Origin: Psychromonadaceae bacterium | GTDB taxonomy: Bacteria; Pseudomonadota; Gammaproteobacteria; Enterobacterales; CBDFNC01 | Assembly: GCA_965249895.1 (NCBI GenBank) | Contig: CBDFNC010000001.1 | Coordinates: 1,163,024 to 1,227,023, forward strand | Reading direction: 5' to 3' | Length of the DNA: 64,000 nucleotides | Part shown: positions 1 through 64,000 of the stretch, piece after piece | How positions within the stretch are numbered: position 1 is the stretch's first letter | Layout of the letters: every line of letters begins with the position of its first letter | Notes under the pieces: generated by a model | Told to the model about the DNA's origin: nothing | Seen by the model: the letters and a program-made list of their open reading frames with translations, nothing else | The model's database searches: none | Translations under genes and position numbers: made by a program

Positions 1-182
1 CCAACCTCGATAAATTTAAAAACCGTAATATTAACCTGCTCTCGAGTCCAACGCTGGCATGCCCAAGCCAGGCGGCCTGGCAGCAATTTGCTAAGTTAAA
101 ATATGCTCAATCTGTGTATGCAAAACTTACCTCAGGTATTGCATTTGATAAAGCAATCTAATCAATTGGAAAGCCAGCGGGT

Positions 183-968
183 TTAGGCTGGCTTTCTGAA
201 TAAGTTAGGCTGCGCCTTGTCATACAGGTGTGAGTCGAAGAAATCCTCGCTATCCAAGACATGGCCCACCAAGATAAGTGCGGTGAGTTTGATATCTTTG
301 GCGCGCACTTTCTCTGTAATATCGCTTAACGTCCCTTTAATTATTTGCTGATCCGGCCAGCTAACTCGATAGCACACCGCCACGGGGCAAGCCTTGCCAT
401 AATGTGGGATCAGCTCTTCGGTGATTTTGCCTAGCTTGGTAATACTCAGGTGAATGGCCAGGGTCGCCTTACTTTTTGCCAACTGACTCAGCTGCTCCTG
501 CTCTGGCATAGGTGTTTTGCCTGCGAAGCGTGTCAGTATCACGGTTTGGGAAACGCCGGAGAGGGTTAACTCTTGTCCTAATGCGGCGGCGGATGCTGCC
601 GTGGCGGTTACTCCGGGGACAACCTCAAAGTCGATCCCAAGTCCTTTTAGCCGCCTGATCTGTTCACCGATAGCGCCATACAGAGACGGGTCGCCGCTGT
701 GTACTCTGGCAACCAGCTGGCCCTGCTGCTCTGCTTGCTGGATATACTCAATGATCTGATCCAGGTGTAACTCGGCCGTATTGATCAGGGTTGCACTGTC
801 TTTGGCATCCTGTAATACAGCGGTTGGCACCAGGGAGCCTGCGTATAAAATAAGGTCGGCCTGTTGGATGAGCTTCAGGCCTTTGACTGTAATTAAGTCA
901 GGATCGCCAGGACCTGCGCCAATAAAATACACTGTCATATTAGTGCTCCAGTTTTTTGCTGTATCCAC
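183..968 (-). CDS. cbiF: precorrin-4 (cobalt-precorrin-4) C11-methyltransferase
   Basis: N-terminal VYFIGAGPGDPDLITVKG tetrapyrrole methylase signature. 261 aa. Last gene of the co-directional cbi cluster. Confidence 0.85.
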   Translation of the reverse strand: MDTAKNWSTNMTVYFIGAGPGDPDLITVKGLKLIQQADLILYAGSLVPTAVLQDAKDSATLINTAELHLDQIIEYIQQAEQQGQLVARVHSGDPSLYGAIGEQIRRLKGLGIDFEVVPGVTATAASAAALGQELTLSGVSQTVILTRFAGKTPMPEQEQLSQLAKSKATLAIHLSITKLGKITEELIPHYGKACPVAVCYRVSWPDQQIIKGTLSDITEKVRAKDIKLTALILVGHVLDSEDFFDSHLYDKAQPNLFRKPA

Positions 969-1713
969 GGGGGGTGTAGACCCAGCCCTGCGCCGTGACC
1001 TTGGTTTCGCTGTTGCCGATTTGCACCAGGGTCAGCATATCCACATCTTTGGCATTCAGGTCTTTCAGCTCGATGATAGTAATCTGCTCATCTTCTCGGC
1101 TAAGATTACGACCTAGGATCACGGGTGTATTTTGCGGTCTGTACTCCAGCAAAATATCTCTGGCCTTATTGAGCTGCCAGTCTCTTTTTTGTGATACCGG
1201 ATTATAAAAAGACACCACAAAGTCCCCCATAGCGGCGGCTTTTATCCGGGTTTCTATGGTTTCCCAGGGAGTTAACAGATCTGAAAGGGAGATGGCGCAA
1301 AAATCGTGACCTAAGGTGGCGCCGACCCGAGCTGCAGCCAGTTGCATTGCGGAAATGCCAGGCACGACTTCTATTTCTACATCCAGCCATTCGGGTTTGG
1401 TTTGCTTGTCTAACAGCTCAAACACCAAAGTCGCCATGGCGAAAATACCGATATCGCCGCTGGAAATTAGTGCGGTGGTTTTGCCTGACGCCGCCAAGTC
1501 TAAAGCCAACTCTGCGCGTTTAATTTCTTCACCTAAGGCCCTGTCGTGGCGAACCTTGCCCGAGGCCAGCTCTCCCAGCAGGTCGATATACAGACCGTAG
1601 GCCACCAGGTCGGAGCTCTGGTTTATAGCATGTTTGGCTTTTGGTGAAAGGTAGTCCAGGTCACCAGGACCCGTGCCTAATACAAATAATTTAGTCATTT
1701 TCTTCTTGGTCAC
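940..1713 (-). CDS. cbiH: precorrin-3B (cobalt-precorrin-3) C17-methyltransferase
   Basis: KLFVLGTGPGDLDYLSPKA methylase motif. 257 aa. The 29-nt overlap with cbiF suggests translational coupling. Confidence 0.85.
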   Translation of the reverse strand: MTKKKMTKLFVLGTGPGDLDYLSPKAKHAINQSSDLVAYGLYIDLLGELASGKVRHDRALGEEIKRAELALDLAASGKTTALISSGDIGIFAMATLVFELLDKQTKPEWLDVEIEVVPGISAMQLAAARVGATLGHDFCAISLSDLLTPWETIETRIKAAAMGDFVVSFYNPVSQKRDWQLNKARDILLEYRPQNTPVILGRNLSREDEQITIIELKDLNAKDVDMLTLVQIGNSETKVTAQGWVYTPRGYSKKLEH

Positions 1714-2545
1714 TTTTTTCTTGGTAACTTAACGCGATAGCGCAGGTTGCGCGACGATTTTTTTGTTTATTAATGTAGAGTTCTGAGTCCGCCTGGCCTT
1801 GCCTGCTGGCGTCTATCAGGGCGGCGGCTTCAGCAACGCCATAACAGCCTACTTCCCGAAACACGATATCCGATTTCTGGCTGAGTTTCTCTTCCACCAG
1901 GCGTAATTGCTTGGCGGGATAAAAGTGAATGGGCAACTGGTATTTATTCGCCAGCTGTAACATGGCTTGTTCGTCTTGTTTCAGGTCTATGCTGGCAAGG
2001 CCGGACAATTTCTCTGGGGTGAGACGTCCTTGCTTTAAAACAGACAGAAACACGGATTCCAATATCTCAAGAGGACAGCCCCTGTCACTACCCAGTCCAG
2101 CCACATATAGAGGGTCGGTATACTTGTTGCTGGTGGTAAGCACCAACTTCGAGCCTAGTGAGTCGGCTAGATTTCTGCCCCATTCATTGGCCCCCCCTTC
2201 ATGGCCGGACAGCAAGGGAATGATAAATTCACCATTTTCATCCAGTACCAATACAGCGGGGTCACTTTTTTTATCTTTTATTACCGGGGCCAGCGTTCTT
2301 ATCACGATACCTGTGGCACAGATAAATATCAGTCTTTGGCCCGAATTAAACTTCTGCTGGATGGTGGCTGCAAAAGGTTTGGGGTTGGTTAGGTGTTCGG
2401 CATCCAGATATCTTAAAAGGCGCTTTGCTAACAAATGCCCTTTTGCTGTCAGGCTGATAATGACAGGTTTATTCAAGACTGACTCCCTGGCGCTTGTTCG
2501 TGATGAGTAACAGGGAGAAGTAGGGGCCCGGACCGGATAGTTCAT
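1691..2545 (-). CDS. cbiG: cobalt-precorrin-5A hydrolase CbiG
   Basis: CbiG C-terminal signature SIDLKQDEQAMLQLANKYQLPIHFY...VGCYGVAEAAAL. The long ORF overlaps cbiL by 77 nt. The real start is probably the in-frame TTG at about 2476, which overlaps the cbiL TAA stop. Confidence 0.7.
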   Translation of the reverse strand: MNYPVRAPTSPCYSSRTSARESVLNKPVIISLTAKGHLLAKRLLRYLDAEHLTNPKPFAATIQQKFNSGQRLIFICATGIVIRTLAPVIKDKKSDPAVLVLDENGEFIIPLLSGHEGGANEWGRNLADSLGSKLVLTTSNKYTDPLYVAGLGSDRGCPLEILESVFLSVLKQGRLTPEKLSGLASIDLKQDEQAMLQLANKYQLPIHFYPAKQLRLVEEKLSQKSDIVFREVGCYGVAEAAALIDASRQGQADSELYINKQKNRRATCAIALSYQEKSDQEEND

Positions 2546-3185
2546 CGATACTCCAGGTAATGGCTTGCTCGGGCATGCTGGCTTTTTCTATATAACACGC
2601 CTGTTCACTGCGCCCTGCTGCTTTTATTAACCTCAGTAAACGCTCTCTTTGCGATGCAACTTTTAGTAAGACCACAGAATCGAACTTGTCTAATGCATTT
2701 CGTATTTCCTGATCACTGGAACGACCCGACAGCACTGCCATAGACTCGCTCAGCAAGGTGAGAGGACGCCGAGTCGCTGCCGAAGCCGCATTGATGGAAG
2801 TGACTCCGGGAATAACTTCCACCTGATATTCCGGGCTGATACGCTCGAACAAGTAGATAAAGGAGCCGAAGAAAAATGGATCACCTTCACACAGGAAAGC
2901 CACATTTTTTCCGTTAGCCAAATGAGTTTTAATCTGCTCCGCTATGGCATCGTATTGCTGGTTGATTAAATACCTGTCTTTATTCATCTCCAGAGGTAGA
3001 GGTAAATGTTGCTGAGTCGGTTTGGCTTGCTCGAGTTGCTCCTTGGCGATACTGGCGCCTAGACTAAAACCCTTGGCATTGATTATGTAGCACACCACGT
3101 CGGCGTTGCGGATCAAGCGCGCTGTTTTTAGGGTGAGCAGTTCAGGATCGCCGGGCCCAAGTCCCAAGCCGTAAAGTATCGCCAT
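2469..3185 (-). CDS. cbiL: precorrin-2 (cobalt-factor II) C20-methyltransferase
   Basis: MAILYGLGLGPGDPELLTLKTARLI methylase N-terminus. 238 aa. Confidence 0.85.
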   Translation of the reverse strand: MAILYGLGLGPGDPELLTLKTARLIRNADVVCYIINAKGFSLGASIAKEQLEQAKPTQQHLPLPLEMNKDRYLINQQYDAIAEQIKTHLANGKNVAFLCEGDPFFFGSFIYLFERISPEYQVEVIPGVTSINAASAATRRPLTLLSESMAVLSGRSSDQEIRNALDKFDSVVLLKVASQRERLLRLIKAAGRSEQACYIEKASMPEQAITWSIDELSGPGPYFSLLLITNKRQGVSLE

Positions 3186-3406
3186 GATTTATATTTCCTT
3201 TTGCCAGCAGACTAAAAGCACAGGTGGCTTCGACGTGTCTGAGTAAAGCGCTAAGTCATCACGTGTTGGCATGATTTATTTTCCCTTTTGCCAGCAGACT
3301 AAAAGTACTGATGGTTTTGACGTATCTGAGTAAAGCGCTAAGTCATCACGTGTTGGCATGATTTAGTTTTCCTTTTGCCAACAGACTAAAAGCACAGCTA
3401 ATTGCG
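3183..3406. repeat. 88-bp tandem repeat (about 2.6 copies) spanning the cbiET stop / cbiL start junction
   Basis: Units start at 3183, 3270 and 3357. Each unit carries the last ~10 cbiET codons (tgcttttagtctgctggcaaaagg.aaa), a stop, atc and ATG, followed by about 50 nt of unit-specific sequence. Confidence 0.8.
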
Positions 3407-4586
3407 GTCTCAGCAATAAACTCTCGCCTAATTTACAGCCTCGTTTAACTGAAATTTCACTGATCTCTACTTCAGCACTTAATCGTTCAGCGGCTTTAAT
3501 CAAGCTGGCTCGGGTAGTCTCGGTGACACCGGCTGCCACCAGTCGGCCACCGGGCCTGAGCCTGGACCAGCAGGTGTCTAATATTTCGTTCAGGTTGCCG
3601 TTGGAACCGCCAATATAGATACAGTCAGGGTCGGGTAATGGGGCTAAGGCCTCCGGAGCGGAGCCAGGTGTGATCCGCAAATTGTGTTCAACGCCAAATT
3701 TATTGGCGTTTAGACCCAAGAACGCCAGGCGTTGGGAGTTGCTTTCAATAGCATATAAGGTGCAGAACGACTGGGCTCGGGCCCACTCTACAGCAAGTCC
3801 GCCACACCCTGCACCGACATCCCAGCCAATCTCTCCGGCGGCAGGTGCCAGTAAAGACAAGGCGCACAAACGCACTTCTTTTTTAGTGATCATACCCTTA
3901 CCTGCATCGGTTCCGGTTTCAAAAAGGTCGTCTTTGATACCGGGGAACTCAGGATAAAGTCCGCCTGGACCCTGAGTTTTGATCAGCGTCAGATGCAGGG
4001 GCTCGAATTGAATATCGCTGTGAAGCAGGCTTGCTACATCATATTCTCTAACGTTTTCATTGGGGTTGCCCAATTCTTCGCAGACCCACAAGGTGGACTT
4101 GTCATACCCGGCAGCAGTCAGTTCCCGGGCTATTGCTTGCGGGTAGCTGTGTTTGTCAGTGAGAATGGCGTACAAACGGTTGTTTTTAAGCTGGCTTCTT
4201 AATTTACTCAGAGGTCGGCCATGGAGGCTGACCAGAATAGCGTCCTGCCAGGCTATACCTAGTCTGGCAAAGGCGCTTTGTATGCTAGAGGTATTGGTGA
4301 AGACCTCAAACTGCCCCGGAAACAGGCGGTTTAAATAGGCGCCAACCCCATAAAGTAAAGGATCCCCCGAGGCCAATAAGCAGGTATTTTTATTTGGTAA
4401 AATAAGCTGCCCCAACTGAGAAAGCGGGCTAGGGTAGCTCTGCTTTTCTCCTGTGAGCAAAAGCTCTTTGGGTAATTTATTAAACTGGTGGGGGGCGCCA
4501 ATCACCAGCTCAGCCTGTTTTAGTCGCGCTAGCGCTTTGTTATTCAACCCGTTGTCACCGCAACCGACACCGATTAATGAGATCAA
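3363..4586 (-). CDS. cbiET: precorrin-6Y C5,15-methyltransferase (decarboxylating), fused CbiE/CbiT
   Basis: N-terminal methylase domain (ISLIGVGCGDNG) and C-terminal CbiT-like SAM domain (WDVGAGCGGLAVEWAR). 407 aa. Confidence 0.85.
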   Translation of the reverse strand: MISLIGVGCGDNGLNNKALARLKQAELVIGAPHQFNKLPKELLLTGEKQSYPSPLSQLGQLILPNKNTCLLASGDPLLYGVGAYLNRLFPGQFEVFTNTSSIQSAFARLGIAWQDAILVSLHGRPLSKLRSQLKNNRLYAILTDKHSYPQAIARELTAAGYDKSTLWVCEELGNPNENVREYDVASLLHSDIQFEPLHLTLIKTQGPGGLYPEFPGIKDDLFETGTDAGKGMITKKEVRLCALSLLAPAAGEIGWDVGAGCGGLAVEWARAQSFCTLYAIESNSQRLAFLGLNANKFGVEHNLRITPGSAPEALAPLPDPDCIYIGGSNGNLNEILDTCWSRLRPGGRLVAAGVTETTRASLIKAAERLSAEVEISEISVKRGCKLGESLLLRPQLAVLLVCWQKEN

Positions 4587-4607
4587 AGTAAATACCTTAT
4601 GGTTCGG

Positions 4608-5258
4608 TTAAAAAGAAATGCCGCGACTGAGTCTTAACAGGGTATTAAATGTTGCCGCAGTAAGGGCGCTACCGCCAGCTCGTCCACTCAGGCTAATCGC
4701 CTGAATATCTAACTTGTGTGCGGTTTGCATCAGCGCCTGTTTAGATTCAGCAGCTCCGACAAAACCCACTGGCATACCGATAATAAGCGCAGGTTTGGGG
4801 CAACCAGCGAATAACATTTCCTGTAATCGAAACAGGGCTGTCGGTGCGTTACCGATAAGCACTATGCCGCCAGCCAGGTGGGGTTGCCATAATTCCAGTG
4901 CCGCCATGGTGCGGGTTTCGCCACTGTTTTTGGCAATGTTAGGAACATCAGGGTGATTAAGAAAACACAGGGGGTCCTGTTCTAAAAAGCGCTTTGTGAG
5001 CCCTTGTTTCACCATTTCAACATCACACAGGACAGCGGCGTCCTGGGCCAGAGCGGTCAACCCTGCACCCACAGCATTTGGGGTCATCTCCAGGTTGTCA
5101 GCAATGGCTGGGTCACCACAGGTATGTACCAGACGCATTGCCACCTGGGTTTGCTCGTTATCAAACCGGGATAAATCGGTGAGCTGACGAATTTGGCGGA
5201 AGCTTTCTTTTTCAATGGAGTGGGGATCACGAATATACTCGAATTCGAGTGGGGTCAT
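4608..5258 (-). CDS. cbiC: precorrin-8X methylmutase
   Basis: 216 aa with HTCGDPAIADNLEMTPNAVGAG, typical of CobH/CbiC. Confidence 0.85.
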   Translation of the reverse strand: MTPLEFEYIRDPHSIEKESFRQIRQLTDLSRFDNEQTQVAMRLVHTCGDPAIADNLEMTPNAVGAGLTALAQDAAVLCDVEMVKQGLTKRFLEQDPLCFLNHPDVPNIAKNSGETRTMAALELWQPHLAGGIVLIGNAPTALFRLQEMLFAGCPKPALIIGMPVGFVGAAESKQALMQTAHKLDIQAISLSGRAGGSALTAATFNTLLRLSRGISF

Positions 5259-5283
5259 TTAGGCTTGTTTCCTTTTGCTGGTG

Positions 5284-6102
5284 TCACAGGTGCACTGAAT
5301 GGTGCTTGGGCCCACGAGCCTGGCTTATAACGGGAGCCGACGCGGTTTTATCCTGCTCACGAATTAACACTGCAAGCAATGCCGTGATGGACGAGAAGCA
5401 ATGGGGCCACATGGGTTCGGCCGGGCGTTCCAGCATAACCACAGGGATCCCCAGGATTCGGGCGGCATCTATTTTGGCATTTACGGCATTGCCCCCGCTG
5501 TTTTTGGTGACCAATACATCTATCTTGTGCTGGCGTAACAAGCGAATTTCGGCATCCAGTGAGAACGGACCTATGGTTTGTTCTAGGTAGTAATTTTTTT
5601 CTTTTTGCGGCCGACCGATGGCCGTTCTGACCAGCCAGTATTGATGCTCGGGGATCCTGTCTAAGTGAGTCAGGGGTTCGCGTCCTAGGGTAAAAAAAGG
5701 TCGTTTGGCGGTTTTGGTTTGCTCTAGCACCTGTAGCCAGTCCGATGCACTGCTCCAATTATCATCTTTAGATTGTTGCCAGGGAGCTCTTAAATAACGC
5801 CACACAGGAACCTGGGCTAACTGGCAGGCCACAAAAGCGTTGTGACTGATCCTCTTGGCGAAAGGGTGCGTAGCGACGACGAGTCCAGCTATTTTCTCTT
5901 GCTTCAGGTATTCTGCCAGTCCTTCTGCGCCGCCAAACCCTCCGACTCTTAACTCACAAGCTAGCTCTGGGGTGCGTACTAACCCGGCAATGCTGTAAAT
6001 GCATTTAATGCCAGCCTGGTGTAGTTTTATGGCAAGCTGTTTTGCATCCTGTGTGCCGCCTAATATTAGCAGTTTCAACATTATCTCCTGATCACTCAAC
6101 AA
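5284..6102 (-). CDS. cbiJ: precorrin-6A / cobalt-precorrin-6A reductase
   Basis: LKLLILGGTQDAKQLAIKL N-terminus. 272 aa. Position in the cluster fits. Confidence 0.8.
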   Translation of the reverse strand: MLSDQEIMLKLLILGGTQDAKQLAIKLHQAGIKCIYSIAGLVRTPELACELRVGGFGGAEGLAEYLKQEKIAGLVVATHPFAKRISHNAFVACQLAQVPVWRYLRAPWQQSKDDNWSSASDWLQVLEQTKTAKRPFFTLGREPLTHLDRIPEHQYWLVRTAIGRPQKEKNYYLEQTIGPFSLDAEIRLLRQHKIDVLVTKNSGGNAVNAKIDAARILGIPVVMLERPAEPMWPHCFSSITALLAVLIREQDKTASAPVISQARGPKHHSVHL

Positions 6103-6147
6103 ACATCCTGTTGCTGAGCGTTTACCTGTGCTTAGGTATGGCCGGGT

Positions 6148-7248
6148 TTAATTATTGTGGTTGGCATATCCCACCATCTTCCCAGTTTTATTGATGGTAA
6201 ACACCTCAACAGATATATGAGGTGGCACGATCTTTTTTGCCTGTTGCAGCGCTAAGTCGCTGATTCTATCACCTAAAGCCAGACCGATCTCTTGGCATTT
6301 CGCCAAGGCAGCCAAACTGGTATTGGCCTGACGAACTTCTTCTTGCAAGTCTAGCTTAGCTCCGAGAAATTTGGCTTGTTGAGATAAAAACTCAAAATCT
6401 ATACTGGATTTACGGCTATGCAAGTCTATTGCGCCATAAGCCAGCTTAGAGAACTTTCCGAAGCCCCCCACCAGGGTTAATTTGTCGATGGGGTGACGTT
6501 TGATATGTTTTAACACGGCGCCGACAAAGTCACCCATTTCGAGGCGGGCTATCTCGGGTAAATTGTATTGTTGGGTAATAAATTTATCACTGGTATCTCC
6601 AGTACAAGCAGCTATATGTTTTACCCCATTGGCTCTGGCTACGTCTATGCCCTGATATATAGAGGCGATATAGGCGGAGCATGAAAACGGGCGCACTATA
6701 CCCGTGGTGCCTAAAATGGACAAACCACCTAATATGCCGAGTCTGGGATTCATGGTTTTGAGCGCCAGCGATTCACCATTCTCGATACCTATGCAAACCA
6801 AAAAACCCCCACGATAACCGGTTTGCTTTGCTAACTGGCTTAAATGGGATGTCATCATCTGCCTTGGTACAGGATTGATGGCCGGCTCACCAACGGCCAG
6901 GGCCAAACCAGGTCTGGTCACGGTGCCAACGCCTTGCCCGGCTTTAAAAAAAACGCCCGGCTGAGGTGTTAAAGACAATTTGGCAAAGACTGTAGCACGG
7001 TGGGTGACATCGGGGTCATCTCCGGCATCTTTTACCGTGCTGGCGTAAGCGGTAGTTGCATCGAGCAGGAGACTTTCTTTAATGGCAAAGTCAACATGTT
7101 GCCCTTTGGGTAGGGTAATGCTCAGCTGAGGCAGGTTTTGATCCAACAGCAAAAGATGGGCGGCCGCCAGGCTGGTAACAGTGGCGCAACTCCCAGTGGT
7201 AAAGCCGGATCGTAAGGGGGTATTTTTTTCTGCTGATTCTTGGCGCAT
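6148..7248 (-). CDS. cbiD: cobalt-precorrin-5B C1-methyltransferase CbiD
   Basis: [19 protein letters not shown] CbiD signature. 366 aa. First gene of the minus-strand cbi operon. Confidence 0.85.
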
Positions 7249-7295
7249 TAAAGGCTTTCAGTTTTTATCAATTCCAACAAAAGCTTAGCCTAACG

Positions 7296-8090
7296 CCAGC
7301 TTGGGAATCATAAATGAATTCTGGCATTATACCCCTCTTTGCCACAGATGACCTCAAACAATATACCCCTCTTTGCCATAGATGAACTCATATAATGACC
7401 AGTGCTCCAACCCATAGCTGCCACGCGTTTATTATTGCCTCCCCCGCCTCTAATCAGGGAAAAACTACCGTAACAGCGGCCCTGGCAAGGTTACATCGAG
7501 TGACGTTAGCGGCGCATCTTGTTACGTCTGCTTGGGAAAAATAAGAGAATTCTGGCATTATCTCCTTCTTTGCCATAGATGAACTCATATAATGACCAGT
7601 GCTTCAACCCATAGCTGCCACGCGCTTATTATTGCTTCCCCCGCCTCTAATCAGGGTAAAACTACCGTAACAGCGGCCCTGGCAAGGTTACATCGAGTGA
7701 CGTTAGCGGCGCATCTTGTTACGTCTGCTTGGGAAAAATAAGAGAATTCTGGCATTATCTCCTTCTTTGCCACAGATGAACTCATATAATGACCAGTGCT
7801 TCAACCCATAGCTGCCACGCGCTTATTATTGCTTCCCCCGCCTCTAATCAGGGTAAAACTACCGTAACAGCGGCCCTGGCAAGGTTACATCGAGTGACGT
7901 TAGCGGCGCATCTTGTTACGTCTGCTTGGGAAAAATAAGAGAATTCTGGCATTATCTCCTTCTTTGCCACAGATGAACTCATATAATGACCAGTGCTTCA
8001 ACCCATAGCTGCCACGCGCTTATTATTGCTTCCCCCGCCTCTAATCAGGGTAAAACTACCGTAACAGCGGCCCTGGCAAGGTTACATCGA
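7296..8090. repeat. 197-bp tandem amplification (about 4 copies) of the cbiA promoter/5'UTR plus its first 34 codons
   Basis: gaattc-anchored units start at 7316, 7547, 7744 and 7941. The first unit is 231 bp because of an internal 34-bp sub-duplication. Each unit holds tataATGaccagtgcttcaaccc...ggttacatcga. The last copy continues into full-length cbiA. Confidence 0.85.
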
Positions 8091-9290
8091 AACCTGGGGC
8101 GTAAGGTTACCGTGTTTAAAGCTGGGCCAGATTTTCTGGACCCAATGATCCATCATGTAGCGTCCGGCAATCCGGTATATAACCTGGATTTATGGATGGT
8201 GGGTGAAGAAAGCTGTAAACAGATGCTATATCAATCGGCGCAGGATTCAGATCTTATTATCATCGAGTGTGGCATGGGTTTATACGATGGAAAGCCATCC
8301 AGCGCCGATCTTGCCAGAACCTTTGGTGTACCTGTGGTGGCCGTGATTGATGCATCCTCTATGGCACAAACCTTTGGTGCGCTGGCGTATGGTTTAGCAA
8401 ACTACCAGGACAATTTACCCTTTGCCGGTGTTATCGCTAACCGGGTTGGTAGTGAGAACCATAAAAATTTATTGGCTGAAAGTATTCCGCCAGGTATGAC
8501 GTTTTTTGGCGCCGTGCCACGTAGCGAAGATATTGTCATTCCAGACCGACATTTGGGTTTAGTGCAGGCGGATGAAATCACCGATTTGGATAGCAGGCTG
8601 GATCAAGCGGCCAAGCTGCTGATGGAGGCTGGTGTGACCCAGCTGCCAGCGCCTGTGGAATTTCACCTGGCCTCAACAGAAAAAGTGGAGCCCTTGCTGT
8701 CGGGGGTAACCATAGCAATAGCCAAGGATCAGGCATTTGGTTTTGTTTATCAGTCTAATCTGGAGTGCCTTGAAGCTATGGGGGCCGAACTGACATTTTT
8801 CTCCCCTCTTAATAATGAACAGGTGCCCCAGGCTGATGCGCTTTGGTTGCCCGGTGGTTACCCTGAGCTGTATGCAGAGGTGTTGGCTGACAATCAGGCT
8901 AGCAAATCCAGTGTAGTTGCCTTTGCTAAGGCGGGGAATCCCGTGCTGGCGGAGTGTGGCGGTATGTTATACCTGCTGGAAACACTGGTGGATAAACAGG
9001 GGAATAAGTTTGATATGTGCGGTTTATTGCCCGGGGTCAGCACCTTGTGTCAACGGTTTCAGGGGTTGGGCATGCAGTCTGTCGAACTGAACGGAAGGGA
9101 GTTACGTGGCCATACTTTTCATCACACCAAGACTGACACCCCGATGGAGCCTGCTTATTATGCGCAAAAGCAAAGAGGTAAGGTGCAAGGTGAGGCTGTA
9201 TATAAAAGGGAAAATGTTTGGGCCTCGTATTTACACCTGTACTTTCCGTCTAACCCAGAGTTAACCGCTATGATGTTTAAAGGCGAGTGA
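7986..9290 (+). CDS. cbiA: cobyrinate a,c-diamide synthase (glutamine-hydrolysing)
   Basis: ALIIASPASNQGKTTVTAALARL P-loop, and a C-terminal glutamine amidotransferase region with ECGGMLYL. 434 aa. Confidence 0.85.
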   Translation: MTSASTHSCHALIIASPASNQGKTTVTAALARLHRNLGRKVTVFKAGPDFLDPMIHHVASGNPVYNLDLWMVGEESCKQMLYQSAQDSDLIIIECGMGLYDGKPSSADLARTFGVPVVAVIDASSMAQTFGALAYGLANYQDNLPFAGVIANRVGSENHKNLLAESIPPGMTFFGAVPRSEDIVIPDRHLGLVQADEITDLDSRLDQAAKLLMEAGVTQLPAPVEFHLASTEKVEPLLSGVTIAIAKDQAFGFVYQSNLECLEAMGAELTFFSPLNNEQVPQADALWLPGGYPELYAEVLADNQASKSSVVAFAKAGNPVLAECGGMLYLLETLVDKQGNKFDMCGLLPGVSTLCQRFQGLGMQSVELNGRELRGHTFHHTKTDTPMEPAYYAQKQRGKVQGEAVYKRENVWASYLHLYFPSNPELTAMMFKGE

Positions 9291-9431
9291 GGTGACCTCC
9301 CTATATTTTGTAGGGAAACCCGACTCCACTTTTCCAAGCAGAAGCCGATACATTAGCCAGATAGAGGTTTTGCTAAAATTACTTAATAGGCTACACTTTC
9401 GCAGCATTTTGGAAACCTGAATAATAATACT

Positions 9432-9974
9432 ATGGCTATTAGCGCAACAATATACAAAGCTCGCCTGCAAATCGCGGATATGGATCGTGATTACTATCAG
9501 GATTTTAATCTGACTCTTGCCCAGCATCCGTCGGAAAACGATGAGCGTATGATGGTAAGGCTGTTGGCCTTTATCCTTAATGCTAGCGAACAACTGGACT
9601 TTACCAAAGGCCTCAGTGCCGATGATGAACCCGAAGTCTGGCAAAAAAGCTTATCGGATGAAATAGAGCTTTGGATTGACTTAGGGATGCCGGATGAAAA
9701 ACGGATCCGCAAGGCTTGTGGTCGGGCCAAGCAGGTTGTTATCTATACCTATGGTGGTGCAGCAGCAGACATCTGGTGGCAGCAAAACGCCGGAAAAATG
9801 AACAGGTTCGACAACCTAAATATTGTCAATATTACTACCGAAAACAGCAAGGCAATAGCTGAGCTGGTGAAGCGCAGCATGGATATTCAGGTGAGTATCC
9901 AGGATGGCCAGATCTGGTTAAATGCCGACGGGGATACTTTGTTAGTTGAGCCTGTCTTACTCTATGGCGGCTAA
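9432..9974 (+). CDS. yaeQ: YaeQ family protein
   Basis: MAISATIYKARLQIADMDRDYYQDFNLTLAQHPSENDERMMVRLLAF closely matches the conserved YaeQ N-terminus. Confidence 0.8.
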   Translation: MAISATIYKARLQIADMDRDYYQDFNLTLAQHPSENDERMMVRLLAFILNASEQLDFTKGLSADDEPEVWQKSLSDEIELWIDLGMPDEKRIRKACGRAKQVVIYTYGGAAADIWWQQNAGKMNRFDNLNIVNITTENSKAIAELVKRSMDIQVSIQDGQIWLNADGDTLLVEPVLLYGG

Positions 9975-9988
9975 CCTAGTCATTTACC

Positions 9989-10684
9989 CTAACTTGCTAT
10001 TGGTTCGTCAACTAATAACAATCGATGTAGCAGCTCTATCGCTTGAGGTTCGCTTTCCGGTGTGAATTGTAAACCCAGAACTAGCAGGGACTTGCTTTGC
10101 TTTACATGGCAAGTTAGTGCAGCTAATGACAAGGTCTTATGATCGCCGGAAATAACAACGGTGAACTGATCTTCTACTTGCACTATCTGTTCGCTTTTTC
10201 CAACCATTTGAAAGCGGCACCCTTTGCTGGAAATATCAACCAGCTTTCCCGTTATATCCCACCCGTCTTTTGCCAGAGTTGCGTGAACTGAGCTGTTAAA
10301 GCGTGTTTCTGTTCTCAATTGTTGCAGGTTAACCAAATGGGGAAAATGAAGGGCGAGGGCTTGCGTCGGTAAGTCCACGTGTTGTATTAGCTGGGCTTTA
10401 AAAGTGATAACCGCGCCCGCTTCTCCTTCATCTATCAAAGCCCTAACCGTAAACTCCTGTCCTTGATTTAGTTCCGGTGTCTCATCGGATAGCTTGATAA
10501 TTTCAGGGTATTGTAACAGCAGGTATTGATCGGGCACATATCCGATAAAGCGAGAGCGGTATTTGGCTTTGCCCTTGTCACTGGTCTCAATATCCAGGGT
10601 GAGAAGGGCACCCGGGTTGATCCGTCGAAGTGTGGAAATGGCTGGCTCTCGATCTCGGTTCATGTTATCTCCCCAAGCTTTCAC
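9989..10684 (-). CDS. PilZ domain protein, YcgR-like c-di-GMP receptor
   Basis: C-terminal PilZ motifs RTETR (RxxxR) and DISSKG (DxSxxG). 231 aa. Sits next to a GGDEF gene. Confidence 0.65.
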   Translation of the reverse strand: MKAWGDNMNRDREPAISTLRRINPGALLTLDIETSDKGKAKYRSRFIGYVPDQYLLLQYPEIIKLSDETPELNQGQEFTVRALIDEGEAGAVITFKAQLIQHVDLPTQALALHFPHLVNLQQLRTETRFNSSVHATLAKDGWDITGKLVDISSKGCRFQMVGKSEQIVQVEDQFTVVISGDHKTLSLAALTCHVKQSKSLLVLGLQFTPESEPQAIELLHRLLLVDEPIAS

Positions 10685-10749
10685 TGATATTCAACATATT
10701 TAAATCTAGCCAAACTATTGATTTCGTCCAGTTTAAGTATGGGGAGTGA

Positions 10750-10761
10750 GGGGGGGGGGGG
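10750..10761. repeat. homopolymeric G12/C12 tract
   Basis: Twelve consecutive G on the plus strand, directly abutting the GGDEF stop codon and 65-75 nt upstream of the PilZ gene start. Confidence 0.9.
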
Positions 10762-11748
10762 CTAAATTTGTTGCTGCTGAGAAGTGTCGTCTGCATCTTC
10801 TTGGTCAGCATTGTCGCTGACGATACAGTTGCGACCTTTACCCTTGGCCAGGCGTAAACGGTCGTCTGCTAGTTTCATGATGTCATCCATGCTTATCCTG
10901 TGATCCTCCAATTCGACAACGCCCTGGCTGACGGTCATGGGTAAGGGTTGATCCAGTACTTTCAACTGGTGTTTACTCAGATAGCGCTTCAGCCTGGTTG
11001 CGACTTCTATGGCTTCGGGGAACTCGATCCGCCTTAGCAAAATAGCAAACTCTTCACCGGTGGTTCTGGCCAGCAGGTCGTCAGGTCGGATGCTGTTAAA
11101 TGCTACCTCAACAAAGTGGCGCAGCGCTTCGTCACCCAAATCGTGTCCATAAGTATCATTAAAGGTTTTAAACTGATCGATATCTACCAATATCAGGCAT
11201 GCAGGGAAGTCTTGTGGGATCAATTGACTGGTTTCCCGCAAAAATGTCCGGCGGTTATGGCAGCCGGTTAAGGGGTCGTGTTCAGACAAAAATCTCAGCC
11301 GGTATTCCAACCGTTTACGTTCGGTAATATTAACGGCAACCCAAACGACCCAGGGCGCTTCCCCAGGTTCATTGATCACGGAAAGGCGGCCCTGAAACCA
11401 CTGGTGGCATATAACGCCACTACCAGTAAGGGAGGTACAACAGGCCTTGTCCAGCTGGTACTCAAACACCCGCATATCCCCTGAAGATATAACCTGGTTT
11501 ATTTTTGTCAGGGCTAGCTCACCAAGTTGTTGGCCATAGATTTGCTTAATGTGTTGGCCTTCAACCTCTGAAACTTTGGCGTAGAGTCGGCGATCACTGC
11601 CCCCGGTGGCATAAAGGCAGGTGCCTTGTTGGTCAAAAATAAACATAGGATCAGGAAGGGCGAAAAGGAGATGCTGTATTTTATGTTGAATAATGTGAAG
11701 CGCTCTGCTCATACTCGGTCCCTTGTTGATGTATAAATGTGTCGCCAA
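10762..11748 (-). CDS. PAS-GGDEF diguanylate cyclase
   Basis: GGDEF domain with DPLTGCHNRR, ILVDIDQFKTFNDTYGHDLGDEALRHF and an active-site variant TTGEEF. N-terminal PAS-like region. Confidence 0.85.
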   Translation of the reverse strand: MATHLYINKGPSMSRALHIIQHKIQHLLFALPDPMFIFDQQGTCLYATGGSDRRLYAKVSEVEGQHIKQIYGQQLGELALTKINQVISSGDMRVFEYQLDKACCTSLTGSGVICHQWFQGRLSVINEPGEAPWVVWVAVNITERKRLEYRLRFLSEHDPLTGCHNRRTFLRETSQLIPQDFPACLILVDIDQFKTFNDTYGHDLGDEALRHFVEVAFNSIRPDDLLARTTGEEFAILLRRIEFPEAIEVATRLKRYLSKHQLKVLDQPLPMTVSQGVVELEDHRISMDDIMKLADDRLRLAKGKGRNCIVSDNADQEDADDTSQQQQI

Positions 11749-11946
11749 CTTATCCCTAGGCAGTAGAAATTTTATACGTTAACTGGTTTTTTTGCGAATC
11801 GAGCTTGTGTATGAGCCTTGCTAGCCACCCTCTGCTGTGAACTGGTTCCCATATGCTGGTGGTTTTCAGCATGGAGGTAACCGAGTTCACGGAGGAAATG
11901 TCAACTGTAAGCGGAGAGCGAAATTTTCCTGAGTTGACGTTTGTTG

Positions 11947-12435
11947 CTAGCTCAACCTGAATCTGGCGATGAGTTCACAACCATTGGTCTGACGATGTTG
12001 CTTCATTTGTGCTGCGATTTTGGGATTCGGGTGTCTCTTCAGGAAATCAAACAGAGCCCCTTCACAGCAACCTAGCGATTCGACAAAATCTGAGCATGAC
12101 TGGTTGGGGCACTGAGGGACGAGAGCCATGACTTGCTCTGAGGCTAATTGCAGATATTTTAATTCATATTCGGGCTCACTATGACTACGCCAGAATTTTG
12201 CCAGATTATGGCAAGAGGCTACTTTTGCTGTCAGTAGGTCCTGTGCATCATCCGCATTTATGCCGTCTATTTCCTGATCCTCTACTTCGGCAAAGGCTTT
12301 TTGATAAAGAACGATCGCCATCATATCATCCCCTTTATTAAGGGCTTCATCTGCATGAAGGGTAAAGCTCTCCCAGTTGGCGATATTCATATATAACTCC
12401 TGTAATAACCCTAGTAGATACTCTTTATAATTCAA
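11947..12435 (-). CDS. hypothetical protein (162 aa), partner of the upstream helicase
   Basis: Co-directional ORF 95 bp downstream of the helicase gene. No family recognised. Mostly helical-looking and Cys-rich near the C-terminus. Confidence 0.5.
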   Translation of the reverse strand: MNYKEYLLGLLQELYMNIANWESFTLHADEALNKGDDMMAIVLYQKAFAEVEDQEIDGINADDAQDLLTAKVASCHNLAKFWRSHSEPEYELKYLQLASEQVMALVPQCPNQSCSDFVESLGCCEGALFDFLKRHPNPKIAAQMKQHRQTNGCELIARFRLS

Positions 12436-12530
12436 TTGATAATCATTATCAACACTATAAACATAGGGCTTTTCATTAGAAGCCTTAAGGTGTGAGCTAG
12501 GGAAGGGGGAAACCTCACCTATACGACATT

Positions 12531-15317
12531 TTAAAAAATGTTTATATCGCTACTCAGAGCTAAGTCATTCTCTTCGACGAGCAGAGCTAACAATTGTTGC
12601 AGAGTACGTTGTCTTTGATATACCCAGCTACTGTAGGCAAGGGGGAATAGTGTGATCCCAGTGCGCTGAAACAGTTTGTAACGCTCCAAATGATAATATT
12701 GTTGGGACTCACCCGGGTAACCGATTAAATCTATGGCCAGCAGTTTATCGCCGTATTGGCAGGCAATATCCATCTCTGCCCCTGCTATGGGATAGTTTTT
12801 CCAGGTATTCACCCCATTGAGGGTTAGTATGCGACAAACCTCCCCCTGAAAAGCATCAAATTCCGTATCTTCGCTTAGATCGAAAGTAGCGGCGCGTTCA
12901 CAGGAGTGGATGTAGTCAAATAGCAAGGTACCGGATTTTAACCGGTGAGGTGGCGCCGATAAAAACAAGTAAAGGGCATCTCTGGCCCGGGTGATGGCGA
13001 CGTTAAATACATCGGCTCTGTTCATATACTGATAAGCGTGGCCAGAGCTTTCAGGATCCACACAAAACGAGATAAGCATGATATCTCTCTCGTCACCCTG
13101 GAATCCATAAGGCGTATCGACTCTTATTTGGTGCTTCTCCAATTTGTCAGGGTAAATATGCCGGGTGAGTAGTTTGTTTAAAATTTGAACTTGTTCTCTG
13201 AACGGCGACAAAATTCCTATGCTGGGAGTAATACCTTGGCGTTCATAGGATTGCAGTATGCTGTTAAGTTTGGCAAGCACGGCTTGTGCTTCACTGCGGT
13301 TTTTGCCGTTGTTATACACGCCGTCACAAAAAATCAACTCTATTGGGTTGTCATCAACCGCAGCGGGTTTTTGACGCATTAATTTTAATTGCTGGTTATA
13401 GAATTTTTTATTACTGAATTGGATAAGCTCGGGTTTACTGCGAAAATGCTCATCCAGCATCACTATGGCAGCTTGCTCCTTGATGGCGCTGTTCACCTGC
13501 TCCATCAGGCTATTGTCACGATAACTAGGTGGTAAATGGCCAAGATCAAACTTTTTCTGCAGCTTCTGCTCTTTATCCCTGGACAAGAAAGAAACAAACT
13601 TTAATTGTTTGGGATCTCCCACTACCACAGCTCGCTTTGCTCTGTAGAGTGCAGGTATAGCTGTCGCCATATCACATTGGGTTGCCTCGTCGATGATCAC
13701 CAGATCAAAAAGCTCCCGCTTTAGGGGCAGGCTGCGATGCAACTCTCCTAAGTTGCATAACCAAACAGGCAGTGCTTGTAGCAAAATATTGTAATCAATA
13801 TTGTCGAAATGACTTTCCTGGCTACTGGAATTTCGGGCCCGGATAGCCTTGGAGTAGTGTTGTAAATGCTCTCGATTGTCTTTGAGTACCCGGCTTAGTT
13901 GTTGTTTTCGGCTGCCGTTAATAAAATTGGCCAGCATCTTTTCACGTATCCGGTTTTCCTGGCAAATTTTATCAAACTGGGTAAACAGGGAGTGGTTGTT
14001 ATGGGCATCACGTTTGGCAATATACCCTTTAAAGCGATTAAGTAAACCCGGATGTTTTAAAGCCTTATGGGTAAACTTTCCGTGGCGAATTGCCTTTTTA
14101 CAGCGCTTGAGAAAGGTTTGCTCCAGGGTGAAAATCTTTGCTTTTTGTCGGGAAACGGCTCTTTGATCAACCCTTCCTTCCTGCTCCAGAGGGGTAAAGC
14201 CGCTAAGCAAGTCCAACAGGTATTTCTTTAGCTGCGATTGTTGGCTGGCGGCGCCAGCGCGAACAATAAAATCTTTCTGGCCTATCAGTGCGGCCAACTT
14301 GGTTTGGATCACCTCAATGGCTTCATCGGTCTGACTCAGGATAAGCACGGACTCTCCCTGCAGGTAGCGCTCCAATGCAATGCACGCAATGGTATAGGAC
14401 TTTCCTGTGCCAGGAGGGCCGACAATTTGGCTCACGGCATATTCATTGGCATTAAACAATGCCTTACTTTGGGCCCTGCTCAACAACCCTGGAATATTTT
14501 CCGGTCGGGCAGGTTTCGCCGAATTTATATAGGGCAAGTGGTAATTCAGTGTTTGCCGTAATGGAATGGAGAGACTTTCAGATTTTCTTATTTTCGTTAA
14601 TTCATGTAGCGTTCCCCTGGAAGCGAGAGACTGCTTCACCAGAGTTAAACAAGCTGCAGAGATAAGTTGGAATTTACCTTCCTTGGCATTGTTTTGTTTT
14701 TCTTCTATATAGCTGGCGTTGCTTAACTTGGGATAATGATATAGTTCCAGGCAATTTATCTCTTTGGTTAAACCTGTGATCCAGTGACTGAGCTTGGCGA
14801 CATCTTTGTCAGTGATCCCCTGAAATACGAATTTAGGCTCCTGGCGTTTTTTAGCTTCTCCTTGCATCCACTTTAACAAAGGCCAGTTTATGATAGGTTT
14901 GTCTCGCGCTATGGTGAGATAGTATTCCTGCTTGTCCTGTTCAATAAGCGCAGGATAATAAATAAGCGGAGCACAGACTTTCTTATTACCCGGGTAACTG
15001 GACGGCAGTTTTCCGATAATAAAAAAGCTACCGTAAAATAAGCTTTTTTCTCTTTGATAAGTGCGAACTGCTTTACTGAGCTCTTGGGCATAGGTTCTGG
15101 GTAGCGGAAGCCGGGGTAAAAAACCTGTGACCAATTCTTCCTGGCCGGACATTAAGCGTGTGTATTCGCAATTACGACCATAAACGTTAAACAGGTTTAG
15201 ATATCTATTATCGGCTTGGTAGCAGGCTCGAAAATACCTGATGAGATTGCGGCACTCCTGCTCCGACATACATTTCCTTGTAACTGCAGAGTAACGACTA
15301 GAAAGTGTATTTTGCAA
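12531..15317 (-). CDS. SF1 (Upf1/DNA2-like) helicase with C-terminal restriction-endonuclease-like (DUF559/Vsr-like) domain
   Basis: Walker A IVGPPGTGKSYTI, motif II VIIDEATQCD and GFQGDERDIMLIS (AAA_11/AAA_12 type). C-terminal ...EMDIACQYGDKLLAIDLIGYPGE... resembles the DUF559 nuclease fold. The N-terminal ~300 aa are unassigned. Confidence 0.8.
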   Translation of the reverse strand: MQNTLSSRYSAVTRKCMSEQECRNLIRYFRACYQADNRYLNLFNVYGRNCEYTRLMSGQEELVTGFLPRLPLPRTYAQELSKAVRTYQREKSLFYGSFFIIGKLPSSYPGNKKVCAPLIYYPALIEQDKQEYYLTIARDKPIINWPLLKWMQGEAKKRQEPKFVFQGITDKDVAKLSHWITGLTKEINCLELYHYPKLSNASYIEEKQNNAKEGKFQLISAACLTLVKQSLASRGTLHELTKIRKSESLSIPLRQTLNYHLPYINSAKPARPENIPGLLSRAQSKALFNANEYAVSQIVGPPGTGKSYTIACIALERYLQGESVLILSQTDEAIEVIQTKLAALIGQKDFIVRAGAASQQSQLKKYLLDLLSGFTPLEQEGRVDQRAVSRQKAKIFTLEQTFLKRCKKAIRHGKFTHKALKHPGLLNRFKGYIAKRDAHNNHSLFTQFDKICQENRIREKMLANFINGSRKQQLSRVLKDNREHLQHYSKAIRARNSSSQESHFDNIDYNILLQALPVWLCNLGELHRSLPLKRELFDLVIIDEATQCDMATAIPALYRAKRAVVVGDPKQLKFVSFLSRDKEQKLQKKFDLGHLPPSYRDNSLMEQVNSAIKEQAAIVMLDEHFRSKPELIQFSNKKFYNQQLKLMRQKPAAVDDNPIELIFCDGVYNNGKNRSEAQAVLAKLNSILQSYERQGITPSIGILSPFREQVQILNKLLTRHIYPDKLEKHQIRVDTPYGFQGDERDIMLISFCVDPESSGHAYQYMNRADVFNVAITRARDALYLFLSAPPHRLKSGTLLFDYIHSCERAATFDLSEDTEFDAFQGEVCRILTLNGVNTWKNYPIAGAEMDIACQYGDKLLAIDLIGYPGESQQYYHLERYKLFQRTGITLFPLAYSSWVYQRQRTLQQLLALLVEENDLALSSDINIF

Positions 15318-15360
15318 TTATGCGAAAAAAAGTAAAGCAAGATTAAATAAAAACTTGAAG

Positions 15361-15435
<75 letters not shown>

Positions 15436-15530
15436 AACAATGGCGTTGAGAAAACAACGGTAGTCATCCTACTTCATCCCCTGGGGAAAAGAAAGGCTCC
15501 CGGATACTGTTTGCTTAGACATTAAGCGAT

Positions 15531-15950
15531 TTAGCGTAAAGCTTGGGAAATTAAGCGGTAGGCATCACGATACTGGATAAAATTTGGAATATGCTCGGCG
15601 GCTATGTCCACCTGGCTTTTGCCTTGGGTATGTTGAACTATCACTTCCTTAGGAAAGATATATACCTGCAGGTGTTGCTCCGTATGTTCGGGATTGGCCA
15701 GCAGTGCCAGGAAATTAAAATCCAGATCCGGCAAGTTAGTGGTTTGATGCCACCTTAAGTCCAGCACTTCAACCAATGCACCTTTGGTCATGTCACAGCT
15801 GTTTACCAGGACATCGAAGTGCTGGTTATTTCTGGGAGTCAAATGAACCTTTAGTCCGGTGAACACACCAATTTTCCCAGCAACAAGGACTTCTGCTAAA
15901 TCTGCCAGCCGATTGTTTAGTCGATCACTCATCGGTACCTCACTCGGCAT
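15531..15950 (-). CDS. hypothetical protein (139 aa)
   Basis: ORF between the tRNA-Gly and the nucleotidase gene. No recognisable motif. Confidence 0.45.
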   Translation of the reverse strand: MPSEVPMSDRLNNRLADLAEVLVAGKIGVFTGLKVHLTPRNNQHFDVLVNSCDMTKGALVEVLDLRWHQTTNLPDLDFNFLALLANPEHTEQHLQVYIFPKEVIVQHTQGKSQVDIAAEHIPNFIQYRDAYRLISQALR

Positions 15951-16184
15951 TCGCCTGATAATAAATGAGTCAATGTCAGTGGAGGATACATAAGCTTTAT
16001 GGCCGGAAATATGGGGGCTTACCCATACGTAAGTATAGGGTAGAGCGGGCTAGCCATCTCAGGAGGAGGAGCTAAATGCAAGTATGTCTCGATGGAAACA
16101 GCTGACATTTTATTTGTCTCCCTGATACTCTGTTGCCGTCATCATTTGCCTTGTATGTTCAGTAAAAAGGAGAAGCAATAATTC

Positions 16185-17918
16185 ATGACATTAGCGGACA
16201 ATCCAGTTAGTTTTTATTTGGCCCACCTTAATGACAGCCACTCCCATTTTGAGTCCTCCCCTGTTTCCCTTATGTTGGAAGGGGCCGAAGAGGCCGTGTC
16301 TGTTAATTGCGGTGGTTATAGCCGTGTGGCTCATTTTGTTCGGCAGGCCAGGCAAAGGGCTGATAATGAACAGCGCTCTCTGCTGTTGTTACATGCCGGC
16401 GATAGTTTTCAGGGGTCGATGTATTTTTCCTGCTTTAAAGGGGCGGCCAATGCCGATGTATTAAACCTGCTGGCGCCGGACGCCATGACCATAGGTAATC
16501 ACGAGCTGGACTTAGGTAACAAAGCGTTGGTGGAATTTGCCAGATCGGTAGATTTTCCTTTGCTGGCGGCAAACATGGATATCAGCCAGGAATGCCCACA
16601 CAAAGCAGATCAATTGACAGGTTTACCCAATCTGGTGGCATTTAATAATCCGGCGCACCCGCAACGTTACCTCGTTAAGGAGGTTGCTGGTCAGGCCATC
16701 GCAATATTTGGGGTGACGGTGGACAATATGACGGAAATCGCTGAGCCAGACTCGGATACCCATTTCCTTGACGTTACCGAAACCACCAGAAGCCTGGTGA
16801 CACAAATCCATCGGGCGGGTATCAGGCGTATTATATTGCTGAGTCATTTGGGGTTTGCCAGAGATTGCCGGCTGGCAGAAGAAGTGGATGGTTTATCCCT
16901 GATTGTGGGTGGACACAGTCATACCCTGCAAGGAGACTTTTCAAACCTGGGGATCCAAGCCGATAGCGACTATGGCGTAGTTGTTAATGATACGGGGATC
17001 TTTCACTCCGGCAGTTTTACTACCACTGTGGGTCTGATGAAGGTGACCCTGGATGAGCAAGGTAAACTGGTGGGTTATCAGGGGGGGAATACCTTGCTTG
17101 TGGATAAAGCTAACCCATTTACATCTCCCTTCAATCAACAGCAACAAGTATTGGATTATCTAGAGCAACAAGCTAACGTAGCTGTAATAGACAGTGCTAC
17201 AGATATCGACTCGCTGCTTAAACAAAAGTACCAAGACAAGATCAGCCATTACCAGCAAGATGTCATCGCTCATCTGGAGAAGCCGCTACGCCATATTCGA
17301 GTACCCGATCGCCAAGGTGGTAGTGAGGTCGCCCCGCTTATTGCACAAGCGTTTCTACGTGAAACCAGGCATATGGGACATGATGCGGACTTCGCCATTA
17401 TTAACGGAGGCTGTGCCAGGGTATCACTCTCCGCGGGCCCCATTACCGCGGCCGATATCGCAGGCCGACTGTTACCATTTGCGCTGGAGTTGAATTGTTA
17501 TCGACTTTACGGGCGGGTGTTACGTGACGTACTGGAGCAAGCCATAAATAACTCGGTATTGATGGGTGGTACGGGCAGTTTTCCTTACCCGGCTAACCTG
17601 GATTTCGAATATCGGGCCTGTGCAGATACGGGGCGGCGTATCGTTAAGTTGAGAATATTAAATGCCCACGGTCAATGGGATGAAGTACAAGACGATAAGC
17701 TCTATGCCGGTGTTTCAACTGCATACATGACAGCGGGTAAAGATGGTTTTACCCCTTTGCTGAATCGTGAAGGTGAGCTGGTGGATGTGGGGTTAATTGT
17801 TGCCGAGTCTTTTATCCGTTATATGGGTAAGACGCAGAGCCCTGAGGGGAGCGAGGTAACTGCCAGCTTTGTTCGAGACTCGGATAAGATTGAGTCCATT
17901 AAAACCGTCCAGATATGA
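16185..17918 (+). CDS. bifunctional metallophosphatase / 5'-nucleotidase (UshA family), apparently cytoplasmic
   Basis: Metallophosphatase motifs LNDSHSH, GDSFQGS and GNHELD, plus a C-terminal 5'-nucleotidase domain. No signal peptide, unlike periplasmic UshA. Confidence 0.8.
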   Translation: MTLADNPVSFYLAHLNDSHSHFESSPVSLMLEGAEEAVSVNCGGYSRVAHFVRQARQRADNEQRSLLLLHAGDSFQGSMYFSCFKGAANADVLNLLAPDAMTIGNHELDLGNKALVEFARSVDFPLLAANMDISQECPHKADQLTGLPNLVAFNNPAHPQRYLVKEVAGQAIAIFGVTVDNMTEIAEPDSDTHFLDVTETTRSLVTQIHRAGIRRIILLSHLGFARDCRLAEEVDGLSLIVGGHSHTLQGDFSNLGIQADSDYGVVVNDTGIFHSGSFTTTVGLMKVTLDEQGKLVGYQGGNTLLVDKANPFTSPFNQQQQVLDYLEQQANVAVIDSATDIDSLLKQKYQDKISHYQQDVIAHLEKPLRHIRVPDRQGGSEVAPLIAQAFLRETRHMGHDADFAIINGGCARVSLSAGPITAADIAGRLLPFALELNCYRLYGRVLRDVLEQAINNSVLMGGTGSFPYPANLDFEYRACADTGRRIVKLRILNAHGQWDEVQDDKLYAGVSTAYMTAGKDGFTPLLNREGELVDVGLIVAESFIRYMGKTQSPEGSEVTASFVRDSDKIESIKTVQI

Positions 17919-17965
17919 GATAATTTAAAACAGACCGGACCTCTACTCGTTACCAGGAAGGATTT

Positions 17966-20797
17966 TTGAAGTTTTCCCGCCAGTGGCTCACCAAACTATT
18001 TGACTCACAAAAACAAACCATAGAAATCACCGCCGTCGGGCTCTCTGTACCTGAAGGGAGTTTTGACTGGTTGGCACTCGATGGGCCGCTTTATTTGGAT
18101 GAGGGGCTTTTTTTTGCTTCGTTGATTTTACAGAGCAAGGGTGAGCAGTATTTTATCTCTTGGTTGTCCAAGACAAGGGCGAAGAATGCGGTAGCCTTAG
18201 CGGGCCGGTATTGGTGCCAGTCTCATTTCAAAAGGGCTGAGCTCGAGTGCGCAAAGCTGGAGGCTGTCTTAAACTCACGATATTTGCGCCGTGGCCAGTG
18301 GCTTGCGATGAAGGCAAGGGCAAAGGCAGAAATCAGTCGCTGGCCTCATGAGATACAAGCCAGTTGGTTAACTGAGCAACAATTAAAAACCATGCAAACC
18401 CTTAACCGGATCGCTGCGTGGAATGAACAGGACCTGGAAAGTCATCAGCAGCAATTTATAACGGCAGAAAAACAGCGGTTTAACTCGTTGTTTTCCGATA
18501 TAGAGTCCAACCCGCTGACGGAGCAACAGCAAGAAGCCTGCATTAGGGATGAAGTGAACAACCTGGTTCTGGCGGGAGCGGGCACAGGTAAAACCAGTAC
18601 TATGGTTGGCCGGGCCGGTTACCTGTTAAAAAGCGCTGATATTGCGCCAGATGAAATCCTGTTATTAGCCTATGGCAATAAAGCCGCAAGGGAGATGGAT
18701 GAGAGGATCAATCATCGTCTGGGTATCGAGGAAATTAAGGCGAGCACTTTTCACTCGCTGGGACTGGAGATCATCAGCCGGGTGGAAGGCGCTAAACCCA
18801 ATTTGAGTCCACTTGCCCAAGATGAGACAGTTAAGCTCAACTGGGTTCAACAGCAGTTTAACGAGCTGCTAAACCAGAGTGATTACAGACAGTTAGCCCT
18901 TACTTACTTTGAGAGGTATCTGTTTCCTGAAAAGAGTGCGTTCGATTTTTCATCGCAAGGTGAGCACTTCAATTACCTCAGGGCTAATGAGGTTCGCTCT
19001 CTAAAAGGCGATGTGGTTAAGAGTTATGGTGAGCTGCTAATCGCCAACTGGCTATTTAAAATGGGCGTAGATTATCAGTACCAGGCGGATTATGAAGTTC
19101 CCATAAAATCGTTGGATTTTAGAAACTATCAAGCGGATTTTTATCTATCTGAGTTTGATATTTATATTGAACACTGGGACACAGACACAGCGGGTAATAC
19201 CGCACCCTTTGTAGATAGGGAAGCCTACTATAAGGGCATGCAGTGGAAACGGGAAACGCACTCGCGAAACCAGACGGTTTTGCTGGAAACCTGCTACGCC
19301 GAGCAGCAGTCAGGACAACTCTTTAGGTCACTTGAAAAGCAACTTAGATCTTCAGGTGTGGTATTTAATCCCATACCCGATGAGGAGATCTTCGTCAGGT
19401 TAAGAGAGTTTGGCGCCGTCGCCAATTTTGCCGGCTTGCTTAGTCAAATGTTGGGTCTGTATAAGGCCGCCTGCCAGGGTGAAAAAACGCTCCAAAACAA
19501 ATTTCAGCAATTGGATAACGCGGTGCAGACCGACGCTGCCATGACTCTGTTTAAACCTGTTTTTGTTCGCTATCAAAATGAACTTAAGCTAACCAATGAA
19601 ATTGACTTTGAAGACATGATAAGCAAGGCGCTGGAATATGTTCAAAGAGGTCTGTTTTTGTCTCGTTGGTCTCATATTATGGTGGATGAGTTCCAGGATA
19701 TCTCCGAGTCGCGGGCACGTCTGATCCGCGCACTACGTGATGCCGTGCCCGGCAGCTCTCTGTTTTGTGTCGGAGACGATTGGCAGGCTATTTATCGTTT
19801 TACCGGTTCGGATGTCAGTCTGACAACAGGCTTTGAGGATTATTTTGGCGTCACAGCAGTGACGAAGTTAGCTAAAACATTCCGTTTTAATAACAGCATT
19901 AGCGATATCGCTACCCGATTTGTCACCCAGAACCCAGCGCAACTGAAAAAGCAACTCACCACACACCTTCAGGTAGACAAACCCGCAGTATCCCTGCTTC
20001 AAAGCGGCGAGCCTAATGCGCTGGATAGTATATTTCAAGCCCTTAGTAAACGAGCTAAGCCAGACGCCAGTGTTTATCTTCTGGCGCGTTACCATTTTTT
20101 GCTGCCTGATCCGGCGCAATTTAAAGTGCTGCAAGACAATCATCCAGGGCTTCAAATAGATAAGCTCAGTTTCCATGCAAGTAAAGGTAAGGAAGCGGAC
20201 TATGTGGTGGTATTGGGTCTGCAATCAGGCAAGCATGGTTTTCCTTCTGAAAAAATGACTAACCCTCTGCTGGAGGCTCTGCTCCCCACTGCGGAGCCAT
20301 TTGCTCACGCCGAAGAACGACGTTTATTTTATGTGGCTCTCACCCGCGCGAAGCACAGGGTTTACCTGCTTTGTAATATGACCACTGCCAGCGCCTTTGT
20401 GACAGAGCTGATCGATGACCATTACCCAATTGAACGAAATGAGTTTGACGTTAATCTGAGCCAAAGGTTGTTTCAGAAAATTAACTGCATTCATTGTAAA
20501 ACGGGGGTGCTTACTCCAAGGGAAGGGAAATTTGGCCGCTTCTTTAGCTGCTCAAATTATCCGCCTTGCCATCATGCGGAGAAAGGTTGCGCCAAATGCC
20601 ATAGCGCGATGATGAGAGAAGGCCGTTACAAAAAGTGCATTAACCCAGAATGTAATCATAAGGTGCCTGTCTGTCCTAAGTGCGGCGCAGAAATGGTACA
20701 GCGCGAAGGACCCTACGGTCCGTTTTGGGGCTGTAAAAACTTCCGAGGCCAGGAAAATCCGAGCTGTGACCATAAAGAAAAGGTGGAGCAGGCGTGA
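17966..20797 (+). CDS. UvrD/Rep/HelD-family SF1 helicase with C-terminal tandem topoisomerase-type C4 zinc ribbons
   Basis: Walker A LAGAGTGKTS, UvrD-type motifs (VDEFQD, YRFTG, GKEADYVVVLGL, YVALTRAK). The C-terminus has CIHCKTG...CSNYPPC and CPKCGAEM...GCKNF...CDH ribbons. An inserted PD-(D/E)xK-like region lies after Walker A. Probable TTG start. Confidence 0.8.
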   Translation: MKFSRQWLTKLFDSQKQTIEITAVGLSVPEGSFDWLALDGPLYLDEGLFFASLILQSKGEQYFISWLSKTRAKNAVALAGRYWCQSHFKRAELECAKLEAVLNSRYLRRGQWLAMKARAKAEISRWPHEIQASWLTEQQLKTMQTLNRIAAWNEQDLESHQQQFITAEKQRFNSLFSDIESNPLTEQQQEACIRDEVNNLVLAGAGTGKTSTMVGRAGYLLKSADIAPDEILLLAYGNKAAREMDERINHRLGIEEIKASTFHSLGLEIISRVEGAKPNLSPLAQDETVKLNWVQQQFNELLNQSDYRQLALTYFERYLFPEKSAFDFSSQGEHFNYLRANEVRSLKGDVVKSYGELLIANWLFKMGVDYQYQADYEVPIKSLDFRNYQADFYLSEFDIYIEHWDTDTAGNTAPFVDREAYYKGMQWKRETHSRNQTVLLETCYAEQQSGQLFRSLEKQLRSSGVVFNPIPDEEIFVRLREFGAVANFAGLLSQMLGLYKAACQGEKTLQNKFQQLDNAVQTDAAMTLFKPVFVRYQNELKLTNEIDFEDMISKALEYVQRGLFLSRWSHIMVDEFQDISESRARLIRALRDAVPGSSLFCVGDDWQAIYRFTGSDVSLTTGFEDYFGVTAVTKLAKTFRFNNSISDIATRFVTQNPAQLKKQLTTHLQVDKPAVSLLQSGEPNALDSIFQALSKRAKPDASVYLLARYHFLLPDPAQFKVLQDNHPGLQIDKLSFHASKGKEADYVVVLGLQSGKHGFPSEKMTNPLLEALLPTAEPFAHAEERRLFYVALTRAKHRVYLLCNMTTASAFVTELIDDHYPIERNEFDVNLSQRLFQKINCIHCKTGVLTPREGKFGRFFSCSNYPPCHHAEKGCAKCHSAMMREGRYKKCINPECNHKVPVCPKCGAEMVQREGPYGPFWGCKNFRGQENPSCDHKEKVEQA

Positions 20798-20929
20798 TGC
20801 CGGAGGAACTCAGGTCATAACTTGTGCCAGGACGGGTTTCGGAACCACAACATATGCTAATAGAAGGGTTAGCTGGTCTTTAAATTCATTATTTTTAAAG
20901 GGTTGAAAATTTTAGTAACAGGCTACGCT

Positions 20930-21460
20930 GGACGAACTATAGATATCGAGCCGATGAAATCCTATTGAACAAAGCGCTGGATAATGTTGATGTGCTTGTA
21001 CATACGGCAGCATTGCATGCTCCTCATGTAGGCTTAGTACCAGATAGCGAATTTGAAGATATAAATATATGAGTGACAGAAAAGCTTGCGTTACTTGGGA
21101 TAAAAAAGGGGAGCAAACAACTGGTATTCACGAGCACAACCGCATTTAAGTTGTTTTCCTGGAGCAACCATTCTAATGGCGGTCTATCGTTTGACTCGTG
21201 ATATTGATGTCCGTGATGTAGCAAGTGCCCATAGTTCAGCAAAAGACAAGCGTCTACCTGGTTTCAGACGTTTTATAGCTTCTGGAACTACGCTTTTTAA
21301 CCGACACCAATGTGTGCAGCTGTATACCTGTGCCGATGATGTTATAAGAGAATGCGCTGCTAACCTTGCGCAAGATTTTATTGCCAGAAGTTGGTATTTA
21401 CCTCAAAGCCTTGACCGTGTTTATGATTCAACATTGGCGCAACAAGAGCTAGGTTAGCGT
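20930..21460 (+). pseudogene. remnant of an NAD-dependent epimerase/dehydratase gene, frameshifted
   Basis: Fragments KALDNVDVLVHTAALHAPHVG and ...TSTTAFK / VRDVASAHS lie in different frames and are interrupted by stops. Only a 93-aa ORF (21176..21457) survives. Confidence 0.35.
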
Positions 21461-21476
21461 ATTTAATTGCGAGGAA

Positions 21477-21941
21477 ATGATGGACGATAGATCAAAGGAA
21501 TATTTAGAAGCTTACCTCAATTCACTTGCACCAGAGGCATCTCAGAAATATAACTCGTTTAGTTCTGATTATTTTTGTGCAGATGAAATTAATGCAAATG
21601 TATGCGCGGAGCTGATCTTAAAAGGGCACAAAACCGCCTCGTGTAGCATGGAGTATTGGTACAGTCATGAAAATGAGCCGAAGCCGAAAATAGGGCATCT
21701 TCAAGTGGTCACTAATTGGTCAGGTGAGCCAGTTTGTATTATTGAGATTACATCAGTTTCAACCTGTAAATATCGGGATGTCACAGCAGCGTTTGCTGAA
21801 GCGGAAGGTGAGGGTGATAAAACGTTAAAGTGGTGGCGAAAAGCTCATTGGGAGTTCTTCTCTCTGGAGTGTAAGGAGCAAGGTATTGAACCAAAACAAG
21901 ATATGCCGTTGGTTCTAGAGCACTTTAAGGTTGTCTGTTAA
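21477..21941 (+). CDS. ASCH domain protein
   Basis: PUA-like ASCH signature around NANVCAELILKGHKTASCS. 154 aa. Confidence 0.65.
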   Translation: MMDDRSKEYLEAYLNSLAPEASQKYNSFSSDYFCADEINANVCAELILKGHKTASCSMEYWYSHENEPKPKIGHLQVVTNWSGEPVCIIEITSVSTCKYRDVTAAFAEAEGEGDKTLKWWRKAHWEFFSLECKEQGIEPKQDMPLVLEHFKVVC

Positions 21942-22102
21942 GTAGCTGGGATCGCTACTATGACCTGCCCACTTCATCCGAGAATTTAAACGTCTATCAG
22001 GGGTTGCGCCAACAGAATTAAAGAATCTGTCCGTTTTGTACAATAGGTTGTCAAGCGAATTGCTGATACTGACTCCCACTGGTCAAATAATCGTGAGAGT
22101 AA

Positions 22103-22507
22103 ATGTATATGATAGAAATTCAAGCCATGTTCCCTGTTATGGTGACGTCAGATCTTGCTGCCGTTAAAGAGTTTTATGAGTCGGTTTTTGGATTTAATGC
22201 TGTCTTTTATGATCCCGAGTTCTACCTGCACCTGGTATCACCCAACACAGGTGTCCAACTCGCTTTTTTGTTACCCGGACACGAGACTCAACCGGCATTT
22301 CTTCACCCGGCTATGTCTGCCAATGGTTATGTTATTTCATTGGAAGTAAATGATGCGGCTAAGGCATATGCAGAAGCAAAAAACCTTGGTCTTAATATTG
22401 CCATGGTTTTAAAAGAAGAAGTTTGGGGACAAATTCACTTTATGCTACAGGACCCAGCAGGCTTCCGGATTGACGTCGTAGAGCACGTGGAAGCCACTGG
22501 CAGTTAA
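22103..22507 (+). CDS. VOC family protein (glyoxalase/bleomycin-resistance fold)
   Basis: Paired beta-alpha-beta-beta-beta modules, VTSDLAAVKEFYESVFGF. 134 aa. Confidence 0.7.
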   Translation: MYMIEIQAMFPVMVTSDLAAVKEFYESVFGFNAVFYDPEFYLHLVSPNTGVQLAFLLPGHETQPAFLHPAMSANGYVISLEVNDAAKAYAEAKNLGLNIAMVLKEEVWGQIHFMLQDPAGFRIDVVEHVEATGS

Positions 22508-22563
22508 TCAACAAATAAGCATAGGTCGCGCGAAGGCGCGACTTAATCATCTAGGCCCAAATG

Positions 22564-23037
22564 CTAGAGCAATAAATCCTCTTCAATGCGATGGTAGATG
22601 CTGGCGGCGTTGATCAGTGAGTTGGCGGTGAGAGCCGGTACACCGTATACCTCAGCGCTAACGGCATACTTGGTCTTAATTTTTTCCAGTAAAAGATCGA
22701 AGTCGCCGTCTCCCGATAATAAGATCACCGTATCTACATCCGTGGCGGCTTCCATCACATCGATGGCAATGCCCACATCCCAGTCCCCTTTGGCGCTGCC
22801 GTCACTGCGTTGAATGTAAGGTTTAAGTTTCACGTCGAAACCAATGTGCTTCAGAGCACTTTGAAACTTAAGCTGTTTGTCGTCACCGCGATGAATGGCA
22901 TAAGCTGTTGCTGAAACTATGTCCCCTTCGGAGCTGATCATCTGCCAGAGTTTGCGGTAGTTAAACTGTTGGCCGTATGCCTGGCGAGTAGTGTAATAAA
23001 TATTTTGTACATCGACGAAAACCGCAATTTTTTTCAC
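22564..23037 (-). CDS. NYN domain (LabA/DUF88-like) protein
   Basis: IAVFVDVQNIYY ... VILLSGDGDF, typical of NYN/LabA ribonuclease-like proteins. Confidence 0.75.
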   Translation of the reverse strand: MKKIAVFVDVQNIYYTTRQAYGQQFNYRKLWQMISSEGDIVSATAYAIHRGDDKQLKFQSALKHIGFDVKLKPYIQRSDGSAKGDWDVGIAIDVMEAATDVDTVILLSGDGDFDLLLEKIKTKYAVSAEVYGVPALTANSLINAASIYHRIEEDLLL

Positions 23038-23300
23038 GCTAGGTCCTATATGTATCTTTCTATCCGGAAGCTAAGCAGACACTACACTAGCCAGTGGTCT
23101 GTGTGAAGTTTGTATGTTAATCATTGGCTTATCCTTGAGAAGGGAGGTACTTCAGCGGAAAGGTCGTTTTTTATACAAAATATCTATTTTTAGATGTGCT
23201 GCTGTTGTTTAATTTATGACATAATGCGCGCCTAATTTATCCAGCCTCGCAAATAACCATAGTGTTTAGTGGGGTTTAGCTCTCAAATCGGAATAAAACA

Positions 23301-24887
23301 TTGCTTACAACTGCGAATATCACCATGCAATTTGGCGCCAAGCCATTATTTGAAAACGTCTCAGTAAAGTTTGGCGACGGTAACCGTTATGGTCTAATCG
23401 GCGCCAATGGCTGTGGTAAATCTACCTTTATGAAGATCTTAGGTGGCGACCTGGAGCCGAGTGCCGGTAATGTCTCCAAAGATCCTAACGAGCGTATTGG
23501 TAAGTTGAAACAGGATCAGTTTGCCTATGAACAATACAGTGTTATCGACACTGTGGTCATGGGGCACAATGAACTGTGGGCAGTGAAGTCAGAGCGTGAT
23601 GCAATTTATGCGAAGGCTGACATGACCGATGAAGACGGTATTCGTGCCGGTGACTTAGAAGCTGAGTTTGCCGAGATGGATGGTTATACAGCCGAATCAC
23701 GAGCGGGCGAATTGCTGCTGGGTGTTGGCATTCCGGTTGAACAACATTATGGCCCCATGAGTGAAGTGGCACCCGGTTGGAAACTACGTGTGTTGCTGGC
23801 CCAGGCTTTGTTCTCTGAGCCAGACATCATGTTACTCGACGAACCGACCAACAACCTGGATATCAGTACCATCCGTTGGCTGGAAGATGTGTTAAAAGAA
23901 CGCAACTGCACCATGATCATCATCTCTCACGATCGCCATTTCCTAAACAGTGTGTGCACTCACATGGCTGATCTGGATTACGGTGAATTACGTTTGTTCT
24001 CTGGTAACTACGATGAGTATATGACTGCGGCGACCCAGGCCCGCGAGCGTTTGTTGTCCGATAACGCCAAGAAAAAGGCGCAGATTTCCGAATTGAAATC
24101 CTTTGTCAGCCGTTTCTCTGCCAACGCATCAAAGTCAAAGCAGGCGACCTCTCGCGCCAAGCAGATCGATAAGATCCAACTGGACGAAGTGAAGCCATCG
24201 AGCCGTCAGAATCCGTTTATTCGTTTTGACCAACAGAAAAAGCTGCATCGTCTGGCGCTTGAAGTCACGGGTCTGGGTAAAAGCTATGACGAAGAGCTCT
24301 TTTCCGGCCTGGACCTGATGGTGGAAGTGGGTGAGCGTATTGCCATCATAGGGCCTAACGGAATAGGTAAAACAACCTTATTGAAGTGTCTGGTTGGGGA
24401 TACGGAACTAACCGCGGGTAACGTTAAGTGGTCTGAAAATGCAGACATTGGTTATTATGCTCAGGATCACGCCGCAGACTTCGAACAAGATCAACTTTTG
24501 TTTGACTGGATGAGCCAGTGGAAAAATGAAGGTGATGACGAACAGGCTATTCGCAGTATCTTGGGTCGCTTACTGTTTTCACAAGATGATATTAAAAAGT
24601 CAGTTAAGGTGATCTCGGGTGGTGAGCAAGGTCGTATGTTGTTTGGTAAGCTGATCATGCAAGGCCCAAACATCATGCTGATGGATGAACCCACCAACCA
24701 CCTGGATATGGAGTCCATTGAATCTCTTAACCTGGCGCTGGAAAACTACCCGGGCACCTTAATATTTGTCAGTCATGACCGGGAGTTTGTATCTTCTCTG
24801 GCGACCCGTATTATCGAGATGACACCAAGCGGTATCGTTGATTTCCGCGGTAGCTACGACGAGTACCTGCGTAGCCAGGGCGTGTAG
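23301..24887 (+). CDS. ybiT: ABC-F family ATPase YbiT
   Basis: Two ABC cassettes. The N-terminus [53 protein letters not shown] is near-identical to E. coli YbiT (recalled from memory). Probable TTG start. Confidence 0.9.
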
Positions 24888-24918
24888 TTACACTAACCTG
24901 TGATATAAGACCTTAAAA

Positions 24919-24945
24919 ATACCCGCCTTGAGCGGGTATTTTTTC
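24919..24945 (+). terminator. rho-independent terminator of ybiT
   Basis: atacccgc-cttga-gcgggtat hairpin followed by a T-run. Confidence 0.75.
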
Positions 24946-25144
24946 GTTTTTTCATTGAGCTGGTTCGCATAAATAAAGCCAGATCATAAATTCATGATGA
25001 TAGCTTACCACTTGGGTGGATATTAATTACCGTCCAATACCGCTTCATGGAGAGTTCAGTATAAGGTTTTGTTACCCTCTCACCCCATGTGGCTGGCTCA
25101 TTAGAATAAAACAAGAAAGCCAATCCAGCTAAGTTAGTCTGAAT

Positions 25145-25831
25145 CTATCTCAAGCAGCTCCACAGGCGCTCAAACTCTCGACTGAACTTTCCAAGCAAAT
25201 CTTTGTTGTCGGTCACCAGGATATTTTCCTGGTTATATTTGCTGGCGCTGCGGGTCCAGTTAAACGAGCCGTTAAGCAGTTGTTTACCATCGAAGATTGC
25301 AAACTTGTGGTGCATATGGGCATCGGTTCTGTCCACCACAACCGGCACCCCTTTTTCAGTCAGAGCATATACGTCTGAGCCTTTGTCATTACGTTTATCA
25401 TTGTCGCTGATAATACGTACATTCACTCCACGCTGGTGGGCGCTGAACAAGGCGTCGGATAGCTGGTTATCGGAAATGGTAAATACGCACACGTCGATGC
25501 TGTTATGGGCGTTATTACACAGGCTGAGGATCCGTTGCTGGCAATCAGTGCCCGGACTAAAGCAGGCGTCAGCATCCACGCTTTCGGTAGCCGAGTTTTT
25601 ATCCAGGGTTTTAACCAGGTTTTCCAGCCACTTGATGGCGCGAAACTGCTCTTCGCTAAAGTCTCCCTGCTCCAGCAAGAGTGAAAAGGCCCGGTTGCGG
25701 ACAAAACTTATCTTATCTCTCTGGCCACTTAAGTTTTGGCCAAGCTCTGCTACCGCGACTTTTTCATCCTGAGATAGTTTCCTGTCTTCAAAGCTGCGAA
25801 TTAGCAGCTGCTCTATATCACTCTGTTGCAT
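25145..25831 (-). CDS. PLD-family (single HKD motif) nuclease-like protein
   Basis: HKD motif HMHHKFAIFDGKQLLNGSFNWTRSA (HxK...D...GSxN). 228 aa. Overlaps the stop of the upstream 1670-aa gene by 14 nt. Confidence 0.8.
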   Translation of the reverse strand: MQQSDIEQLLIRSFEDRKLSQDEKVAVAELGQNLSGQRDKISFVRNRAFSLLLEQGDFSEEQFRAIKWLENLVKTLDKNSATESVDADACFSPGTDCQQRILSLCNNAHNSIDVCVFTISDNQLSDALFSAHQRGVNVRIISDNDKRNDKGSDVYALTEKGVPVVVDRTDAHMHHKFAIFDGKQLLNGSFNWTRSASKYNQENILVTDNKDLLGKFSREFERLWSCLR

Positions 25832-28800
25832 CGGACTGCTCCTTGTTCAACGATATGCTCAACGATGACTTGCTCTTGCTGCCAGCGCGCTTAAATCTAT
25901 ATCTGGTTTGGCCCAGGGTATCGTTTATTTCCACCAGGTTAGCGTTAACATCCAGCAGCTGACTCACGGCTTTTAAGGTGACATCACCATCACCTCCCAG
26001 GGTATTGTGTTTAACAAAATCTGCCTTGATTTGCTGCCAGCGTTCGCTTTCCTGCTCTGTTTTATTGCCGCGAATTTCCGCCAGCTTTAACAGGTTTTCT
26101 TCGGCGTTGGCCCCCAGCATCTGAGCTTCTCCCAAATAATGGTCCGCAATCAGCTGCATCAACTCCTCCTGGTTCATCACAGAGGAGACTTTTTCCGCCA
26201 TCTTGTTCATATTGCGATAGCTACCCTGGAGCTTAAAGGGGGGCTCGGTGCGATATTTATCCGCCTGAGCGGCGGAGGCTATGTAGGCCAGGTTAACGCC
26301 AAGCACCACACTTTGGATCTCCAGCAATTTCTGTAATACACCTGTGACTTCGTTGAGCTCGGCTGCGCTGTAGCCATATTCCATTTCACTGGAGTCCACC
26401 TGGCCACCTTTGGCGATATCCACCAGTTTGTAGAAGTCGTCCTGTGAGCGAGTGGCCAGGGGGGCCAGCACCGCATTGGAAGTCATGGCGTTTTCCAGGT
26501 AGCTAAGGGCAAAGGCTTCATCCATACCCCCTAAGATATCCCCCAGGTTATATATATCGGCGCGGTTGGCGAGCATATCGGGGATCTGAAATGATTCCCC
26601 GGATTCCGTATAGGGGTTACCTGCCATTACCACGCAGAACTTTTTACCCCGCAAATCATAGGTCTTGGGTTGGCCCTGCCAGATCCCCTCGATACGACGG
26701 GTGCCGTCACACAGGGAGATGAACTTTTGTAAAAACTCAGGGTTGGTGTGCTGAATGTCATCCAGGTAGAGCATGACATTGTTGCTCATTTCCAGTCCCA
26801 GATTTAACTTGATAAGCTCCGAGCGGGCGGTGGCATTTGGCGCCTGCTCGGGATCCAGTGAGTCTACTTCGTGACCTATGGAGGGGCAGTTTATTTTCAT
26901 AAAAATCAGCCCCAGGCGACTGGCCACATATTCCATCAGAGTGGTTTTACCGTACCCGGGAGGTGAGATCATCATCAACAAACCCATCAAATCGGTGCGT
27001 TTGCTGTCGCCTACCGTGCCCATTTGTTTTGCCAGGTTGTCCCCTATCAGTGGCAAATAAGCGTCGTTGATCAACTTGTTACGCACAAAAGAGGAGAGGG
27101 GACGGGCCTTAAACTCTTCCAGTCTTAGTCCTGCTTTTTGCCTGCTAGTGACATCATGGCGTACCTGCAAGAAGCGTCGGTAATCTGGCAATACTTGCTG
27201 CTGGTGGCTTTCAAGGCGAAGCAAAAATTCGTCCAGGGACAGGGTCATGCTGCGGTCGTGGATCCGCTGATGGCTGCCCATCAGGCCGTTTACCTTCACT
27301 TCCAGCTCTACATCACATACCCGCCTGCTCAGTCTGCCCTCGCCGTTTATCAACGAAATAGCTTCGGGGATATAAGTGGTTAGCTGCTCCAGTTGTTGGT
27401 GGCTAGCGAGGGCCGACAGCCAGGCCTGGGTCAGGGACCAGCGGGCGCCGATTTGTCCCTTCAGTTTTTCCAGGGTGGCTTGATAGGAGTTCCAGGACTC
27501 CATATCCATCGCCCGTTTCAGCTCCTGGGCCAGCCGATCTGCGTATTTACTGGTGGAGAATACTATTGGGTCTTTGGCAAGCTCCAATACCAGGTAACTG
27601 GCCGCCAGCTTCACCTCTGTCTCGCTCAGGGGAAGTTCAAACTGCTCAACGAACTCGCTAAGGGCCGTGGTTATTTCATTCTCCAGCAATAACCTGGCGT
27701 TGCTGGAATTAAACAGGGCTTGCATGCGTAGTGCCGACTTAGCCCTTTCAATCCAGCTTTGCTGTTTAGGGGCTTGCTGACGGTTGGCCCAGTAAATGGC
27801 GGCAAATCCCCGGCACAAGGGCGGGAATTTCAGCACATCGGCGCTTCCCAGGGTGGGGAGCAGCTTTTTCAGGATAAGGGTTGCGTCGAAGTCGTGAATG
27901 CCGCGCTCATAACCTTCCTTATATCGGGGGGATGCGAAGTTTTTCACCAGTTCGTCGAGGGCCTGTTCATCACTGGCTGCCAGACGTAAAACCTCCATGG
28001 TTAAATCCTGCTCACCGGCTTGCGCCGCATCCAGGATCTGTTTCACCAGATATTCCGCGCGATATACGGTTTCTGTTTCCGACTCTATGGTTTGTTGCCA
28101 GTAAGGTTTTAGCTGGTTTAGTGCGGGATCTGTAGCGACTTCAAAAAAATCGGTGCCGGTTAAGTGGAACATCAGTTTATCCTGGCGGGGCAGCAGGGTT
28201 AGATCCAGTTCCTGGGTGTTGACGTTAAACCTGTGCCTGGGGCCCAGCTTAATGACATTACCACCTTCCTCGAAAATTTCGCTCTTATCCCGCAAGGCGC
28301 GCACGGCCTGATCTTTACTGGATTTAAGCCGGGCCTCGATATCGTCGGCCTTGACGCTGTCATCCAGCGCCATCAGTTGCTTGATTAAGTCGTGGAGTTT
28401 AAGCACCAGGGCGTCAGAGGCATAAAAGGTGTTAAGCTCATCCGCCTGGTTAAACCTCTGTACTCTGCGGCCAATACTCGACAGGATACGATCTGCGGCA
28501 TCTTTTAATGTACCGGCTTTACGCTGGCGTGCCTCCACCATACGCTGGCGATGGGTCTCAAAGGTTTCCACCACCTCTTCACGCTTGCCGAGAATATCGC
28601 TAAGGAACTGCTCCTGGTCGCTGAACTGGCTTTCCAGCTCTTCCAGTTGCACCAGCAGACGAGACAATTGATCATCGCTTTTTTCGGGTGTGGTGGCCAG
28701 GCCCAAGGCATTGGTGATGCTTTGGCTGAATAATTTAAACTGGGCAGAAAATTGTGCCAGTGCTTCCTTGCTGCCCAGGGATTGCTGCTTATGTTTAGCG

Positions 28801-30830
28801 TTGGCCTTGCTCTGGTTCAGTCGACCGTATATTTGTGAAATAGTATCGATAATACGGGTTCGCACAGTGGCGTCATGCACCTTAAGGGTAGCCATCAGCT
28901 CTGACAGCAGGTCCAGACCGGCGGACATGCTCTCCAGTTGCTCTTCTACTGGTGTCAGCTCGGCTACCGTGGTGACTTTCTCCTGTTCACGATTGAGTGA
29001 CTGTAGTTTTTTATCATAGGGCGCCAGGGACTTCTCATCCGCAAGGAAGTGCACGGTTTTCTGGCTTAACTCGTCTTCCTGCTCCGCCAGCGTAGCCTCC
29101 ATGACCTGCACTTTGACCGTGTCCATATAACGCATGGATTTAATGGTCAGCAGGTGGCCACGTTGTTTACGTAACGAGTCCAGACCTTCCACAAACTGCT
29201 CCGGCTTTTGCCAGCTGTCCGGACGCAGGCTTGCGATAATCTGGCTTTGTTGGGTTTGCGCCTGCGCCAATGCCTCTTCAGACTGGCTACGGATGGTTTC
29301 AACCTTTTCGAATTCATCCAGTACCAGCTCGGCGGTTTCCGCTACCTGATGCAGCAGTTTTTCGATGCCGCCGACCTGTTTGGCACCCATCCAATGGTAG
29401 GCGTCAAACATTCGACCGACCCGCTTGATCAGCTCCCCATAAAGTTTGCTGGACACTTGTTGATTGCCGATCATCTTAACTATGCTGTACAGCTCGGAAA
29501 TACCCCGCACCAATTCGGCATTGCCAATTTTACCGTAGAAGGAGGTTTTAGTGGGCTGCTCGCTGGCAAATTCATCGGAGCAATAGGGGGTTTGCCAGAT
29601 CTGCATAGGGTGAACCCGGGTAGGTTCGCTTTCCGCATAAAACAGCACTAAACGGCCGTCGTCCATATTGGCAAAGCCATGGCCAAACAAGGGATTGTCC
29701 AGGGCTTTATTCACCAGGTTATAGGAATAAAGGGCGACCTTACCTTCGACGGGTTCGTAAAAGGCGTACAGTACGTCTTCCCCATTGGGGCTTCTGGTGG
29801 TTCTTTTGTATTCCAGACCACTGATATCGTCATCGAAGGTTTTGTACTCGCCGCTTTGCAGGTAATAGCCACCAGGGAAGATAATGCCGTGGTTTTCAGG
29901 TAGTTGAATGCAGGAGTTGCCGATATTATCGATTCGCACCACGGCTTCGGTGTTTTTATTAAATACCAGGTAGCGCCACTGCTCTTCACGATAGGGGAGA
30001 ATTTTTAATAAGATTAATGCGCCGATCTCTGCAAAATAGAACTTGGCGTCATCCAGGGATTGGTTGTCATCAGAAACTGCTTCGCTGTATATACCCAGGC
30101 CGGAGCCGGTATTATTCTCCACCTTGATAGTCAGGTCGCCTTGGGTGGTTTCCACAAACAAGGTGTCGAGAATATTCATATGGGGGAAGCGACCGCTTAC
30201 TTCGTTTTCCCGGCTACATTCGGTCCACTCGAAATCGGTTTGGGGCGGTGGTTGTAGATCCCTGTCACCCCGGTTGTCCATATAGTCGAGGGTAAGACCG
30301 TCGCTATTGATACTCCAGCGGAACACCCGAATATCACTGAGGTTTTTACCTATTTGGAAACTGGCCAGCAGCTTGCCACCTCGTACAGTCAGGCGCAGCA
30401 GTTTAGTTTCTTTGTAATAGGTGTACAGTTCGATAAAGTCTTGCTCGAACCTGGGGTCTTTTAGGAAGGTATCCGCCAGCTCCAGGGCTCGAACTTCATA
30501 CCCTTCATCTGTTTGGTCCAGCCGGTAGAGGGCAAATACATCCTCCAGCTGAGTTTCTTTTTTTAAGCCGAGAAAAACGTTGTAACCAAACAGCAGATAG
30601 TTACCGGCACAGACGATATCTCGCGCAATACAATTGTTTTCGGTTCGCACCCGTACTCTGCCGAGTACCTGCATTTCCGCCCGGCCAAACTCGCTTAACC
30701 GCACCTGGTTTAAGGCGTTGGTTTTCTGCTCCAGCTCCTGGCTTTGTTGGTTTAAGCGATTGCGTATAACTTGATAGGCTCCGCCTGAGGCGACGGCTTC
30801 TGAATCCTGGCTTGATGACTCTTCCAGCAT
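25818..30830 (-). CDS. 1670-aa coiled-coil protein with C-terminal MoxR/McrB/dynein-like AAA+ ATPase module
   Basis: Walker A ISPPGYGKTTL (about nt 26950-26975), Walker B VMLYLDDIQ and sensor VVMAGNPY. It has an N-terminal ~500-aa beta-rich region and ~700 aa of heptad-rich helix. No named family recalled. Confidence 0.8.
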   Translation of the reverse strand: MLEESSSQDSEAVASGGAYQVIRNRLNQQSQELEQKTNALNQVRLSEFGRAEMQVLGRVRVRTENNCIARDIVCAGNYLLFGYNVFLGLKKETQLEDVFALYRLDQTDEGYEVRALELADTFLKDPRFEQDFIELYTYYKETKLLRLTVRGGKLLASFQIGKNLSDIRVFRWSINSDGLTLDYMDNRGDRDLQPPPQTDFEWTECSRENEVSGRFPHMNILDTLFVETTQGDLTIKVENNTGSGLGIYSEAVSDDNQSLDDAKFYFAEIGALILLKILPYREEQWRYLVFNKNTEAVVRIDNIGNSCIQLPENHGIIFPGGYYLQSGEYKTFDDDISGLEYKRTTRSPNGEDVLYAFYEPVEGKVALYSYNLVNKALDNPLFGHGFANMDDGRLVLFYAESEPTRVHPMQIWQTPYCSDEFASEQPTKTSFYGKIGNAELVRGISELYSIVKMIGNQQVSSKLYGELIKRVGRMFDAYHWMGAKQVGGIEKLLHQVAETAELVLDEFEKVETIRSQSEEALAQAQTQQSQIIASLRPDSWQKPEQFVEGLDSLRKQRGHLLTIKSMRYMDTVKVQVMEATLAEQEDELSQKTVHFLADEKSLAPYDKKLQSLNREQEKVTTVAELTPVEEQLESMSAGLDLLSELMATLKVHDATVRTRIIDTISQIYGRLNQSKANAKHKQQSLGSKEALAQFSAQFKLFSQSITNALGLATTPEKSDDQLSRLLVQLEELESQFSDQEQFLSDILGKREEVVETFETHRQRMVEARQRKAGTLKDAADRILSSIGRRVQRFNQADELNTFYASDALVLKLHDLIKQLMALDDSVKADDIEARLKSSKDQAVRALRDKSEIFEEGGNVIKLGPRHRFNVNTQELDLTLLPRQDKLMFHLTGTDFFEVATDPALNQLKPYWQQTIESETETVYRAEYLVKQILDAAQAGEQDLTMEVLRLAASDEQALDELVKNFASPRYKEGYERGIHDFDATLILKKLLPTLGSADVLKFPPLCRGFAAIYWANRQQAPKQQSWIERAKSALRMQALFNSSNARLLLENEITTALSEFVEQFELPLSETEVKLAASYLVLELAKDPIVFSTSKYADRLAQELKRAMDMESWNSYQATLEKLKGQIGARWSLTQAWLSALASHQQLEQLTTYIPEAISLINGEGRLSRRVCDVELEVKVNGLMGSHQRIHDRSMTLSLDEFLLRLESHQQQVLPDYRRFLQVRHDVTSRQKAGLRLEEFKARPLSSFVRNKLINDAYLPLIGDNLAKQMGTVGDSKRTDLMGLLMMISPPGYGKTTLMEYVASRLGLIFMKINCPSIGHEVDSLDPEQAPNATARSELIKLNLGLEMSNNVMLYLDDIQHTNPEFLQKFISLCDGTRRIEGIWQGQPKTYDLRGKKFCVVMAGNPYTESGESFQIPDMLANRADIYNLGDILGGMDEAFALSYLENAMTSNAVLAPLATRSQDDFYKLVDIAKGGQVDSSEMEYGYSAAELNEVTGVLQKLLEIQSVVLGVNLAYIASAAQADKYRTEPPFKLQGSYRNMNKMAEKVSSVMNQEELMQLIADHYLGEAQMLGANAEENLLKLAEIRGNKTEQESERWQQIKADFVKHNTLGGDGDVTLKAVSQLLDVNANLVEINDTLGQTRYRFKRAGSKSKSSLSISLNKEQSDATE

Positions 30831-30849
30831 TGTTCTTCCTTATATCCCG

Positions 30850-30871
30850 GCAAACTCGGCGCCGAGTTTGC
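30850..30871. promoter_or_regulatory. perfect 22-bp palindrome between the flotillin and giant ATPase genes
   Basis: gcaaactcggcgccgagtttgc, 20 nt upstream of the giant-gene ATG, with no T-run following. Confidence 0.5.
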
Positions 30872-30904
30872 TGGGGTTAATGGGGTAAAAAGTCAGCTAG
30901 CGAA

Positions 30905-33097
30905 TTAGCTGGAAGTGGTTTCACCGTTAAGCTTGGTGGTTTTGCTGTCTTTATCGAGCAGCTCACCTAAGATATCGGCTGGACTTCTGTCACCTTCTTT
31001 ACCGCCCAGGAATTTATTTAACATGGCATGTACCGCAGGACTTTTCTCCACCAGGCCATTGATGGACTTACCCACTGTGAGAGATTTCACCAGGGAATTA
31101 AAGTAGTCCCCCTGGCCGCCCACAATATCGATATTGGCGTTTTTCAGTGCTGCAGCCAGGACGTCGGCTTGTTCAACGGCAATATGTTTATTGGCTTCGA
31201 TGGAAAGTACGGCTTGCTCGAACTCTTTTTCCAGTTTCATACGGAACTCTTCGTGTTCGCGAGAATCTGCCGTCATGGTGGCCATGGCATTAAATTTCTC
31301 GATAAGGCCTTCGGCTTCCGCTTTAAACTTGGCGTTAACCACTTCCGCTTGCGCCATACCTTGTTCACGTTCGGCTTTTGCCTGGGCCAGGCCAATTTGC
31401 TCGTCACCGTGAGCCTGCGCCGCTAGTTTCTGCTCCAACACTTTGGCTTGTGCCAGGCCTTGCTCTCTGTCTGCCTTGGCTTTGGCTAAACCAATTTGCT
31501 CATCACCCGTGGCCTGGGCGCTTAGCTTCTCTTCCAGTACCTTAGCTTGAGCAAGACCTTCTTTTTCGTTGGCAATGGCATGTGCTTCGATAATTTTCGC
31601 CTTGGCCAGACCTTGTTGCTCGTCACCCTGAGCCTGAGCCAGCATCTTCTGCTCCAGCACTTTAGCCTCGGCTATCCCTTGTTTTTCCAGTGCGTCGGCC
31701 TGGGCTTCTTTGACGCGGGCATCGGCGAGGCCTGGTGCAGATTGCTCGGCTTCGATACCTTCAGCCATCTTCTTCTTGGCATCTGCTTGTTTGGCCGCGG
31801 CTTCCAGCTCGGCCTGAGCCATAATATTTATTTTTTGCGCCTCGTGCTTGGCTTTGATTTCATCGGCTTCGGCTTGCTTGACCTGTTTCACAAGCTCTTC
31901 TTCCGCATCAGCTTCGGCTTGCAGGACGGTGACTTGCTTGGCCCGTTCGGCTTTTGATATTTCGCGGACTTCTTTAATCAGCTCTTCCTCTTCGGCGACG
32001 GTTTTTTCAACGGCAATACGTTCACGAATGACATTGGCGATCTCTTTTTTCTCGCCTTCTAGCGCCCGTTCTTTTTCGATTTCTTGAAGCTCTACCTCGC
32101 GTTCGCGGGATACCACTTCCAGATCTTTGGCTCTTTGTACCCGCTCTTGCTCTACGCCGATGGCGCGCTCCCGGCCTTGCTGTGCCACTTCGATTTCACG
32201 CTGCATATTTTCCTGCTGGATGGCGATTTCCTGCTCCGTGGCGATGCGGGCGGTTTCGGATTTTAACCGTTCTTCTTCTGCTACTTTTTTCGCTTCAGCC
32301 TCTTCCCTGGCATTTATGGTGGCGATTTCTCGTTGCTGTTTGGCAAGGGCCTCTTTTTCCTGGCGATCAAGCGCCAGCAGGTGCTCCTGCGTTTCTACGT
32401 CTTTTTTCTTGATGGCGCGCTGCTCATCACGCACCAGGTTATTGGTTTTGATATTTTCCTGGGCGGTGACTTCGGTAATCTTACGAATACCTTCGGCATC
32501 CATAATATTGTTGGGATCCAGGGCGTTTTTCGGTGTTTGCTCCAGATAATCTATGGCTACGTCTTCCAGCACATAACCGTTCAGGTCGTCACCGATAGTC
32601 TTGACGATTTCATCACGGAAAAAGGCGCGCTCTTCAAACAGCTGCAGGAAGTTCATTTTCTTGCCCACTGTTTTCAGTGCTTCGGAAAATTTGGCGTTAA
32701 ATAGTTCATTCACCGCTGTTTTATCGGAGGCGCGCTCGGCGCCGATAGATTTAGCCACCTGTAACACGTCTTCTGCGGTTTCGTTTACCCGTAAATAAAA
32801 GGCTACTGTAATGTCGGCGCGAATATTATCGGCGCAGATCAGGCCATCATTGCTTCTTCGATCCACTTCCAGGGTGATCAGGGAAATACGCATAAACTCT
32901 TTCTTGTGAATAATGGGCAGTACCAATGAACCGGTAAACTTCACTTTCGGAGTGGGGGACATGTCATTCACAATCAGGGCTGTACCCTGAGGGACCTTGG
33001 TATAAAAAGCTTTGAATAGTCCGGCTATGCCCAGCAAGACAAGAAAAAAGATGCCAATACCAAAGACGATTGGTAGTAATGCAGCTACATCTATCAT
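30905..33097 (-). CDS. flotillin / SPFH (band 7) family protein, YqiK/FloT-like
   Basis: N-terminal TM helix, an SPFH domain, and a ~400-aa Ala/Glu/Gln-rich coiled coil with internal repeats (GLAQAKVLEQKLAAQAHGDEQIG). Confidence 0.85.
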   Translation of the reverse strand: MIDVAALLPIVFGIGIFFLVLLGIAGLFKAFYTKVPQGTALIVNDMSPTPKVKFTGSLVLPIIHKKEFMRISLITLEVDRRSNDGLICADNIRADITVAFYLRVNETAEDVLQVAKSIGAERASDKTAVNELFNAKFSEALKTVGKKMNFLQLFEERAFFRDEIVKTIGDDLNGYVLEDVAIDYLEQTPKNALDPNNIMDAEGIRKITEVTAQENIKTNNLVRDEQRAIKKKDVETQEHLLALDRQEKEALAKQQREIATINAREEAEAKKVAEEERLKSETARIATEQEIAIQQENMQREIEVAQQGRERAIGVEQERVQRAKDLEVVSREREVELQEIEKERALEGEKKEIANVIRERIAVEKTVAEEEELIKEVREISKAERAKQVTVLQAEADAEEELVKQVKQAEADEIKAKHEAQKINIMAQAELEAAAKQADAKKKMAEGIEAEQSAPGLADARVKEAQADALEKQGIAEAKVLEQKMLAQAQGDEQQGLAKAKIIEAHAIANEKEGLAQAKVLEEKLSAQATGDEQIGLAKAKADREQGLAQAKVLEQKLAAQAHGDEQIGLAQAKAEREQGMAQAEVVNAKFKAEAEGLIEKFNAMATMTADSREHEEFRMKLEKEFEQAVLSIEANKHIAVEQADVLAAALKNANIDIVGGQGDYFNSLVKSLTVGKSINGLVEKSPAVHAMLNKFLGGKEGDRSPADILGELLDKDSKTTKLNGETTSS

Positions 33098-33179
33098 GTG
33101 TAAAATCCTTTATTTTTAAATCGTCGAAGGGCGTATTGCCCATAGTCTTTGTGCTGACAGTTATTGTTATTTGGTAGTT

Positions 33180-33815
33180 TTAAGGTTTTAAGAAATCTGC
33201 TTCAGAGATGACCAAATATGCGTTATCGGTAGCCTGATACTTGAGTAGCACCAGCTTGTCGCCTCGAACCAGCTGATTGGGGCTGTCTGCCCTTACTTTT
33301 AAGATCAACCCGGCGCCACCATCATCCAGCCTGGCCTCTCCAAACTCTTCATTCACTTCCCCGGTCCTCAAGGTCACTGTGCGGCCAACCAAATCGTGTT
33401 TACCGGTTGCCGAAGTTTTACGAAAAAGGGTTTTTAACGGGTTTATAAAAATTGAGGTGATAGGGCAGGCCAGGATAAAAGCGACCACTATAGTGAGGCA
33501 CCCAATCAGGGCGCTTAACCAGCCAGGTGGAATAAATGACCAAAAAAGATAAACAGTAAAGTAACTGAGCAGCCAGCCAAACAGGGTGATAAAGGTAAAT
33601 ACTATGGTAGTGGGAATGCCGTCCAGCTTTAATTTCATCAGCAGGCCGGTGAAATTGATGCCTGAGTTATCCACATCAAATTCGGTATCAAAGTCCAGAA
33701 TGTCAATATCTAGCAAACCTAACGAGGCTACGATCCAATAAAGGCAAAACAGGCCTAAGAATATGGTGTAGATCAGGGTTGGAAAAGAACTGATATTGGC
33801 CACAAAAGCATTCAT
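33180..33815 (-). CDS. NfeD-like (YqiJ-type) membrane protein with C-terminal OB-fold
   Basis: Four predicted TM helices and a C-terminal beta-rich OB-like domain (LVGRTVTLRTGEV...GLILKVRA). This is the canonical partner position upstream of a flotillin gene. Confidence 0.75.
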   Translation of the reverse strand: MNAFVANISSFPTLIYTIFLGLFCLYWIVASLGLLDIDILDFDTEFDVDNSGINFTGLLMKLKLDGIPTTIVFTFITLFGWLLSYFTVYLFWSFIPPGWLSALIGCLTIVVAFILACPITSIFINPLKTLFRKTSATGKHDLVGRTVTLRTGEVNEEFGEARLDDGGAGLILKVRADSPNQLVRGDKLVLLKYQATDNAYLVISEADFLKP

Positions 33816-34032
33816 AACAACTCCATGATGGCGCCTTTAGTTAAATAAAAAAAATCTCAAAAACTTAAAATGCTGTTTTTTATATCAATAAATCTAAAGG
33901 GGTTCAATGGTACATATGACCCTTTGTGATGTGAACATTAACGAAAGTTAATCTGAAAGACATCTTGGGTTTACCTGCTGGGTTATATAGTGAGTCCATA
34001 TCAACGCGGCAGTGAACTTAAAGAGGTAAAAG

Positions 34033-34314
34033 ATGAATATGATTTCTTCGTTAAAATCCAGGTTTGATCGCGTTAAAGCAAATTTTTTCACCACGCCGGA
34101 AGGCGGAGTGATCAGCCCATTTAAAGCGATCGTCGGCGCATTAGTTTTGACTGGATTGTTTTTATTAATGCTGCCCCTGCTTATGGTCTTGTTTGTCTTT
34201 CAGCTGGGGTTGGTTTTGGTAGGTTTAGTTGCGGCCCTATTTATGGGGTCACGGAAACCTAACGTTAGGTGGGAAAATGGAGAGAAAGTGATTAACCCTC
34301 AAGTGGGTTCTTAA
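34033..34314 (+). CDS. small hypothetical membrane protein (93 aa)
   Basis: One long hydrophobic stretch (LVLTGLFLLMLPLLMVLFVFQLGLVLVGLVAALF). No family assigned. Confidence 0.4.
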   Translation: MNMISSLKSRFDRVKANFFTTPEGGVISPFKAIVGALVLTGLFLLMLPLLMVLFVFQLGLVLVGLVAALFMGSRKPNVRWENGEKVINPQVGS

Positions 34315-34388
34315 GTTGTAGAAGTTGAGTTTTGTAGTTTTTTTAAGCATATCCTAAGTTTTTTTTGATGGTCATTGCTCGTCACCAT

Positions 34389-34815
34389 CCCTTTAACCCA
34401 CTGTACCCTGCAGTGGGTTTTTTTTATCTTCCAAAAGGGAAACTCGCAGGCTCGTGAACAACTATGCCCTTTAACCCAGAGTACCCTGCAGTGGGTTTTT
34501 TTTATCTTCCAAAAGGGAAACTCGCAGGCTCGTGAACAACTATGCCCTTTAACCCAGAGTACCCTGCAGTGGGTTTTTTTTATCTTCCAAAAGGGAAACT
34601 CGCAGGCTCGTGAACAACTATGCCCTTTAGCCCACTGTACCCTGCAGTGGGCTTTTTTTATCTTCCAAAAGGGAAACTCGCAGGCTCGTGAACAACTATG
34701 CCCTTTAACCCACTGTACCCTGCAGTGGGTTTTTTTTTATCTTCGAAAAGGGAAACTCGCAGGCTCGTGAACAACTATGCCCTTTAACCCACTGTACCCT
34801 GCTGATTTTTTTGGA
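34389..34815 (+). repeat. 78-bp tandem array (5 full + 1 partial unit), each unit a stem-loop plus an intrinsic-terminator hairpin; candidate tandem sRNA genes
   Basis: Unit: ccctttaa-CCCACTG-taccctg-CAGTGGG-T8-atcttcc-AAAGGG-(31 nt)-CCCTTT. Units start at 34389, 34467, 34545, 34623, 34701 and 34780. Unit 4 has a compensatory change that extends the stem (gcccactg...cagtgggc). Confidence 0.8.
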
Positions 34816-34893
34816 ACCAATCATAACAAAGGATGTTGGGTAACAATTGCCGGGTTGGCTGTAGGAGCGGATGCCTCTCTATAAGTGAAGAGG

Positions 34894-35012
34894 GCGAAGC
34901 CTGTGCCGGCAAGGTTCGCCGAACGCGCATCCATGCATTTAACATCTCATTCCTGAGATGGGTTCGGCGCCTACCAATCCTGCTGGAGCTGTTACCCAGA
35001 TTTGATAGGTAC
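34894..35012. repeat. dispersed ~120-bp structured repeat, copy 1
   Basis: About 85% identical to 45632..45750. Nested hairpins GCCGAAC...CATCTCA-ttcc-TGAGATG...GTTCGGC. Confidence 0.75.
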
Positions 35013-35248
35013 CGTTTTTTCTATCCTTCAAAATGAAAGCTTGCGGCTCGTGAATCGCTACGTCTTTACCCGTTATTTTTTACCGTTTTTTTTAAACATT
35101 AAAAAGAACTGAGTGAAAGTCCTCGTATTCTCAACTGCTAGCGTAAAGATCAAATAAATATAAAATTTAGATCACGCAATGGGAGATCCGAGCTGGTATA
35201 GCTACCACTAATAATGCTATTGATGATAATGTTTTTAGTTCGCTGTAA

Positions 35249-36739
35249 TTGATTCTTAAATGCAGAATTGTTTGTGGGGATATACGTTGGATGCAGATAA
35301 AACGTATTAAGCTCGGCATAGTGCTTTTTCCTATAGGGCTGTTATTAATTATTTTGTTAAACCCTTTAGGTTTACGAACCGCGGCCGAAAAGCACAGTGA
35401 AGACCTTGCTATCAGCTTTTATGCACCTTGGCATCCTGCCGGTGCACGACAAGATATAACAGTCATATTGCTTGACGATGCTTTCTTGCAACAATATTCC
35501 AGAAAGTATCCAGTTCCTTATCGTGACTTATCACATTTACTTAAGGTGATTGGCCATTTTCAACCAAAGGCTGTGTTTTTTGATTTGCTGCAGCATTATG
35601 AACACTCCAAAGGGGTAGAGCGTTGGCTGCGTCGGCTCAAGCAAGCTCCTTACCCCGTATATCTCGCCAGTAACGTTTCCTATGATACTGAAGCGGTAAT
35701 GAAGGACCCTTTGTCTTTGCGCAGCAGACTCAACAATGTGGCCGAATTTACTGCAATAAGCTGGAGTGGACAGCAACATTATTATCCACTGTTTGTTGAC
35801 TGGAACCAGCAAGAGTTACCAACAGCCGCCATGTCGTTATATCAGACTTGGTGCAGGGAAACGCCATCTCGTTGTAAAAACAAAATTCAGCAAATACAAG
35901 ATGTTAAGCTGTTTTCTGAACCTATGATTGTTCGTTGGAGTAATCAATATGATCAGCGGCAAGCTGTTTTTTTGCGGTTGAGCCAAGCTTGTCAGAATAT
36001 CGAAAGAAGTAAGCTGGCACAATTATGGGCAGCCATCAGATCGCACTTAGAATATGGGTTTACTTCCTACGGCAAGCGTCAGGAGACAAACCGTCATCCT
36101 TGCCCTCCTGTACTGGCCGTTTCTGCGACCAAATTGTTTGCCGCGGGTTCGCTGGCATCTAAAGATCTTGTCTATGCACTTAAAGACCGAATGGTTCTCG
36201 TCGGTTATAACCTGCAAGGTGCTCCTGATATGGTTAGATCCCCGGTTAACGGCTCGTTATCTGGGGTGTTTTACCATGCCGTCGCGCTGGACAACCTGAT
36301 TAACTTTGGTGATAAGTACTGGCATGTATCCCCGTCTATCGAAGGGTTTGGCGTTAATCTCAGTGATGTTTTAGAGGGCCTGCTTCAGGCCCTTGTCTTG
36401 CTTATCGTAACCCTTTATCGCTATCAAAACGATGGAAGTGAGCTTGGTACTGCAGATGAGGATAAAGTACCTCGTATTTGGCTTATTTCATTGTTTTCAT
36501 TATTGCTTGGAGCCCTGTGTTTGGTTTGGGTCTCGCACTATATATTCAGCCTTGGTCCGGTGAATTGGTACGTATTTTTAATTATCGTCGCAATGGCGGC
36601 GCCTACCCTGCTTGGCAACCTCATCAAAGGCAGGTTAACCCGCTTTTTTGATGTGTTGAAGAAATATCGTATTACATGGATTAGGGCACTGAAGAAGCGC
36701 ACAGCAAAACTTTTTGAAAATTCAACCAGAGTGGAGTGA
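35249..36739 (+). CDS. CHASE2 domain membrane protein without a recognisable output domain
   Basis: The N-terminal TM helix, the periplasmic region DITVILLDDAFLQQYSRKYPVPYRDLSHLLKVIGHFQPKAVFFDLL and the C-terminal TM helices fit CHASE2 architecture. Confidence 0.6.
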   Translation: MILKCRIVCGDIRWMQIKRIKLGIVLFPIGLLLIILLNPLGLRTAAEKHSEDLAISFYAPWHPAGARQDITVILLDDAFLQQYSRKYPVPYRDLSHLLKVIGHFQPKAVFFDLLQHYEHSKGVERWLRRLKQAPYPVYLASNVSYDTEAVMKDPLSLRSRLNNVAEFTAISWSGQQHYYPLFVDWNQQELPTAAMSLYQTWCRETPSRCKNKIQQIQDVKLFSEPMIVRWSNQYDQRQAVFLRLSQACQNIERSKLAQLWAAIRSHLEYGFTSYGKRQETNRHPCPPVLAVSATKLFAAGSLASKDLVYALKDRMVLVGYNLQGAPDMVRSPVNGSLSGVFYHAVALDNLINFGDKYWHVSPSIEGFGVNLSDVLEGLLQALVLLIVTLYRYQNDGSELGTADEDKVPRIWLISLFSLLLGALCLVWVSHYIFSLGPVNWYVFLIIVAMAAPTLLGNLIKGRLTRFFDVLKKYRITWIRALKKRTAKLFENSTRVE

Positions 36740-37116
36740 ACATGAATAGCTTTAAAAAAGTGATGATATTGACTTGGCTAGTTCTTTTTTCAGCAGTTGC
36801 CTTGGCGCAAGAAAAAGTTCGAATTCTCGACTTTTTAATGGATGAAGTCGAAATTTGCGACAAGAGTGAGGCTTGTCGAGATGTAGACAGGAGCAAATTA
36901 CCTGATCCAACCAAAGTTCCATTAGCGGTAAAACGATTCGATGAAGGGCAAGGAATGGTGATGTTTGAGCACAATGGGTTGGAGCACTGGATCCATCAGT
37001 CAGAAGTAAAATTAAATGTAACCGCTTTGTCTACTGTCATTTGCACCACTCAAGATGTATCACGAAAAAGCGATGCGCAAACGTTTGGTATACATGGTCT
37101 TGGTGAGGGGTGCTAA
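36736..37116 (+). CDS. small secreted hypothetical protein (126 aa)
   Basis: Signal peptide MNMNSFKKVMILTWLVLFSAVALAQE. Four-nt overlap with the CHASE2 gene stop. Confidence 0.5.
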   Translation: MNMNSFKKVMILTWLVLFSAVALAQEKVRILDFLMDEVEICDKSEACRDVDRSKLPDPTKVPLAVKRFDEGQGMVMFEHNGLEHWIHQSEVKLNVTALSTVICTTQDVSRKSDAQTFGIHGLGEGC

Positions 37117-38727
37117 GTGATGAAGTGGATAATAGTTGTTTTTATGATGTTGCTAGGCGGTTGCGCAACGAACGACTTGATGCCCCTGGTGGGTAGCACT
37201 TATGAATCAGTAGACGGGACCTATCTGAAGCAGCAAGTTTCAGGAGCTGGGCATAACCCTACCGGCAAAAAAAAGGAAGACAAAGGGGGATACAATTCAT
37301 TGCTAAACAGCCGGGCAGCGATTGACCAGGATCTCATTGATATTGACTACCTGGATAAATATCTCAACGGAATATTAGCTAAGCTTTTAGCCCAATGGCC
37401 TTTAGCTGTAGATCAGAAAGTACGCGTAATGGTAACTACTGAACGCAGCTTCAATGCGAGAGCGACCCTTAACGACATCGTATTATCTATGGGGATCCTT
37501 GGTGATGTGGAGTCGGAAGATGAATTAGCCTTTGTTATCGCTCATGAGTTGTCCCATATACTGCTTAGACACCAAGATACAAATGACTACTTTGCAAAAC
37601 AAAGTGTGCTTGTGAGTAAAGCTGCAAATGCCGCTATGTTAACCGCCGCTGTCGATGATTTAGGGGTGCAGCGAAACGGGGAAAAATTTCAGCTAATTGA
37701 CAAAGATGAAGCATCAACTCAAGGGAAAATGGAGGATGCGTATCGAGCAAGTTTAGCGGTGAATCGACTGAGCCGAGATGTGATTAATTCTGCCATGGCC
37801 CGCCGGGATGAGAATGAAGCCGATTTGTTGGGGGTGGATCTAATGGTAAAGGCGGGTTACAGCGCGTTTGGTTATGCCAAGGTACTGGAAAGGTTAGAAA
37901 GTAGCCAAGTCTTCACCAAGCAACAGTTAAAACAGAAAAAGGCCGAATTCCAGGAGGTCGTTACTGTCTTGTCTAGCAAGAAGATCCCTCTGGAAGGAAA
38001 TAGCTTGAAAAGTGTCGTTTATCTTGCGGCGAATGAATCTGCCACACAAATGTTACAAAAGCTTTCGGAGCGCCATGGGTCTCCGGAAGATAGAAAGGGA
38101 GATTTGGCCCATTATGTTAAACGAGAGTACCGCAAGGAACGGAAAAGACAGGTAAAAACCAAGGAGTTGACTCAGAATCTGAGAACTGGAGCGGGGGCGT
38201 ACATGCTAGATAAATACTGGAAAGCTTCGGAGGCGTTGCGGGCAGTTGAACATGGCGCTATTAAACAAGCGGAAAAACTCGCTCGTGAAGCTGTATCTGG
38301 CCCGACTTCGGGGCATGCGTACCCGAGACTTGCTTTTTATTCTGTTCGTCGCGCCCAGGGAAATGAGAAAAAAGCGATTTCAAACCTCAATATGATTAAC
38401 CGCTGGGATATGGCTTCGGCGCAAACCTTTGCACTGGCCGCACAGGCTTACCGACGTTCAGGCATGTTGACTGAAGCCCTCGATGTACTCGGTAAGGCGG
38501 AGAGCGCCTTAGGTACAAAAGACCCCATATACTCAGAGCTGATAGCAGTATATAAGGCGAAAGGTGATGGTGTGAACATGGCTAGAACACTCACGGAATG
38601 TCGTAAAGTTAAAGAAACTAATATAGTTGCTCAATGCCATCAGGCTGCTGGGCAACCCATTCCACAAAAGAGTTTGATAGAAGGAAATAATTTGCTGAAG
38701 TATATTCCCGACTTTGTAAATTTATAG
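37117..38727 (+). CDS. M48 family zinc metallopeptidase lipoprotein with TPR-like C-terminal region
   Basis: Lipobox LLGGC, HExxH FVIAHELSHILLRH and a downstream E (NEADLLG). 536 aa. Confidence 0.8.
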   Translation: MMKWIIVVFMMLLGGCATNDLMPLVGSTYESVDGTYLKQQVSGAGHNPTGKKKEDKGGYNSLLNSRAAIDQDLIDIDYLDKYLNGILAKLLAQWPLAVDQKVRVMVTTERSFNARATLNDIVLSMGILGDVESEDELAFVIAHELSHILLRHQDTNDYFAKQSVLVSKAANAAMLTAAVDDLGVQRNGEKFQLIDKDEASTQGKMEDAYRASLAVNRLSRDVINSAMARRDENEADLLGVDLMVKAGYSAFGYAKVLERLESSQVFTKQQLKQKKAEFQEVVTVLSSKKIPLEGNSLKSVVYLAANESATQMLQKLSERHGSPEDRKGDLAHYVKREYRKERKRQVKTKELTQNLRTGAGAYMLDKYWKASEALRAVEHGAIKQAEKLAREAVSGPTSGHAYPRLAFYSVRRAQGNEKKAISNLNMINRWDMASAQTFALAAQAYRRSGMLTEALDVLGKAESALGTKDPIYSELIAVYKAKGDGVNMARTLTECRKVKETNIVAQCHQAAGQPIPQKSLIEGNNLLKYIPDFVNL

Positions 38728-38732
38728 CTAAG

Positions 38733-38763
38733 TGGAGCGGCCACCTTGCTAAGAGGTGGCCGC
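38733..38763. terminator. bidirectional stem-loop terminator
   Basis: gagcggccacct-tgctaag-aggtggccgctc between convergent genes. Confidence 0.65.
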
Positions 38764-38769
38764 TCGATA

Positions 38770-39132
38770 TTAGAAGTCGTATACCTTCATTTTTAACAGG
38801 TATGGCTTCACTTCCTCTTTCACCAGGGCTTGATGTTGAGGGTGCTTAAGGAAAGCTTGCATGCTTTCCTGGCTGTCTATGGTGAAATTAATCCCGAGTG
38901 AGAAGCTGCCGTCCACCATAGGACGGTCACTTTTTATGGCTGCTCCTAACTTAATGCTTTCTATGCCGGGGATGTTTGCCAGGGCCAGTGTCTTTTCCTT
39001 GATTAGTTCGACCTGGCTTTGTGGTGTCCCTGGATTAAACCAAAGTAGTACTATATGAGTCACTGGATTGGCGAAACTTATACTGCTGACCAGTAGTAAA
39101 CTGACTGCCAAAAGAAACCTTAACTTTCCCAT
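38770..39132 (-). CDS. Dabb (stress-responsive A/B barrel) family protein, secreted
   Basis: Signal peptide MGKLRFLLAVSLLLVSSISFA. About 100-aa mature ferredoxin-like domain. Confidence 0.6.
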   Translation of the reverse strand: MGKLRFLLAVSLLLVSSISFANPVTHIVLLWFNPGTPQSQVELIKEKTLALANIPGIESIKLGAAIKSDRPMVDGSFSLGINFTIDSQESMQAFLKHPQHQALVKEEVKPYLLKMKVYDF

Positions 39133-39541
39133 GATTCTTTCCCTGTTTTTGTGAAAAACATTTATGTTACCTTTTTTGCAGGACTTTATATTGCTGTTTA
39201 TTTACGCACAATATAAAATCTCGCGCCAAGTTTCCCACCGAACCTAGCTAGTTTCCATCCTGAAACGCCGATTCTGTCATTCCCTCGCACGTGGTGGTCC
39301 GACATCTCGGAATCCAGCGGCCTGACAACTAGCTCGGTGCCCGTGTTAGGCCACTGGATTGCCAGGCAAGCTGACAATTACTGAGTTCGTTGTGATAGTG
39401 GTGACTAACTTTAAGCTTTCGTAAAACGACAAGCTTGGATGCTAAGAATATGACGGAAGAATAAATAGTTGAGTTTCAGGACGGGCACTAGCTAGTGCAA
39501 GCTTTCTGGCTTTCGAAGCCTCAGATAGGGTTGCGACCCTA

Positions 39542-40426
39542 GTGTCGGCTTGTGTCTCGTCCAAAAACAATTTCAGCGAGGTTTATGTTGTCGATTCAAG
39601 TTTTAAATTGCTGGGCAAGGTTCCTATTGCAAACTTACTGTTAGCAAAAAAAAGTCAGCATTTGGTTGAGCTTATGGATGAGGTGCTTATTTCATGTCCA
39701 GTGGATAAAGAGCCACAAGTTGCCGCCGACTTATTTGCCCTGCACAGACTTGATGATTTACCTCTGGTTGATGAGCATGAACGTTTGGTCGCCGTATTAA
39801 GCCATCTAGATGTGAGGGGTGAATACTCTTCGCGAAATAGGGGGAGTGAGGAGCAAGGGTACCTGCAGACTTCCGTTTGGCAACATTTTCATAATCGGGT
39901 TTACTGGCTTAGCGTTCTGAGCGTTTTAGGCTTGGTTTCCGGGGTTATTATAACCAGCTACCAGGATGTCCTGCAGGCCTTGATTATTTTAGCCATGTAT
40001 ATGCCTATGGTGGCTGATACTGGTGGCAATGCTGGCAGCCAGTCGGCCACAGTTATCATCCGTGGGTTGGCCCTGGGTGAAGTTAAGTGTCGGGACTGGA
40101 TAAGTGTCATCTGGAAAGAGCTGCGTATTTCTTCGGTGATCGCTTTGTTTATTGGTGGACTGGGGTTCGCTAAAGTTGCCTTTTTATCCCAGGGTGCAGA
40201 CATACCTTTGGCATTTGAAATCAGTACCATAGGTATGGTGATCGGTCTGGCGCTGGCCTTGCAGGTTGTCACTGCGACCATTATTGGCGCTATGTTACCA
40301 CTGGCGGTTCACCGTTGTAAGCTGGATCCCGCTGTGATTGCCAGTCCGGCGTTAACCACGCTGGTGGATATCACAGGAATGTTGATCTATTTCTTTGTCG
40401 CAACCCAAATGTTAGGAATTCAGTAA
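39542..40426 (+). CDS. mgtE: magnesium transporter MgtE (CBS + TM domains; N-terminal domain missing or start mis-called)
   Basis: TM-domain signature ILAMYMPMVADTGGNAGSQSATVIIRGLALGEV, preceded by a CBS pair. 294 aa, against about 450 for canonical MgtE. Confidence 0.75.
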   Translation: MSACVSSKNNFSEVYVVDSSFKLLGKVPIANLLLAKKSQHLVELMDEVLISCPVDKEPQVAADLFALHRLDDLPLVDEHERLVAVLSHLDVRGEYSSRNRGSEEQGYLQTSVWQHFHNRVYWLSVLSVLGLVSGVIITSYQDVLQALIILAMYMPMVADTGGNAGSQSATVIIRGLALGEVKCRDWISVIWKELRISSVIALFIGGLGFAKVAFLSQGADIPLAFEISTIGMVIGLALALQVVTATIIGAMLPLAVHRCKLDPAVIASPALTTLVDITGMLIYFFVATQMLGIQ

Positions 40427-40454
40427 CGATAGCTTATCTGGTTTAGTTATAAAA

Positions 40455-40476
40455 AAAACGGCCTTAAACCCGTTTT
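40455..40476. terminator. bidirectional terminator hairpin
   Basis: aaaacgg-ccttaaac-ccgtttt flanked by A and T runs. Confidence 0.6.
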
Positions 40477-40809
40477 ATGTATGGCATAAACCCTCTGCCG
40501 AACCGGTCGATATAGATAGGGAAGGCTGGTTTTGGAGGAAGTATGTACAGGCCAATTATGACTAAATTAGTTAGGCGTAGATTACATGATACCAATCGAC
40601 TGCTTATTGCATTCCTTTCCCTGCTCAGCTTGATTGTAGAGGGCTGGGCGGCAGACTTGTTCGTGATGTCTGCTGTTTTGATGTGGTTATGGTTACCTGA
40701 GTGTGAGGTTCTAATGCTAAAAGTGCGTCCGGTGTACGGCAGGTGGAGACAATATTTTAAAGCCTGATTTATTGACTGAACTGCCGGTGTAAGTACACCG
40801 GCATTTGAA

Positions 40810-41892
40810 TTAGTCCAAAAATTCGATACATACAGGATAGGAAAGGGATAGCTGGTGATGTTCATCTGACAACAGACCGGTATCTTTATCCCTTTTAAAG
40901 GTGACCAAGTTGTGGCTGTTTTGGTTAGCAACCAGCAAGAAGTTCTGGCAAGGACTGAGGGCAAAATTTCTGGGGAAGTCCCCCTTACAGCTCTGGTATT
41001 CCAGCTTACTCAATTTATATGTTTCCTGATCTATAGTACAAATCAGTATGCTGTTATGGCCACGATTGGAGGCGTAAAGGAAGCGTCCGTCTTTCGATAA
41101 ATGGATATCTGCTCCGTAACTTACCCCCTCATATTCATCTGGTAACATGGCCAGGGTTTGCAGCGGGTTTAACCAACCATTTTCACGGTTGTAATGAAAG
41201 ACTGTAATCGTGTTATCCAGCTCATTAACCAGGTAAAGGGCGGTGCCAGACGGGTGAAAACACATATGTCTTGGACCTGCGCCAGGTTGTAACTTGATGC
41301 CACCTTGCTCATGAGGCATAAGTTCCTGATGGGTCTCGTTTATCTGGTAAGTTTTTAATTCATCTATGCCTAAATCAGCACAGATAACGAATCGGCCATC
41401 GGGCGACACAATAGAGGAATGGGCGTGTGGGCCGGACTGACGTTCTTGATTGGCGCCTTGCCCTTCGTGCTGCTGAACACTGGTGACCTGCTCAAGCTGT
41501 CCGTCTGTAGTGATTGGGGCTAAGACCAGGCTACCACTGCCATAATTAGAAACCAGGGCACTGTTTTCGGATTTGGAAAGGCTAATGTGACAGGGAGCGG
41601 TTCCCTGAGACAAGACCTGGTTAATTAGCTCAGGCCGCTCCAAGCCATTTAACTTATAACATGCGATACCGCCACTGGGCTGGCCTTCCTTTTCTTCAAC
41701 TTCACTGACAGCCAGTAGCAGGTTTTTATCCTTGGCGACTTTTACGAAGCTTGGGTGAGGTAATTCAGGCATGGAGTGCAGCAGGGTGACGGTTCCTGAC
41801 AAGGCGTCTAACTCAGCCAGATGGAGTCCGCTGCGGGACTCATGGGTATAACAACCAATAAATAGGATCTCGACAGACACGGCATTTTCCAC
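40810..41892 (-). CDS. lactonase family protein (7-bladed beta-propeller; 6-phosphogluconolactonase/YbhE-like)
   Basis: 360 aa. Repeated beta-propeller motifs and an N-terminus ILFIGCYT typical of Pgl/YbhE. Confidence 0.75.
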   Translation of the reverse strand: MENAVSVEILFIGCYTHESRSGLHLAELDALSGTVTLLHSMPELPHPSFVKVAKDKNLLLAVSEVEEKEGQPSGGIACYKLNGLERPELINQVLSQGTAPCHISLSKSENSALVSNYGSGSLVLAPITTDGQLEQVTSVQQHEGQGANQERQSGPHAHSSIVSPDGRFVICADLGIDELKTYQINETHQELMPHEQGGIKLQPGAGPRHMCFHPSGTALYLVNELDNTITVFHYNRENGWLNPLQTLAMLPDEYEGVSYGADIHLSKDGRFLYASNRGHNSILICTIDQETYKLSKLEYQSCKGDFPRNFALSPCQNFLLVANQNSHNLVTFKRDKDTGLLSDEHHQLSLSYPVCIEFLD

Positions 41893-42153
41893 TTTTATTA
41901 AGATAAAACAATATAATAGCTATTGAATTGGAGTTTGAACAGCGACAAGGAATAATATCGGGCTACACTTTGAAGTGAGTTTTAATTTGGGGATAGAGAT
42001 GAAAAAACGTGCCCGGAATAAAGACAAGGAAGATAGCTTACAGGAAATACCTGTGGAGACGAAATCCACCGAGCTGGATGAGCAAAAGGAGAGCTTTAGC
42101 CACTATCTAAAACATATAGCAGCCAAACGGCTGACGCAAAAATAGCAATTTTA

Positions 42154-43797
42154 CTATTGTTGAAATTCGACTTGCTGCTTCGCCAACTTTTCTGTTTCTT
42201 GCTCCGGTGCTAATTCGGGCTGGGTTAATGGCAGCTGAACAATAAAGTTGGTGCCTTTTCCTACTTTACTCTCAACCTTAAGAACACCCTGGTGCTGGGT
42301 GATAATTGCGTGGCTGATAGACAATCCCAGACCCGTTCCTTTGCCCACCTCCTTGGTGGTGAAAAAGGGTTCGAATATTTTCTCTTTTTGCTCTTCCGGG
42401 ATCCCTGTTCCAGTATCATACACTTCGATTAACAGCTGCTGATCTTTCTGGTAGGCCTTGATGCCGATCACTTTTTCATCGCTGGCCTCGACCGCATCTT
42501 TGGCGTTGATAAGTAAATTGAGAAGTACTTGTTCTACTTGGATTTTATTACAGTAAATAAGTGGCAGTGCAGGGGCCATATTTTCCCTGATTTCAATATT
42601 CTTGGCGGAAAATTGCCGTTTTAAAAACAGTAGGCTGTCGGAGAGTAATTCCTGAGTTTGTACCAGAGACATTTCATCTTGGGCGGAATCTCGGCCGAAG
42701 GTTCTAAGTTGCTTGATAATACTTTGGGCCCTTTCCACCTGGTTAATAATATCGGCGAAGGATTTCACCAATCGGTTCTTTTTGCCCTGGGCAAGGTATT
42801 CAGGTCCCATCTCAGCATTCATGCTAATGACTTGTAATGGCTGATTGAGTTCGTGGGCTATTCCTGTTGCCATTTCACCCAATGACGCCAGTTTAGCTGA
42901 ATGGACCAACTGGCTGTGGGTATTAGCCAACTCTCGGTTTTTCTGGCTGAGTTCTTTGTTCTTTGCTTCCAGCTGTCGCTTTTTATTTTCCACCTGGCGA
43001 GAGAAGTAAAAGGAGAAAGACAACAAAAGAGAGATACACAAACCAAAGGTTAATACCAGGTTAGGCAGAAAACCTGTGCTGCTCTGAGTTGGGGTTGGCG
43101 CTGGCCAAACGTAGATCTGCCAGTTCAGGTTATAGAAAGGCAGTGAATGCTGAGATATATCGTCTGTAATCCTGAAGTTTTGCGGTACTTTCTGGAACAG
43201 GATTTGTCCACGTTCCATCAGAGAAATAGGGTTATCAAAATGGCCTTTCTGCAATACCAGTTCCAGCAGACTATCCAGGTTAAGGGTGCCGACAATAAAA
43301 CCGTCAAACTGATCATTAGGGTAAAGGGGAACGTATACCCGGAAGCCATCTGGCGAGGAGTGTTCGCTCTTGATAATAGTGACGGAGCGCTCGTCTCTAG
43401 CAGTATCTAACTGAGCGTTAAGGCTGGCTTCCTTGGTTAAGCGCTTGTCTTGGTTTTCCTCGCTACCCGGTTGGGTGACTTTCCATTGTGCCTGATAGCT
43501 TTTTGTTACCCACTCAATGCTTTGGTAGGTTTTTTCGAATTTAATATAGTTGCTTGCATCGTTATGCCAAGCCGAATAACTACTTCCCTGCGCATGATCC
43601 CAGCGATGCGCCATTTGGATGAGAGCTTCTACGTGCTGCTGGATTTGAGCTTTGATCTCCCGGGTTATTACTTCTCCCTGGCTGCTAACACTTTCGCGCC
43701 CTTTTGTTTGCTCTACTTCTGTGAGGTGCTGCCAGGCAAAGGCCGACAAGGTGCAGCCAAGTATAAGGATAAAGATCGAGAAGAGTCGGTTTTTCAA
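42154..43797 (-). CDS. sensor histidine kinase with periplasmic sensing domain
   Basis: Two TM helices, H-box GIAHELNQPLQ, and HATPase_c motifs (DTGTGIP, GKGTGLGLS). Confidence 0.85.
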   Translation of the reverse strand: MKNRLFSIFILILGCTLSAFAWQHLTEVEQTKGRESVSSQGEVITREIKAQIQQHVEALIQMAHRWDHAQGSSYSAWHNDASNYIKFEKTYQSIEWVTKSYQAQWKVTQPGSEENQDKRLTKEASLNAQLDTARDERSVTIIKSEHSSPDGFRVYVPLYPNDQFDGFIVGTLNLDSLLELVLQKGHFDNPISLMERGQILFQKVPQNFRITDDISQHSLPFYNLNWQIYVWPAPTPTQSSTGFLPNLVLTFGLCISLLLSFSFYFSRQVENKKRQLEAKNKELSQKNRELANTHSQLVHSAKLASLGEMATGIAHELNQPLQVISMNAEMGPEYLAQGKKNRLVKSFADIINQVERAQSIIKQLRTFGRDSAQDEMSLVQTQELLSDSLLFLKRQFSAKNIEIRENMAPALPLIYCNKIQVEQVLLNLLINAKDAVEASDEKVIGIKAYQKDQQLLIEVYDTGTGIPEEQKEKIFEPFFTTKEVGKGTGLGLSISHAIITQHQGVLKVESKVGKGTNFIVQLPLTQPELAPEQETEKLAKQQVEFQQ

Positions 43798-43938
43798 AAA
43801 TACTTCCTTGCCGTAAGTCAGAGCTCTATGATTGTAGCTAGCGCCAAGGGTAATGTAATCTAGCGAAATATTATATAACGCGATATACCCCCTCCACTTG
43901 GGTAAATTCGAGAACTAGCTCTCAGAAAGGAATTAAGT

Positions 43939-45177
43939 ATGTCAAAAAAGGGCTTCACTACTCAATTGGTTCATGCAGACCGCCTATCGGACGTAGAGTT
44001 CGGTGCTGTCCATGCCCCTATCCACAATTCTGTTCCATATGGTTACAACGATGTGAAGGATCTGGTGGATGTGTTCCAGGGTAAGCAGACGGGTCACGCT
44101 TATGCCAGACAATCGACACCGACTATTGACAGTTTGCAACACAAAATTTGCGCCATGGAGCAGGGGATAAGCTGCCTGGTGTTTGGCTCTGGTATGGCCG
44201 CCATAGTCGCTACCTTTCTGACTCTGCTAAAACAAGGGGATCATTTGATTTGTAGCCGTTACCTGTTTGGCAATACCAACAGCGTGATGGCCACCCTACA
44301 AGGCTATGGGGTTGAAGTTTCGCTGGTGGATGCGACGAATGCGAAAGAAGTTACAGCGGCCTATCAAGCGAACACCCAGATGGTATTCGTGGAAACCATA
44401 GCTAACCCTGTGACTCAGATCACCGATCTGGTGGCCATTGGTGAGTTCTGTCAGCAAAAAAAATTGGTTTATGTAGTCGACAATACCATGACATCTGCGT
44501 ATTTGTTTCAACCAAAGCGAGTTACTGCCAGCTTAGTCGTAACCTCTTTGTCAAAGTATTTTGGCGGGCATGGTAACGCATTGGGTGGTTCGGTGACGGA
44601 CACTGGGCTGTTTGACTGGCAGAGCTTTCCCAACATCTTTAGCGGTTATCGGCAAGGTGACCCTGCTATGTGGGGGATCAGCCAAATTAAGAAAAAAGGC
44701 TTGCGCGATATGGGGGGGTGCCTTAGTTCACAATCTGCGCACCTGCTTTCAGTTGGGGCTGATACCATGGCATTACGTATGGAACGGCAGTGTCAGACGG
44801 CGCAGATGTTGGCTGAATTTTTACAGCAGCATCCGAAAGTGGCGAAGGTTTATTACCCCGGGTTAAGCTGTCATCCTCAGTATGAAAGAGCACGATCTTT
44901 ATTTAAACATGCTGGTGCGTTACTCAGTTTCGATTTGCTTAATGGGTTGGATTGCTGTGATTTATTAAACAGGTTGGAACTGGTAATTAGCGCCACGCAT
45001 TTAGGGGATAATCGTACTTTGGCATTACCCGTAGCACCGACCATTTATTATGAAATGGGTTTGGAAACCAGACGAAAAATGGGGATCAGTGAAACTATGG
45101 TGCGTTGTTCCATAGGTATCGAGGATCCGCTGGACTTAGTCGCCGACTTCGAGCAGGCATTAGCTAAGCTGGTCTAG
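43939..45177 (+). CDS. Cys/Met-metabolism PLP-dependent enzyme (trans-sulfuration family; sulfhydrylase/gamma-lyase-like)
   Basis: Family-typical N-terminus TQLVHADRLSD...GAVHAPIHNSVPY. PLP lysine context SLSKYFGGHGN. Confidence 0.8.
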   Translation: MSKKGFTTQLVHADRLSDVEFGAVHAPIHNSVPYGYNDVKDLVDVFQGKQTGHAYARQSTPTIDSLQHKICAMEQGISCLVFGSGMAAIVATFLTLLKQGDHLICSRYLFGNTNSVMATLQGYGVEVSLVDATNAKEVTAAYQANTQMVFVETIANPVTQITDLVAIGEFCQQKKLVYVVDNTMTSAYLFQPKRVTASLVVTSLSKYFGGHGNALGGSVTDTGLFDWQSFPNIFSGYRQGDPAMWGISQIKKKGLRDMGGCLSSQSAHLLSVGADTMALRMERQCQTAQMLAEFLQQHPKVAKVYYPGLSCHPQYERARSLFKHAGALLSFDLLNGLDCCDLLNRLELVISATHLGDNRTLALPVAPTIYYEMGLETRRKMGISETMVRCSIGIEDPLDLVADFEQALAKLV

Positions 45178-45257
45178 TAAGTGCCATGAACCTAGATAAA
45201 GTAAGGGTAAGATTGACTTAAAACAAGACTAAACTATTTTTTGAAATTAGGCTGTCT

Positions 45258-45490
45258 GTATATACCCAAACTACTTGGAAATGCAGATTCAGAGCTCAGG
45301 CGGGATGTCAGAACAAGGCGCAGCGAGCAGGGAATGGCATTCCCTTTTCAAGCGCTGCAACGCAGTGCTGACTTTCTGGCTGAACTCCCTTCGGGCAAGG
45401 CGAGAAGCAACCCTCTTCGGCTTTATGCCTTGAACCCGATCACTTCTCGACTTGCTGATCCCCGCATTGCCAAGTAGCTTGGGTATACAC
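45258..45490. mobile_element. MITE-like non-autonomous element with 27-bp imperfect terminal inverted repeats
   Basis: Left TIR gtatatacccaaactacttggaaatgc (45258-45284). Right TIR gcattgccaagtagcttgggtatacac (45464-45490). 24 of 27 positions are complementary. No ORF inside. Confidence 0.45.
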
Positions 45491-45631
45491 TTCATTAACA
45501 TGGACGTTATTACTTGTGTGGTGTTTATGATGTTTAATCACAAACGTATCACCGTTGGTTTTATTGGAACCCATCAAATAACGGGAATAAGGGTAACAAT
45601 TGTGGCGGTCTTTGTGGAGGAGATGCAATCT

Positions 45632-45750
45632 GCGAAGCCTGTGCCCACAAGGTTCGCCGAACGCGCATCCATGCATTTCACATCTCATCCCTGAGATGGA
45701 TTCGGCTCCTACCGATCTATCGTGAGCTGTTACCCAAGTTTGACCGGTCC
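45632..45750. repeat. dispersed ~120-bp structured repeat, copy 2
   Basis: Matches 34894..35012, including the nested hairpins. Confidence 0.75.
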
Positions 45751-45911
45751 CAGGTAATAAACTAGTTCGTGAAAACAAAAAAAGAACCATCTCCATTGGC
45801 GCTAAAGTCATTCACCCGGATAAGGATATCACACAAGATCAGGTGTATATTTTGGCAGATAAAGCACTTTATCTGGCTAAAGAAAAACGTAACACCGTAA
45901 TCGCGGGCGAC
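45745..45911 (+). pseudogene. C-terminal remnant of a GGDEF-domain gene
   Basis: The frame reads ...RTISIGAKVIHPDKDITQDQVYILADKALYLAKEKRNTVIAGD*, the typical last ~45 aa of a diguanylate cyclase. The upstream part is replaced by repeat elements. Confidence 0.5.
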
Positions 45912-46088
45912 TAAAAATATTCTCAATAAACCATACTTAGGCATTGTGGTGATTGCTGGTCATCAAAGTAAAGTAGTTTTAAACTAATAGTTAAACAGTG
46001 CGCATAATCCATATACTAAATAAATAGTTAAAGCGGCTCACCAGTTGTATAGGTTGCCAAAAAATAGCTTGAGGAGAGAGGCGCAAAC

Positions 46089-46901
46089 ATGATTTATATC
46101 TTTGCTGTTTTTACCCTGCTAGTTACAGCCTTGCTGTTGTTTCTTCCGACTTATCGCGACAGAAAGGCTAGGTTTGCACTATTTCCCCACCAGTGGGAAA
46201 TTGTTATCAACAATAACTTGCCTCTTTACGGGTATTTACCGGAACCTTTAAAGCGCCAACTCTATTTGCTGATAAATAGCTTTGTCCACAGGAAAAAATT
46301 CTATGGCTGTCAGGGTCTTGAAATAACTGACGAAATCAAAATAACCATAGCCGCGCAAGCTTGCCTTTTGCTATTGAACAGGCAAAGCGATGAGTTTTCC
46401 AATTTAAAGTCGGTGCTTGTGTACCCTGCTGCCTTTATTGCTCGGCGTGAAGTGGTGGGTGACAATGGTCTACATAGTATGGAGTGCAGTGGGTTAGCTG
46501 GGGAATCCTGGCAGCAGGGAAAAGTGATCTTATCCTGGGATGATGTGAAGAAAGGCGCCCTGGATATTCATGACGGTCACAACCTGGTATTGCACGAATT
46601 TGCCCATCAGTTGGACGGCAGCTGTGGCGGTACTAATGGTGCTCCTGCCCTGGACACACCTAATGCCTATAAGACTTGGGCCAGGGTGATGAGTCGGGAG
46701 TTCGAACAGCTTCAGTTTGATGCGCACCATCAACTGGCAAGTCTGATGAGTTATTACGGAGCCACCAATCCGGCCGAATTTTTTGCTGTGGTCACCGAAG
46801 TTTTTTTCGAAAAGCCCGCAGCGTTAAAGCAAAAACATCCTGAATTATATCAACTGTTGGCCACGTATTATCATATCGAGCCGGATATTTGGTTGATTTA
46901 G
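46089..46901 (+). CDS. mtfA: MtfA (Mlc titration factor A / M90 zinc peptidase family)
   Basis: N-terminal TM helix and the HEFAHQLD zinc-binding motif, with overall MtfA-like sequence. Confidence 0.75.
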   Translation: MIYIFAVFTLLVTALLLFLPTYRDRKARFALFPHQWEIVINNNLPLYGYLPEPLKRQLYLLINSFVHRKKFYGCQGLEITDEIKITIAAQACLLLLNRQSDEFSNLKSVLVYPAAFIARREVVGDNGLHSMECSGLAGESWQQGKVILSWDDVKKGALDIHDGHNLVLHEFAHQLDGSCGGTNGAPALDTPNAYKTWARVMSREFEQLQFDAHHQLASLMSYYGATNPAEFFAVVTEVFFEKPAALKQKHPELYQLLATYYHIEPDIWLI

Positions 46902-47068
46902 GTTGCGCTGTAATACTAAAGGTAAGCAACACGGGTTGGCTTTTTCCGCACGCCGCTATCCGGATATTATTGGGGCTTGTCTCACGAATCGATAGCCAAG
47001 GGTTAGACATAGCGGATTGGCCTGCTATAAACGTGAAGCAATTTATGTAATCTAAGGGAGTTGTCGCT

Positions 47069-47860
47069 GTGCTTGAAATTAAAGAACTCTCCATCTTGGT
47101 CGTAGAGCCATCCGTCATGCAAAGGAAGTTTATCTGCGCCCAGTTAAACGATGCGGGTGTCGAGCAGGTAGATACCGCCGCCGATATGGAGGATGCCTTG
47201 TCCTGCCTGGAGTCCTTTACTCCCGATTTGGTTATCAGCGCCATGTATTTTAATTCCGGTACGGGTGCTGATTTAGCCAAGAAAATTAAGCAAAATCCTT
47301 CATTCGATAGTACGGCGTTTATGCTAATTTCCAGTGAGAAAAAATGGGAGAACCTGGATGAAGTGAAGCAGGCTGGAGCCGTCGCTATTTTGCCCAAACC
47401 TTTCCTATTTACAGACTTAAAAAAAGCCCTCTATGCAACCATCGCCTATATTGAGCCGGAAGAACTGGAGCTGGAACTATACGATCCTACGTCGTTAAAA
47501 GTACTGATAGTGGATGATAGCCTGACAGCGCAAAAACATCTTCACCGGGTGCTGGAAAATATGGGGATCACCATGATTACAGTGGCAAACAATGGTGTGG
47601 AGGCCCTTAATTTTCTGCATAACCAGGAATTTGATGTCATAGTGACGGATTATAATATGCCGGAAATGGATGGGAAGGAGTTGGTGGAAAATATTCGCGC
47701 TAACCCCGAGTTGGCTTATTTGCCAGTGCTGATGGTGACATCAGAAGATGGAGAATCCAAGCTTAATGCGGTGAAACAAGCCGGGGTCTCCGCATTATGT
47801 GATAAACCGTTTAATATCGATACCATCAAAGGTATGTTGCAGCGGCTTCTTTCCGAATAA
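47069..47860 (+). CDS. response regulator with two tandem receiver (REC) domains and no output domain
   Basis: REC1 (LVVEPS...D in DLVISAMYF) and REC2 (VLIVDDS...VIVTDYNMPEMDG...K). Confidence 0.8.
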   Translation: MLEIKELSILVVEPSVMQRKFICAQLNDAGVEQVDTAADMEDALSCLESFTPDLVISAMYFNSGTGADLAKKIKQNPSFDSTAFMLISSEKKWENLDEVKQAGAVAILPKPFLFTDLKKALYATIAYIEPEELELELYDPTSLKVLIVDDSLTAQKHLHRVLENMGITMITVANNGVEALNFLHNQEFDVIVTDYNMPEMDGKELVENIRANPELAYLPVLMVTSEDGESKLNAVKQAGVSALCDKPFNIDTIKGMLQRLLSE

Positions 47861-47948
47861 CCGCGAGTTTACCGCCATCGATTACGAGTATTGGCCCTGT
47901 CTTAAAGGTCTAAACTAAATACACCCCTTATTATGCGAGGAGGCTGTT

Positions 47949-48722
47949 ATGTTAGTTCGACCAGCAGCTGTCGCGGGCAGCTTTTATCCCGCCGAGCCGT
48001 TAAAGCTAGATTGTTTGGTTTCTGGATTGCTGAGAGATAAAGCTCAGCAAAGTAAAAGTCGCCTTTTTATTGTCCCCCATGCCGGGTTGATCTACTCGGG
48101 AAGTGTTGCAGCCAGTGTTTATTCCCAATTTAATCCAGGGCAATTTAGCCGGGTAGTGATTATAGGTCCAGCTCATAGAGTGGCGTTTCGTGGTATCGCC
48201 TTGGCCGCGGCGGATGTATTTACCACTCCGTTTGGTAGGATCCCTATAGCAACAGACCTGTGTGAGCAGATCAAGCTTTTATCCGGGGTGCTGGTAAATG
48301 ATGAGTGCCATCAGACGGAGCATTGTATCGAGGTACAGTTACCCTTCTTACAGAAGACCCTGGGGAGCTTTGAATTGGTGCCTTTGTTGGTTGGATTGGC
48401 TGATGCGGAGCATATTGCGGCTGTCCTGCGGTTGGTGTGGCGTGAACAAAACACCTTGATACTGATCAGTTCGGATTTAAGCCACTTTCTGACTTATGAA
48501 CAGGCAAGCGAAAAGGATACGCTAAGCGCTAAGGCAATCGTCCATCTGGATGGCGCAGCCCTGGATAGTGATGGTGCTTGTGGTTATCTTCCCATACGTG
48601 GCCTGCTCAGGTTTGCCAAAGAGTCTGGATTAGCCGGGCATGAATTAGCCCGTTGCAATTCTGGAGATACGGCAGGTAACAAAGACAGAGTGGTTGGTTA
48701 TGGAGCCTTTAGTTTTAACTGA
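47949..48722 (+). CDS. amrB: AmmeMemoRadiSam system protein B (Memo1-like)
   Basis: Memo family N-terminus RPAAVAGSFYP and conserved His/Asp (IVPHAGLIYSG). Confidence 0.8.
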   Translation: MLVRPAAVAGSFYPAEPLKLDCLVSGLLRDKAQQSKSRLFIVPHAGLIYSGSVAASVYSQFNPGQFSRVVIIGPAHRVAFRGIALAAADVFTTPFGRIPIATDLCEQIKLLSGVLVNDECHQTEHCIEVQLPFLQKTLGSFELVPLLVGLADAEHIAAVLRLVWREQNTLILISSDLSHFLTYEQASEKDTLSAKAIVHLDGAALDSDGACGYLPIRGLLRFAKESGLAGHELARCNSGDTAGNKDRVVGYGAFSFN

Positions 48723-49260
48723 GCAAGCTTGTTTGTTATCTCTTGCCCGGGATAGCATTCGGGCAGAGTTAAGCGAACAGCCGTTTTCCCTCGAGCTTTC
48801 CGGTTATGATCATCGGTTATTAACGCCCCTCGCTTGTTTCGTTACCTTGCATTTGAGAGGTAAGCTCAGGGGCTGTATCGGGTGCCTGAGCACCAGTCAG
48901 CCTTTGGTGCAGGAGGTCGTCCGGCAAGCCTGCAATGCTGCATTTAGAGATCACCGTTTTTCACCTTTAACGCAGGATGAGTTTACTGAACTGAAGATCA
49001 GTATTTCTGTGCTGTCAGAATCAATTTTATTAAAGGTTAACAGTCAGCAGGCGCTTTTGACTAAGCTACGCAAGGGAGAAGATGGCTTGATCTTGCAGGA
49101 AGGGGAAAAAAGAGCAACTTTCTTACCCTCCGTTTGGTCAGAAATACCAAATAAGGAAGAGTTTGTACACAACTTAAAGGCGAAAGGAGGATTTGCTGCG
49201 GATTATTGGTCTTCAGAGCTGCAATGTTTTACTTATCAGTCCCAGTATTTTACCGAATAA
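48694..49260 (+). CDS. amrA: AmmeMemoRadiSam system protein A (AMMECR1 domain)
   Basis: AMMECR1 signature ACFVTLHLRGKLRGCIG. 29-nt overlap with amrB. Confidence 0.8.
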   Translation: MVMEPLVLTEQACLLSLARDSIRAELSEQPFSLELSGYDHRLLTPLACFVTLHLRGKLRGCIGCLSTSQPLVQEVVRQACNAAFRDHRFSPLTQDEFTELKISISVLSESILLKVNSQQALLTKLRKGEDGLILQEGEKRATFLPSVWSEIPNKEEFVHNLKAKGGFAADYWSSELQCFTYQSQYFTE

Positions 49261-49261
49261 C

Positions 49262-49852
49262 CTATTGATAAAGCTTTTTCGGCTCTTCCAGCTTTCCTTC
49301 TTTTAAATCATGGGCAAGGATGAGTGTCCTCTTCATGGCCAGGGTTAACGTGGTCATGGATAACGGCGTATAATTTCCTCTTAAGTAAGTGGGGCTAGGA
49401 AGCCATACCTGATTAAGGCCCATAAGTACGTGTAATTTGATAGGAGGGCTTTCAGGCGAGGCTTTTATGACCATAGAAGGGTAGGTAACGACCTGATACT
49501 TATCTGCCAGAGATTGAGTTTGCCGGTTGGTGTTGGCGGTGATCTTTACCTTTAACATGGGTTTGCTGGCTGCGATAAAGTCGGAGTCGGTGAGGTAATC
49601 GTTCTCAAAGAAACCACAGTTTCTGCAGGGATTACGGGTAAAATAGAGTAGTAACGGTCGCTTGTACTGTTTGGAATCCTCGATGGCCTGGGCCAGCCCC
49701 TTTTCTTCGAAATACCATCCGTCACCCGAGCTAAGCGCATCACGTTGCACATAAAAAAAATAAACGTATGAGAGGGTGCCGATTAACACCAGCAAAACTG
49801 CCGGTAAACCTACTCTTTTTTTTAACTGGGCTGGTGTCATGGGGTATTCCAT
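49262..49852 (-). CDS. membrane-anchored thioredoxin-fold protein
   Basis: N-terminal TM helix and the motif LLLYFTRNPCRNCGFF (CxxC-like). Confidence 0.55.
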   Translation of the reverse strand: MEYPMTPAQLKKRVGLPAVLLVLIGTLSYVYFFYVQRDALSSGDGWYFEEKGLAQAIEDSKQYKRPLLLYFTRNPCRNCGFFENDYLTDSDFIAASKPMLKVKITANTNRQTQSLADKYQVVTYPSMVIKASPESPPIKLHVLMGLNQVWLPSPTYLRGNYTPLSMTTLTLAMKRTLILAHDLKEGKLEEPKKLYQ

Positions 49853-49958
49853 TAATTTGGTGACAGTAAGCTATTGTAATTGACCTAACCGCCAATCACT
49901 AAGTCCAGGTTTTTTAGGTCGTGAGCTGGATTGTTATTTTTAACTATTGGTGTAGGTT

Positions 49959-51362
49959 TTAAGCCTGGCTAAACGTTAACTTAAACCCGGCGCCACCCAG
50001 TTCACTGTTAAAAATACTGATGCTGCCGGAGTAAGAATCAACTATCTCGCTCGCTACCGCCAGCCCGATCCCCTGACCGCCAGAGCTGTCGGCTCTAACT
50101 CCGCGCTTTAATATGTCCTTGCGGATAGCATCATCCACACCAAGACCATCATCTTCGATAAGTAGGGTAAGCCCCTGATCTTTGTCTATCTGGCAACTGA
50201 GCTTGACCTGGGAAATACAAAATTTATAAGCATTGTCCAGCAGATTGCCCAGCAGCTCCATTAAATCATCCTGCTGACCAAAAAACACACTGTTGTCCGG
50301 ATCTTCCAGCCGTGACTTGACCCCCTTATGGGAGTAAACCTTATCCAGTGTTGTCAGGAGCTTTTGCGCTTCTGCCGCCACAGGTACAGGTTTGGCCAGA
50401 ATACTGCTGCGGCCAGATACGGCGCGACGCAGTTGGTAGTGCACAATCTGGTCCATTTGGCTTACCTGATCATTAAGGATATTGTCAAAATCTTTACTGC
50501 TTTCTTTATTGTCCTGGTTCACCGCTCGTAACAAGGCCAGCCTGGTTTTCAGGCTATGGGCCAGATCATTCATTGAGTTTTGATAACGCTCTTTTTGCGC
50601 TCTCTCGCTATCGATCAACTGGTTTAATGCAGATGTCACATTTAGCAGCTCTGGTTCATAAGTGCTGGAGAGTTTTTCCCGCTTCCCTTGTTTAATTTGC
50701 GTGAGCTCATTAGCCATTTGATTCAGGCTGCGCAAATTCCATTTGATGGTGAAATAAAAAATGGCGGTAAAAAAGAAAAACAGAAATAAACCTCTGCGGT
50801 AAGCCTGGTGTTTCGCCTCTAACACTTTTTCTTCCAGTTTATCGGCGAGTTTAACCACGGCAATAATATAACCTGTGCTGTTGCCAGAGACTTTACGTTC
50901 GATGGCAGAAAGCTGTAACAGGATAGGGCGGTTATTTAGCTTAAATTCCACATACTGAGATTCATACCCATCCAGGTTAACTGTAATAAACTGAGAGGTT
51001 TGGTCCGCCATTAATTGGTCGATACGCAAGCAGATAGCATCCGGGTTTTGTAATTTAGCGAGGGACTTCGAATGCCAGGCAACCTTATCGGTTTGTTGGT
51101 TACAGACCAGCGCAACCAGACCCGAACCGGGTCTGTTTAAATCGGGGTAACTCACGGTTTCCGGCAATATAACGTGATCACCTATCACCCGCCCTTCCGA
51201 ATAAAGGCTGGTAATGACGTTTTGCAGCGTCTCCCTTTGTTGGGAGATCAGTTGTTCCTTTTGGTTATCAATTTGATAGCTAATAAAGGTCACTACACCC
51301 AGGGCCAGCACCAGTACGCTGGTACCCAGCAGTTTGATTTTAAGGGAGCGAATTATTTGCAT
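49959..51362 (-). CDS. PhoQ-like sensor histidine kinase
   Basis: Two TM helices, a periplasmic domain and HAMP. H-box LAHSLKTRLALLRA. C-terminal HATPase. Confidence 0.8.
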   Translation of the reverse strand: MQIIRSLKIKLLGTSVLVLALGVVTFISYQIDNQKEQLISQQRETLQNVITSLYSEGRVIGDHVILPETVSYPDLNRPGSGLVALVCNQQTDKVAWHSKSLAKLQNPDAICLRIDQLMADQTSQFITVNLDGYESQYVEFKLNNRPILLQLSAIERKVSGNSTGYIIAVVKLADKLEEKVLEAKHQAYRRGLFLFFFFTAIFYFTIKWNLRSLNQMANELTQIKQGKREKLSSTYEPELLNVTSALNQLIDSERAQKERYQNSMNDLAHSLKTRLALLRAVNQDNKESSKDFDNILNDQVSQMDQIVHYQLRRAVSGRSSILAKPVPVAAEAQKLLTTLDKVYSHKGVKSRLEDPDNSVFFGQQDDLMELLGNLLDNAYKFCISQVKLSCQIDKDQGLTLLIEDDGLGVDDAIRKDILKRGVRADSSGGQGIGLAVASEIVDSYSGSISIFNSELGGAGFKLTFSQA

Positions 51363-52027
51363 GCCAGATTAAATATATAGCCCTGACCACGTACAGTGGT
51401 GATAGGTTTAAGGGTGTTGCTCTTGTCCATTTTCTTTCTCAGCCTGCTGACCATTACTTCAATGACGTTGGGGTCGCCCTCACCATCGCTGTATAGTTGA
51501 TCCAACAATTGCTGTTTGGACACTACCTGGCCATGGTTGCGCATCAGGTACTCAAGGATCTGATATTCAAAAGCAGTTAGTTCGGTTTCCACAGCATCGA
51601 TTTGTAAGGTTTTCTTGGCCAGGTCCAGCAAAAAGCAATCGGCTTCGATTTGCGGTTTAATAAAACCGGCGCTGCGCCTCACCAGTGCATTTAGCCTGGC
51701 CCAGAGCTCGTCTTGTTGGAAAGGTTTCACCACATAATCATCGGCTCCGGCTTCCAGTCCCTCCACCTTCTCCTGCCAGTTACCACGGGCTGTTAGGATC
51801 AAAATAGGAAAGCTGAGCTCCCGGCTGCGGAAACTTTTTACCAGATCCAGCCCGTCTATATCCGGCAGCCCAAGGTCCACTATGGCGACATCTATGGGGT
51901 ATTGCTCGGCGTAATATAGGCCTAATTCGGCGTTTTCGGCTTCGTGAACCTGGTTGCCTAACTCTTCTAATTGAGATCTTAAGTGGTGGCGTAATATTGC
52001 ATCGTCTTCGACTATCAGTATTTTCAT
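51353..52027 (-). CDS. OmpR/PhoP-family response regulator
   Basis: REC (MKILIVEDD...VDLGLPDIDG) plus a winged-helix C-terminus. 10-nt overlap with the kinase gene. Confidence 0.85.
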   Translation of the reverse strand: MKILIVEDDAILRHHLRSQLEELGNQVHEAENAELGLYYAEQYPIDVAIVDLGLPDIDGLDLVKSFRSRELSFPILILTARGNWQEKVEGLEAGADDYVVKPFQQDELWARLNALVRRSAGFIKPQIEADCFLLDLAKKTLQIDAVETELTAFEYQILEYLMRNHGQVVSKQQLLDQLYSDGEGDPNVIEVMVSRLRKKMDKSNTLKPITTVRGQGYIFNLACK

Positions 52028-52104
52028 AATTCTTGGTTCTATAATGTGGCAGATGTCATTATTTCATAAACTGGCATAACAGAAGCTGAACGGAACGCTT
52101 AACC

Positions 52105-52995
52105 CTATGGGTAATTACTTTGCCTGTCCAACAGGATTTCAGCATTGCTGTCCGGATAAATGGACTGCAGGCTAGTTTGGAGCTGGTTTTTTAGCGCCAT
52201 AAAATCGTTCATATTGATCTCATCATGGTCAGGTTCGACCACTAAAGTTACCCAGGTTTTACGCCCGGTTTTAATTACGTCCAATGACAATACCTTGATA
52301 TCGTGTTCACGAGTTAAGGTTTCCAGCTTTTCTTCTATGGGGGCCATATGGGCTTTATCCGGCGTTGCCAGCAGCAGCTCTTTAAACCCACTACGAACCA
52401 AGTTTAGGGGATCCCGAATAAAGACAAGGCTGAAGAGGATCACCAGAATTTGGTCTATATACCTGGCTATCCAAGCAAACGAGGTGGACTGGATAATCAA
52501 GACGATTACCAGCGCTAACCCGATGGCGCCGGAAATGACGGCATTGATTAGCCAGGCTTGCTTTTCCGCTTTGAGTATATCTGAACCGGCATTTTGGTAA
52601 CCCTTGTCGCATACTTTATACAAGATAAGGCAGCCGACAACGGCAGGAAATACATATAATGCCATTAATCCCAAGGCAGGATCCCGGCCCCCTGACAGGA
52701 GTACGGGCAGGTTAGAGGCAATAGCGATAGCGATCAACACTAACATTGAAGTTCCCTTAATCAACACGATAAGAGATTCGAATGAGTAGTAACCCAGGGG
52801 GTATTTTTTACTGCTGCCCTTGGCAGCCAGGATTGTGACCTTAATAGAAAAAAATGAAACGATAGCGGAAATCAGGTTAAACGCACCGTCTAATAAAATT
52901 GCGCCTGATTGAGCTATTACCGCCATGGAGATGCCCCATACGGCCAGAATAAAAGCGCCGATCATGGAATACTTTAGGGTTTTGGACTCATTCAT
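52105..52995 (-). CDS. cation diffusion facilitator family transporter
   Basis: Six TM helices and a C-terminal cytoplasmic domain. CDF signature around GAILLDGAFNLISAI. Confidence 0.8.
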   Translation of the reverse strand: MNESKTLKYSMIGAFILAVWGISMAVIAQSGAILLDGAFNLISAIVSFFSIKVTILAAKGSSKKYPLGYYSFESLIVLIKGTSMLVLIAIAIASNLPVLLSGGRDPALGLMALYVFPAVVGCLILYKVCDKGYQNAGSDILKAEKQAWLINAVISGAIGLALVIVLIIQSTSFAWIARYIDQILVILFSLVFIRDPLNLVRSGFKELLLATPDKAHMAPIEEKLETLTREHDIKVLSLDVIKTGRKTWVTLVVEPDHDEINMNDFMALKNQLQTSLQSIYPDSNAEILLDRQSNYP

Positions 52996-53165
52996 TAGCT
53001 AACCTTGCCGCTCAGTCTGTTTAGGTTGGAAACCATTGTAATAACTTGTTTTAGCAAAGTCTGTGATAAGTTGTGTCATTTGAACCGATTAAGGGGATTG
53101 ATCGTCTATCTCCTCTAGCTATAATCTGAACATTAGACCATTAAAAAATAACACAAAGGACAACA

Positions 53166-54113
53166 ATGGCGAACTTAATGGACTCGATCGATCTACGCAC
53201 CAAGCTCGTTGGTGAAAACAGGCTGGAGCTTCTTCTGTTTCACCTTAAAGGCCACCAATTGTTCGCGATTAATGTTTTTAAGGTCAAGGAAGTAGTATCG
53301 TTACCCCCGCTTAATATTTTGCCTAAAAGCCACAGGCACATTTGTGGTGTGGTTAATATCCGTGGCACATCCATTCCCGTTATTAACCTGCTGGGCGCCA
53401 TTACCAATTTCCCGATGGAAATAAACGAGCACTGCAACCTGATTATTACTGAATATAATCGCACTGTGCAGGGGTTTCTCGTGGGGCAGGTGGAAAATAT
53501 AGTCAACATAACCTGGAGTGATGTGATGCCACCGCCACAGACTGTGGGTAAAAATCATTACCTGACAGCCATCACAAAAATAGAAAAAGAAGGTCAGCAA
53601 CGCCTGGTTGAAATTATCGATGTCGAAAAAGTACTGGCGGAGATCGTTACCTATAACGTGGAAATTTCTGAGGGGGTTCTGGACGAGAATATCCGTGATA
53701 GCATGCAGGGCCGTAAGATCCTGTTGGCGGATGACTCTTCCACGGCAAGGGGGCAGGTGCGAGACACTTTGGCCCAATTAGGCGTTGAAGTGATTGAAAC
53801 CTGTGATGGCCTGGAAGCGTTAGAGTTGTTACAAAGCTGGTGTGAGCAAGGTAAGGTGATCAATGAGGAAATCCTTATGCTGATCACCGATGCCGAAATG
53901 CCGAAAATGGATGGTTATAAGCTGACCCATGAAATCCGCAATGATCCCCGCATGAGTGATTTGTATATTGCCCTTAATACTTCTTTAAGCGGTGGTTTTA
54001 ACCAGGCTATGGTTGAGAAGGTAGGCTGTGATAAGTTCATTTCCAAATTCCAACCCGATAAGCTTGTTGAAATGGTGCAGGAGCGTCTGAAAATGGTGCT
54101 GGGTACCGACTAA
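53166..54113 (+). CDS. cheV: chemotaxis protein CheV (CheW-like + REC)
   Basis: N-terminal CheW domain and C-terminal receiver (ILLADDSST...LITDAEMPKMDG). Confidence 0.85.
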   Translation: MANLMDSIDLRTKLVGENRLELLLFHLKGHQLFAINVFKVKEVVSLPPLNILPKSHRHICGVVNIRGTSIPVINLLGAITNFPMEINEHCNLIITEYNRTVQGFLVGQVENIVNITWSDVMPPPQTVGKNHYLTAITKIEKEGQQRLVEIIDVEKVLAEIVTYNVEISEGVLDENIRDSMQGRKILLADDSSTARGQVRDTLAQLGVEVIETCDGLEALELLQSWCEQGKVINEEILMLITDAEMPKMDGYKLTHEIRNDPRMSDLYIALNTSLSGGFNQAMVEKVGCDKFISKFQPDKLVEMVQERLKMVLGTD

Positions 54114-54772
54114 CCCAGACTTGGGGTTATTTGATAAGCACATCGCCTAGCCCCTTCCACTATATGTTCAACCCGTGTCACCTTATATCCAGATAGCAGG
54201 GTTTGAAACATATTGAGCTCAGAGCGGCATAGGTTCTGGCAAGCCGTAGCGGCGGCGCATATTGGGCAGTGATTTTCCACTAAATAATAATCTTCCTCCC
54301 GTTTGAACCAGTCGGCCATATAACCCTCTTCGCTTCTGCGCTGACATAATAGCTGTAGGCGCTTCTCCACATCTTCGGCCTCTGCCATCATGGCTTGATA
54401 GCTGTCCATGCTTACTTGTTCCCGATGAGCGACCAGTTTATCCAGGCCTTGCTCACCGAATACTTGCTCTACTGAATTTAATATTTGCAGGGTGAGATCG
54501 CCATGGCTATCGGGAAAACGACCGTGCCCTTTCTCGGTCAGAAAAAAGTAGCGGGCGGGTCTTCCTACCTTGGCTTTTTTGTCTTCATGGTCGATTAAGC
54601 TATCGGCTTCCAGAGCTAACAGGTGTTGACGAACTCCCATTGTGGTCAGGCCAAACTCTTCAGCCAGGATCTTGGCAGTCTGTGGTCCACTGCTTTTTAA
54701 GCGATATAGCAATTTATCTATGGTTTTCATGGATACAACTCTCTTGCTTGATGTTGCCATTATCCTACTCAA
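54110..54772 (-). CDS. ArsR-like HTH transcriptional regulator with C-terminal Cys-rich domain
   Basis: N-terminal wHTH (TAKILAEEFGLTTMGVRQHL) and a C-terminus HCPICAAATACQNLC. Confidence 0.5.
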   Translation of the reverse strand: MSRIMATSSKRVVSMKTIDKLLYRLKSSGPQTAKILAEEFGLTTMGVRQHLLALEADSLIDHEDKKAKVGRPARYFFLTEKGHGRFPDSHGDLTLQILNSVEQVFGEQGLDKLVAHREQVSMDSYQAMMAEAEDVEKRLQLLCQRRSEEGYMADWFKREEDYYLVENHCPICAAATACQNLCRSELNMFQTLLSGYKVTRVEHIVEGARRCAYQITPSLG

Positions 54773-54843
54773 AGCAAGATAAGTAAAGTTTTAGCTTTAC
54801 AAAACCTGGTAAAGTCTTTACCTTGAATGGTAAGTAAAGTAAT

Positions 54844-55473
54844 TTGTTTATTAAGTGGTGGTGTATGAGATTAACTATAGTCAGTTCCAGTCATAGACTT
54901 GGCGCCAACAGTGCAAAGATTGGTGAATTTATTAAACGTCATGAAATCGAATCTGGTGTGTATCAGGATGTACAACATTTTGATTTGGCTAAATTAAATA
55001 TTCCTATGTGGGAAGAAGGTTTAACTGACACCGATCCTAAGTGGCGTGACTCCTGGTTTGGCCTGAAAGAAGTGTTGCAGTATTCTCATGCTTTGGTGCT
55101 GATCACTCCGGAGTGGGGAGGCATGGCTACACCACAATTAAAAAATCTACTCCTGCTTTGCTCGGGACAAGAGTTGGGTCATAAGCCTGGACTGCTGATC
55201 AGTGTCTCGTCAGGAATAAGCGGGGCATACCCAATTGCCGAGTTAAAGATGACTGCTTTTAAGAACAATCAGATGCTGGTATTACCGGATCACCTTATTG
55301 TAAGAGATGCAGACAATGTACTGAATGGAGAAGCAGTAAACGGGCAAAGGGATATGGCGCTTCGTGAGCGCTTGGCTCATCAACTTCGTACTTTATCGGC
55401 CTACAGTAAGTCCTTGAGCGAGATGCGCGCTAACGTGGATTTCGATTTACTTCAATATGCTTACGGCATGTAA
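54844..55473 (+). CDS. NAD(P)H-dependent FMN reductase-like oxidoreductase (flavodoxin fold)
   Basis: MRLTIVSSSHRLGANS flavodoxin-like N-terminus. The true start is probably the internal Met at about 54865. Confidence 0.65.
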   Translation: MFIKWWCMRLTIVSSSHRLGANSAKIGEFIKRHEIESGVYQDVQHFDLAKLNIPMWEEGLTDTDPKWRDSWFGLKEVLQYSHALVLITPEWGGMATPQLKNLLLLCSGQELGHKPGLLISVSSGISGAYPIAELKMTAFKNNQMLVLPDHLIVRDADNVLNGEAVNGQRDMALRERLAHQLRTLSAYSKSLSEMRANVDFDLLQYAYGM

Positions 55474-55629
55474 GTCAGGTCTAGGTGTTTGAGTTGTGAG
55501 CTTAGAGGCAGATACAAAAGTTAATTCGGGTAATAACTGAGCTATGCAACTCATTAAGCCTGAGAGCTTATGCCTCAAGTTGATGACAAGTGAAAGCCCG
55601 GCGGCTTTACATCAGATGGAGGCGGGTAA

Positions 55630-56493
55630 ATGAAGGTACTGATATGGGGTGGGACGGGTTACCTGGGGTTTAACCTGGCTAGGCTTTTTAGTGCGCGGTA
55701 TCCTGGCTGTATTTTTGCCAGTTTCCGCAGAGCAGATGGCAAAGCCAGGTTGCAGGCTATTGGGTGTCAACCCGTAGATGCCAATGATGCAGCGCTTCCC
55801 GTTTCCCTTAAAAATAGGTTTGACCTTATCATCAACTGTGCCAAAGCCCATTGGTCTGAGTTTTCAACGGAGCAGGTGGCGGCGCAGGAAAGAGAAACCC
55901 TGAAGTTACTGGATCAGCTGGCGACTAAAAATGCAGTCAAAATCCATACCAGCGGTATTTGGTTATTCGCTAAGCAAGTTGGCAGAGTCGATGTAAACCA
56001 CTTTATGCCCCTGGCTATAAGCCATCCGGATGTGCAGACCTTGCAAGGCCCAAGTGCAAGATCCTGGGTCCAGGTTTTTTTACCGTCTTATATTTATGGT
56101 GGAGTGAATTGCCAATTGAAGCGATGTATTAAAGAGTGGTCGGACTCTGGCTGCCACTACATTGAGGGTAACCGTAACCGGGTGTCGGTTATTCATGTGG
56201 ATGACGTGGCAAGTTATTACCTGTTTTTACATAAGAAAAGGCTCGGGGCAGGACGTTTCACTCCTTATGAACATCGGGTTTATAGCAGTGAAGAGTTATA
56301 TGATCAGCTTTTTAAACTGGGAGTTGTCGGTGAGTTAAAGGCGCACTCGCTTGATAGCTTCAGGAAAGATTTTGGCCAGGACTGGCTGGATGTTGAGCTG
56401 ATAGAGGCTGAATTTGAACAACCAGCAGACTGGCAAGCAAAACATAATTTGGCGGCATATTTAGCCGCAGAGCAAACCAAGGAGCAAGTATGA
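55630..56493 (+). CDS. NAD(P)-binding Rossmann protein, epimerase/dehydratase-like
   Basis: MKVLIWGGTGYLGFNLARL GxxGxxG motif. Confidence 0.65.
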   Translation: MKVLIWGGTGYLGFNLARLFSARYPGCIFASFRRADGKARLQAIGCQPVDANDAALPVSLKNRFDLIINCAKAHWSEFSTEQVAAQERETLKLLDQLATKNAVKIHTSGIWLFAKQVGRVDVNHFMPLAISHPDVQTLQGPSARSWVQVFLPSYIYGGVNCQLKRCIKEWSDSGCHYIEGNRNRVSVIHVDDVASYYLFLHKKRLGAGRFTPYEHRVYSSEELYDQLFKLGVVGELKAHSLDSFRKDFGQDWLDVELIEAEFEQPADWQAKHNLAAYLAAEQTKEQV

Positions 56494-56909
56494 TTAAGTT
56501 GGAGCATGTGAACTTAGTAGTGACTGATCTGGCAGAGTTGGAAAATTTCCTGCTGGCGGCTTTTCCCAGCTGGTCGCGTCGTGGCGAAGGTCAAATGGAT
56601 TGGGCGGGGAAGCAAATAACCTGGGCGCATATTGGCGACGACGTATTTTATGTGGCCGCCAGAGATGGAGCAGAAACTGAAGCGCGTGTATGGGACAGCC
56701 ATGATTCCGGGTTAGCACACCTGGGTTTTAACGTGGATGATTTAGCGGGTATAGAGCACAATTTAGCTAAAGCGGGTTATCAGATCCATCATTCGGGGCC
56801 GGCGCACACTTATCGAAAGAATCATTACTATATGGATAATCAAGGCTTACAGTATGAATTTGTAGAGTATTTAACGGATAAAGCAGAATTAAGAAACAGC
56901 TATGAATAA
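56490..56909 (+). CDS. VOC family (glyoxalase-like) protein
   Basis: IKLEHVNLVVTDLAELENFL and HLGFNVDDLAG modules. Confidence 0.7.
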   Translation: MIKLEHVNLVVTDLAELENFLLAAFPSWSRRGEGQMDWAGKQITWAHIGDDVFYVAARDGAETEARVWDSHDSGLAHLGFNVDDLAGIEHNLAKAGYQIHHSGPAHTYRKNHYYMDNQGLQYEFVEYLTDKAELRNSYE

Positions 56910-57894
56910 GGAGCAGGTGATGAAAAGCGAGTTACTGGAGCGTTTGCTGGCTAACGGGCAGGCTTATCATGTTTACTTTAACCAGGGATTGTCCAATCAC
57001 CTGCCGATGGCGCTGATCGCTTTACATAAGCTTGGCGGGAGTGATCAGCAATTACTGGCGTTTCAGCAAGACTATTTACCTAAACTAGAGAAATGTAACC
57101 CTGCGGATGTTGAGGAGATATGGGATATTTCTGAACATCTGGGGCAGGGGGACAAGTTTTCCATGTACCTCAGCTATTTCCAGCAGCAACTGGCAAAGCA
57201 ACCCCTGCAGATCTGTTTACAAAGTGTTTTACCGGTTTTGCTGCCGGGGATTGGGGCCAGTGCTTTCCATGGGCTGATCCGCCTGGCGTATGGAATTGAG
57301 CAGCAAAACCTAAATGAGGTTAGCTTTGGCCTGGCGGATTGGGCTGCGCATTATATGCCGCTGAAGTTAAGTTCCGAGAAGTCGAATAAAAGCATGGGGG
57401 AAGTGCTGGAAGAACTGGCCCCCGTTGCGCGTAATCATGAGTTTTCCCCCGGACTTATTTTTAACCGAATGATAGAAATATCCCGACTGGATAAAGTGCA
57501 AGCCTATCCGGTTCAGCCTACTGAAATATCACAGCAAGAGCTGGCAGCACTGGCGGTACACGCCTATGCCGGGTCTGGTGATTTTACGTTATTGCACGGG
57601 GTGACGGGCTGCCATGCCCTTAGGTTGATATTACCTTATTGCCCGGACGCTGAATTGGCGCTTCGCTCCTTTTGGCAAGCTTTACTCATCGCCTATTTGA
57701 GCACCGCGGGGGTAGAAATTTCTTCGCCGCCGAGCTTGAATAATGAAGCGGTTGACTGGTCGATATTAAAGGCGCGGGTGTGCAACAGTAAAGATGACCA
57801 CCAGGTGAAACTCATGTATACCCTGTGGCAGGAGTCGCTGGTTTATTCTAACTCCGTTTATTTGGCGCTTGCCAACCGCCTGGCTTTCGGGTGA
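56902..57894 (+). CDS. hypothetical protein (possibly questin-oxidase-like/DUF4243)
   Basis: 330 aa. The motif GLSNHLPMALIALHKLGG is reminiscent of DUF4243. Low certainty. Confidence 0.4.
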   Translation: MNKEQVMKSELLERLLANGQAYHVYFNQGLSNHLPMALIALHKLGGSDQQLLAFQQDYLPKLEKCNPADVEEIWDISEHLGQGDKFSMYLSYFQQQLAKQPLQICLQSVLPVLLPGIGASAFHGLIRLAYGIEQQNLNEVSFGLADWAAHYMPLKLSSEKSNKSMGEVLEELAPVARNHEFSPGLIFNRMIEISRLDKVQAYPVQPTEISQQELAALAVHAYAGSGDFTLLHGVTGCHALRLILPYCPDAELALRSFWQALLIAYLSTAGVEISSPPSLNNEAVDWSILKARVCNSKDDHQVKLMYTLWQESLVYSNSVYLALANRLAFG

Positions 57895-57939
57895 TCTGCT
57901 TCAACCTATGTGTCATTAACCGTACTAAAATAGGGGATT

Positions 57940-58686
57940 GTGTTAAAATCCGGCACTCTCCTATTGATAGTGAATTTCTCTCCTATGGATGAAGCGTTAG
58001 CCACCAAAGGTCCGGAAACTGAGCCTTCTCCGCATTCGGAATTGGCCCAGCTTCAAGCTAAGCTAGTTCGACATGAGAAGACGATTAGCCAGCAAGATCA
58101 TAAGATTAACAGCCTGTCTAAACGTATTGATGAAAGAACCCTGACCCTTTCCAGGGTGTTGGCCAGCCTAAGAGGAAATGTGGACAGCATCGCACCGTTG
58201 GAAGTTATGTTGCTGCAAATCCGAAAGCGTATCCTAAATGATGTGACCAATAGTTTGGGTGAGCCTGATACGGGTGATAAGAAACGGGAATATAACTTGC
58301 TGGTTATTGCGACAACAGAGTATATTGTTTACCTGCAAGACGGGGCGACGGGTCTGACCCAGCTGATGGCGGACGTATTGCAAAAGGAGCCTGAGTTATT
58401 AAGCGAAAACCCTCAAATTTGCGCAGATTTAAGTCATGGACTGGCAACGGCGTCTGATGGTTTTCATCAGACGGTAGACACAGCTTATCGCTGGGTATCC
58501 ACTCGCATCGAAGAGTTAAAAGCTTCTGTGTTGTATCTGAGCGAGACAGATACTGTACCTGACAACGCCTCTTTAAGCCTGTTTACAGGCCAGGACAAAT
58601 TACGTCAGCTGTTAGAGCCTGACTATAGCGATTATAAAAATGTCTTAACAGACAATGCGTTTGCTATCGAAGGCCAGCTGGTTTAA
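57940..58686 (+). CDS. hypothetical protein (248 aa)
   Basis: Probably helical. No family assigned. Confidence 0.4.
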   Translation: MLKSGTLLLIVNFSPMDEALATKGPETEPSPHSELAQLQAKLVRHEKTISQQDHKINSLSKRIDERTLTLSRVLASLRGNVDSIAPLEVMLLQIRKRILNDVTNSLGEPDTGDKKREYNLLVIATTEYIVYLQDGATGLTQLMADVLQKEPELLSENPQICADLSHGLATASDGFHQTVDTAYRWVSTRIEELKASVLYLSETDTVPDNASLSLFTGQDKLRQLLEPDYSDYKNVLTDNAFAIEGQLV

Positions 58687-58703
58687 CAAATGCCATAGCA
58701 GCG

Positions 58704-59540
58704 TTAGCCTAACGAACCCGAGATAATGGCCGGCATCAGACGGTTTTTTAACGAAGGAAAAAGGGTGCAAACCCAGCCCATCAGGCCCCACTTATTGGTG
58801 TAATAGTCCAGTAAACTATGATGATTATCGAGCAACAGGCTCGGGTGTAACTTTTCCACGTCATCCGGGGATTTGTAGCCGGATTTAAAAGGAACATTCA
58901 GGCCCAGGGCCTTTACCGACGCGTGCACTTTGCCTTTCATCAGGTCGCCGACTACTTCGAAGCATACGTGAACTGAGCCTAACTTTTTCTCCATGGCATC
59001 GAATAGTCGAGTTAACTCCCCGTCACTGAAATACATAAATGTGCCTTCAGATAACACCAGCACATCGGTATTGGTATCAAAAGGGATGTTATCCAGCCAG
59101 CTGGGATCCAGCAATGAGCCTGCTAGCATCTTGTATCTGGGTTCGTCATTAAAAAAAACTTTACGGTAATAGAGGGTTTCCTCTACATCCAGATCCAGCC
59201 AAAATCTATGTCCGTTATCCAACCGTTGAGCCCTGGCATCCAGCCCACAACCGATATTAATGATCAAACCATCGGGTTTCTCTGCCAGAAACTCTTCCAC
59301 TGCGGCATCGAATAACTGGGTGCGAATGGCAACACCTAACTGGATGCCTTCCCGGTTAAATCGGCTGAGATTTTCGAATACAGAAAAATCGAACAGGATC
59401 CTTTCACAAATATTGACGGCAAAGCTGTCTCTGATCAACGGACTTGGGCTGTTGCTTTCCCTGGCTCTGGCCCACAGTGGGATCAGTAAGGTGGCGGGAA
59501 TATCATTCAGCTTAATGTTGGAATCCATGTCTACCTCCAC
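58704..59540 (-). CDS. class I SAM-dependent methyltransferase (LCM/TcmP-like)
   Basis: LIINIGCGLDARAQRL SAM-binding motif. 278 aa. Confidence 0.65.
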   Translation of the reverse strand: MEVDMDSNIKLNDIPATLLIPLWARARESNSPSPLIRDSFAVNICERILFDFSVFENLSRFNREGIQLGVAIRTQLFDAAVEEFLAEKPDGLIINIGCGLDARAQRLDNGHRFWLDLDVEETLYYRKVFFNDEPRYKMLAGSLLDPSWLDNIPFDTNTDVLVLSEGTFMYFSDGELTRLFDAMEKKLGSVHVCFEVVGDLMKGKVHASVKALGLNVPFKSGYKSPDDVEKLHPSLLLDNHHSLLDYYTNKWGLMGWVCTLFPSLKNRLMPAIISGSLG

Positions 59541-59833
59541 TTAGTTCTTTAAATGATAATAAATATCATTTATTAGTTCAATATACCTTATATGACATAG
59601 TTAACATTTTTGTCATTAATATTCTTGAGAAGGATTATCGATAGCTGCCACTGATAAGTCAAAGCTAACTATGTGACAAAAGATTCGGAAACCTTACAAA
59701 GCGCGATACTTTGGCCACAGAGGACCAAAGGTGACTGATTTAACTTACAAAGTACGACACTTTGGCCACTGAGAGCCAAAGCTGGATTACTTAACCTAGC
59801 CCCATTAATTGCGACGCAGTCAGCAGTTTATTA

Positions 59834-60520
59834 ATGGGGCACAAAATGGATAAAAAGGCAGTGATGGCCATGATCTTGGCGGCAATAAGTGCCAACACAT
59901 TGGCGTCGGAGAAAAGCCTTAAACAGGCAGGGGATATATTGCAAATGGCCTTGCCGATATCCGCGCTGGGCGTCACTTTTCTAAAAGGCGATACCGAGGG
60001 AAGCTGGCAATTGGCCAAATCCACAGGCACCACAATTGCCATTACCCATGCCCTGAAATTTGCCAGTCAGAAGCGTCGTCCTGATTTTTCTTCCAATAGT
60101 TCATTCCCATCTGGTCACACTGCGACGGCTTTTAGTGGCGCCTCATTTTATTACACTCGTTATGGGGCTAAGTGGGGCGTACCTGCGTATGCCCTGGCGG
60201 CGTATACCGGCTGGAGTCGGGTAAATGGCGAAAAGCACTATTGGGATGATGTGGTGGCAGGCGCCAGTATCGCGATATTAAGTAATTTGTATTTTACCAA
60301 GCCTATTAGTGAAGATGTATTGATCAGTCCTAGGGTCGAAGGGGATAGTCTTGGGTTGAACCTTCTGATCTCCAATGCGGCCTTTGGTAACAAGCCTTCG
60401 CGAGCTAGTTATACAAAGTCATTCGATCCTGAGTTCAGGTTTGAATTTGCTATGGGCCCGTCGCAGATGAAAATGAAGAACGCCAAAAATACCTGGCTAA
60501 AGACCCGACAAAGCCTGTAA
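59834..60520 (+). CDS. PAP2 family phosphatase with signal peptide and beta-strand-rich C-terminal extension
   Basis: PAP2 motifs KRRPD, PSGHT and SRVNGEKHYWDD. Confidence 0.75.
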   Translation: MGHKMDKKAVMAMILAAISANTLASEKSLKQAGDILQMALPISALGVTFLKGDTEGSWQLAKSTGTTIAITHALKFASQKRRPDFSSNSSFPSGHTATAFSGASFYYTRYGAKWGVPAYALAAYTGWSRVNGEKHYWDDVVAGASIAILSNLYFTKPISEDVLISPRVEGDSLGLNLLISNAAFGNKPSRASYTKSFDPEFRFEFAMGPSQMKMKNAKNTWLKTRQSL

Positions 60521-60610
60521 GCCGATAACTCCACCACTTCGGCCAGTGTAAAATGGCAGTGGTTTATTAACGACCAACATGAGCTGGGTTTCTTTGCTCA
60601 ACCTTATGAG

Positions 60611-61081
60611 TTGCGGAGTAAAAGCGAGGGGGTTACCAGTCAAGGCAGCAGCGAATCATATGCTCGTTATCAAGTTTGGGATGTAAGGTTTGACTGGTTA
60701 TACAATTTTGATCTGACAGATAAGCTGATCACTAAAGGGGGCTTATCCGTGTTAGGCCAGTTTACCGAACTGGAAAGCTACCATAATCCAGATAACAGAA
60801 ACACAATAACAAAGCAGCAGGAGAATTTTTACTTCCCTATGGTAAATGCGACCCTGGGTTATCAATTTACCCCCGAACTGGCTTTAGCTCTCACGGCGGC
60901 TCACGGCCACAATGGTAAGGGTTATGCGCACAGGGAAGATACCACTTTAACTTACAAATTAAATAGCAGTTGGGATGTGGGCTTGGGTTATAGCAATTAT
61001 CAGCGGCACCAGGATAATTCGGAGACTATCGATGATCTGACAATTAGCAGCTATTTGCTTAAGCTGGGTTACAGCTTTTAG
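60611..61081 (+). CDS. outer-membrane beta-barrel-like protein fragment, in frame with the upstream PAP2 ORF
   Basis: Alternating hydrophobic pattern and C-terminal ...LKLGYSF. Same reading frame as 59834..60520. The open frame continues upstream to 60521 without a stop. Confidence 0.45.
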   Translation: MRSKSEGVTSQGSSESYARYQVWDVRFDWLYNFDLTDKLITKGGLSVLGQFTELESYHNPDNRNTITKQQENFYFPMVNATLGYQFTPELALALTAAHGHNGKGYAHREDTTLTYKLNSSWDVGLGYSNYQRHQDNSETIDDLTISSYLLKLGYSF

Positions 61082-61194
61082 ACAGTTCTTCCTTATGTTG
61101 GGAGCTGTAGAGCCAAACGCTGTAGAAATACAATAAGTGCAAATTGTTAGTCGGATGATTAAAATAGACCTTTGTCACTTTTAAATATCCGGCT

Positions 61195-61974
61195 ATGAAA
61201 TCCTATATAACACTGCTGTTATTAGTCACCACAATTCTCCCTGCTTCTGGATTTGCTCAATCTGTCTCATTATCAGATGAGCAGGTCGCCGATATAGGCC
61301 ACAAAATATGGCTCAATGAAGGAGCTGGTAAAAAAGAAAATCTGCTGGTATGGAACAAAGGAGAGGATTTTCCTTCCCTGGGAATTGGTCACTTTCTCTG
61401 GTTTCCTGCCGACAGTGCGGCGCCGTTTCAGGAGCAGTTCCCCAAGCTACTGAGCTTTTTTGTGGAAAATGGCGTTAAGTTACCTGCATGGTTAACCACT
61501 GAAACTACAGCACCCTGGATGAGTCGTGTTGAATTTTATCAGCAAAGGGAAAGTCTGCGCAGCCGACAGCTAGTGGGCTTACTGGCGGAAACCGTGCCAC
61601 TGCAAACCCGCTTTATTATCCAGCGTCTCGAATCCGCTTTGCCAGTCATACTGGCGGCCTTAGAGAGTGAGGAAAGGAAGCACTATGTGGAGCAGCAATA
61701 TTATCGGGTCGCCAATACGGCCAATGGTTATTACCTGTTAATTGATTATGTGAACTTCAAAGGGGAAGGGGTATCAGTTAAGGAGCGTTATAAAGGGCAG
61801 GGTTGGGGATTATTACAGGTACTGGAAGCTATGCCTGGCAATACCGGTAATCCGGCTAAAGAGTTTTCCGAAGCCGCCGACCGGGTGCTGACACTAAGGG
61901 TGGAAAATGCGCCAAGAGATGAAAGTCGCTGGTTACCGGGCTGGCGTAAACGTATTGCCAGCTATCTTATCTAG
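61195..61974 (+). CDS. hypothetical secreted protein (259 aa)
   Basis: Signal peptide MKSYITLLLLVTTILPASGFAQS. Confidence 0.5.
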   Translation: MKSYITLLLLVTTILPASGFAQSVSLSDEQVADIGHKIWLNEGAGKKENLLVWNKGEDFPSLGIGHFLWFPADSAAPFQEQFPKLLSFFVENGVKLPAWLTTETTAPWMSRVEFYQQRESLRSRQLVGLLAETVPLQTRFIIQRLESALPVILAALESEERKHYVEQQYYRVANTANGYYLLIDYVNFKGEGVSVKERYKGQGWGLLQVLEAMPGNTGNPAKEFSEAADRVLTLRVENAPRDESRWLPGWRKRIASYLI

Positions 61975-62037
61975 CTTTCAGTCAAATACCTGGCAAAGTA
62001 CCAAGCCCGCCCAAGATTTTGGGCGGGCTTGACCTGG

Positions 62038-62550
62038 TTACAGTGACCGTACCGCGCGCGATGACTGATCATATAGTCCGGATAAAGTCCTCATTATTGA
62101 AGCTACTTCGCCGAGTTGATCGTTCACATTAAGGCTGGAGACAACGTCTACCAGACACTGATTGCGGATATCGCGATATTCACGACAAAACACCTGTCCT
62201 TGCTCAGTAACCTGATAGAAGGTTTCCTTTCCCTGTCGTTTTCCCTCTGCCAAATCTCGCTTAACCAGCTTTCTGACCGAATAAGACACGTTATGTATAT
62301 CTTCGATATTGAGGGTAAATGCCAAATCGCTGATCCGCTTTGGCCTGTCCCTGTGATGAATATTATGCAGCACCAGAATATCCAGTGGGCTTAACTCCGA
62401 GCAACCAGCGGCCGTACTGCATGACTGCATCCAGCGCTGAAAGGCGTTGTTGACAACGGTTAACGCATATTCAAATTCACTCAGTGTTATCGAATCTTTA
62501 TCCATTAAGTGGGATGAGGATACGATTGGCAAGTGTTCGGAGTTCTTCAT
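62038..62550 (-). CDS. putative winged-helix (MarR-like) transcriptional regulator
   Basis: 170 aa with a central wHTH-like segment (LSPLDILVLHNIHHRDRPKRISDLAFTLNIEDIHNVSYSVRKL). Confidence 0.45.
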   Translation of the reverse strand: MKNSEHLPIVSSSHLMDKDSITLSEFEYALTVVNNAFQRWMQSCSTAAGCSELSPLDILVLHNIHHRDRPKRISDLAFTLNIEDIHNVSYSVRKLVKRDLAEGKRQGKETFYQVTEQGQVFCREYRDIRNQCLVDVVSSLNVNDQLGEVASIMRTLSGLYDQSSRAVRSL

Positions 62551-62562
62551 ATTTTCCTCGTT

Positions 62563-63867
62563 TTAATTGGCTGTCATCTTGGTGGGTAGCCAAGTAACGA
62601 TTTCCGGATAGATAATCACTAATACTACAGCAGCTAGCAACAGGAAGAAAAACGGCAATGCTGCTTTAGCGATAAACAGCATATCCCGCCCCGTCAGGCT
62701 TTGGATCACAAACAGGTTAAAGCCCACTGGCGGGGTGATCTGTGACATCTCTACCACCAATACAATATAAATACCAAACCACAGGGGGTCGATACCAGCC
62801 TGGATAACCATAGGCAAGACAATTGAAGTGGTCAGTACCACGACGGAGATACCATCGAGAAAGCAACCCAGAATAACAAACAGAAAGGTAAGTATCAGCA
62901 ATAGCATATAAGGTGATAACTGCATCTCTGCTATAACTTCTGCAAGCATACGAGGCAAACCGATAAAACCCATGGCCACAGTTAAAAATGCAGCGCCAGC
63001 AAGAATGAGAATGATCATGCTCGAGGTCTTTACCGCGCCCATCAGGCTGTCACGAAAGCTTTGCCAGGATAAAGATTTGCCGCTGAATGCCAGGAACAAT
63101 GCGCCCACCACGCCAAATGCAGCGGCTTCGATGGGAGTTGCCAGACCGCCGTAGATAGAGCCTAAGACGAACACTACCAAGGTGCCAATGGGTACCAGTT
63201 TAAGCAGGGCGGTTAGTTTTTCTGACCAGCTGTAGGATATAGCTCCAGCCGGCATTTTTTCGCTGTTGCGCCAGGCCCAAAAAGCCGTGTAACCCATAAA
63301 CATCAGCACTAACATAATGCCGGGAACCGCACCGGCCATAAACAAGCGACCAATGGATACTTCGGCTGCGACGCCGTATACGATCAAAATGATGGAGGGA
63401 GGGATCAACAGGCCTAACGTGCCTGAGCCTGCCAGGGTCGCCACAGCCATCTTATCGTCGTAACCCTGTTTTTTTAGCTCGGGTAACGTCATCCGCCCTA
63501 TGGTCGCGGCGGTGGCGGCAGATGAGCCGGAAACTGCGGCAAACATTCCACAGCTAAGAATATTTACGTGGAGTAAACGCCCGGGAACACGACCTAACCA
63601 GGGAGTTAATCCTTCAAACAGGTCGTTGGACAGGCGGGTTCTAAACAGTATCTCCCCCATCCAGATAAACAGGGGTAACGCGGCCAGCGTCCAGTCGGAT
63701 ACGGCACCCCAGGTGGAGGTAGCATAGATTAGTCCAAGCGCATCGTTCCCCAGCAGCATCATGCCGGTCAACGCGACGGCGATTAATGCAAGCGCGACCC
63801 ATAAGCCACTGGCAAGAAAGCCAAAAAGTACGACAATCAGAATGCCGCCAATAATCAATTCACTCAT
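62563..63867 (-). CDS. dctM: TRAP transporter large permease DctM
   Basis: 434 aa, about 12 TM helices, typical DctM sequence. Confidence 0.9.
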   Translation of the reverse strand: MSELIIGGILIVVLFGFLASGLWVALALIAVALTGMMLLGNDALGLIYATSTWGAVSDWTLAALPLFIWMGEILFRTRLSNDLFEGLTPWLGRVPGRLLHVNILSCGMFAAVSGSSAATAATIGRMTLPELKKQGYDDKMAVATLAGSGTLGLLIPPSIILIVYGVAAEVSIGRLFMAGAVPGIMLVLMFMGYTAFWAWRNSEKMPAGAISYSWSEKLTALLKLVPIGTLVVFVLGSIYGGLATPIEAAAFGVVGALFLAFSGKSLSWQSFRDSLMGAVKTSSMIILILAGAAFLTVAMGFIGLPRMLAEVIAEMQLSPYMLLLILTFLFVILGCFLDGISVVVLTTSIVLPMVIQAGIDPLWFGIYIVLVVEMSQITPPVGFNLFVIQSLTGRDMLFIAKAALPFFFLLLAAVVLVIIYPEIVTWLPTKMTAN

Positions 63868-64000
63868 GCCTTACCTCTTTCCGATTGGCTCTGGGTATCC
63901 TTCGCATCAAACTCAATGGCACTACTTTCAATCAGGGACTCCTCTTCAGAAAGGGGGATCCTTTGATTATACAGAAAGCTGCAAACGGCTTGATCTGCGA
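63864..64000 (-). CDS. dctQ: TRAP transporter small permease DctQ (3' end only; gene runs off the window)
   Basis: The frame ...SLIESSAIEFDAKDTQSQSERGKA* ends with an ATGA overlap onto dctM. Confidence 0.5.
   Translation of the reverse strand, partial: ADQAVCSFLYNQRIPLSEEESLIESSAIEFDAKDTQSQSERGKA

What the first reader, a model, noticed from the sequence alone, without database searches (positions are those of the whole stretch)
7296..8090. Four-fold 197-bp tandem amplification of the cbiA 5' region, creating three extra start codons and short decoy ORFs
Seen in sequence:
- Units start at 7316, 7547, 7744 and 7941 and are 95% or more identical.
- Each unit holds the putative -10/leaderless start context tcatataATGacc and the first 34 codons of cbiA.
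- In every non-terminal copy the frame runs into unit-junction sequence and stops after 49 codons (MTSASTHSCHALIIASPASNQGKTTVTAALARLHRVTLAAHLVTSAWEK).
- The junction structure (catcga|gtgacg) fits simple head-to-tail amplification of an ancestral 197-bp segment.

Inference: multiple promoter/start copies could raise or modulate cbiA expression. Alternatively this is an unstable repeat or an assembly artefact.
Basis: seen in the sequence. Interest (0 to 1): 0.6.

Follow-up and report, generated by a model that had tools for sequence, protein, structure and literature searches.

The report
Tandem duplication of cbiA gene start
The start of a vitamin-B12 synthesis gene (cbiA), with its likely promoter, is repeated head-to-tail about four times; this is a real but ordinary structural variant of a known kind, and its effect on expression is untested.

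Summary
Tandem Repeats Finder reports a 197-bp period, 3.7 copies and 99% matches at 7370-8090. Homology to the native upstream sequence begins at 7293. Each unit carries the cbiA leader, the ATG and exactly 35 codons (not 34). This gives three 49-codon truncated ORFs ahead of the intact cbiA (7986-9290).

- Unit 1 is 231 bp because of an internal 34-bp duplication, and its peptide differs at two residues.
- A 24-nt segment at each junction has no traceable source, so this was not one simple amplification. Unit 1 is older; units 2-4 are nearly identical.
- TATAAT overlaps the ATG, so it cannot be the -10 element of a leaderless start there. A weaker candidate promoter (TTGGGA-18-TGgCATTAT) is conserved in all four units.

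No riboswitch, other Rfam family or unusual RNA structure was found.

The window holds four long-period arrays in 64 kb, one of them also at a cbi start codon (cbiL). This genome appears prone to such duplications, and those that leave an intact gene copy persist.

The closest known kind is the copy-number-variable promoter tandem repeats of M. tuberculosis. No relative carrying the cbi cluster could be found, so copy-number variation and any expression effect remain untested. Interest is low to moderate.

The parts
7293..7546 (+). Unit 1, the oldest and most diverged copy. It holds the native leader (7293-7394) with a 34-bp internal tandem duplication (7327-7360 and 7361-7394), decoy ORF 1 (7395-7544), then the first junction.
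   Evidence: Compared with unit 4 there are 11 differences in 68 leader nt and 4 in 105 coding nt.
7547..7743 (+). It differs from units 3 and 4 by one substitution (T at 7576, where they have C).
7744..7940 (+). Unit 3 (197 bp), identical to unit 4 over their shared length.
7941..8090 (+). Unit 4, a partial copy of 150 nt: the leader plus the first 35 codons of the intact cbiA. The repeat ends sharply at 8090 (CATCGA|AACCTG).
7986..9290 (+). Intact cbiA, encoding cobyrinate a,c-diamide synthase (434 aa).
   Evidence: Pfam CbiA plus GATase_3. The N-terminus aligns with 24 homologues. The best non-self hit is 64% identical.
7395..7544 (+). Decoy ORF 1 (49 aa): MTSAPTHSCHAFIIASPASNQGKTTVTAALARLHRVTLAAHLVTSAWEK.
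7592..7741 (+). Decoy ORF 2 (49 aa): 35 CbiA residues including the P-loop, then 14 junction-encoded residues.
7789..7938 (+). Decoy ORF 3 (49 aa), identical to decoy ORF 2.
7500..7523 (+). 24-nt junction 'filler' GTGACGTTAGCGGCGCATCTTGTT of unknown origin. It recurs at 7697-7720 and 7894-7917.
   Evidence: No significant match in the flanks, in cbiA, on either strand, or in the rest of the window.
7926..7955 (+). Candidate cbiA promoter TTGGGA-18 nt-CATTAT with TG at the extended -10 position. The same element lies at 7301-7330, 7532-7561 and 7729-7758.
   Evidence: Relaxed scan: 8 of 12 matches plus the TG. This is below the threshold of the consensus tool, which found none. None of the 7 unit-1 versus unit-4 mismatches in the 39-nt stretch falls in these 15 positions (p about 0.02, post hoc).
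7326..7354 (-). Best candidate promoter for the divergent cbiD operon (AGGTCA-17-TATAAT). It is present only in unit 1.
   Evidence: Relaxed scan, 9 of 12 matches. This is inference only.
6148..7248 (-). cbiD, the first gene of the divergent cbi operon. It sets the left limit of the intergenic region.
   Evidence: Pfam CbiD, E = 1e-86.

Best explanation
This is a genuine segmental tandem duplication at the 5' end of cbiA, made by illegitimate recombination or replication slippage and then expanded by unequal homologous recombination between units.

Each 197-bp unit contains:
- a 24-nt filler of unknown origin;
- the cbiA leader, about 68 nt, which includes a weak extended -10 promoter candidate;
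- the start codon and exactly 35 codons.

The array persists because the last unit runs on into an intact cbiA and the first unit keeps the divergent cbiD control region.

Inferred working: transcription can start in any unit and reads toward cbiA, so promoter dose is up to four-fold. Every upstream unit offers the same translation start as cbiA. Ribosomes there would make 49-residue truncated CbiA N-terminal peptides as by-products.

Units 2-4 are 99.5-100% identical over 197 bp. Copy number should therefore be unstable, as in a VNTR (variable-number tandem repeat). I think a dedicated evolved function is less likely than a tolerated, possibly mildly expression-raising, structural variant in a genome that makes many such arrays.

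Shown: the anatomy, the age order of the units, and the absence of known RNA elements. Inferred: promoter activity, translation of the decoy ORFs, instability and fitness effect.
For: - The array and its units are established.
- An intact cbiA with a homologue-like N-terminus follows the last unit.
- The age order is clear. Unit 1 differs from unit 4 at 15 of 173 positions and has its own 34-bp duplication. Units 2-4 differ at 0-1 positions.
- A promoter-like TTGGGA-18-TGgCATTAT is conserved in all four units, although the spacer and flanks of unit 1 have diverged.
- No Rfam family matches, including cobalamin riboswitches, even at E <= 10.
- The unit RNA folds no better than shuffled sequence (z = 0.62).
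- The window has 4 arrays of period >= 40 in 64 kb. The 80 other gammaproteobacterial cbiA loci have 2 in 867 kb, and neither is at cbiA.
- One of the window's arrays (87 bp, 3183-3397) also sits on a cbi start codon.
- A related contig has a strain-specific 92-bp duplication across a gene's 3' end.
- Edge copies are more diverged than central ones in the 78-bp array as well, as expected for arrays homogenised by recombination.
- Promoter tandem repeats with copy-number variation are documented in M. tuberculosis (PMC12817950). That paper also argues that assemblies tend to collapse such arrays rather than expand them.
Against: - No consensus sigma-70 promoter passes the standard scan. Promoter multiplicity therefore rests on an 8-of-12 match.
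- There is no Shine-Dalgarno sequence before the ATG, so translation efficiency of cbiA and of the decoy ORFs is unknown.
- The 24-nt filler is unexplained.
- The divergence of unit 1 is uneven: leader 11 of 68 against coding 4 of 105, Fisher p = 0.01. A single old duplication followed by uniform drift does not explain this.
- No second strain or read set could be examined, so neither the copy number nor its variability is verified.
Confidence: 0.65

Rival explanations
1. Adaptive, copy-number-tunable expression device (promoter tandem repeat or contingency locus). The array is kept because expansion and contraction of promoter-bearing units lets subpopulations vary CbiA, and hence B12-pathway, output. 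This is the mechanism proposed for the dop, lpdA and cysG promoter repeats of M. tuberculosis.
For: - Each unit keeps the candidate -35 and extended -10 elements intact while neighbouring positions diverged.
- The near-identity of units 2-4 implies recent turnover.
- A second array sits at another cbi start codon, cbiL.
- There is a documented precedent, including a repeat before a B12-pathway gene, cysG (PMC12817950).
Against: - There is no evidence of copy-number variation, because no relatives with the cluster exist in any collection searched.
- The promoter call is weak.
- The unit drags along 105 nt of coding sequence and makes useless peptides, which looks accidental rather than designed.
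- Survivorship alone explains why arrays sit at gene boundaries.
Confidence: 0.2
2. Assembly artefact: the real genome has one copy, or a different number of copies, and the assembler mis-expanded the repeat.
For: - Tandem arrays are classic assembly trouble spots.
- The source appears only once in the databases, as a 1.46-Mb contig, so there is no independent assembly.
Against: - The copies are distinguishable. Unit 1 has 15 substitutions and a 34-bp indel, and unit 2 has a private substitution.
- Other arrays in the same window have the same graded divergence.
- Assemblers usually collapse tandem copies rather than expand them (argued in PMC12817950).
- The 0.8-kb array is short compared with long reads. 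Contigs of related strains carry names in the style of a long-read metagenome assembler. That this applies to the source itself is my inference.
Confidence: 0.07
3. MIRU-like insertional element (after the mycobacterial interspersed repetitive units). The repeated unit, or its 24-nt filler, would be a mobile or templated element that targets gene starts and carries an ORF so that expression of the downstream gene is preserved.
For: - MIRUs are described as inserting at start codons with a coupled internal ORF (PMC12548453).
- The neighbouring 87-bp array has exactly that layout, with each unit ORF ending TAA-atc-ATG.
- Both arrays have a 5' segment of untraceable origin.
Against: - The 197-bp unit is 88% traceable to local cbiA sequence.
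- No other copy of the unit or of the filler exists in the 64-kb window.
- The two arrays' unknown segments are not significantly alike (181 of 3000 shuffles score as well).
- The decoy stop codon is 47 nt from the next ATG, so there is no coupling.
Confidence: 0.05

Closest known systems
Promoter tandem repeats (PTRs / VNTR loci) of Mycobacterium tuberculosis: dop (57 bp), lpdA (58 bp, VNTR3690) and cysG (54-56 bp, QUB15), described in PMC12817950
   Same: - Head-to-tail repeats lie directly at the promoter and 5' end of a gene.
- Units are thought to carry promoter elements, so copy number sets promoter dose.
- Near-identical units imply frequent expansion and contraction.
- One example precedes a cobalamin-pathway gene.
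   Different: - The unit here is 3-4 times longer and includes the start codon and 35 codons, so it creates translated decoy ORFs.
- Copy-number variation and an expression effect are shown for M. tuberculosis but not here.
- The organism here is a marine gammaproteobacterium.
Mycobacterial interspersed repetitive units (MIRUs), as summarised in PMC12548453
   Same: - Repeats lie at start codons and contain an ORF in the same orientation as the downstream gene.
- They are tolerated because expression of the downstream gene is preserved.
   Different: - MIRUs are dispersed at many loci and are not derived from the adjacent gene.
- Their ORF overlaps the downstream start codon by 4 nt.
- The cbiA unit is local, derived from the gene itself and not coupled. 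Only the neighbouring 87-bp cbiET/cbiL array resembles the MIRU layout.
Spontaneous tandem segmental duplication and amplification in bacteria, by RecA-independent illegitimate joining followed by RecA-dependent unequal crossing-over (general knowledge, not tested here)
   Same: - There is a sharp novel junction and a constant period.
- An intact gene copy remains at one end.
- A later expansion produced identical units.
   Different: - Typical laboratory duplications are kilobases long and are lost quickly without selection.
- This one is 197 bp, has an older diverged copy, and has a 24-nt filler at the junction.

Membership tests
Promoter tandem repeat / VNTR with copy-number variation (M. 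tuberculosis type) | Head-to-tail repeat immediately upstream of, or overlapping, a gene's 5' end | tested here: met
   Array at 7293-8090, ending 105 nt into cbiA.
Promoter tandem repeat / VNTR with copy-number variation (M. tuberculosis type) | Each unit contains a functional promoter or transcription start | tested here: inconclusive
   The consensus scan finds none. The relaxed scan finds TTGGGA-18-TGgCATTAT in all four units. No transcript data are available.
Promoter tandem repeat / VNTR with copy-number variation (M. tuberculosis type) | Copy number differs between strains or subpopulations | not testable with these tools
   No relative with the cbi cluster was found: CbiA and CbiD give self, then <= 64% identity. 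Exact look-ups and the DNA scan were empty. No reads are available.
Promoter tandem repeat / VNTR with copy-number variation (M. tuberculosis type) | Copy number changes expression of the downstream gene | not testable with these tools
   This needs reporter fusions or RNA-seq.
MIRU-like start-codon repeat | Units dispersed at many loci and not derived from the adjacent gene | tested here: not met
   The unit is found only in the array within the window. Of its 197 nt, 173 derive from the cbiA leader and coding sequence. The whole genome was not available.
MIRU-like start-codon repeat | The internal ORF's stop overlaps or abuts the downstream start (translational coupling) | tested here: not met
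   The decoy stop codon (for example 7739-7741) lies 47 nt before the next ATG (7789).
   The 24-nt filler has no match. The leader of unit 1 is only 84% identical to the others.
Leaderless mRNA start at the cbiA ATG | A -10 hexamer ending about 6-8 nt upstream of the A of the ATG | tested here: not met
   TATAAT overlaps the ATG (tcaTATAATGacc). The hexamers at the proper distance match TATAAT at no more than 3 of 6 positions (read directly from the sequence).
Cobalamin riboswitch leader | Match to the Rfam cobalamin riboswitch families | tested here: not met
   There are no Rfam hits in 7000-8300 even at E <= 10. The only hit at gathering threshold in the whole window is a tRNA.

The most novel reading that the evidence does not exclude
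This lineage may have a recurrent process that builds tandem arrays anchored at start codons of operon genes. Three cases lie within 5 kb of one B12 cluster: the 34-bp and 197-bp repeats at cbiA and the 87-bp repeat at cbiL. Each unit carries its own translation start and ORF. The arrays would then act as copy-number-variable dials on cobalamin-pathway enzyme levels, a gammaproteobacterial counterpart of the mycobacterial MIRU and promoter-repeat systems.
Probability: 0.1. Interest if true: 0.55.

Novelty: new member of a known kind. Interest (0 to 1): 0.22.

Why it matters
If the copy number is real and variable, this is a clean natural example of promoter and start-codon multiplication before a B12-synthesis gene, outside the mycobacteria. 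It could be used to test how tandem promoter dose and upstream decoy ORFs affect expression.

It also matters for annotation. Gene callers will report three spurious 49-aa 'CbiA-like' proteins here. Short-read assemblies of relatives are likely to collapse or break at this site.

Otherwise it is an ordinary structural variant with no new mechanism.

Tried and rejected
1. Cobalamin riboswitch or any other known RNA: no Rfam hit at gathering threshold or at E <= 10. The unit RNA folds no better than shuffles.
2. Leaderless start with TATAAT as the -10: rejected on geometry and because the promoter scan found nothing.
3. Source of the 24-nt junction filler: I searched the native upstream region, cbiA downstream of the breakpoint, both strands, the rest of the unit and the rest of the window. 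Nothing scored above shuffles.
4. Homology of the junction to the continuation of cbiA, suggested by the MAFFT alignment: not significant (910 of 2000 shuffles score as well).
5. Relatives for a copy-number comparison:
   - Genome contigs: best hit 60% identity.
   - CbiA search: self, then 64%.
   - CbiD search: self, then 64%.
   - Exact look-ups of CbiA, P0001, the decoy peptide, YaeQ and CbiD: nothing on record.
   - Metagenome DNA scan for the unit: 0 hits.
   - Two related contigs (92% and 98.8% identical) were found through the ABC-F gene, but they end before the cbi cluster.
6. A dispersed repeat family: the units of all four arrays occur only locally.
7. A shared element between the unknown parts of the 87-bp and 197-bp units: not significant.

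Full report
**What is there**

The window region 7250-8100 lies between two divergent cobalamin-pathway transcription units. On the minus strand, cbiD (6148-7248) heads a run of cbiJ, cbiC, cbiET, cbiL, cbiG and two further tetrapyrrole methylase genes (cbiF/cbiH-like). On the plus strand lies cbiA (7986-9290, Pfam CbiA plus GATase_3), followed by yaeQ.

Tandem Repeats Finder reports one array at 7370-8090 with period 197, 3.7 copies, 99% matches and no indels. The repeat finder gives the same register and also shows that similarity to the unit starts further left, at 7293. A 20-mer from the unit occurs five times, against 0.00 expected. The repeat is real and far beyond chance.

**Anatomy**

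Each unit contains four parts:
- a 24-nt segment, GTGACGTTAGCGGCGCATCTTGTT;
- 23 nt (ACGTCTGCTTGGGAAAAATAAGA) homologous to the native upstream sequence at 7293-7315;
- a 45-nt leader starting at the EcoRI site;
- the ATG plus exactly 35 codons (105 nt) of cbiA.

The repeat ends sharply at a codon boundary (CGA|AAC in the real gene, CGA|GTG at the junctions).

The three non-terminal copies give 49-codon ORFs at 7395-7544, 7592-7741 and 7789-7938. These encode the CbiA N-terminus, including the P-loop ASPASNQGKTT, plus 14 junction-encoded residues.

The ORF starting at 7986 is the true cbiA. Its N-terminus lines up with 24 homologues.

**History**

- Units 3 and 4 are identical over their shared length, and unit 2 differs by one base.
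- Unit 1 differs from unit 4 at 4 of 105 coding positions. Two changes are synonymous; the other two give S5P and L12F.
- Unit 1 differs from unit 4 at 11 of 68 leader positions.
- Unit 1 also carries its own 34-bp tandem duplication (7327-7360 and 7361-7394, 29 of 34 identical). This makes unit 1 231 bp long.

At least three events are therefore needed: an older 197-bp duplication, a 34-bp duplication inside the first copy, and a recent expansion to the present copy number.

Two points remain unexplained. First, the 24-nt segment has no detectable source in the flanks, in cbiA, on either strand or elsewhere in the window. Second, the leader of unit 1 is significantly more diverged than its coding part (Fisher p = 0.01). 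Possible causes, none of them tested, are:
- template-switch filler DNA;
- conversion of the coding part between copies;
- a first duplication made with a diverged allele from a related strain. Such relatives do exist at 92-99% identity.

**Signals**

In tcaTATAATGacc the hexamer overlaps the ATG, so a transcript started from it would begin inside the ORF. The only -35-like hexamer, TTGCCA, is 12 nt away.

The consensus tool found no sigma-70 promoter on either strand in 7000-8300. A relaxed scan finds TTGGGA-18 nt-CATTAT with TG in the extended -10 position in all four units, at 7301-7330, 7532-7561, 7729-7758 and 7926-7955. In the 39-nt stretch that holds this element, unit 1 and unit 4 differ at 7 positions, and none of them falls in the 15 promoter positions (p about 0.02, post hoc). 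This is the best candidate cbiA promoter. It would give a 5' UTR of about 24 nt with no Shine-Dalgarno sequence.

On the other strand, the best candidate for cbiD (AGGTCA-17-TATAAT, 7354 to 7326) exists only in unit 1. All of this is consensus matching, not evidence of function.

There is no Rfam match, even at E <= 10. The unit RNA folds no better than shuffled sequence (z = 0.62).

**Genome context of the phenomenon**

The 64-kb window holds four arrays with period >= 40. By contrast, 867 kb from 80 cbiA loci of other gammaproteobacteria hold two, and neither is at cbiA.

- The 87-bp array at 3183-3397 also sits on a cbi start codon. Each unit is ATG plus 26 codons, then TAA, then atc, and it ends exactly at the next ATG. 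This forms a relay of small ORFs between cbiET and cbiL. Again a 5' part of the unit has no traceable origin.
- The 78-bp array (34389-34802) repeats a terminator-like hairpin. Its edge copies are more diverged than its central ones.
- A contig from a related strain has its own 92-bp duplication across the 3' end of the ABC-F gene. The window lacks that duplication.

The lineage appears prone to long-period tandem duplication. Survivorship explains why the arrays sit at gene boundaries: a duplication spanning a gene end leaves one intact copy.

**Organism and comparison attempts**

The ABC-F protein points to a marine Oceanospirillales-like gammaproteobacterium. Its best named hits are about 87% identical (Hahellaceae, Motilimonas, Oceanospirillum).

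CbiA and CbiD have only self hits, from a 1.46-Mb contig, and then hits of 64% identity or less. Exact look-ups and a metagenome DNA scan found nothing. Two related contigs end just before the region. Copy number in other strains could therefore not be checked.

An assembly artefact cannot be excluded, but it is unlikely for three reasons:
- The copies are distinguishable.
- Other arrays in the window show the same graded divergence.
- Assemblers tend to collapse tandem copies rather than expand them, an argument made in PMC12817950.

**Interpretation**

The best explanation is a genuine tandem duplication that is probably unstable in copy number. It covers the cbiA promoter-proximal region, the start codon and 35 codons.

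Its inferred mechanism has three parts:
- up to four tandem promoters read into cbiA;
- the upstream start codons produce truncated 49-aa peptides as by-products;
- unequal recombination between the near-identical 197-bp units changes copy number.

Whether this raises CbiA output or is simply tolerated is not known. I give about 0.65 to the 'tolerated or mildly beneficial variant' reading, about 0.2 to an adaptive copy-number dial, and less than 0.1 each to an artefact or a MIRU-like element.

**Comparison with known systems**

The closest known kind is the promoter tandem repeats of M. tuberculosis (dop, lpdA, cysG). Their copy number varies within and between strains and is thought to set promoter strength (PMC12817950).

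MIRUs, which sit at start codons with a coupled ORF (PMC12548453), resemble the neighbouring 87-bp array more than the cbiA array.

The cbiA array meets the positional criterion of the promoter-repeat kind. Promoter content is inconclusive, and variability and expression effect are untestable here. It fails the MIRU criteria of dispersal and coupling.

**Verdict**

This is a new member of a known kind, of low to moderate interest.

Noticed in passing
window 3183-3397 (minus strand): An 87-bp x 2.5 tandem array lies at the cbiET/cbiL junction. Each unit is ATG plus 26 codons, then TAA, then atc, ending exactly at the next ATG. The unit ORFs (MPTRDDLALYSDTSKP[S/P]VLLVCWQK..) copy the CbiET C-terminus. 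The layout resembles a MIRU relay of small ORFs. The 5' 47 nt or so of the unit has no traceable source.
   Followed up: partly
window 34389-34802, and 35014-35054: A 78-bp x 5.3 tandem array lies here. Each unit holds a terminator-like hairpin (CCCACTG..CAGTGGG plus a T run). A diverged extra copy lies about 210 nt downstream. The intervening 34800-35010 stretch is non-coding and unidentified, with no Rfam hit.
   Followed up: partly
window 59693-59795: A 51-bp x 2 imperfect tandem repeat (78% matches). Each unit has a hairpin (CTTTGGCC...GGACCAAAG). It lies upstream of the gene starting at 59834.
   Followed up: no
L082 1589-1774 (ENA ERZ26167708 contig, 92% identical to window 23225-24906): The related strain has a 92-bp x 2 duplication spanning the 3' end and stop codon of the ABC-F gene. 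The window lacks it. So tandem duplications at gene ends are strain-specific in this lineage.
   Followed up: partly
window 25145-33815: A minus-strand block holds a PLD-like nuclease with weak DrmC/MkoB/DpdK-like PADLOC hits, a 1670-aa DUF3686/DUF7902/AAA ATPase, and 730-aa and 211-aa proteins with no family. Synteny with the two related contigs ends right after the ABC-F gene (about 24944). This block looks like a strain-specific, possibly defence-related, island.
   Followed up: partly
window 12531-15435: A 928-aa helicase has a C-terminal region matching anti-phage helicases (ProA, Hhe, MkoA/MkoC). It lies next to a tRNA gene (15364-15435, minus strand). This may be an integration hotspot or defence gene.
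   Followed up: no
window 1-9300: The whole cbi cluster in the window (cbiD, cbiJ, cbiC, cbiET, cbiL, cbiG, further methylase genes and cbiA) has no cobalamin riboswitch match. Its proteins have no relative above 64% identity in 5.8 billion proteins, although a housekeeping gene from the same window has relatives at 87-100%.
   Followed up: partly

Follow-up and report, generated by a model that had tools for sequence, protein, structure and literature searches.

The window, a stretch of 64,000 nucleotides from a Psychromonadaceae bacterium, carries on its minus strand four co-directional genes (genes 1–4), with gaps of 82 and 74 nt in the ORF list and a terminal overlap. The locus includes the following features:

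34311–34860: tandem array of 78-nt repeats
33907–33935, minus strand: candidate sigma-70-like promoter TTCACA-17-TACCAT, ~90 nt 5' of gene 1, a weak match from a consensus scan
33180–33815, minus strand: gene 1, 211 aa
30905–33097, minus strand: gene 2, 730 aa
25818–30830, minus strand: gene 3, 1670 aa
25818–25831, minus strand: 14-nt overlap of the gene 3 stop and the gene 4 start, ATGCAACAGAGTGA
25145–25831, minus strand: gene 4, 228 aa
24915–24943: hairpin resembling a bidirectional terminator, located between gene 4 and the ABC-F gene; its 12-bp stem has an A-run on one side and a T-run on the other
23301–24887: ABC-F (YbiT-like) gene, convergent with gene 4

The hairpin beside the ABC-F gene and the repeat array bound the block, as a preliminary description of this DNA had proposed, and the ORF coordinates confirmed the layout, gaps and overlap given there. 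The overlap suggests translational coupling of genes 3 and 4, and this junction is also tight elsewhere, with a 1-nt gap in P. paraeruginosa and an 18-nt gap in Marilutibacter. No sigma-54 promoter consensus was found anywhere in the window, nor was a PspA or CesT-like gene. Therefore, regulation and partners may differ from those in P. aeruginosa.

Gene 1 is predicted to encode an inner-membrane, YqiJ/short-NfeD-like protein, the counterpart of BacC (PA3730) of P. aeruginosa. Its hydrophobic stretches (residues 10–40, 66–91 and 93–128) indicate 3 to 4 transmembrane (TM) helices by hydropathy; the 4 helices counted in the preliminary description are thus possible, whereas the literature gives 3. 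The C-terminal domain is β-rich. Scored against E. coli YqiJ, the family HMM aligns co-linearly (25 bits), with an hhalign probability of 86%. Pfam matched neither NfeD nor DUF1449 on gene 1, and the Hymenobacter gene at the same position is annotated DUF1449. Gene 2 encodes a flotillin/YqiK-type SPFH scaffold protein corresponding to BacD (PA3729, PaFlo3). A single N-terminal TM segment is followed by an SPFH-like region and a long helical repeat region, with residues 230–610 comprising 19% Ala, 19% Glu, 11% Lys and 10% Gln; the TM, SPFH and Ala/Glu/Gln-rich repeat regions noted earlier were all recovered. BLASTP aligned gene 2 with E. coli YqiK over 463 aa at 27% identity (E 4e-39), an alignment that takes in the TM and SPFH part, and Pfam Band_7 gave no match.

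Gene 3 is predicted to encode a DUF3686-family ATPase, the counterpart of BacE (PA3728). The Pfam matches were DUF3686 (E 3e-197), DUF7902, AAA (5e-6) and AAA_5 (2e-5, marginally over its cut-off). The protein consists of an N-terminal helix, a β-propeller, ~700–800 aa of predicted helices that include DUF7902 (a putative heptad-rich coiled coil in the preliminary description), and a C-terminal AAA+ module; it has no TM segment and is soluble. Its parts map as follows:

29592–30671, minus strand: β-propeller, residues ~54–413, within DUF3686 (residues 32–479)
26601–26978, minus strand: AAA+ core, residues 1285–1410
26940–26966, minus strand: Walker A SPPGYGKTT, residues 1289–1297
26757–26774, minus strand: Walker B MLYLDD, residues 1353–1358
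26610–26633, minus strand: sensor 1 VVMAGNPY, residues 1400–1407

The N-terminal domain, previously called β-rich, was modeled by AlphaFold2 as a β-propeller (pLDDT 82, pTM 0.74). A Foldseek search of the PDB with this model matched WD40-type propellers, namely DCAF1 (5e-7), IFT-A, ROD, Ski8 and the clathrin N-terminal domain. The AAA+ model is of moderate quality (pLDDT 66); its best fold matches, to NorQ/CbbQ (MoxR type), MCM, Lon and RuvB, are all weak (E 2e-3 or worse), and those to ClpX and HslU are likewise weak and generic. Sensor 1 is followed by an invariant PDMLANRAD motif, and the NP...PDMLANRAD arrangement resembles the MoxR 'P..L.DRF' motif. On these models, we tentatively assign the AAA+ module to the MoxR type.

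The NCBI name of this family is 'DNA repair ATPase', and the Pfam text on DUF3686 reads 'ATPase involved in DNA repair'; by this label, the gene 4 product would be the nuclease partner of gene 3 in repair, and RecJ is indeed among the neighbors in Pseudomonas. However, the adjacency of RecJ is limited to that genus, the literature searched for DUF3686 yielded no experimental basis for the label, searches of gene 3 turned up neither a DNA-binding nor an SMC-type domain, and the invariant partners of the ATPase are membrane proteins and PspA. We regard a repair function as highly improbable.

Gene 4 is a predicted phospholipase D (PLD) of the Nuc/Zucchini (PLD6) clade and, by gene order, would be the BacF counterpart. 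Pfam assigned it to PLDc_2 (E 6e-31), and it has a single catalytic motif:

25244–25318, minus strand: HKD motif HMHHKFAIFDGKQLLNGSFNWTRSA, residues 172–196 of gene 4

Its best solved relative is PLD6/MitoPLD (E 1e-27, ~40% identity over 134 aa), ahead of Nuc (1e-11) and NucT (1e-8). The N-terminal helical domain of ~90 aa had no Pfam match and is unassigned to a family, and gene 4 contains no TM segment and is cytoplasmic. Its substrate may be either lipid or nucleic acid. The domain calls of the preliminary description (NfeD/YqiJ-like, flotillin/YqiK-like, AAA_5-type and single-HKD Nuc-type PLD) were essentially right, and its Walker A, Walker B, sensor and HKD motifs were located in genes 3 and 4 with the sequences it gave; at the level of Pfam profiles, AAA_5 and PLDc_2 matched and Band_7 and NfeD were silent.

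We counted 60 related loci, namely those flanked on each side by 4.5 kb or more. The triad of genes 1–3 is invariant (60/60), with a flotillin gene in every locus and the gene 1 homologue directly upstream of it, and ranges over Proteobacteria, Bacteroidota, Actinomycetota and Deinococcus, including one Pseudomonas megaplasmid. Upstream of the triad lie PspA_IM30 (53/60) and DUF2170/CesT-like (50/60) genes, and a rhomboid gene lies downstream of the ATPase gene in 38 loci. The PLD gene is optional, being present in 27 loci and missing from 33. In agreement with the preliminary description, the four genes together make up a single conserved unit. The PLD gene adjoins the ATPase gene in Motilimonas, Pseudomonas, Cellvibrio (where the rhomboid and zinc-ribbon genes of the operon flank it), Leminorella and Marilutibacter, and is unlinked from it in Aliikangiella. 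The ATPase family is compact and slowly evolving: clustering its homologues gave at least 7159 clusters at a 90% identity threshold and 786 representatives at 50%, the latter nearly all 1600–1900 aa long when complete. Over ~1600 aa, identity is 57–61% across gammaproteobacterial orders and 39–49% across phyla.

An operon of this kind has been studied in P. aeruginosa as bacABCDEF (PA14_16140–16200; PA3732 down through PA3728, the ATPase), with bacF presumably being PA3727 by gene order. The PspA-associated flotillin/AAA+ operon is described in PMC11237479, and Ravi et al. 2024 describe this type of operon with the HKD hydrolase as an optional member, noting also abbreviated forms without PspA. 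The genes bacABCDEF are co-transcribed according to RT-PCR, and BacB–F rise 6–13-fold in a bacA mutant; PA14_16200 (bacF), which we infer to be the PLD from the gene order of P. paraeruginosa (L077), is co-transcribed and co-regulated with BacB–E. Osmotic shock leads to accumulation of PA3731 (the PspA homologue), and PA3728–PA3732 are upregulated in phage-infected P. aeruginosa. The mutant phenotypes cover bacA, bacB and PaFlo3: biofilm, swarming and virulence are lost in bacA and bacB mutants, and deletion of paFlo3 (bacD) in PA14 has a biofilm effect of only ~20%. Thus, the operon is one already described and very widely conserved rather than a new discovery in anti-phage immunity, and the claim of a novel system is not supported.

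The preliminary description had further proposed a dedicated defense or nucleic-acid surveillance function. In its sharpest form, the four genes would confer anti-phage or anti-plasmid immunity, with a flotillin-anchored ATPase that senses DNA or phage and licenses a PLD nuclease effector. The clade of the PLD, its weak PADLOC matches (DrmC, 5e-13; MkoB, 4e-9; MkoC; DpdK), the coupling of its gene to the ATPase gene, the induction of the P. aeruginosa homologues by phage, and a Mokosh-like helicase gene after the PLD gene in 10 of 27 loci (see below) all favor this. However, (i) PADLOC models had no match on genes 1–3; (ii) the identities of the ATPase are unlike those of fast-evolving defense genes; (iii) synteny of the block is kept from the window to Motilimonas and also within Pseudomonas, and the flanking genes are housekeeping ones (RecJ, YaeQ and CoA-transferase, for example); (iv) the ATPase occurs in 0 of 50,697 phage records and in 13 of 72,556 plasmid records, mostly chromosomes, chromids or megaplasmids; (v) the supposed effector is optional, while PspA is present in most loci; and (vi) the known phenotypes concern biofilm, swarming and virulence. 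A fixed syntenic position in relatives, which was earlier named as an observation that would speak against defense, was found to a large extent within lineages; across genera, the flanks differ. Dedicated immunity is therefore unlikely.

A possibly associated gene lies elsewhere in the window:

12531–15317, minus strand: SF1B (Upf1/Sen1-like) helicase, 928 aa, with a C-terminal REase-like domain

The helicase matched AAA_11/AAA_12 and MTES_1575 in Pfam, Sen1, DNA2 and Upf1 in the PDB, and MkoC (1e-43), MkoA (2.5e-37) and Hhe in PADLOC; 9.8 kb of other genes separate it from the PLD gene. Mokosh consists of a helicase and a PLD and has been linked to PLD6 and MOV10L1 (bioRxiv 10.1101/2022.12.12.520048), and the PLD and the displaced helicase could likewise be a separate nucleic-acid-processing pair merely beside the operon. 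Such a pair would fit the occurrence of a Mokosh-like helicase gene only where the PLD gene is present and, in 10/10 cases, directly after it, the best PADLOC models of the helicase (MkoC and MkoA), the matches of the PLD to MkoB, MkoC and PLD6, and the unlinked PLD of Aliikangiella. Nevertheless, 17 of the 27 PLD-bearing loci have no helicase within 10 kb, MkoA matches the helicase core alone with differing N- and C-terminal domains, the PLD gene overlaps the ATPase gene or directly borders it in the window, P. paraeruginosa and Marilutibacter, it lies among the operon's genes in Cellvibrio, and bacF is co-regulated with BacB–E. We consider a separate pair improbable, to about the same degree as immunity.

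An SPFH cage that holds an AAA+ protease is established for HflK/C-FtsH. The structure is cited in PMC13086221. By analogy with HflK/C-FtsH or mitochondrial SLP2-PARL-YME1L, the SPFH cage could enclose an AAA+ unfoldase or extractor that feeds a rhomboid or other proteases, and the rhomboid gene of 38 loci and the Lon, ClpX and HslU fold matches agree with such a membrane proteostasis hub. Yet the rhomboid gene is missing in the window and Motilimonas, Pfam detected no protease domain in gene 3, the fold similarities are weak and unspecific, and the PLD is left unexplained; we find this reading rather improbable.

The block is probably (at a probability of about 0.6) an abbreviated PspA-associated flotillin/AAA+ operon, orthologous to bacC-bacD-bacE-bacF, that encodes an inner-membrane stress or remodeling machine. 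This reading rests on gene identities, operon conservation, published co-transcription and induction, and the P. aeruginosa mutant phenotypes; we infer the physical interactions and the substrates of the ATPase and PLD. Several observations count against this reading: the small biofilm effect of the paFlo3 deletion, the lack of PspA and CesT-like genes and of a sigma-54 consensus in the window, the proven nucleases among the solved structures nearest to the PLD (Zucchini, Nuc and NucT), the helicase pairing, for which a role confined to lipids or the membrane gives no explanation, and the moderate quality of the AAA+ model. In the proposed machine, the YqiJ-like protein and the flotillin would form an SPFH scaffold or cage at the cytoplasmic face of the inner membrane, on which the giant soluble ATPase may dock via its β-propeller and helical region while oligomerizing through its MoxR-type AAA+ module. 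ATP would drive assembly, disassembly or remodeling of the scaffold, or of PspA-type polymers encoded elsewhere. The translationally coupled PLD6-like HKD enzyme could provide a phosphodiesterase step at the scaffold, either local phospholipid/cardiolipin hydrolysis or nucleic acid cleavage. Envelope stress would switch the system on, and phage infection may be one such stress.

Genes 1 and 2 share the NfeD-SPFH gene order of E. coli yqiJ-yqiK and B. subtilis yuaF-floT. Gene 2 is clearly homologous to YqiK, and gene 1 aligns co-linearly with YqiJ when profiles are compared, although Pfam Band_7, NfeD and DUF1449 are below significance on the window proteins. By contrast, the E. coli pair lacks a downstream ATPase or PLD gene, and gene 2 is longer than YqiK (730 versus 553 aa), with extra Ala/Glu/Gln repeats. 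MoxR-type ATPases (NorQ, CbbQ and RavA) share with gene 3 the AAA_5 match, the post-sensor-1 motif and the best folds (NorQ/CbbQ, weak at E 2e-3 and TM-scores of 0.2–0.4); gene 3 differs in its ~1300 additional N-terminal residues (propeller and helices) and in the missing VWA partner gene at the locus. The single HKD motif and the PLDc_2 fold are common to gene 4, PLD6 (MitoPLD/Zucchini) and Nuc/NucT. Like PLD6, the gene 4 enzyme appears to work at a membrane and is sometimes paired with an Upf1-like helicase, but it lacks the N-terminal TM anchor of PLD6 and the signal peptide of Nuc/NucT and instead carries the N-terminal helical domain.

The PLD weakly resembles DISARM DrmC and Mokosh MkoB and the MkoC fusion, and the PLD-adjoining helicase of relatives best matches MkoC and MkoA. 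These likenesses concern the catalytic cores alone: the terminal domains of the helicase differ from those of MkoA (the Mokosh helicase), the window helicase lies 10 kb from the PLD, DrmA/B and other DISARM genes are missing, and the PLD sits inside a flotillin/AAA+ operon that both systems lack. Compared with the bac operon, the DUF2170/CesT-like and PspA genes are missing upstream in the window, Motilimonas, Corallincola and Leminorella, and the sigma-54 consensus is absent from the window; compared with Cellvibrio and many Pseudomonas, the rhomboid, zinc-ribbon and small TerB/EF-hand-like genes are also absent. Except for these differences, the order in the window (YqiJ-like, flotillin, DUF3686-AAA+ ATPase, PLD) is that of bacABCDEF and the class of Ravi et al., the P. 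paraeruginosa gene order is identical to it, the tight ATPase-PLD junction is common to both operons, and gene 3 is 58% identical to the bac ATPase over its full length.

Genes 1–4 constitute a real and conserved operon, which belongs to a class that has already been catalogued. The operon and the features discussed with it are located in the window as follows:

33815-33180, minus strand: gene 1, open reading frame (ORF) of 211 aa
33097-30905, minus strand: gene 2, ORF of 730 aa
30830-25818, minus strand: gene 3, ORF of 1670 aa
25831-25145, minus strand: gene 4 (PLD), ORF of 228 aa
24915-24943: bidirectional terminator hairpin, downstream of the block
34311-34860, plus strand: tandem array of ~6 copies of a 78-nt unit
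12531-15317, minus strand: SF1B Upf1/Sen1-like helicase, 928 aa, with Pfam AAA_11/AAA_12 and a REase-like C-terminal domain

Genes 1 and 2 are separated by 82 nt and genes 2 and 3 by 74 nt, and the stop of gene 3 overlaps the start of gene 4 by 14 nt. All four ORFs were found exactly where the preliminary description had placed them, and its gaps, overlap, and quoted sequence motifs were confirmed. Genes 1–3 (the triad) are adjacent and co-directional, and encode a YqiJ/YuaF-type transmembrane (TM) protein, a TM-SPFH-coiled-coil flotillin, and a DUF3686 β-propeller/AAA+ ATPase. The G+C content is 0.50–0.54 within the block compared with 0.41–0.47 in the flanks. An ABC-F (YbiT-like) gene lies on the downstream side, and the upstream spacer is repeat-rich. 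A promoter scan revealed a single weak sigma-70-like site for the block, and the sigma-54 (-24/-12) pattern TGGCAC-N4-6-TTGCW had no match in the window. No Rfam family exceeded its gathering score in 24000-36000, and megablast of the whole block against plasmids gave no match. In the upstream tandem array, each 78-nt unit is composed of the box GGCTCGTGAACAACTATGCCCTT, the perfect hairpin AACCCACTGTACCCTGCAGTGGGTT, and a T-run, and looks, from its sequence, like a terminator or small RNA. The hairpin was absent from all 84 related loci; because it is conserved in none of them, the notion of an operon-linked regulatory RNA was abandoned. A short candidate ORF (93 aa; 34033-34314, plus strand), whose product would have a strongly hydrophobic core, is divergent from gene 1 and lies immediately upstream of the array.

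The class was described by Ravi et al. (2024, PMC11237479), who reported that an HKD phospholipase D joins the operon “in some Proteobacteria” and that shortened operons lacking PspA have a wider distribution and may cooperate with PspA encoded elsewhere. Its Pseudomonas aeruginosa form is the bac operon, which includes PA3729 (76 kDa), the TM protein PA3730 (23 kDa), and the PspA-like PA3731. The last of these accumulates upon osmotic shock, and its mutant is defective in biofilm formation, swarming, rhamnolipid production, and virulence (PMC2587700). PA3728 has been listed as an ATPase (PMC8190622). RT-PCR defined PA14_16140–16200 as a six-gene operon, mutation of bacA raised BacB–F 6–13-fold, and a sigma-54 site was proposed for bacA (PMC10948618). 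The flotillin PaFlo3 (PA14_16180) is the partner of the “short NfeD” PA14_16160, and its deletion reduced biofilm by ~20% (PMC13086221). In the P. paraeruginosa locus, the order is DUF2170 (206 aa), PspA (231 aa), gene-1 homologue (213 aa), flotillin (688 aa), ATPase (1746 aa), and PLD (235 aa), the last 2 genes being 1 nt apart. Because of this gene order, rather than a stated annotation, we infer that BacE is the ATPase and BacF the PLD. The proposal that the block is a novel system is not supported.

More than 570 species representatives encode the ATPase, whose homologues fall into no fewer than 7159 clusters at 90% identity and 786 representatives at 50% identity; almost all complete members are 1600–1900 aa long. 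The best matches are from Motilimonas (76–78% identity), which makes a relative of this genus the likely source of the window; they are followed over the full length by those from Cellvibrionaceae, Hahella, and Pseudomonas (57–61%). Identity is still 39–49% over ~1600 aa in Deinococcus, Streptomyces, Nonomuraea, and Hymenobacter, so that the family spans four phyla. The family is compact and slowly evolving, and its conservation is unusually strong for an experimentally unstudied protein. The genes that accompany it were counted in 60 related loci.

Genes accompanying the ATPase in the 60 related loci flanked by at least 4.5 kb on each side
Gene 1 homologue: 60/60 loci
Gene 2 homologue: 60/60 loci
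PspA_IM30, upstream: 53/60 loci
DUF2170/CesT-like, upstream: 50/60 loci
Rhomboid, downstream of the ATPase: 38/60 loci
PLD: 27/60 loci
Zinc-ribbon protein (~180 aa, double zinc ribbon): 25/60 loci
Small TerB/EF-hand-like protein (~79 aa, weak similarity): 24/60 loci
SF1 helicase: 10/60 loci

The CesT/Tir-like (DUF2170) and PspA/IM30 dyad was not detected in the 64-kb window by tblastn. The rhomboid, zinc-ribbon, and TerB/EF-hand-like genes, which lie downstream of the ATPase in L019, L041, and other Cellvibrio and Pseudomonas loci, are also absent from the window. In all 3 annotated loci inspected (Hymenobacter, Streptomyces, and plasmid pQBR103), the ATPase gene adjoins a flotillin gene: (i) the Hymenobacter order is Tir-chaperone, PspA, DUF1449, hypothetical protein, and ATPase; (ii) in Streptomyces, flotillin and ATPase are adjacent; and (iii) in the P. 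fluorescens megaplasmid pQBR103 (85440-104317), the triad directly follows a yjf-type polyamine/PspA cluster composed of PspA, rhomboid, DUF2491, DUF350, DUF1190, and a glutathionylspermidine-synthase-like gene. The pQBR103 locus unites 2 classes of PspA operon kept separate by Ravi et al.

Pfam analysis of gene 3 revealed DUF3686 (residues 32–479, E 3e-197), DUF7902 (residues 601–683), and, at residues 1285–1410, both AAA (27.4 bits) and AAA_5 (25.1 bits) over their cut-offs. The Walker A (residues 1289–1297), Walker B (residues 1353–1358), and sensor 1 (residues 1400–1407) motifs quoted in the preliminary description are all present, in keeping with its assignment of an AAA_5-type ATPase. 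These motifs, and the PDMLANRAD segment after sensor 1 with its arginine, are invariant across 39 sequences. The model of the N-terminal 560 residues (pLDDT 82, pTM 0.74) contains a helix, a β-propeller (residues ~54–413), and further helices; Foldseek matches of the propeller are of WD40 type (DCAF1, IFT-A, ROD, Ski8, and the clathrin N-terminal domain). The model of the C-terminal 491 residues is moderate (pLDDT 66) and its AAA+ likeness is generic; the matches are led by NorQ and CbbQ (MoxR type), continue with MCM, Lon, and RuvB, and lie without exception at E ≥2e-3. The middle of the protein may be an α-solenoid, which with the propeller would give a protocoatomer-like architecture. A Vps4-like, classical-clade AAA+ acting on PspA polymers was considered and set aside, as the fold matches lean, weakly, to the pre-sensor-1 hairpin/MoxR side. 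The Pfam scan revealed no VWA-domain partner gene in the operon, and hydropathy analysis predicted no TM segment in gene 3 or gene 4. Pfam describes DUF3686 as “ATPase involved in DNA repair”; a literature search for DUF3686 returned no mention of it, and we rejected this database label as unsupported. A role of the block in DNA repair is very improbable.

Because neither gene 1 nor gene 2 had a significant match in Pfam or NCBIfam, the latter giving noise only for genes 1–3, the 2 genes were compared directly with E. coli yqiJ–yqiK. Gene 2 aligned with YqiK over 463 aa (E 4e-39, 27% identity) from residue 1; the alignment thus takes in both the anchor and the SPFH part, and gene 2 residues 1–200 fall on the TM and SPFH region of YqiK. 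Pfam Band_7 did not match gene 2 even at E 1. Hydropathy predicts one N-terminal TM segment, and the composition and the YqiK alignment indicate a long, Ala/Glu-rich C-terminal region of the coiled-coil (“flotillin”) type. Together, the YqiK alignment, the anchor, and this C-terminal region support the earlier reading of gene 2 as a YqiK-like flotillin. Sequence searches of solved structures returned for gene 2 a weak match to the QmcA coiled coil alone, the coiled-coil similarity to FloT and QmcA being weak, and nothing usable for gene 1 or the ATPase. Pairwise BLAST of gene 1 against YqiJ was negative. A profile HMM built from 59 gene-1 homologues, however, aligned with YqiJ nearly end to end (25 bits, hhalign probability 86%), and gene 1 has 3–4 hydropathy-predicted TM segments and is encoded directly upstream of the SPFH gene. 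A likeness to YqiJ is thus apparent at the profile level; Pfam NfeD and DUF1449 gave no match.

Gene 4 matched PLDc_2 (E 6e-31) and has a single HxKx4Dx6GSxN motif (residues 172–196) in a PLDc_2 domain of ~130 aa, in agreement with the earlier single-HKD assignment; its N-terminal 90 residues matched no family. Its best solved relatives are the mammalian PLD6/MitoPLD/Zucchini proteins of human and mouse (E 1e-27, ~40% identity over 134 aa), whereas the bacterial Nuc (E 1e-11) and NucT (E 1e-8) are far more distant. BacF-type PLDs may therefore rank among the nearest relatives that PLD6 has in bacteria, and some orthologues bear the JGI label “mitochondrial cardiolipin hydrolase”. For PLD6, cardiolipin hydrolase and single-stranded RNA endonuclease activities have both been described, and whether lipid or RNA is its substrate has long been debated. 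Because both activities have been reported, homology to PLD6 cannot fix the substrate of gene 4. Unlike PLD6, Nuc, and NucT, gene 4 has neither a TM anchor nor a signal peptide. PLD orthologues adjoin the ATPase in five orders, and those of Leminorella (Enterobacterales) and Marilutibacter (Xanthomonadales) are ~50% identical. In Aliikangiella coralliicola, the orthologue (10001-10702) is unlinked, lying ~500 kb from the ATPase operon, which indicates that the PLD is retained even where it is not part of the operon. This PLD gene follows an uncharacterized 206-aa gene, amid GGDEF and chemotaxis genes.

Nucleases are found in the PLD clade, and in P. aeruginosa the operon is responsive to phage infection; both facts would suit the dedicated immune system proposed in the preliminary description. 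However, genes 1–3 matched no PADLOC model, and the matches of gene 4 (DrmC, MkoB, and DpdK) were weak and partial, covering catalytic cores only; the MkoA-like helicase of the window lies 10 kb from the PLD, and no DrmA/B or Dpd genes were present among the 18 neighbouring proteins scanned. The ATPase is encoded by no phage record searched and by 13 of 72,556 plasmid records, mostly chromosomes, chromids, or megaplasmids, and its sequence conservation far exceeds that usual for defence genes. The position of the operon is largely fixed within lineages, an outcome that the preliminary description had itself named first among those that would count against its proposal: on one flank, the window and Motilimonas both carry histidine kinase and lactonase genes, and on the other both carry the helicase, while CoA-transferase, RecJ, YaeQ, and amylase-family genes recur beside the Pseudomonas loci. 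The flanks vary from genus to genus. A dedicated defence function is accordingly unlikely, the defence-system label is not justified, and the block does not qualify as a new system of this kind.

The best-supported reading, to which we assign a probability of roughly 60%, is that the block encodes an envelope-stress or membrane-remodelling machine. The gene identities, their co-occurrence, and the expression and phenotype data of the cited studies are established; the interactions and substrates given next are inferred. The NfeD-like protein and the flotillin would form an SPFH scaffold; the MoxR-type AAA+ motor, with its propeller and helical arm, would remodel the scaffold or its clients; and the optional PLD6-like phosphodiesterase, joined in other taxa by a rhomboid, would act at the scaffold site, with PspA as a frequent partner of the machine. 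The combination of SPFH, rhomboid, and AAA+ proteins in the Cellvibrio and Pseudomonas loci recalls the mitochondrial SLP2–PARL–YME1L hub. A proteostasis hub centred on the rhomboid is nevertheless improbable for the block, as the window has no rhomboid gene.

The helicase raises another alternative, which we consider unlikely, namely that the PLD belongs to a separate Mokosh-like PLD/helicase module. The PDB relatives of the helicase are Sen1, DNA2, and Upf1; its best PADLOC models are MkoC (1e-43) and MkoA (2.5e-37), with Hhe also matched. Among the 60 loci, it is present in 10 of the 27 that bear the PLD and never without the PLD; in Motilimonas and seven loci of the Pseudomonas group, it is the gene immediately after the PLD. 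The 2 genes, neighbours in Motilimonas, are split in the window by 9.8 kb of unrelated genes (15318-25144) that look like an insertion or rearrangement. The interval encodes 5′-nucleotidase, ASCH, glyoxalase, and NYN-domain proteins, the ABC-F protein, and a 943-aa UvrD-type helicase with Top1-type zinc ribbons and generic PADLOC matches to GajB and DRT helicases. Mokosh, which combines a helicase and a PLD, is the proposed source of MOV10L1 and PLD6 (bioRxiv 10.1101/2022.12.12.520048). The BacF-type PLD and its helicase may be closer kin of PLD6/MOV10L1 than Mokosh is. A bolder and rather speculative extension is that this pair is the closest bacterial PLD6/MOV10L1 counterpart, and that the flotillin/ATPase scaffold would tether and gate an RNA/DNA endonuclease at the inner membrane during phage-induced envelope stress. 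If so, a membrane-coupled nucleic-acid surveillance arm would exist inside a Psp-like stress response, in part as the preliminary description had envisaged, and PLD6 would have a bacterial origin other than the proposed Mokosh one.

Bacterial flotillins and PspA/ESCRT-III-like proteins have been much studied, and their working partners are poorly defined. The present operon class ties flotillin and PspA to a giant conserved ATPase and, in Proteobacteria, also to a close relative of mitochondrial PLD6. Its main appeal lies in this PLD6 link and in how extremely conserved its unstudied 1700-aa ATPase is. Where a flotillin, an AAA+ motor, and a PLD6-like enzyme occur together in a genetically tractable bacterium, the remodelling of SPFH scaffolds and the role of the PLD6-type clade at membranes could be clarified. 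Compared with the bac operon (Mace 2008; Wallart 2024), the window has neither the 5′ CesT/Tir-like and PspA dyad nor a sigma-54 promoter match; in common with that operon and with the class of Ravi et al. (2024), it contains both the triad and the optional Proteobacterial HKD/PLD gene.

What the first reader, a model, noticed from the sequence alone, without database searches (positions are those of the whole stretch)
34389..34815. Tandem array of 5.4 near-identical 78-bp units, each with a stem-loop plus a textbook intrinsic terminator: candidate multicopy sRNA locus
Seen in sequence:
- Each unit has AAAGGG-(31 nt)-CCCTTT, then aa, then CCCACTG-taccctg-CAGTGGG followed by T8-9.
- The units are not CRISPR-like, because the inter-hairpin segments are identical.
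- Unit 4 has paired changes (a to g and t to c) that extend the terminator stem by one base pair, while units 2 and 3 have a weakened stem. This pattern is consistent with selection on RNA structure.
- A degenerate extra unit follows at about 35013-35100.

Established knowledge: tandem multicopy sRNAs exist (for example, as I recall, Listeria LhrC1-5 and Pseudomonas PrrF1/2), and each copy ends in its own terminator.
Basis: partly seen in the sequence, partly recalled or inferred. Interest (0 to 1): 0.6.

Follow-up and report, generated by a model that had tools for sequence, protein, structure and literature searches.

The report
Tandem array of terminator-bearing 78-bp repeats
A real, lineage-specific run of five near-identical 78-bp repeats, each carrying a transcription terminator, lies behind an orphan small gene in a genome unusually prone to such duplications; it is most likely a recent minisatellite and not a proven family of small regulatory RNAs.

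Summary
The array is real: 34389-34802, period 78, 5.3 copies, 97% matches. Its 39-nt core is exact five times; 0 are expected by chance. Three units carry strong plus-strand intrinsic terminators, two are weakened, and the last is truncated.

New anatomy:
- The "degenerate extra unit" (35014-35098) is the array's old terminal unit.
- It was split off by a ~200-nt structured, dispersed MITE-like element (34803-35013). That element has a second copy at 45556-45754 and a third on another contig.

No Rfam family matches. The unit is absent from the rest of the window, from 85 related loci, and from the genome, metagenome, viral, plasmid and phage collections. The upstream 93-aa ORF is an orphan, and homologous CHASE2-M48 operons elsewhere have no array.

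Evidence for the sRNA reading is thin:
- The per-unit promoter candidate is weak (5.6 bits) and overlaps the previous terminator.
- Hairpin 1 is no more stable than shuffled sequence.
- Covariation is not significant.

The window holds four arrays of period >=50 bp, where 0.16 are expected (P~3e-5).

Verdict: most likely a recent minisatellite amplification of a terminator module, giving a terminator stack (0.5). A compact sibling-sRNA array remains possible (0.3). Only transcript mapping can decide.

The parts
34033..34314 (+). Orphan 93-aa ORF with a hydrophobic, membrane-like product. It has a good Shine-Dalgarno (AAGAGG) before the ATG. The array begins 75 nt after its stop codon, and the first terminator copy serves as its terminator.
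   Evidence: ORF list. No Pfam or PADLOC hit. It matches only itself among 5.8 billion protein clusters.
34389..34802 (+). Tandem array of 5.3 copies of a 78-bp unit. Unit sequence: CCCTTTAACCCACTGTACCCTGCAGTGGG-T8-ATCTTCCAAAAGGGAAACTCGCAGGCTCGTGAACAACTATG.
   Evidence: TRF. Exact 39-mer present five times. Interior units differ at 0-4 positions.
34395..34425 (+). Terminator copy 1: AACCCACTG/CAGTGGGTT hairpin plus T8. It abuts unique sequence on its left and is probably the 93-aa ORF's own terminator.
   Evidence: Terminator scan. Inverted repeat I2. The sequence to its left is not significantly unit-like, p=0.17.
34473..34581 (+). Terminator copies 2 and 3 (34473-34503 and 34551-34581). Both carry CCCAGAG, which gives a 2x2 internal mismatch and a weakened hairpin. 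The two units are identical to each other.
   Evidence: Unit fold -16.9 kcal/mol, z -0.33. Not called by the terminator scan. u1-u2 differ at 0 positions.
34629..34659 (+). Terminator copy 4. The basal pair has changed from A-U to G-C (a compensated double change). T-run is T7.
   Evidence: -25.9 kcal/mol, z -3.1; pair 58/80.
34707..34738 (+). Terminator copy 5, canonical hairpin with T9. The extra T breaks the 131-aa mechanical ORF that runs through the array.
34785..34802 (+). Truncated sixth terminator copy (CCCTTTAACCCACTGTACCCTGC). It is cut off by the inserted element.
   Evidence: Sequence. Excision alignment.
34803..35013 (+). Inserted ~200-nt structured, dispersed (MITE-like) element 'E'. 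It is not part of the repeat family. Boundaries are uncertain by about 5 nt.
   Evidence: MFE -74.6 kcal/mol, z -2.8. Paralogue at 45556-45754, 86% identical over 120 nt. Consensus fold has 49 pairs, 3 of them with double changes. A third copy is fused to the 3' end of beta-lactamase-family protein P0011 on a 3.0-Mb contig. Deleting ~34805-35007 restores a canonical unit junction.
35014..35098 (+). Old, diverged terminal unit of the array, about 60% identical overall. The 5' half is conserved (TTTTTCTATCCTTCAAAATGAAAGCTTGC-GGCTCGTGAA). The terminator hairpin has decayed to T-runs.
   Evidence: Alignment significant, 0 of 1000 shuffles. No stable fold, z +0.35.
35220..35249 (+). Best sigma-70-like site of the whole intergenic region (TTGATG-18-TGTAAT), just upstream of the CHASE2 gene. 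It is probably the independent promoter of the downstream operon.
   Evidence: PWM scan, 7.5 bits, top 0.03% of window positions.
35291..38727 (+). Downstream CHASE2 (482 aa) - 126 aa - M48 peptidase (536 aa) operon. Context only. The same operon occurs elsewhere without any array.
   Evidence: Pfam. Homologous operons in a Desulforhopalus MAG and in Agarivorans have no upstream tandem repeat.

Best explanation
The feature is an intergenic minisatellite. A 78-bp segment has recently been amplified in tandem. The segment runs from the intrinsic terminator of an orphan 93-aa ORF through about 47 nt of downstream sequence, up to the next copy of the same terminator.

Inferred history: an older array of at least two units existed. 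Its last unit (35014-35098) has decayed. A small mobile structured element inserted into the 3' arm or T-run of the neighbouring unit's terminator. The remaining module was then expanded, or homogenised, to five near-identical copies. The likely mechanism is replication slippage or unequal recombination between the >=23-bp direct repeats CCCTTTAACCCACTGTACCCTGC. Hairpins and T-runs favour that process.

Shown: the array, its plus-strand terminators, the insertion, the absence of homologues, and the genome's excess of such arrays.

Inferred: the DNA-level mechanism, and the functional consequence. On the plus strand the array is a stack of Rho-independent terminators that ends transcription of the 93-aa ORF. 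It insulates the CHASE2-M48 operon, which has its own promoter-like site at 35220-35249. Because the first terminator is intact and no convincing promoter lies inside the units, most copies are probably transcribed little. The array is then near-neutral and variable in copy number, not a set of selected genes.
For: - Interior copies differ at only 0-4 positions, while the edge unit is ~60% identical. This pattern is typical of recently expanded or homogenised tandem arrays.
- The left boundary of the array falls exactly at the start of the terminator of the upstream ORF, and the sequence to its left is not unit-like.
- The window has four arrays with period >=50 bp (78, 87, 197 and 51 bp). The baseline is 2.6 per Mb in 1.56 Mb of other gammaproteobacterial loci, so 0.16 are expected; Poisson P = 2.7e-5.
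- Two of the other arrays plainly duplicate gene starts or junctions, which are non-adaptive-looking products of the same process.
- No strong per-unit promoter on either strand.
- Hairpin 1 is no more stable than shuffles, and covariation is not significant.
- A mobile element has been tolerated inside the array.
- No homologue of the unit was found anywhere.
Against: - One compensated A-U>G-C change in a terminator stem is unlikely by pure chance, at roughly the 1% level by my estimate. It could reflect selection, although hairpin-templated mutation also explains it.
- The long uninterrupted U8-9 tails after an 11-bp stem look like the Hfq-binding 3' ends of sRNAs.
- A -10-like TATCTT with the key A2 and T6 sits exactly where a transcript would start at the base of hairpin 1. 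The diverged terminal unit retains TATCCT and the first ~30 nt of the putative RNA better than it retains the rest.
- The persistence of an old unit shows that the tandem state predates the recent expansion.
- Copy-number variation between strains, which this model predicts, could not be checked. The only related contig ends 540 bp before the array.
Confidence: 0.5

Rival explanations
1. A compact array of sibling trans-acting sRNA genes. Each unit would be transcribed from a weak promoter that overlaps the preceding terminator (-35 TGTACC in the terminator loop, -10 TATCTT after the T-run). This would give a ~70-nt RNA made of a 5' hairpin presenting the loop AAACUCGCAGGCUCGUGAACAACUAUG, followed by a Rho-independent terminator with a U8-9 tail, as in Hfq-type sRNAs. 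Gene dosage would be raised by amplification.
For: - Strong plus-strand terminators with long U tails.
- A repeated sigma-70-like match, TGTACC-17-TATCTT, in the top 0.17% of window positions, placing the start site at the base of hairpin 1.
- GGCTCGTGAA and the 5' 40 nt are conserved in the old unit.
- One compensated base pair.
- Tandem sibling sRNAs are an established arrangement (PMC4211561).
Against: - The promoter match is weak, at 7 of 12 consensus positions. It was not called by the standard scan, and it is degraded to AGTACC after the two weakened terminators.
- The 78-bp unit leaves no room for a separate promoter. Known tandem sRNA units are roughly 180 bp or more; the PrrF spacer alone is 95 nt.
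- No Rfam family matches.
- No target in the window beats shuffled-loop controls.
- Hairpin 1 is not significantly stable.
- No conservation outside this genome.
- The array tolerated a mobile-element insertion, and its terminal unit has decayed.
Confidence: 0.3
2. A 3'-UTR-derived, co-transcribed RNA array, like CcsR1-4 / 'cuckoo' RNAs. Transcription from the 93-aa ORF promoter would read through leaky terminators, and RNase E would cut the AU-rich U8-AUCUUCC linkers to release unit RNAs.
For: - A small ORF in the same orientation sits directly upstream.
- The linkers are AU-rich.
- Two terminators are weakened.
- There is a precedent for tandem sRNAs processed from the 3' UTR of a small ORF (PMC8034643).
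Against: - The first terminator is fully intact: 11-bp stem plus U8. Read-through into the array should therefore be low.
- The ORF is not DUF1127, and the loops lack the CCUCCUCCC motif (sequence).
- CcsR units do not each carry a terminator.
Confidence: 0.07
3. A cis-regulatory attenuator series for the downstream CHASE2-M48 operon. Examples would be a six-codon mini-ORF (GTG AAC AAC TAT GCC CTT TAA) ending at the foot of each terminator, or a small ligand-binding hairpin.
For: - Each unit contains the mini-ORF, with its stop codon overlapping the first bases of the terminator stem (frame +1).
- There is a weak, terminator-driven Rfam resemblance to leader motifs: Phe_leader 21.4 bits, E 0.81.
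Against: - The start codon is GTG with only an AGG four nt upstream, and no alternative antiterminator pairing is evident.
- Homologous CHASE2-M48 operons have no such leader.
- A 200-nt mobile element, a decayed unit and a separate promoter-like site lie between the array and the operon.
- The copies are too recent to be an evolved multi-step switch.
Confidence: 0.05
4. A DNA-level protein-binding array, such as a centromere-like or iteron-like site, or a dispersed REP/MITE cluster.
For: Each unit has a 9-bp perfect inverted repeat with a 7-bp spacer. Tandem IR-bearing repeats serve as partition sites on some plasmids, for example F sopC (own knowledge).
Against: - No partition, replication or transposase genes are nearby.
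- There are no dispersed copies in the window and none in the plasmid or phage collections.
- The inverted repeat plus one-sided T-run is a strand-specific terminator signature.
Confidence: 0.04
5. A protein-coding repeat (the 131-aa ORF at 34375-34770, 26 aa per unit), or a type III toxin-antitoxin antitoxin RNA array (ToxI-like).
For: The period of 78 equals 26 codons, and one frame is open across five units. The 5.3 direct repeats recall ToxI's 5.5 repeats (own knowledge).
Against: Against the coding reading:
- TTG start with no Shine-Dalgarno.
- All inter-unit substitutions would be non-synonymous.
- A T8>T9 slip breaks the frame.
- No Pfam hit.
- The ORF was not called as a protein in the source genome, and no homologue exists.

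Against the toxin-antitoxin reading:
- No endoribonuclease gene follows.
- Units are 78 nt, not 34-45 nt.
- Each unit has a terminator.
- No PADLOC hit.
Confidence: 0.02

Closest known systems
Bacterial intergenic minisatellites / VNTRs (for example mycobacterial MIRUs, 40-100-bp tandem repeats between genes; own knowledge)
   Same: Head-to-tail repeats tens of bp long in an intergenic region. Interior copies are near-identical and an edge copy has decayed. The origin is best explained by slippage or unequal recombination. There are several such loci in the same genome.
   Different: Each unit here carries a complete Rho-independent terminator, so amplification multiplies a functional transcription signal. 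There is no family of related loci: the unit is unique to this site in the window. Copy-number polymorphism is untested.
Tandem sibling sRNAs (PrrF1/PrrF2, OmrA/OmrB, AbcR1/2; LhrC1-4 from own knowledge)
   Same: Directly repeated short modules, each ending in its own intrinsic terminator. They are thought to arise by gene duplication (PMC4211561).
   Different: - Known cases have 2-5 copies.
- Known units are about 180 bp or more and include a recognisable promoter; the PrrF spacer is 95 nt.
- Their siblings are diverged (65-95% identity) and conserved across species.
- Here the unit is 78 bp, has no room for a separate promoter, is ~99% identical between copies, has no orthologues and matches no Rfam family.
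CcsR1-4 / 'cuckoo' RNAs downstream of the small DUF1127 ORF ccaF1 (Rhodobacter sphaeroides)
   Same: A small ORF is followed, in its 3' region, by several tandem homologous hairpin RNAs (PMC8034643).
   Different: - CcsR RNAs are co-transcribed and released by RNase E.
- They carry CCUCCUCCC loops, follow a DUF1127 protein, and are conserved in several alphaproteobacterial families.
- Here the ORF is an orphan without a Pfam domain, the loops are unrelated, and every unit has its own terminator.
Type III toxin-antitoxin antitoxin arrays (ToxI: 5.5 x 36-nt repeats upstream of toxN; own knowledge)
   Same: A non-integer number of direct RNA-like repeats in an island-like, defence-gene-rich region.
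   Different: - No toxin endoribonuclease gene lies downstream.
- The unit is twice as long.
- There is a terminator in every unit, not one after the array.
- No PADLOC or Rfam match.
Tandem intrinsic terminators (for example rrnB T1-T2; own knowledge)
   Same: Several Rho-independent terminators in series on one strand behind a gene, giving fail-safe termination and insulation of the next operon.
   Different: Known tandem terminators are two or three different hairpins. They are not five or six copies of an identical 78-bp repeat produced by recent amplification.

Membership tests
Any curated RNA family (Rfam 15: includes PrrF, OmrA-B, LhrC, Qrr, ToxI, leaders, riboswitches) | Match to the family covariance model at or above its gathering score | tested here: not met
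   The only gathering-level hit in the window is tRNA-Gly. At E<=10 the best hit in the array is anti-hemB at 27.7 bits against a gathering score of 49.5. All alignments are driven by the generic terminator hairpin plus U-run.
Tandem sibling sRNA genes | Each copy ends in its own Rho-independent terminator on the transcribed strand | tested here: met
   Three of six copies are called by the terminator scan, plus strand only. Two are weakened and one is truncated.
Tandem sibling sRNA genes | Each copy has its own promoter | tested here: inconclusive
   The best per-unit sigma-70 match is TGTACC-17-TATCTT at 5.6 bits, top 0.17% of positions, overlapping the previous terminator. None passes the 9-of-12 consensus scan. 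No sigma-54 or sigma-E pattern was seen by eye.
Tandem sibling sRNA genes | Discrete transcripts are expressed | not testable with these tools
   No transcriptome data are available for this unidentified organism.
Tandem sibling sRNA genes | Conservation of sequence and structure in related genomes, with covariation | tested here: not met
   - No exact core in the genome, metagenome or viral collections.
- No covariance-model hit in 85 loci totalling 1.56 Mb.
- No blastn hit in plasmids or phages.
- Within-array covariation is not significant, 33-35 of 500 shuffles.
- Caveat: the only close relative's contig stops before the locus.
CcsR / cuckoo 3'-UTR sRNA arrays | Adjacent DUF1127 small ORF and CCUCCUCCC loop motifs | tested here: not met
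   The 93-aa ORF has no Pfam domain and no homologues. The loops read AAACUCGCAGGCUCGUGAACAACUAUG.
Type III toxin-antitoxin (ToxIN-like) | Repeat array immediately followed by an endoribonuclease toxin gene, with a single terminator between them | tested here: not met
   Downstream lie a mobile element, a decayed unit and a CHASE2 sensor gene. There are no PADLOC hits for any neighbouring gene. A terminator is present in every unit.
CRISPR array | Repeats separated by unique spacers of similar length | tested here: not met
   The units abut head to tail and the whole 78 bp is repeated.
REP / BIME / MITE dispersed repeats | Many copies scattered in intergenic regions of the genome | tested here: not met
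   - Within the 64-kb window, model R1 with filters off finds only the seven array units; the next best hit is 12 bits, E 1.6.
- Self-blast finds no dispersed copy of the unit.
- The rest of the genome could not be scanned.
- By contrast, the inserted element E does meet this criterion.
Minisatellite / VNTR | Head-to-tail copies with near-identical interior units and diverged edge units | tested here: met
   Interior units differ at 0-4 positions. The terminal unit is ~60% identical yet significantly homologous.
Minisatellite / VNTR | Copy number varies between strains | not testable with these tools
   The 98%-identical metagenome contig L001 ends at window position 33845. No other strain is available.
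Intrinsic (Rho-independent) terminator | G+C-rich hairpin immediately followed by a U-run on the transcribed strand | tested here: met
   Hairpins of 11 pairs with 5-6 G-C pairs, followed by T7-T9, plus strand only.

The most novel reading that the evidence does not exclude
The array encodes five to six copies of a new ~70-nt sRNA in an ultra-compact head-to-tail architecture, where each unit's terminator DNA doubles as the next unit's promoter. It would be one of the highest-copy tandem sibling-sRNA loci known, in an uncharacterised deep-branching marine gammaproteobacterium. Copy number would be tuned by minisatellite expansion and contraction, giving an evolvable dosage knob for an RNA regulator.
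Probability: 0.2. Interest if true: 0.6.

Novelty: new member of a known kind. Interest (0 to 1): 0.3.

Why it matters
If it is only a minisatellite, its value is descriptive. It shows that a complete intrinsic terminator can be amplified into a five- or six-fold stack. It also shows that this uncharacterised gammaproteobacterial genome carries about 25-fold more long-period tandem duplications than its relatives, some of which duplicate gene starts. That points to an unusual replication or recombination regime worth studying genome-wide.

If the sRNA reading is right, the locus would show how sibling sRNA families are born. It would be caught at the stage of near-identical copies, in an unusually compact arrangement of overlapping promoters and terminators.

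Either way, the locus is a ready-made copy-number marker and a natural test bed for terminator read-through.

Tried and rejected
1. Rfam at gathering and at permissive thresholds gave only terminator-driven sub-threshold hits.
2. Exact-pattern scans for the unit core in genome contigs, metagenome contigs and viral contigs, and blastn against plasmids and phages, all came back empty. The same was true for element E's 31-mer and 24-mer.
3. Synteny route:
 - Exact look-ups of the flanking proteins failed.
 - The 98%-identical metagenome contig ends before the locus.
 - Genes to the right of the array have no counterpart from that strain.
 - Loci found with the ABC-F protein share almost no synteny.
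4. The idea that the array is a conserved leader of the CHASE2-M48 operon was rejected. Homologous operons have no array.
5. The idea that GCTCGT is invariant in all seven units and is presented in an alternative hairpin (GATGGT/ACCATC) in 'unit 0' was rejected. The 5' half of unit 0 is not significantly similar to the unit, p=0.17. Scores for u0 and u6 with model R1 are circular, because both were in the seed alignment.
6. Target prediction for the 27-nt loop within the window gave a best duplex of -25 kcal/mol. Eight shuffled loops reached -23.5 to -33.9, so this is uninformative.
7. Coding potential of the array ORF and of element E was rejected:
 - No Pfam hits.
 - The array frame is broken by the T9 run.
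 - Substitutions between the E copies are mostly non-synonymous (about 10 to 3 by eye).
8. CsrB-like sponge was rejected. There is one GGA per unit, located in a stem, against 9-25 GGA motifs in the Pseudoalteromonas Csr sRNAs (PMC11882849).
9. PADLOC on neighbouring genes found no defence-system match for the array's immediate neighbours.
Full report
**Observation**

The array exists as described. Tandem Repeats Finder reports 34389-34802 with period 78, 5.3 copies and 97% matches. The 39-nt core AAAGGGAAACTCGCAGGCTCGTGAACAACTATGCCCTTT occurs exactly five times, at 34434, 34512, 34590, 34668 and 34747. It occurs nowhere else in the window, and shuffles give 0 matches.

The second hairpin, with its T-run, is called as an intrinsic terminator on the plus strand at 34395, 34629 and 34707. 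Its full stem is AACCCACUGUA/UGCAGUGGGUU, 11 pairs. Nothing comparable is called on the minus strand.

- The loop is 27 nt, not 31.
- The a>g / t>c change replaces an existing A-U pair with G-C. It does not extend the stem.
- Two identical units carry CCCAGAG, which weakens the stem. The unit MFE is -16.9 kcal/mol with z -0.3, against -23.5 and -25.9 with z about -3 for intact units.
- The last terminator copy is truncated.
- The AAAGGG/CCCTTT hairpin is no more stable than shuffled sequence (-7.7 against -5.9 +/- 2.3 kcal/mol).

**Anatomy beyond the reported coordinates**

The array begins 75 nt after the stop codon of a 93-aa ORF (34033-34314, plus strand). This ORF has a good ribosome-binding site and a hydrophobic product. 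It has no Pfam or PADLOC hit and matches only itself among 5.8 billion protein clusters.

The first repeat copy is the terminator of that ORF. The sequence to its left is not significantly unit-like (p=0.17).

The array ends at 34802, where a foreign segment of about 200 nt starts. That segment (34803-35013):
- folds strongly (-74.6 kcal/mol, z -2.8);
- has a paralogue at 45556-45754, 86% identical over 120 nt, and is the only dispersed repeat in the window;
- has three base pairs that change on both sides between the two copies.

A third copy of the segment was found in an unexpected way. I translated the open frames of the array and of the element and searched the large protein collection. 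The single hit was P0011, a 507-aa beta-lactamase-family protein on a different 3.0-Mb contig. Its last ~60 residues are a translated copy of the element. The element is therefore dispersed and mobile (MITE-like), and it is not part of the repeat family.

Deleting about 34805-35007 rejoins the truncated terminator to a T-run and to CTATCCTTCAAAATGAAAGCTTGC-GGCTCGTGAA, which is a canonical unit-to-unit junction. Its 5' half is significantly homologous (32/40 identities; 0 of 1000 shuffles as good). Its terminator has decayed.

**What it is not**

- No Rfam family reaches threshold. The sub-threshold hits (anti-hemB, rli32, Phe_leader, Qrr and others) align only the generic terminator.
- It is not a CRISPR array, because there are no spacers.
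- It is not coding. The start is TTG with no Shine-Dalgarno, all differences between units would be non-synonymous, the frame is broken by a T8>T9 slip, and there is no family match.
- It is not a type III antitoxin array. No toxin gene follows, the unit is 78 nt, there is a terminator in every unit, and there is no PADLOC hit.
- It is not a dispersed REP/MITE within the window. A covariance model of the seven units (R1), run with filters off, finds only those units.
- It is not a conserved leader of the downstream CHASE2 / ~130-aa / M48-peptidase operon. That operon recurs in a Desulforhopalus MAG and in Agarivorans without any repeat upstream.

**Distribution**

The unit core is absent from all of the following:
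- the species-representative genome collection, the JGI metagenomes and IMG/VR;
- PLSDB plasmids and INPHARED phages;
- 85 fetched loci, searched with model R1.

The host is a poorly sampled gammaproteobacterium. Its very conserved ABC-F protein is at best 87% identical to anything in 185,579 species representatives. Its local proteins are singleton clusters.

One metagenome contig (L001) is 98% identical over 8.7 kb, but it stops at window position 33845, before the locus. Genes to the right of the array have no counterpart from that strain. Comparative evidence is therefore unobtainable here.

**Testing the sRNA reading**

A multicopy sRNA locus needs a promoter in each unit. The standard scan finds none in the array. 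A position-weight scan finds one repeated weak candidate, TGTACC-17-TATCTT:
- it scores 5.6 bits, in the top 0.17% of window positions;
- its -35 lies in the loop of the previous terminator;
- its predicted start falls at the base of hairpin 1;
- it is further degraded after the two weakened terminators.

With an intact first terminator and no internal promoters, the later units would be almost silent.

Pair counting over the seven units gives 84% paired cells and two doubly changed pairs, but 33-35 of 500 shuffles do as well.

A duplex scan of the loop against the whole window finds nothing better than shuffled loops.

Known tandem sibling sRNAs (PrrF1/2 with a 95-nt spacer, OmrA/B, AbcR1/2) have much longer units with separate promoters, and they are conserved between species (PMC4211561). 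The CcsR1-4 precedent, tandem sRNAs cut from the 3' UTR of a small ORF, shares the gene order. It does not share the DUF1127 protein or the loop motif, and CcsR units do not each carry a terminator (PMC8034643).

Some points remain in favour of the sRNA reading:
- the long U8-9 tails;
- the one compensated pair;
- the better preservation of the putative -10 and of the first ~30 nt in the old unit.

**Genomic background**

The window holds four tandem arrays with period >=50 bp:

| Coordinates | Period | Copies | Matches |
|---|---|---|---|
| 34389-34802 | 78 bp | 5.3 | 97% |
| 7370-8090 | 197 bp | 3.7 | 99% |
| 3183-3397 | 87 bp | 2.5 | 89% |
| 59693-59795 | 51 bp | 2 | 78% |

Running the same TRF settings on 1.56 Mb of other gammaproteobacterial loci gives 2.6 such arrays per Mb. 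That predicts 0.16 in 64 kb (Poisson P for four or more = 2.7e-5).

The 197-bp array duplicates a promoter-like region plus the first ~35 codons of a CobB/CbiA-like gene. The 87-bp array duplicates a gene junction. Both look like by-products of a duplication-prone replication or recombination regime, not evolved devices.

**Conclusion**

The most economical account (confidence about 0.5) is a minisatellite. An old array of at least two units lay behind the orphan ORF. It was hit by a small mobile element. The module between two copies of CCCTTTAACCCACTGTACCCTGC was then recently expanded to five near-identical copies by slippage or unequal recombination, which the hairpin and T-runs would favour.

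Its direct consequence is a stack of plus-strand terminators between the orphan ORF and the CHASE2-M48 operon. That operon has its own promoter-like site at 35220-35249.

The rival, a compact sibling-sRNA array with overlapping promoter and terminator, cannot be excluded (about 0.3). It would be the more interesting outcome.

Minor rivals are unlikely:
- processing from the 3' UTR;
- an attenuator with the six-codon mini-ORF GTG-AAC-AAC-TAT-GCC-CTT-TAA;
- a DNA-binding array;
- a coding repeat;
- a ToxI-like array.

Transcript 5'/3'-end mapping and a whole-genome scan are the decisive missing data.

Noticed in passing
window 34803-35013 and 45556-45754; third copy inside protein P0011 (other contig): A ~190-200-nt structured dispersed element (starts TTGGAACC, ends GGT[A/C]CC). 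It folds at -74.6 kcal/mol (z -2.8). The two copies are 86% identical over 120 nt, with 3 doubly changed base pairs and a 15-nt hairpin indel. A third copy is fused to the 3' end of a beta-lactamase-family gene on a 3.0-Mb contig. It has no Rfam match and is absent from the JGI metagenome and IMG/VR collections. It is a candidate new MITE or small RNA family.
   Followed up: partly
window 45262-45486: A 225-nt segment closed by an 18-bp inverted repeat (TATACCCAAACTACTTGG / CCAAGTAGCTTGGGTATA). It folds at -94.3 kcal/mol, z -4.2, with 0 of 200 shuffles as good. It has no Rfam match and is not repeated in the window. It lies directly beside copy 2 of the dispersed element.
   Followed up: partly
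window 7370-8090: A 197-bp x 3.7 tandem array at 99% identity. It duplicates a promoter-like CATATAAT region plus the first ~35 codons (P-loop GKTTVTAALAR) of the 434-aa CobB/CbiA-like ORF 7986-9290. This creates several truncated gene starts upstream of the real one.
   Followed up: partly
window 3183-3397 and 59693-59795: Two further long-period arrays. The first is 87 bp x 2.5 (89%) and duplicates the start/junction of the minus-strand ORF 2469-3185. The second is 51 bp x 2 (78%), each copy with a CTTTGG..CCAAAG hairpin, upstream of ORF 59834. Together with the others they give a ~25-fold excess of minisatellites over related genomes.
   Followed up: partly
window 45780-45915: A remnant of the C-terminus of a GGDEF diguanylate cyclase (..TISIGAKVIHPDKDITQDQVYILADKALYLAKEKRNTVIAGD*) with no upstream part of the gene. 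The 5' portion appears to have been replaced by the two structured elements.
   Followed up: no
window 25145-33815 (minus strand); L001: An operon of a 211-aa protein, a 730-aa ORF, a 1670-aa DUF3686+DUF7902+AAA ATPase and a 228-aa PLD-like protein. In the 98%-identical metagenome contig the 730-aa ORF is split into a 205-aa Band_7 gene and a 532-aa gene. There is no PADLOC match. Similarity to L001 ends at window 25159; beyond its PLD-like gene L001 carries a sigma-54 activator gene.
   Followed up: no
window 12531-20797: tRNA-Gly(TCC) at 15361-15435 is flanked by an SF1 helicase with a C-terminal REase domain (928 aa; PADLOC MkoC/MkoA/Hhe-like) and a 943-aa UvrD/GajB-like helicase with topoisomerase-type zinc ribbons. 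The setting is island-like and defence-flavoured.
   Followed up: no
window 35291-38727; L002 6001-9465; L004 6001-9688: A conserved three-gene operon of CHASE2 sensor (~480-550 aa), a ~130-aa protein and an M48 peptidase (~535 aa). It is shared at 37-48% identity with a Desulforhopalus MAG and with Agarivorans. It looks like an uncharacterised membrane signalling/protease module.
   Followed up: partly
window 34284-34314: The last codons of the 93-aa ORF (AACCCTCAAGTGGGTTCTTAA) resemble the loop plus 3' arm of the repeat's terminator (ACCCTGCAGTGGGTT). Local alignment p~0.006, not corrected for multiple tests. This is possibly a vestige of a still older unit.
   Followed up: partly
window 34456-34476 and the same offset in each unit: Each unit contains a six-codon mini-ORF, GTG AAC AAC TAT GCC CTT TAA (VNNYAL). 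Its stop codon overlaps the first bases of the terminator stem. The Shine-Dalgarno is weak (AGG). It is probably fortuitous.
   Followed up: no
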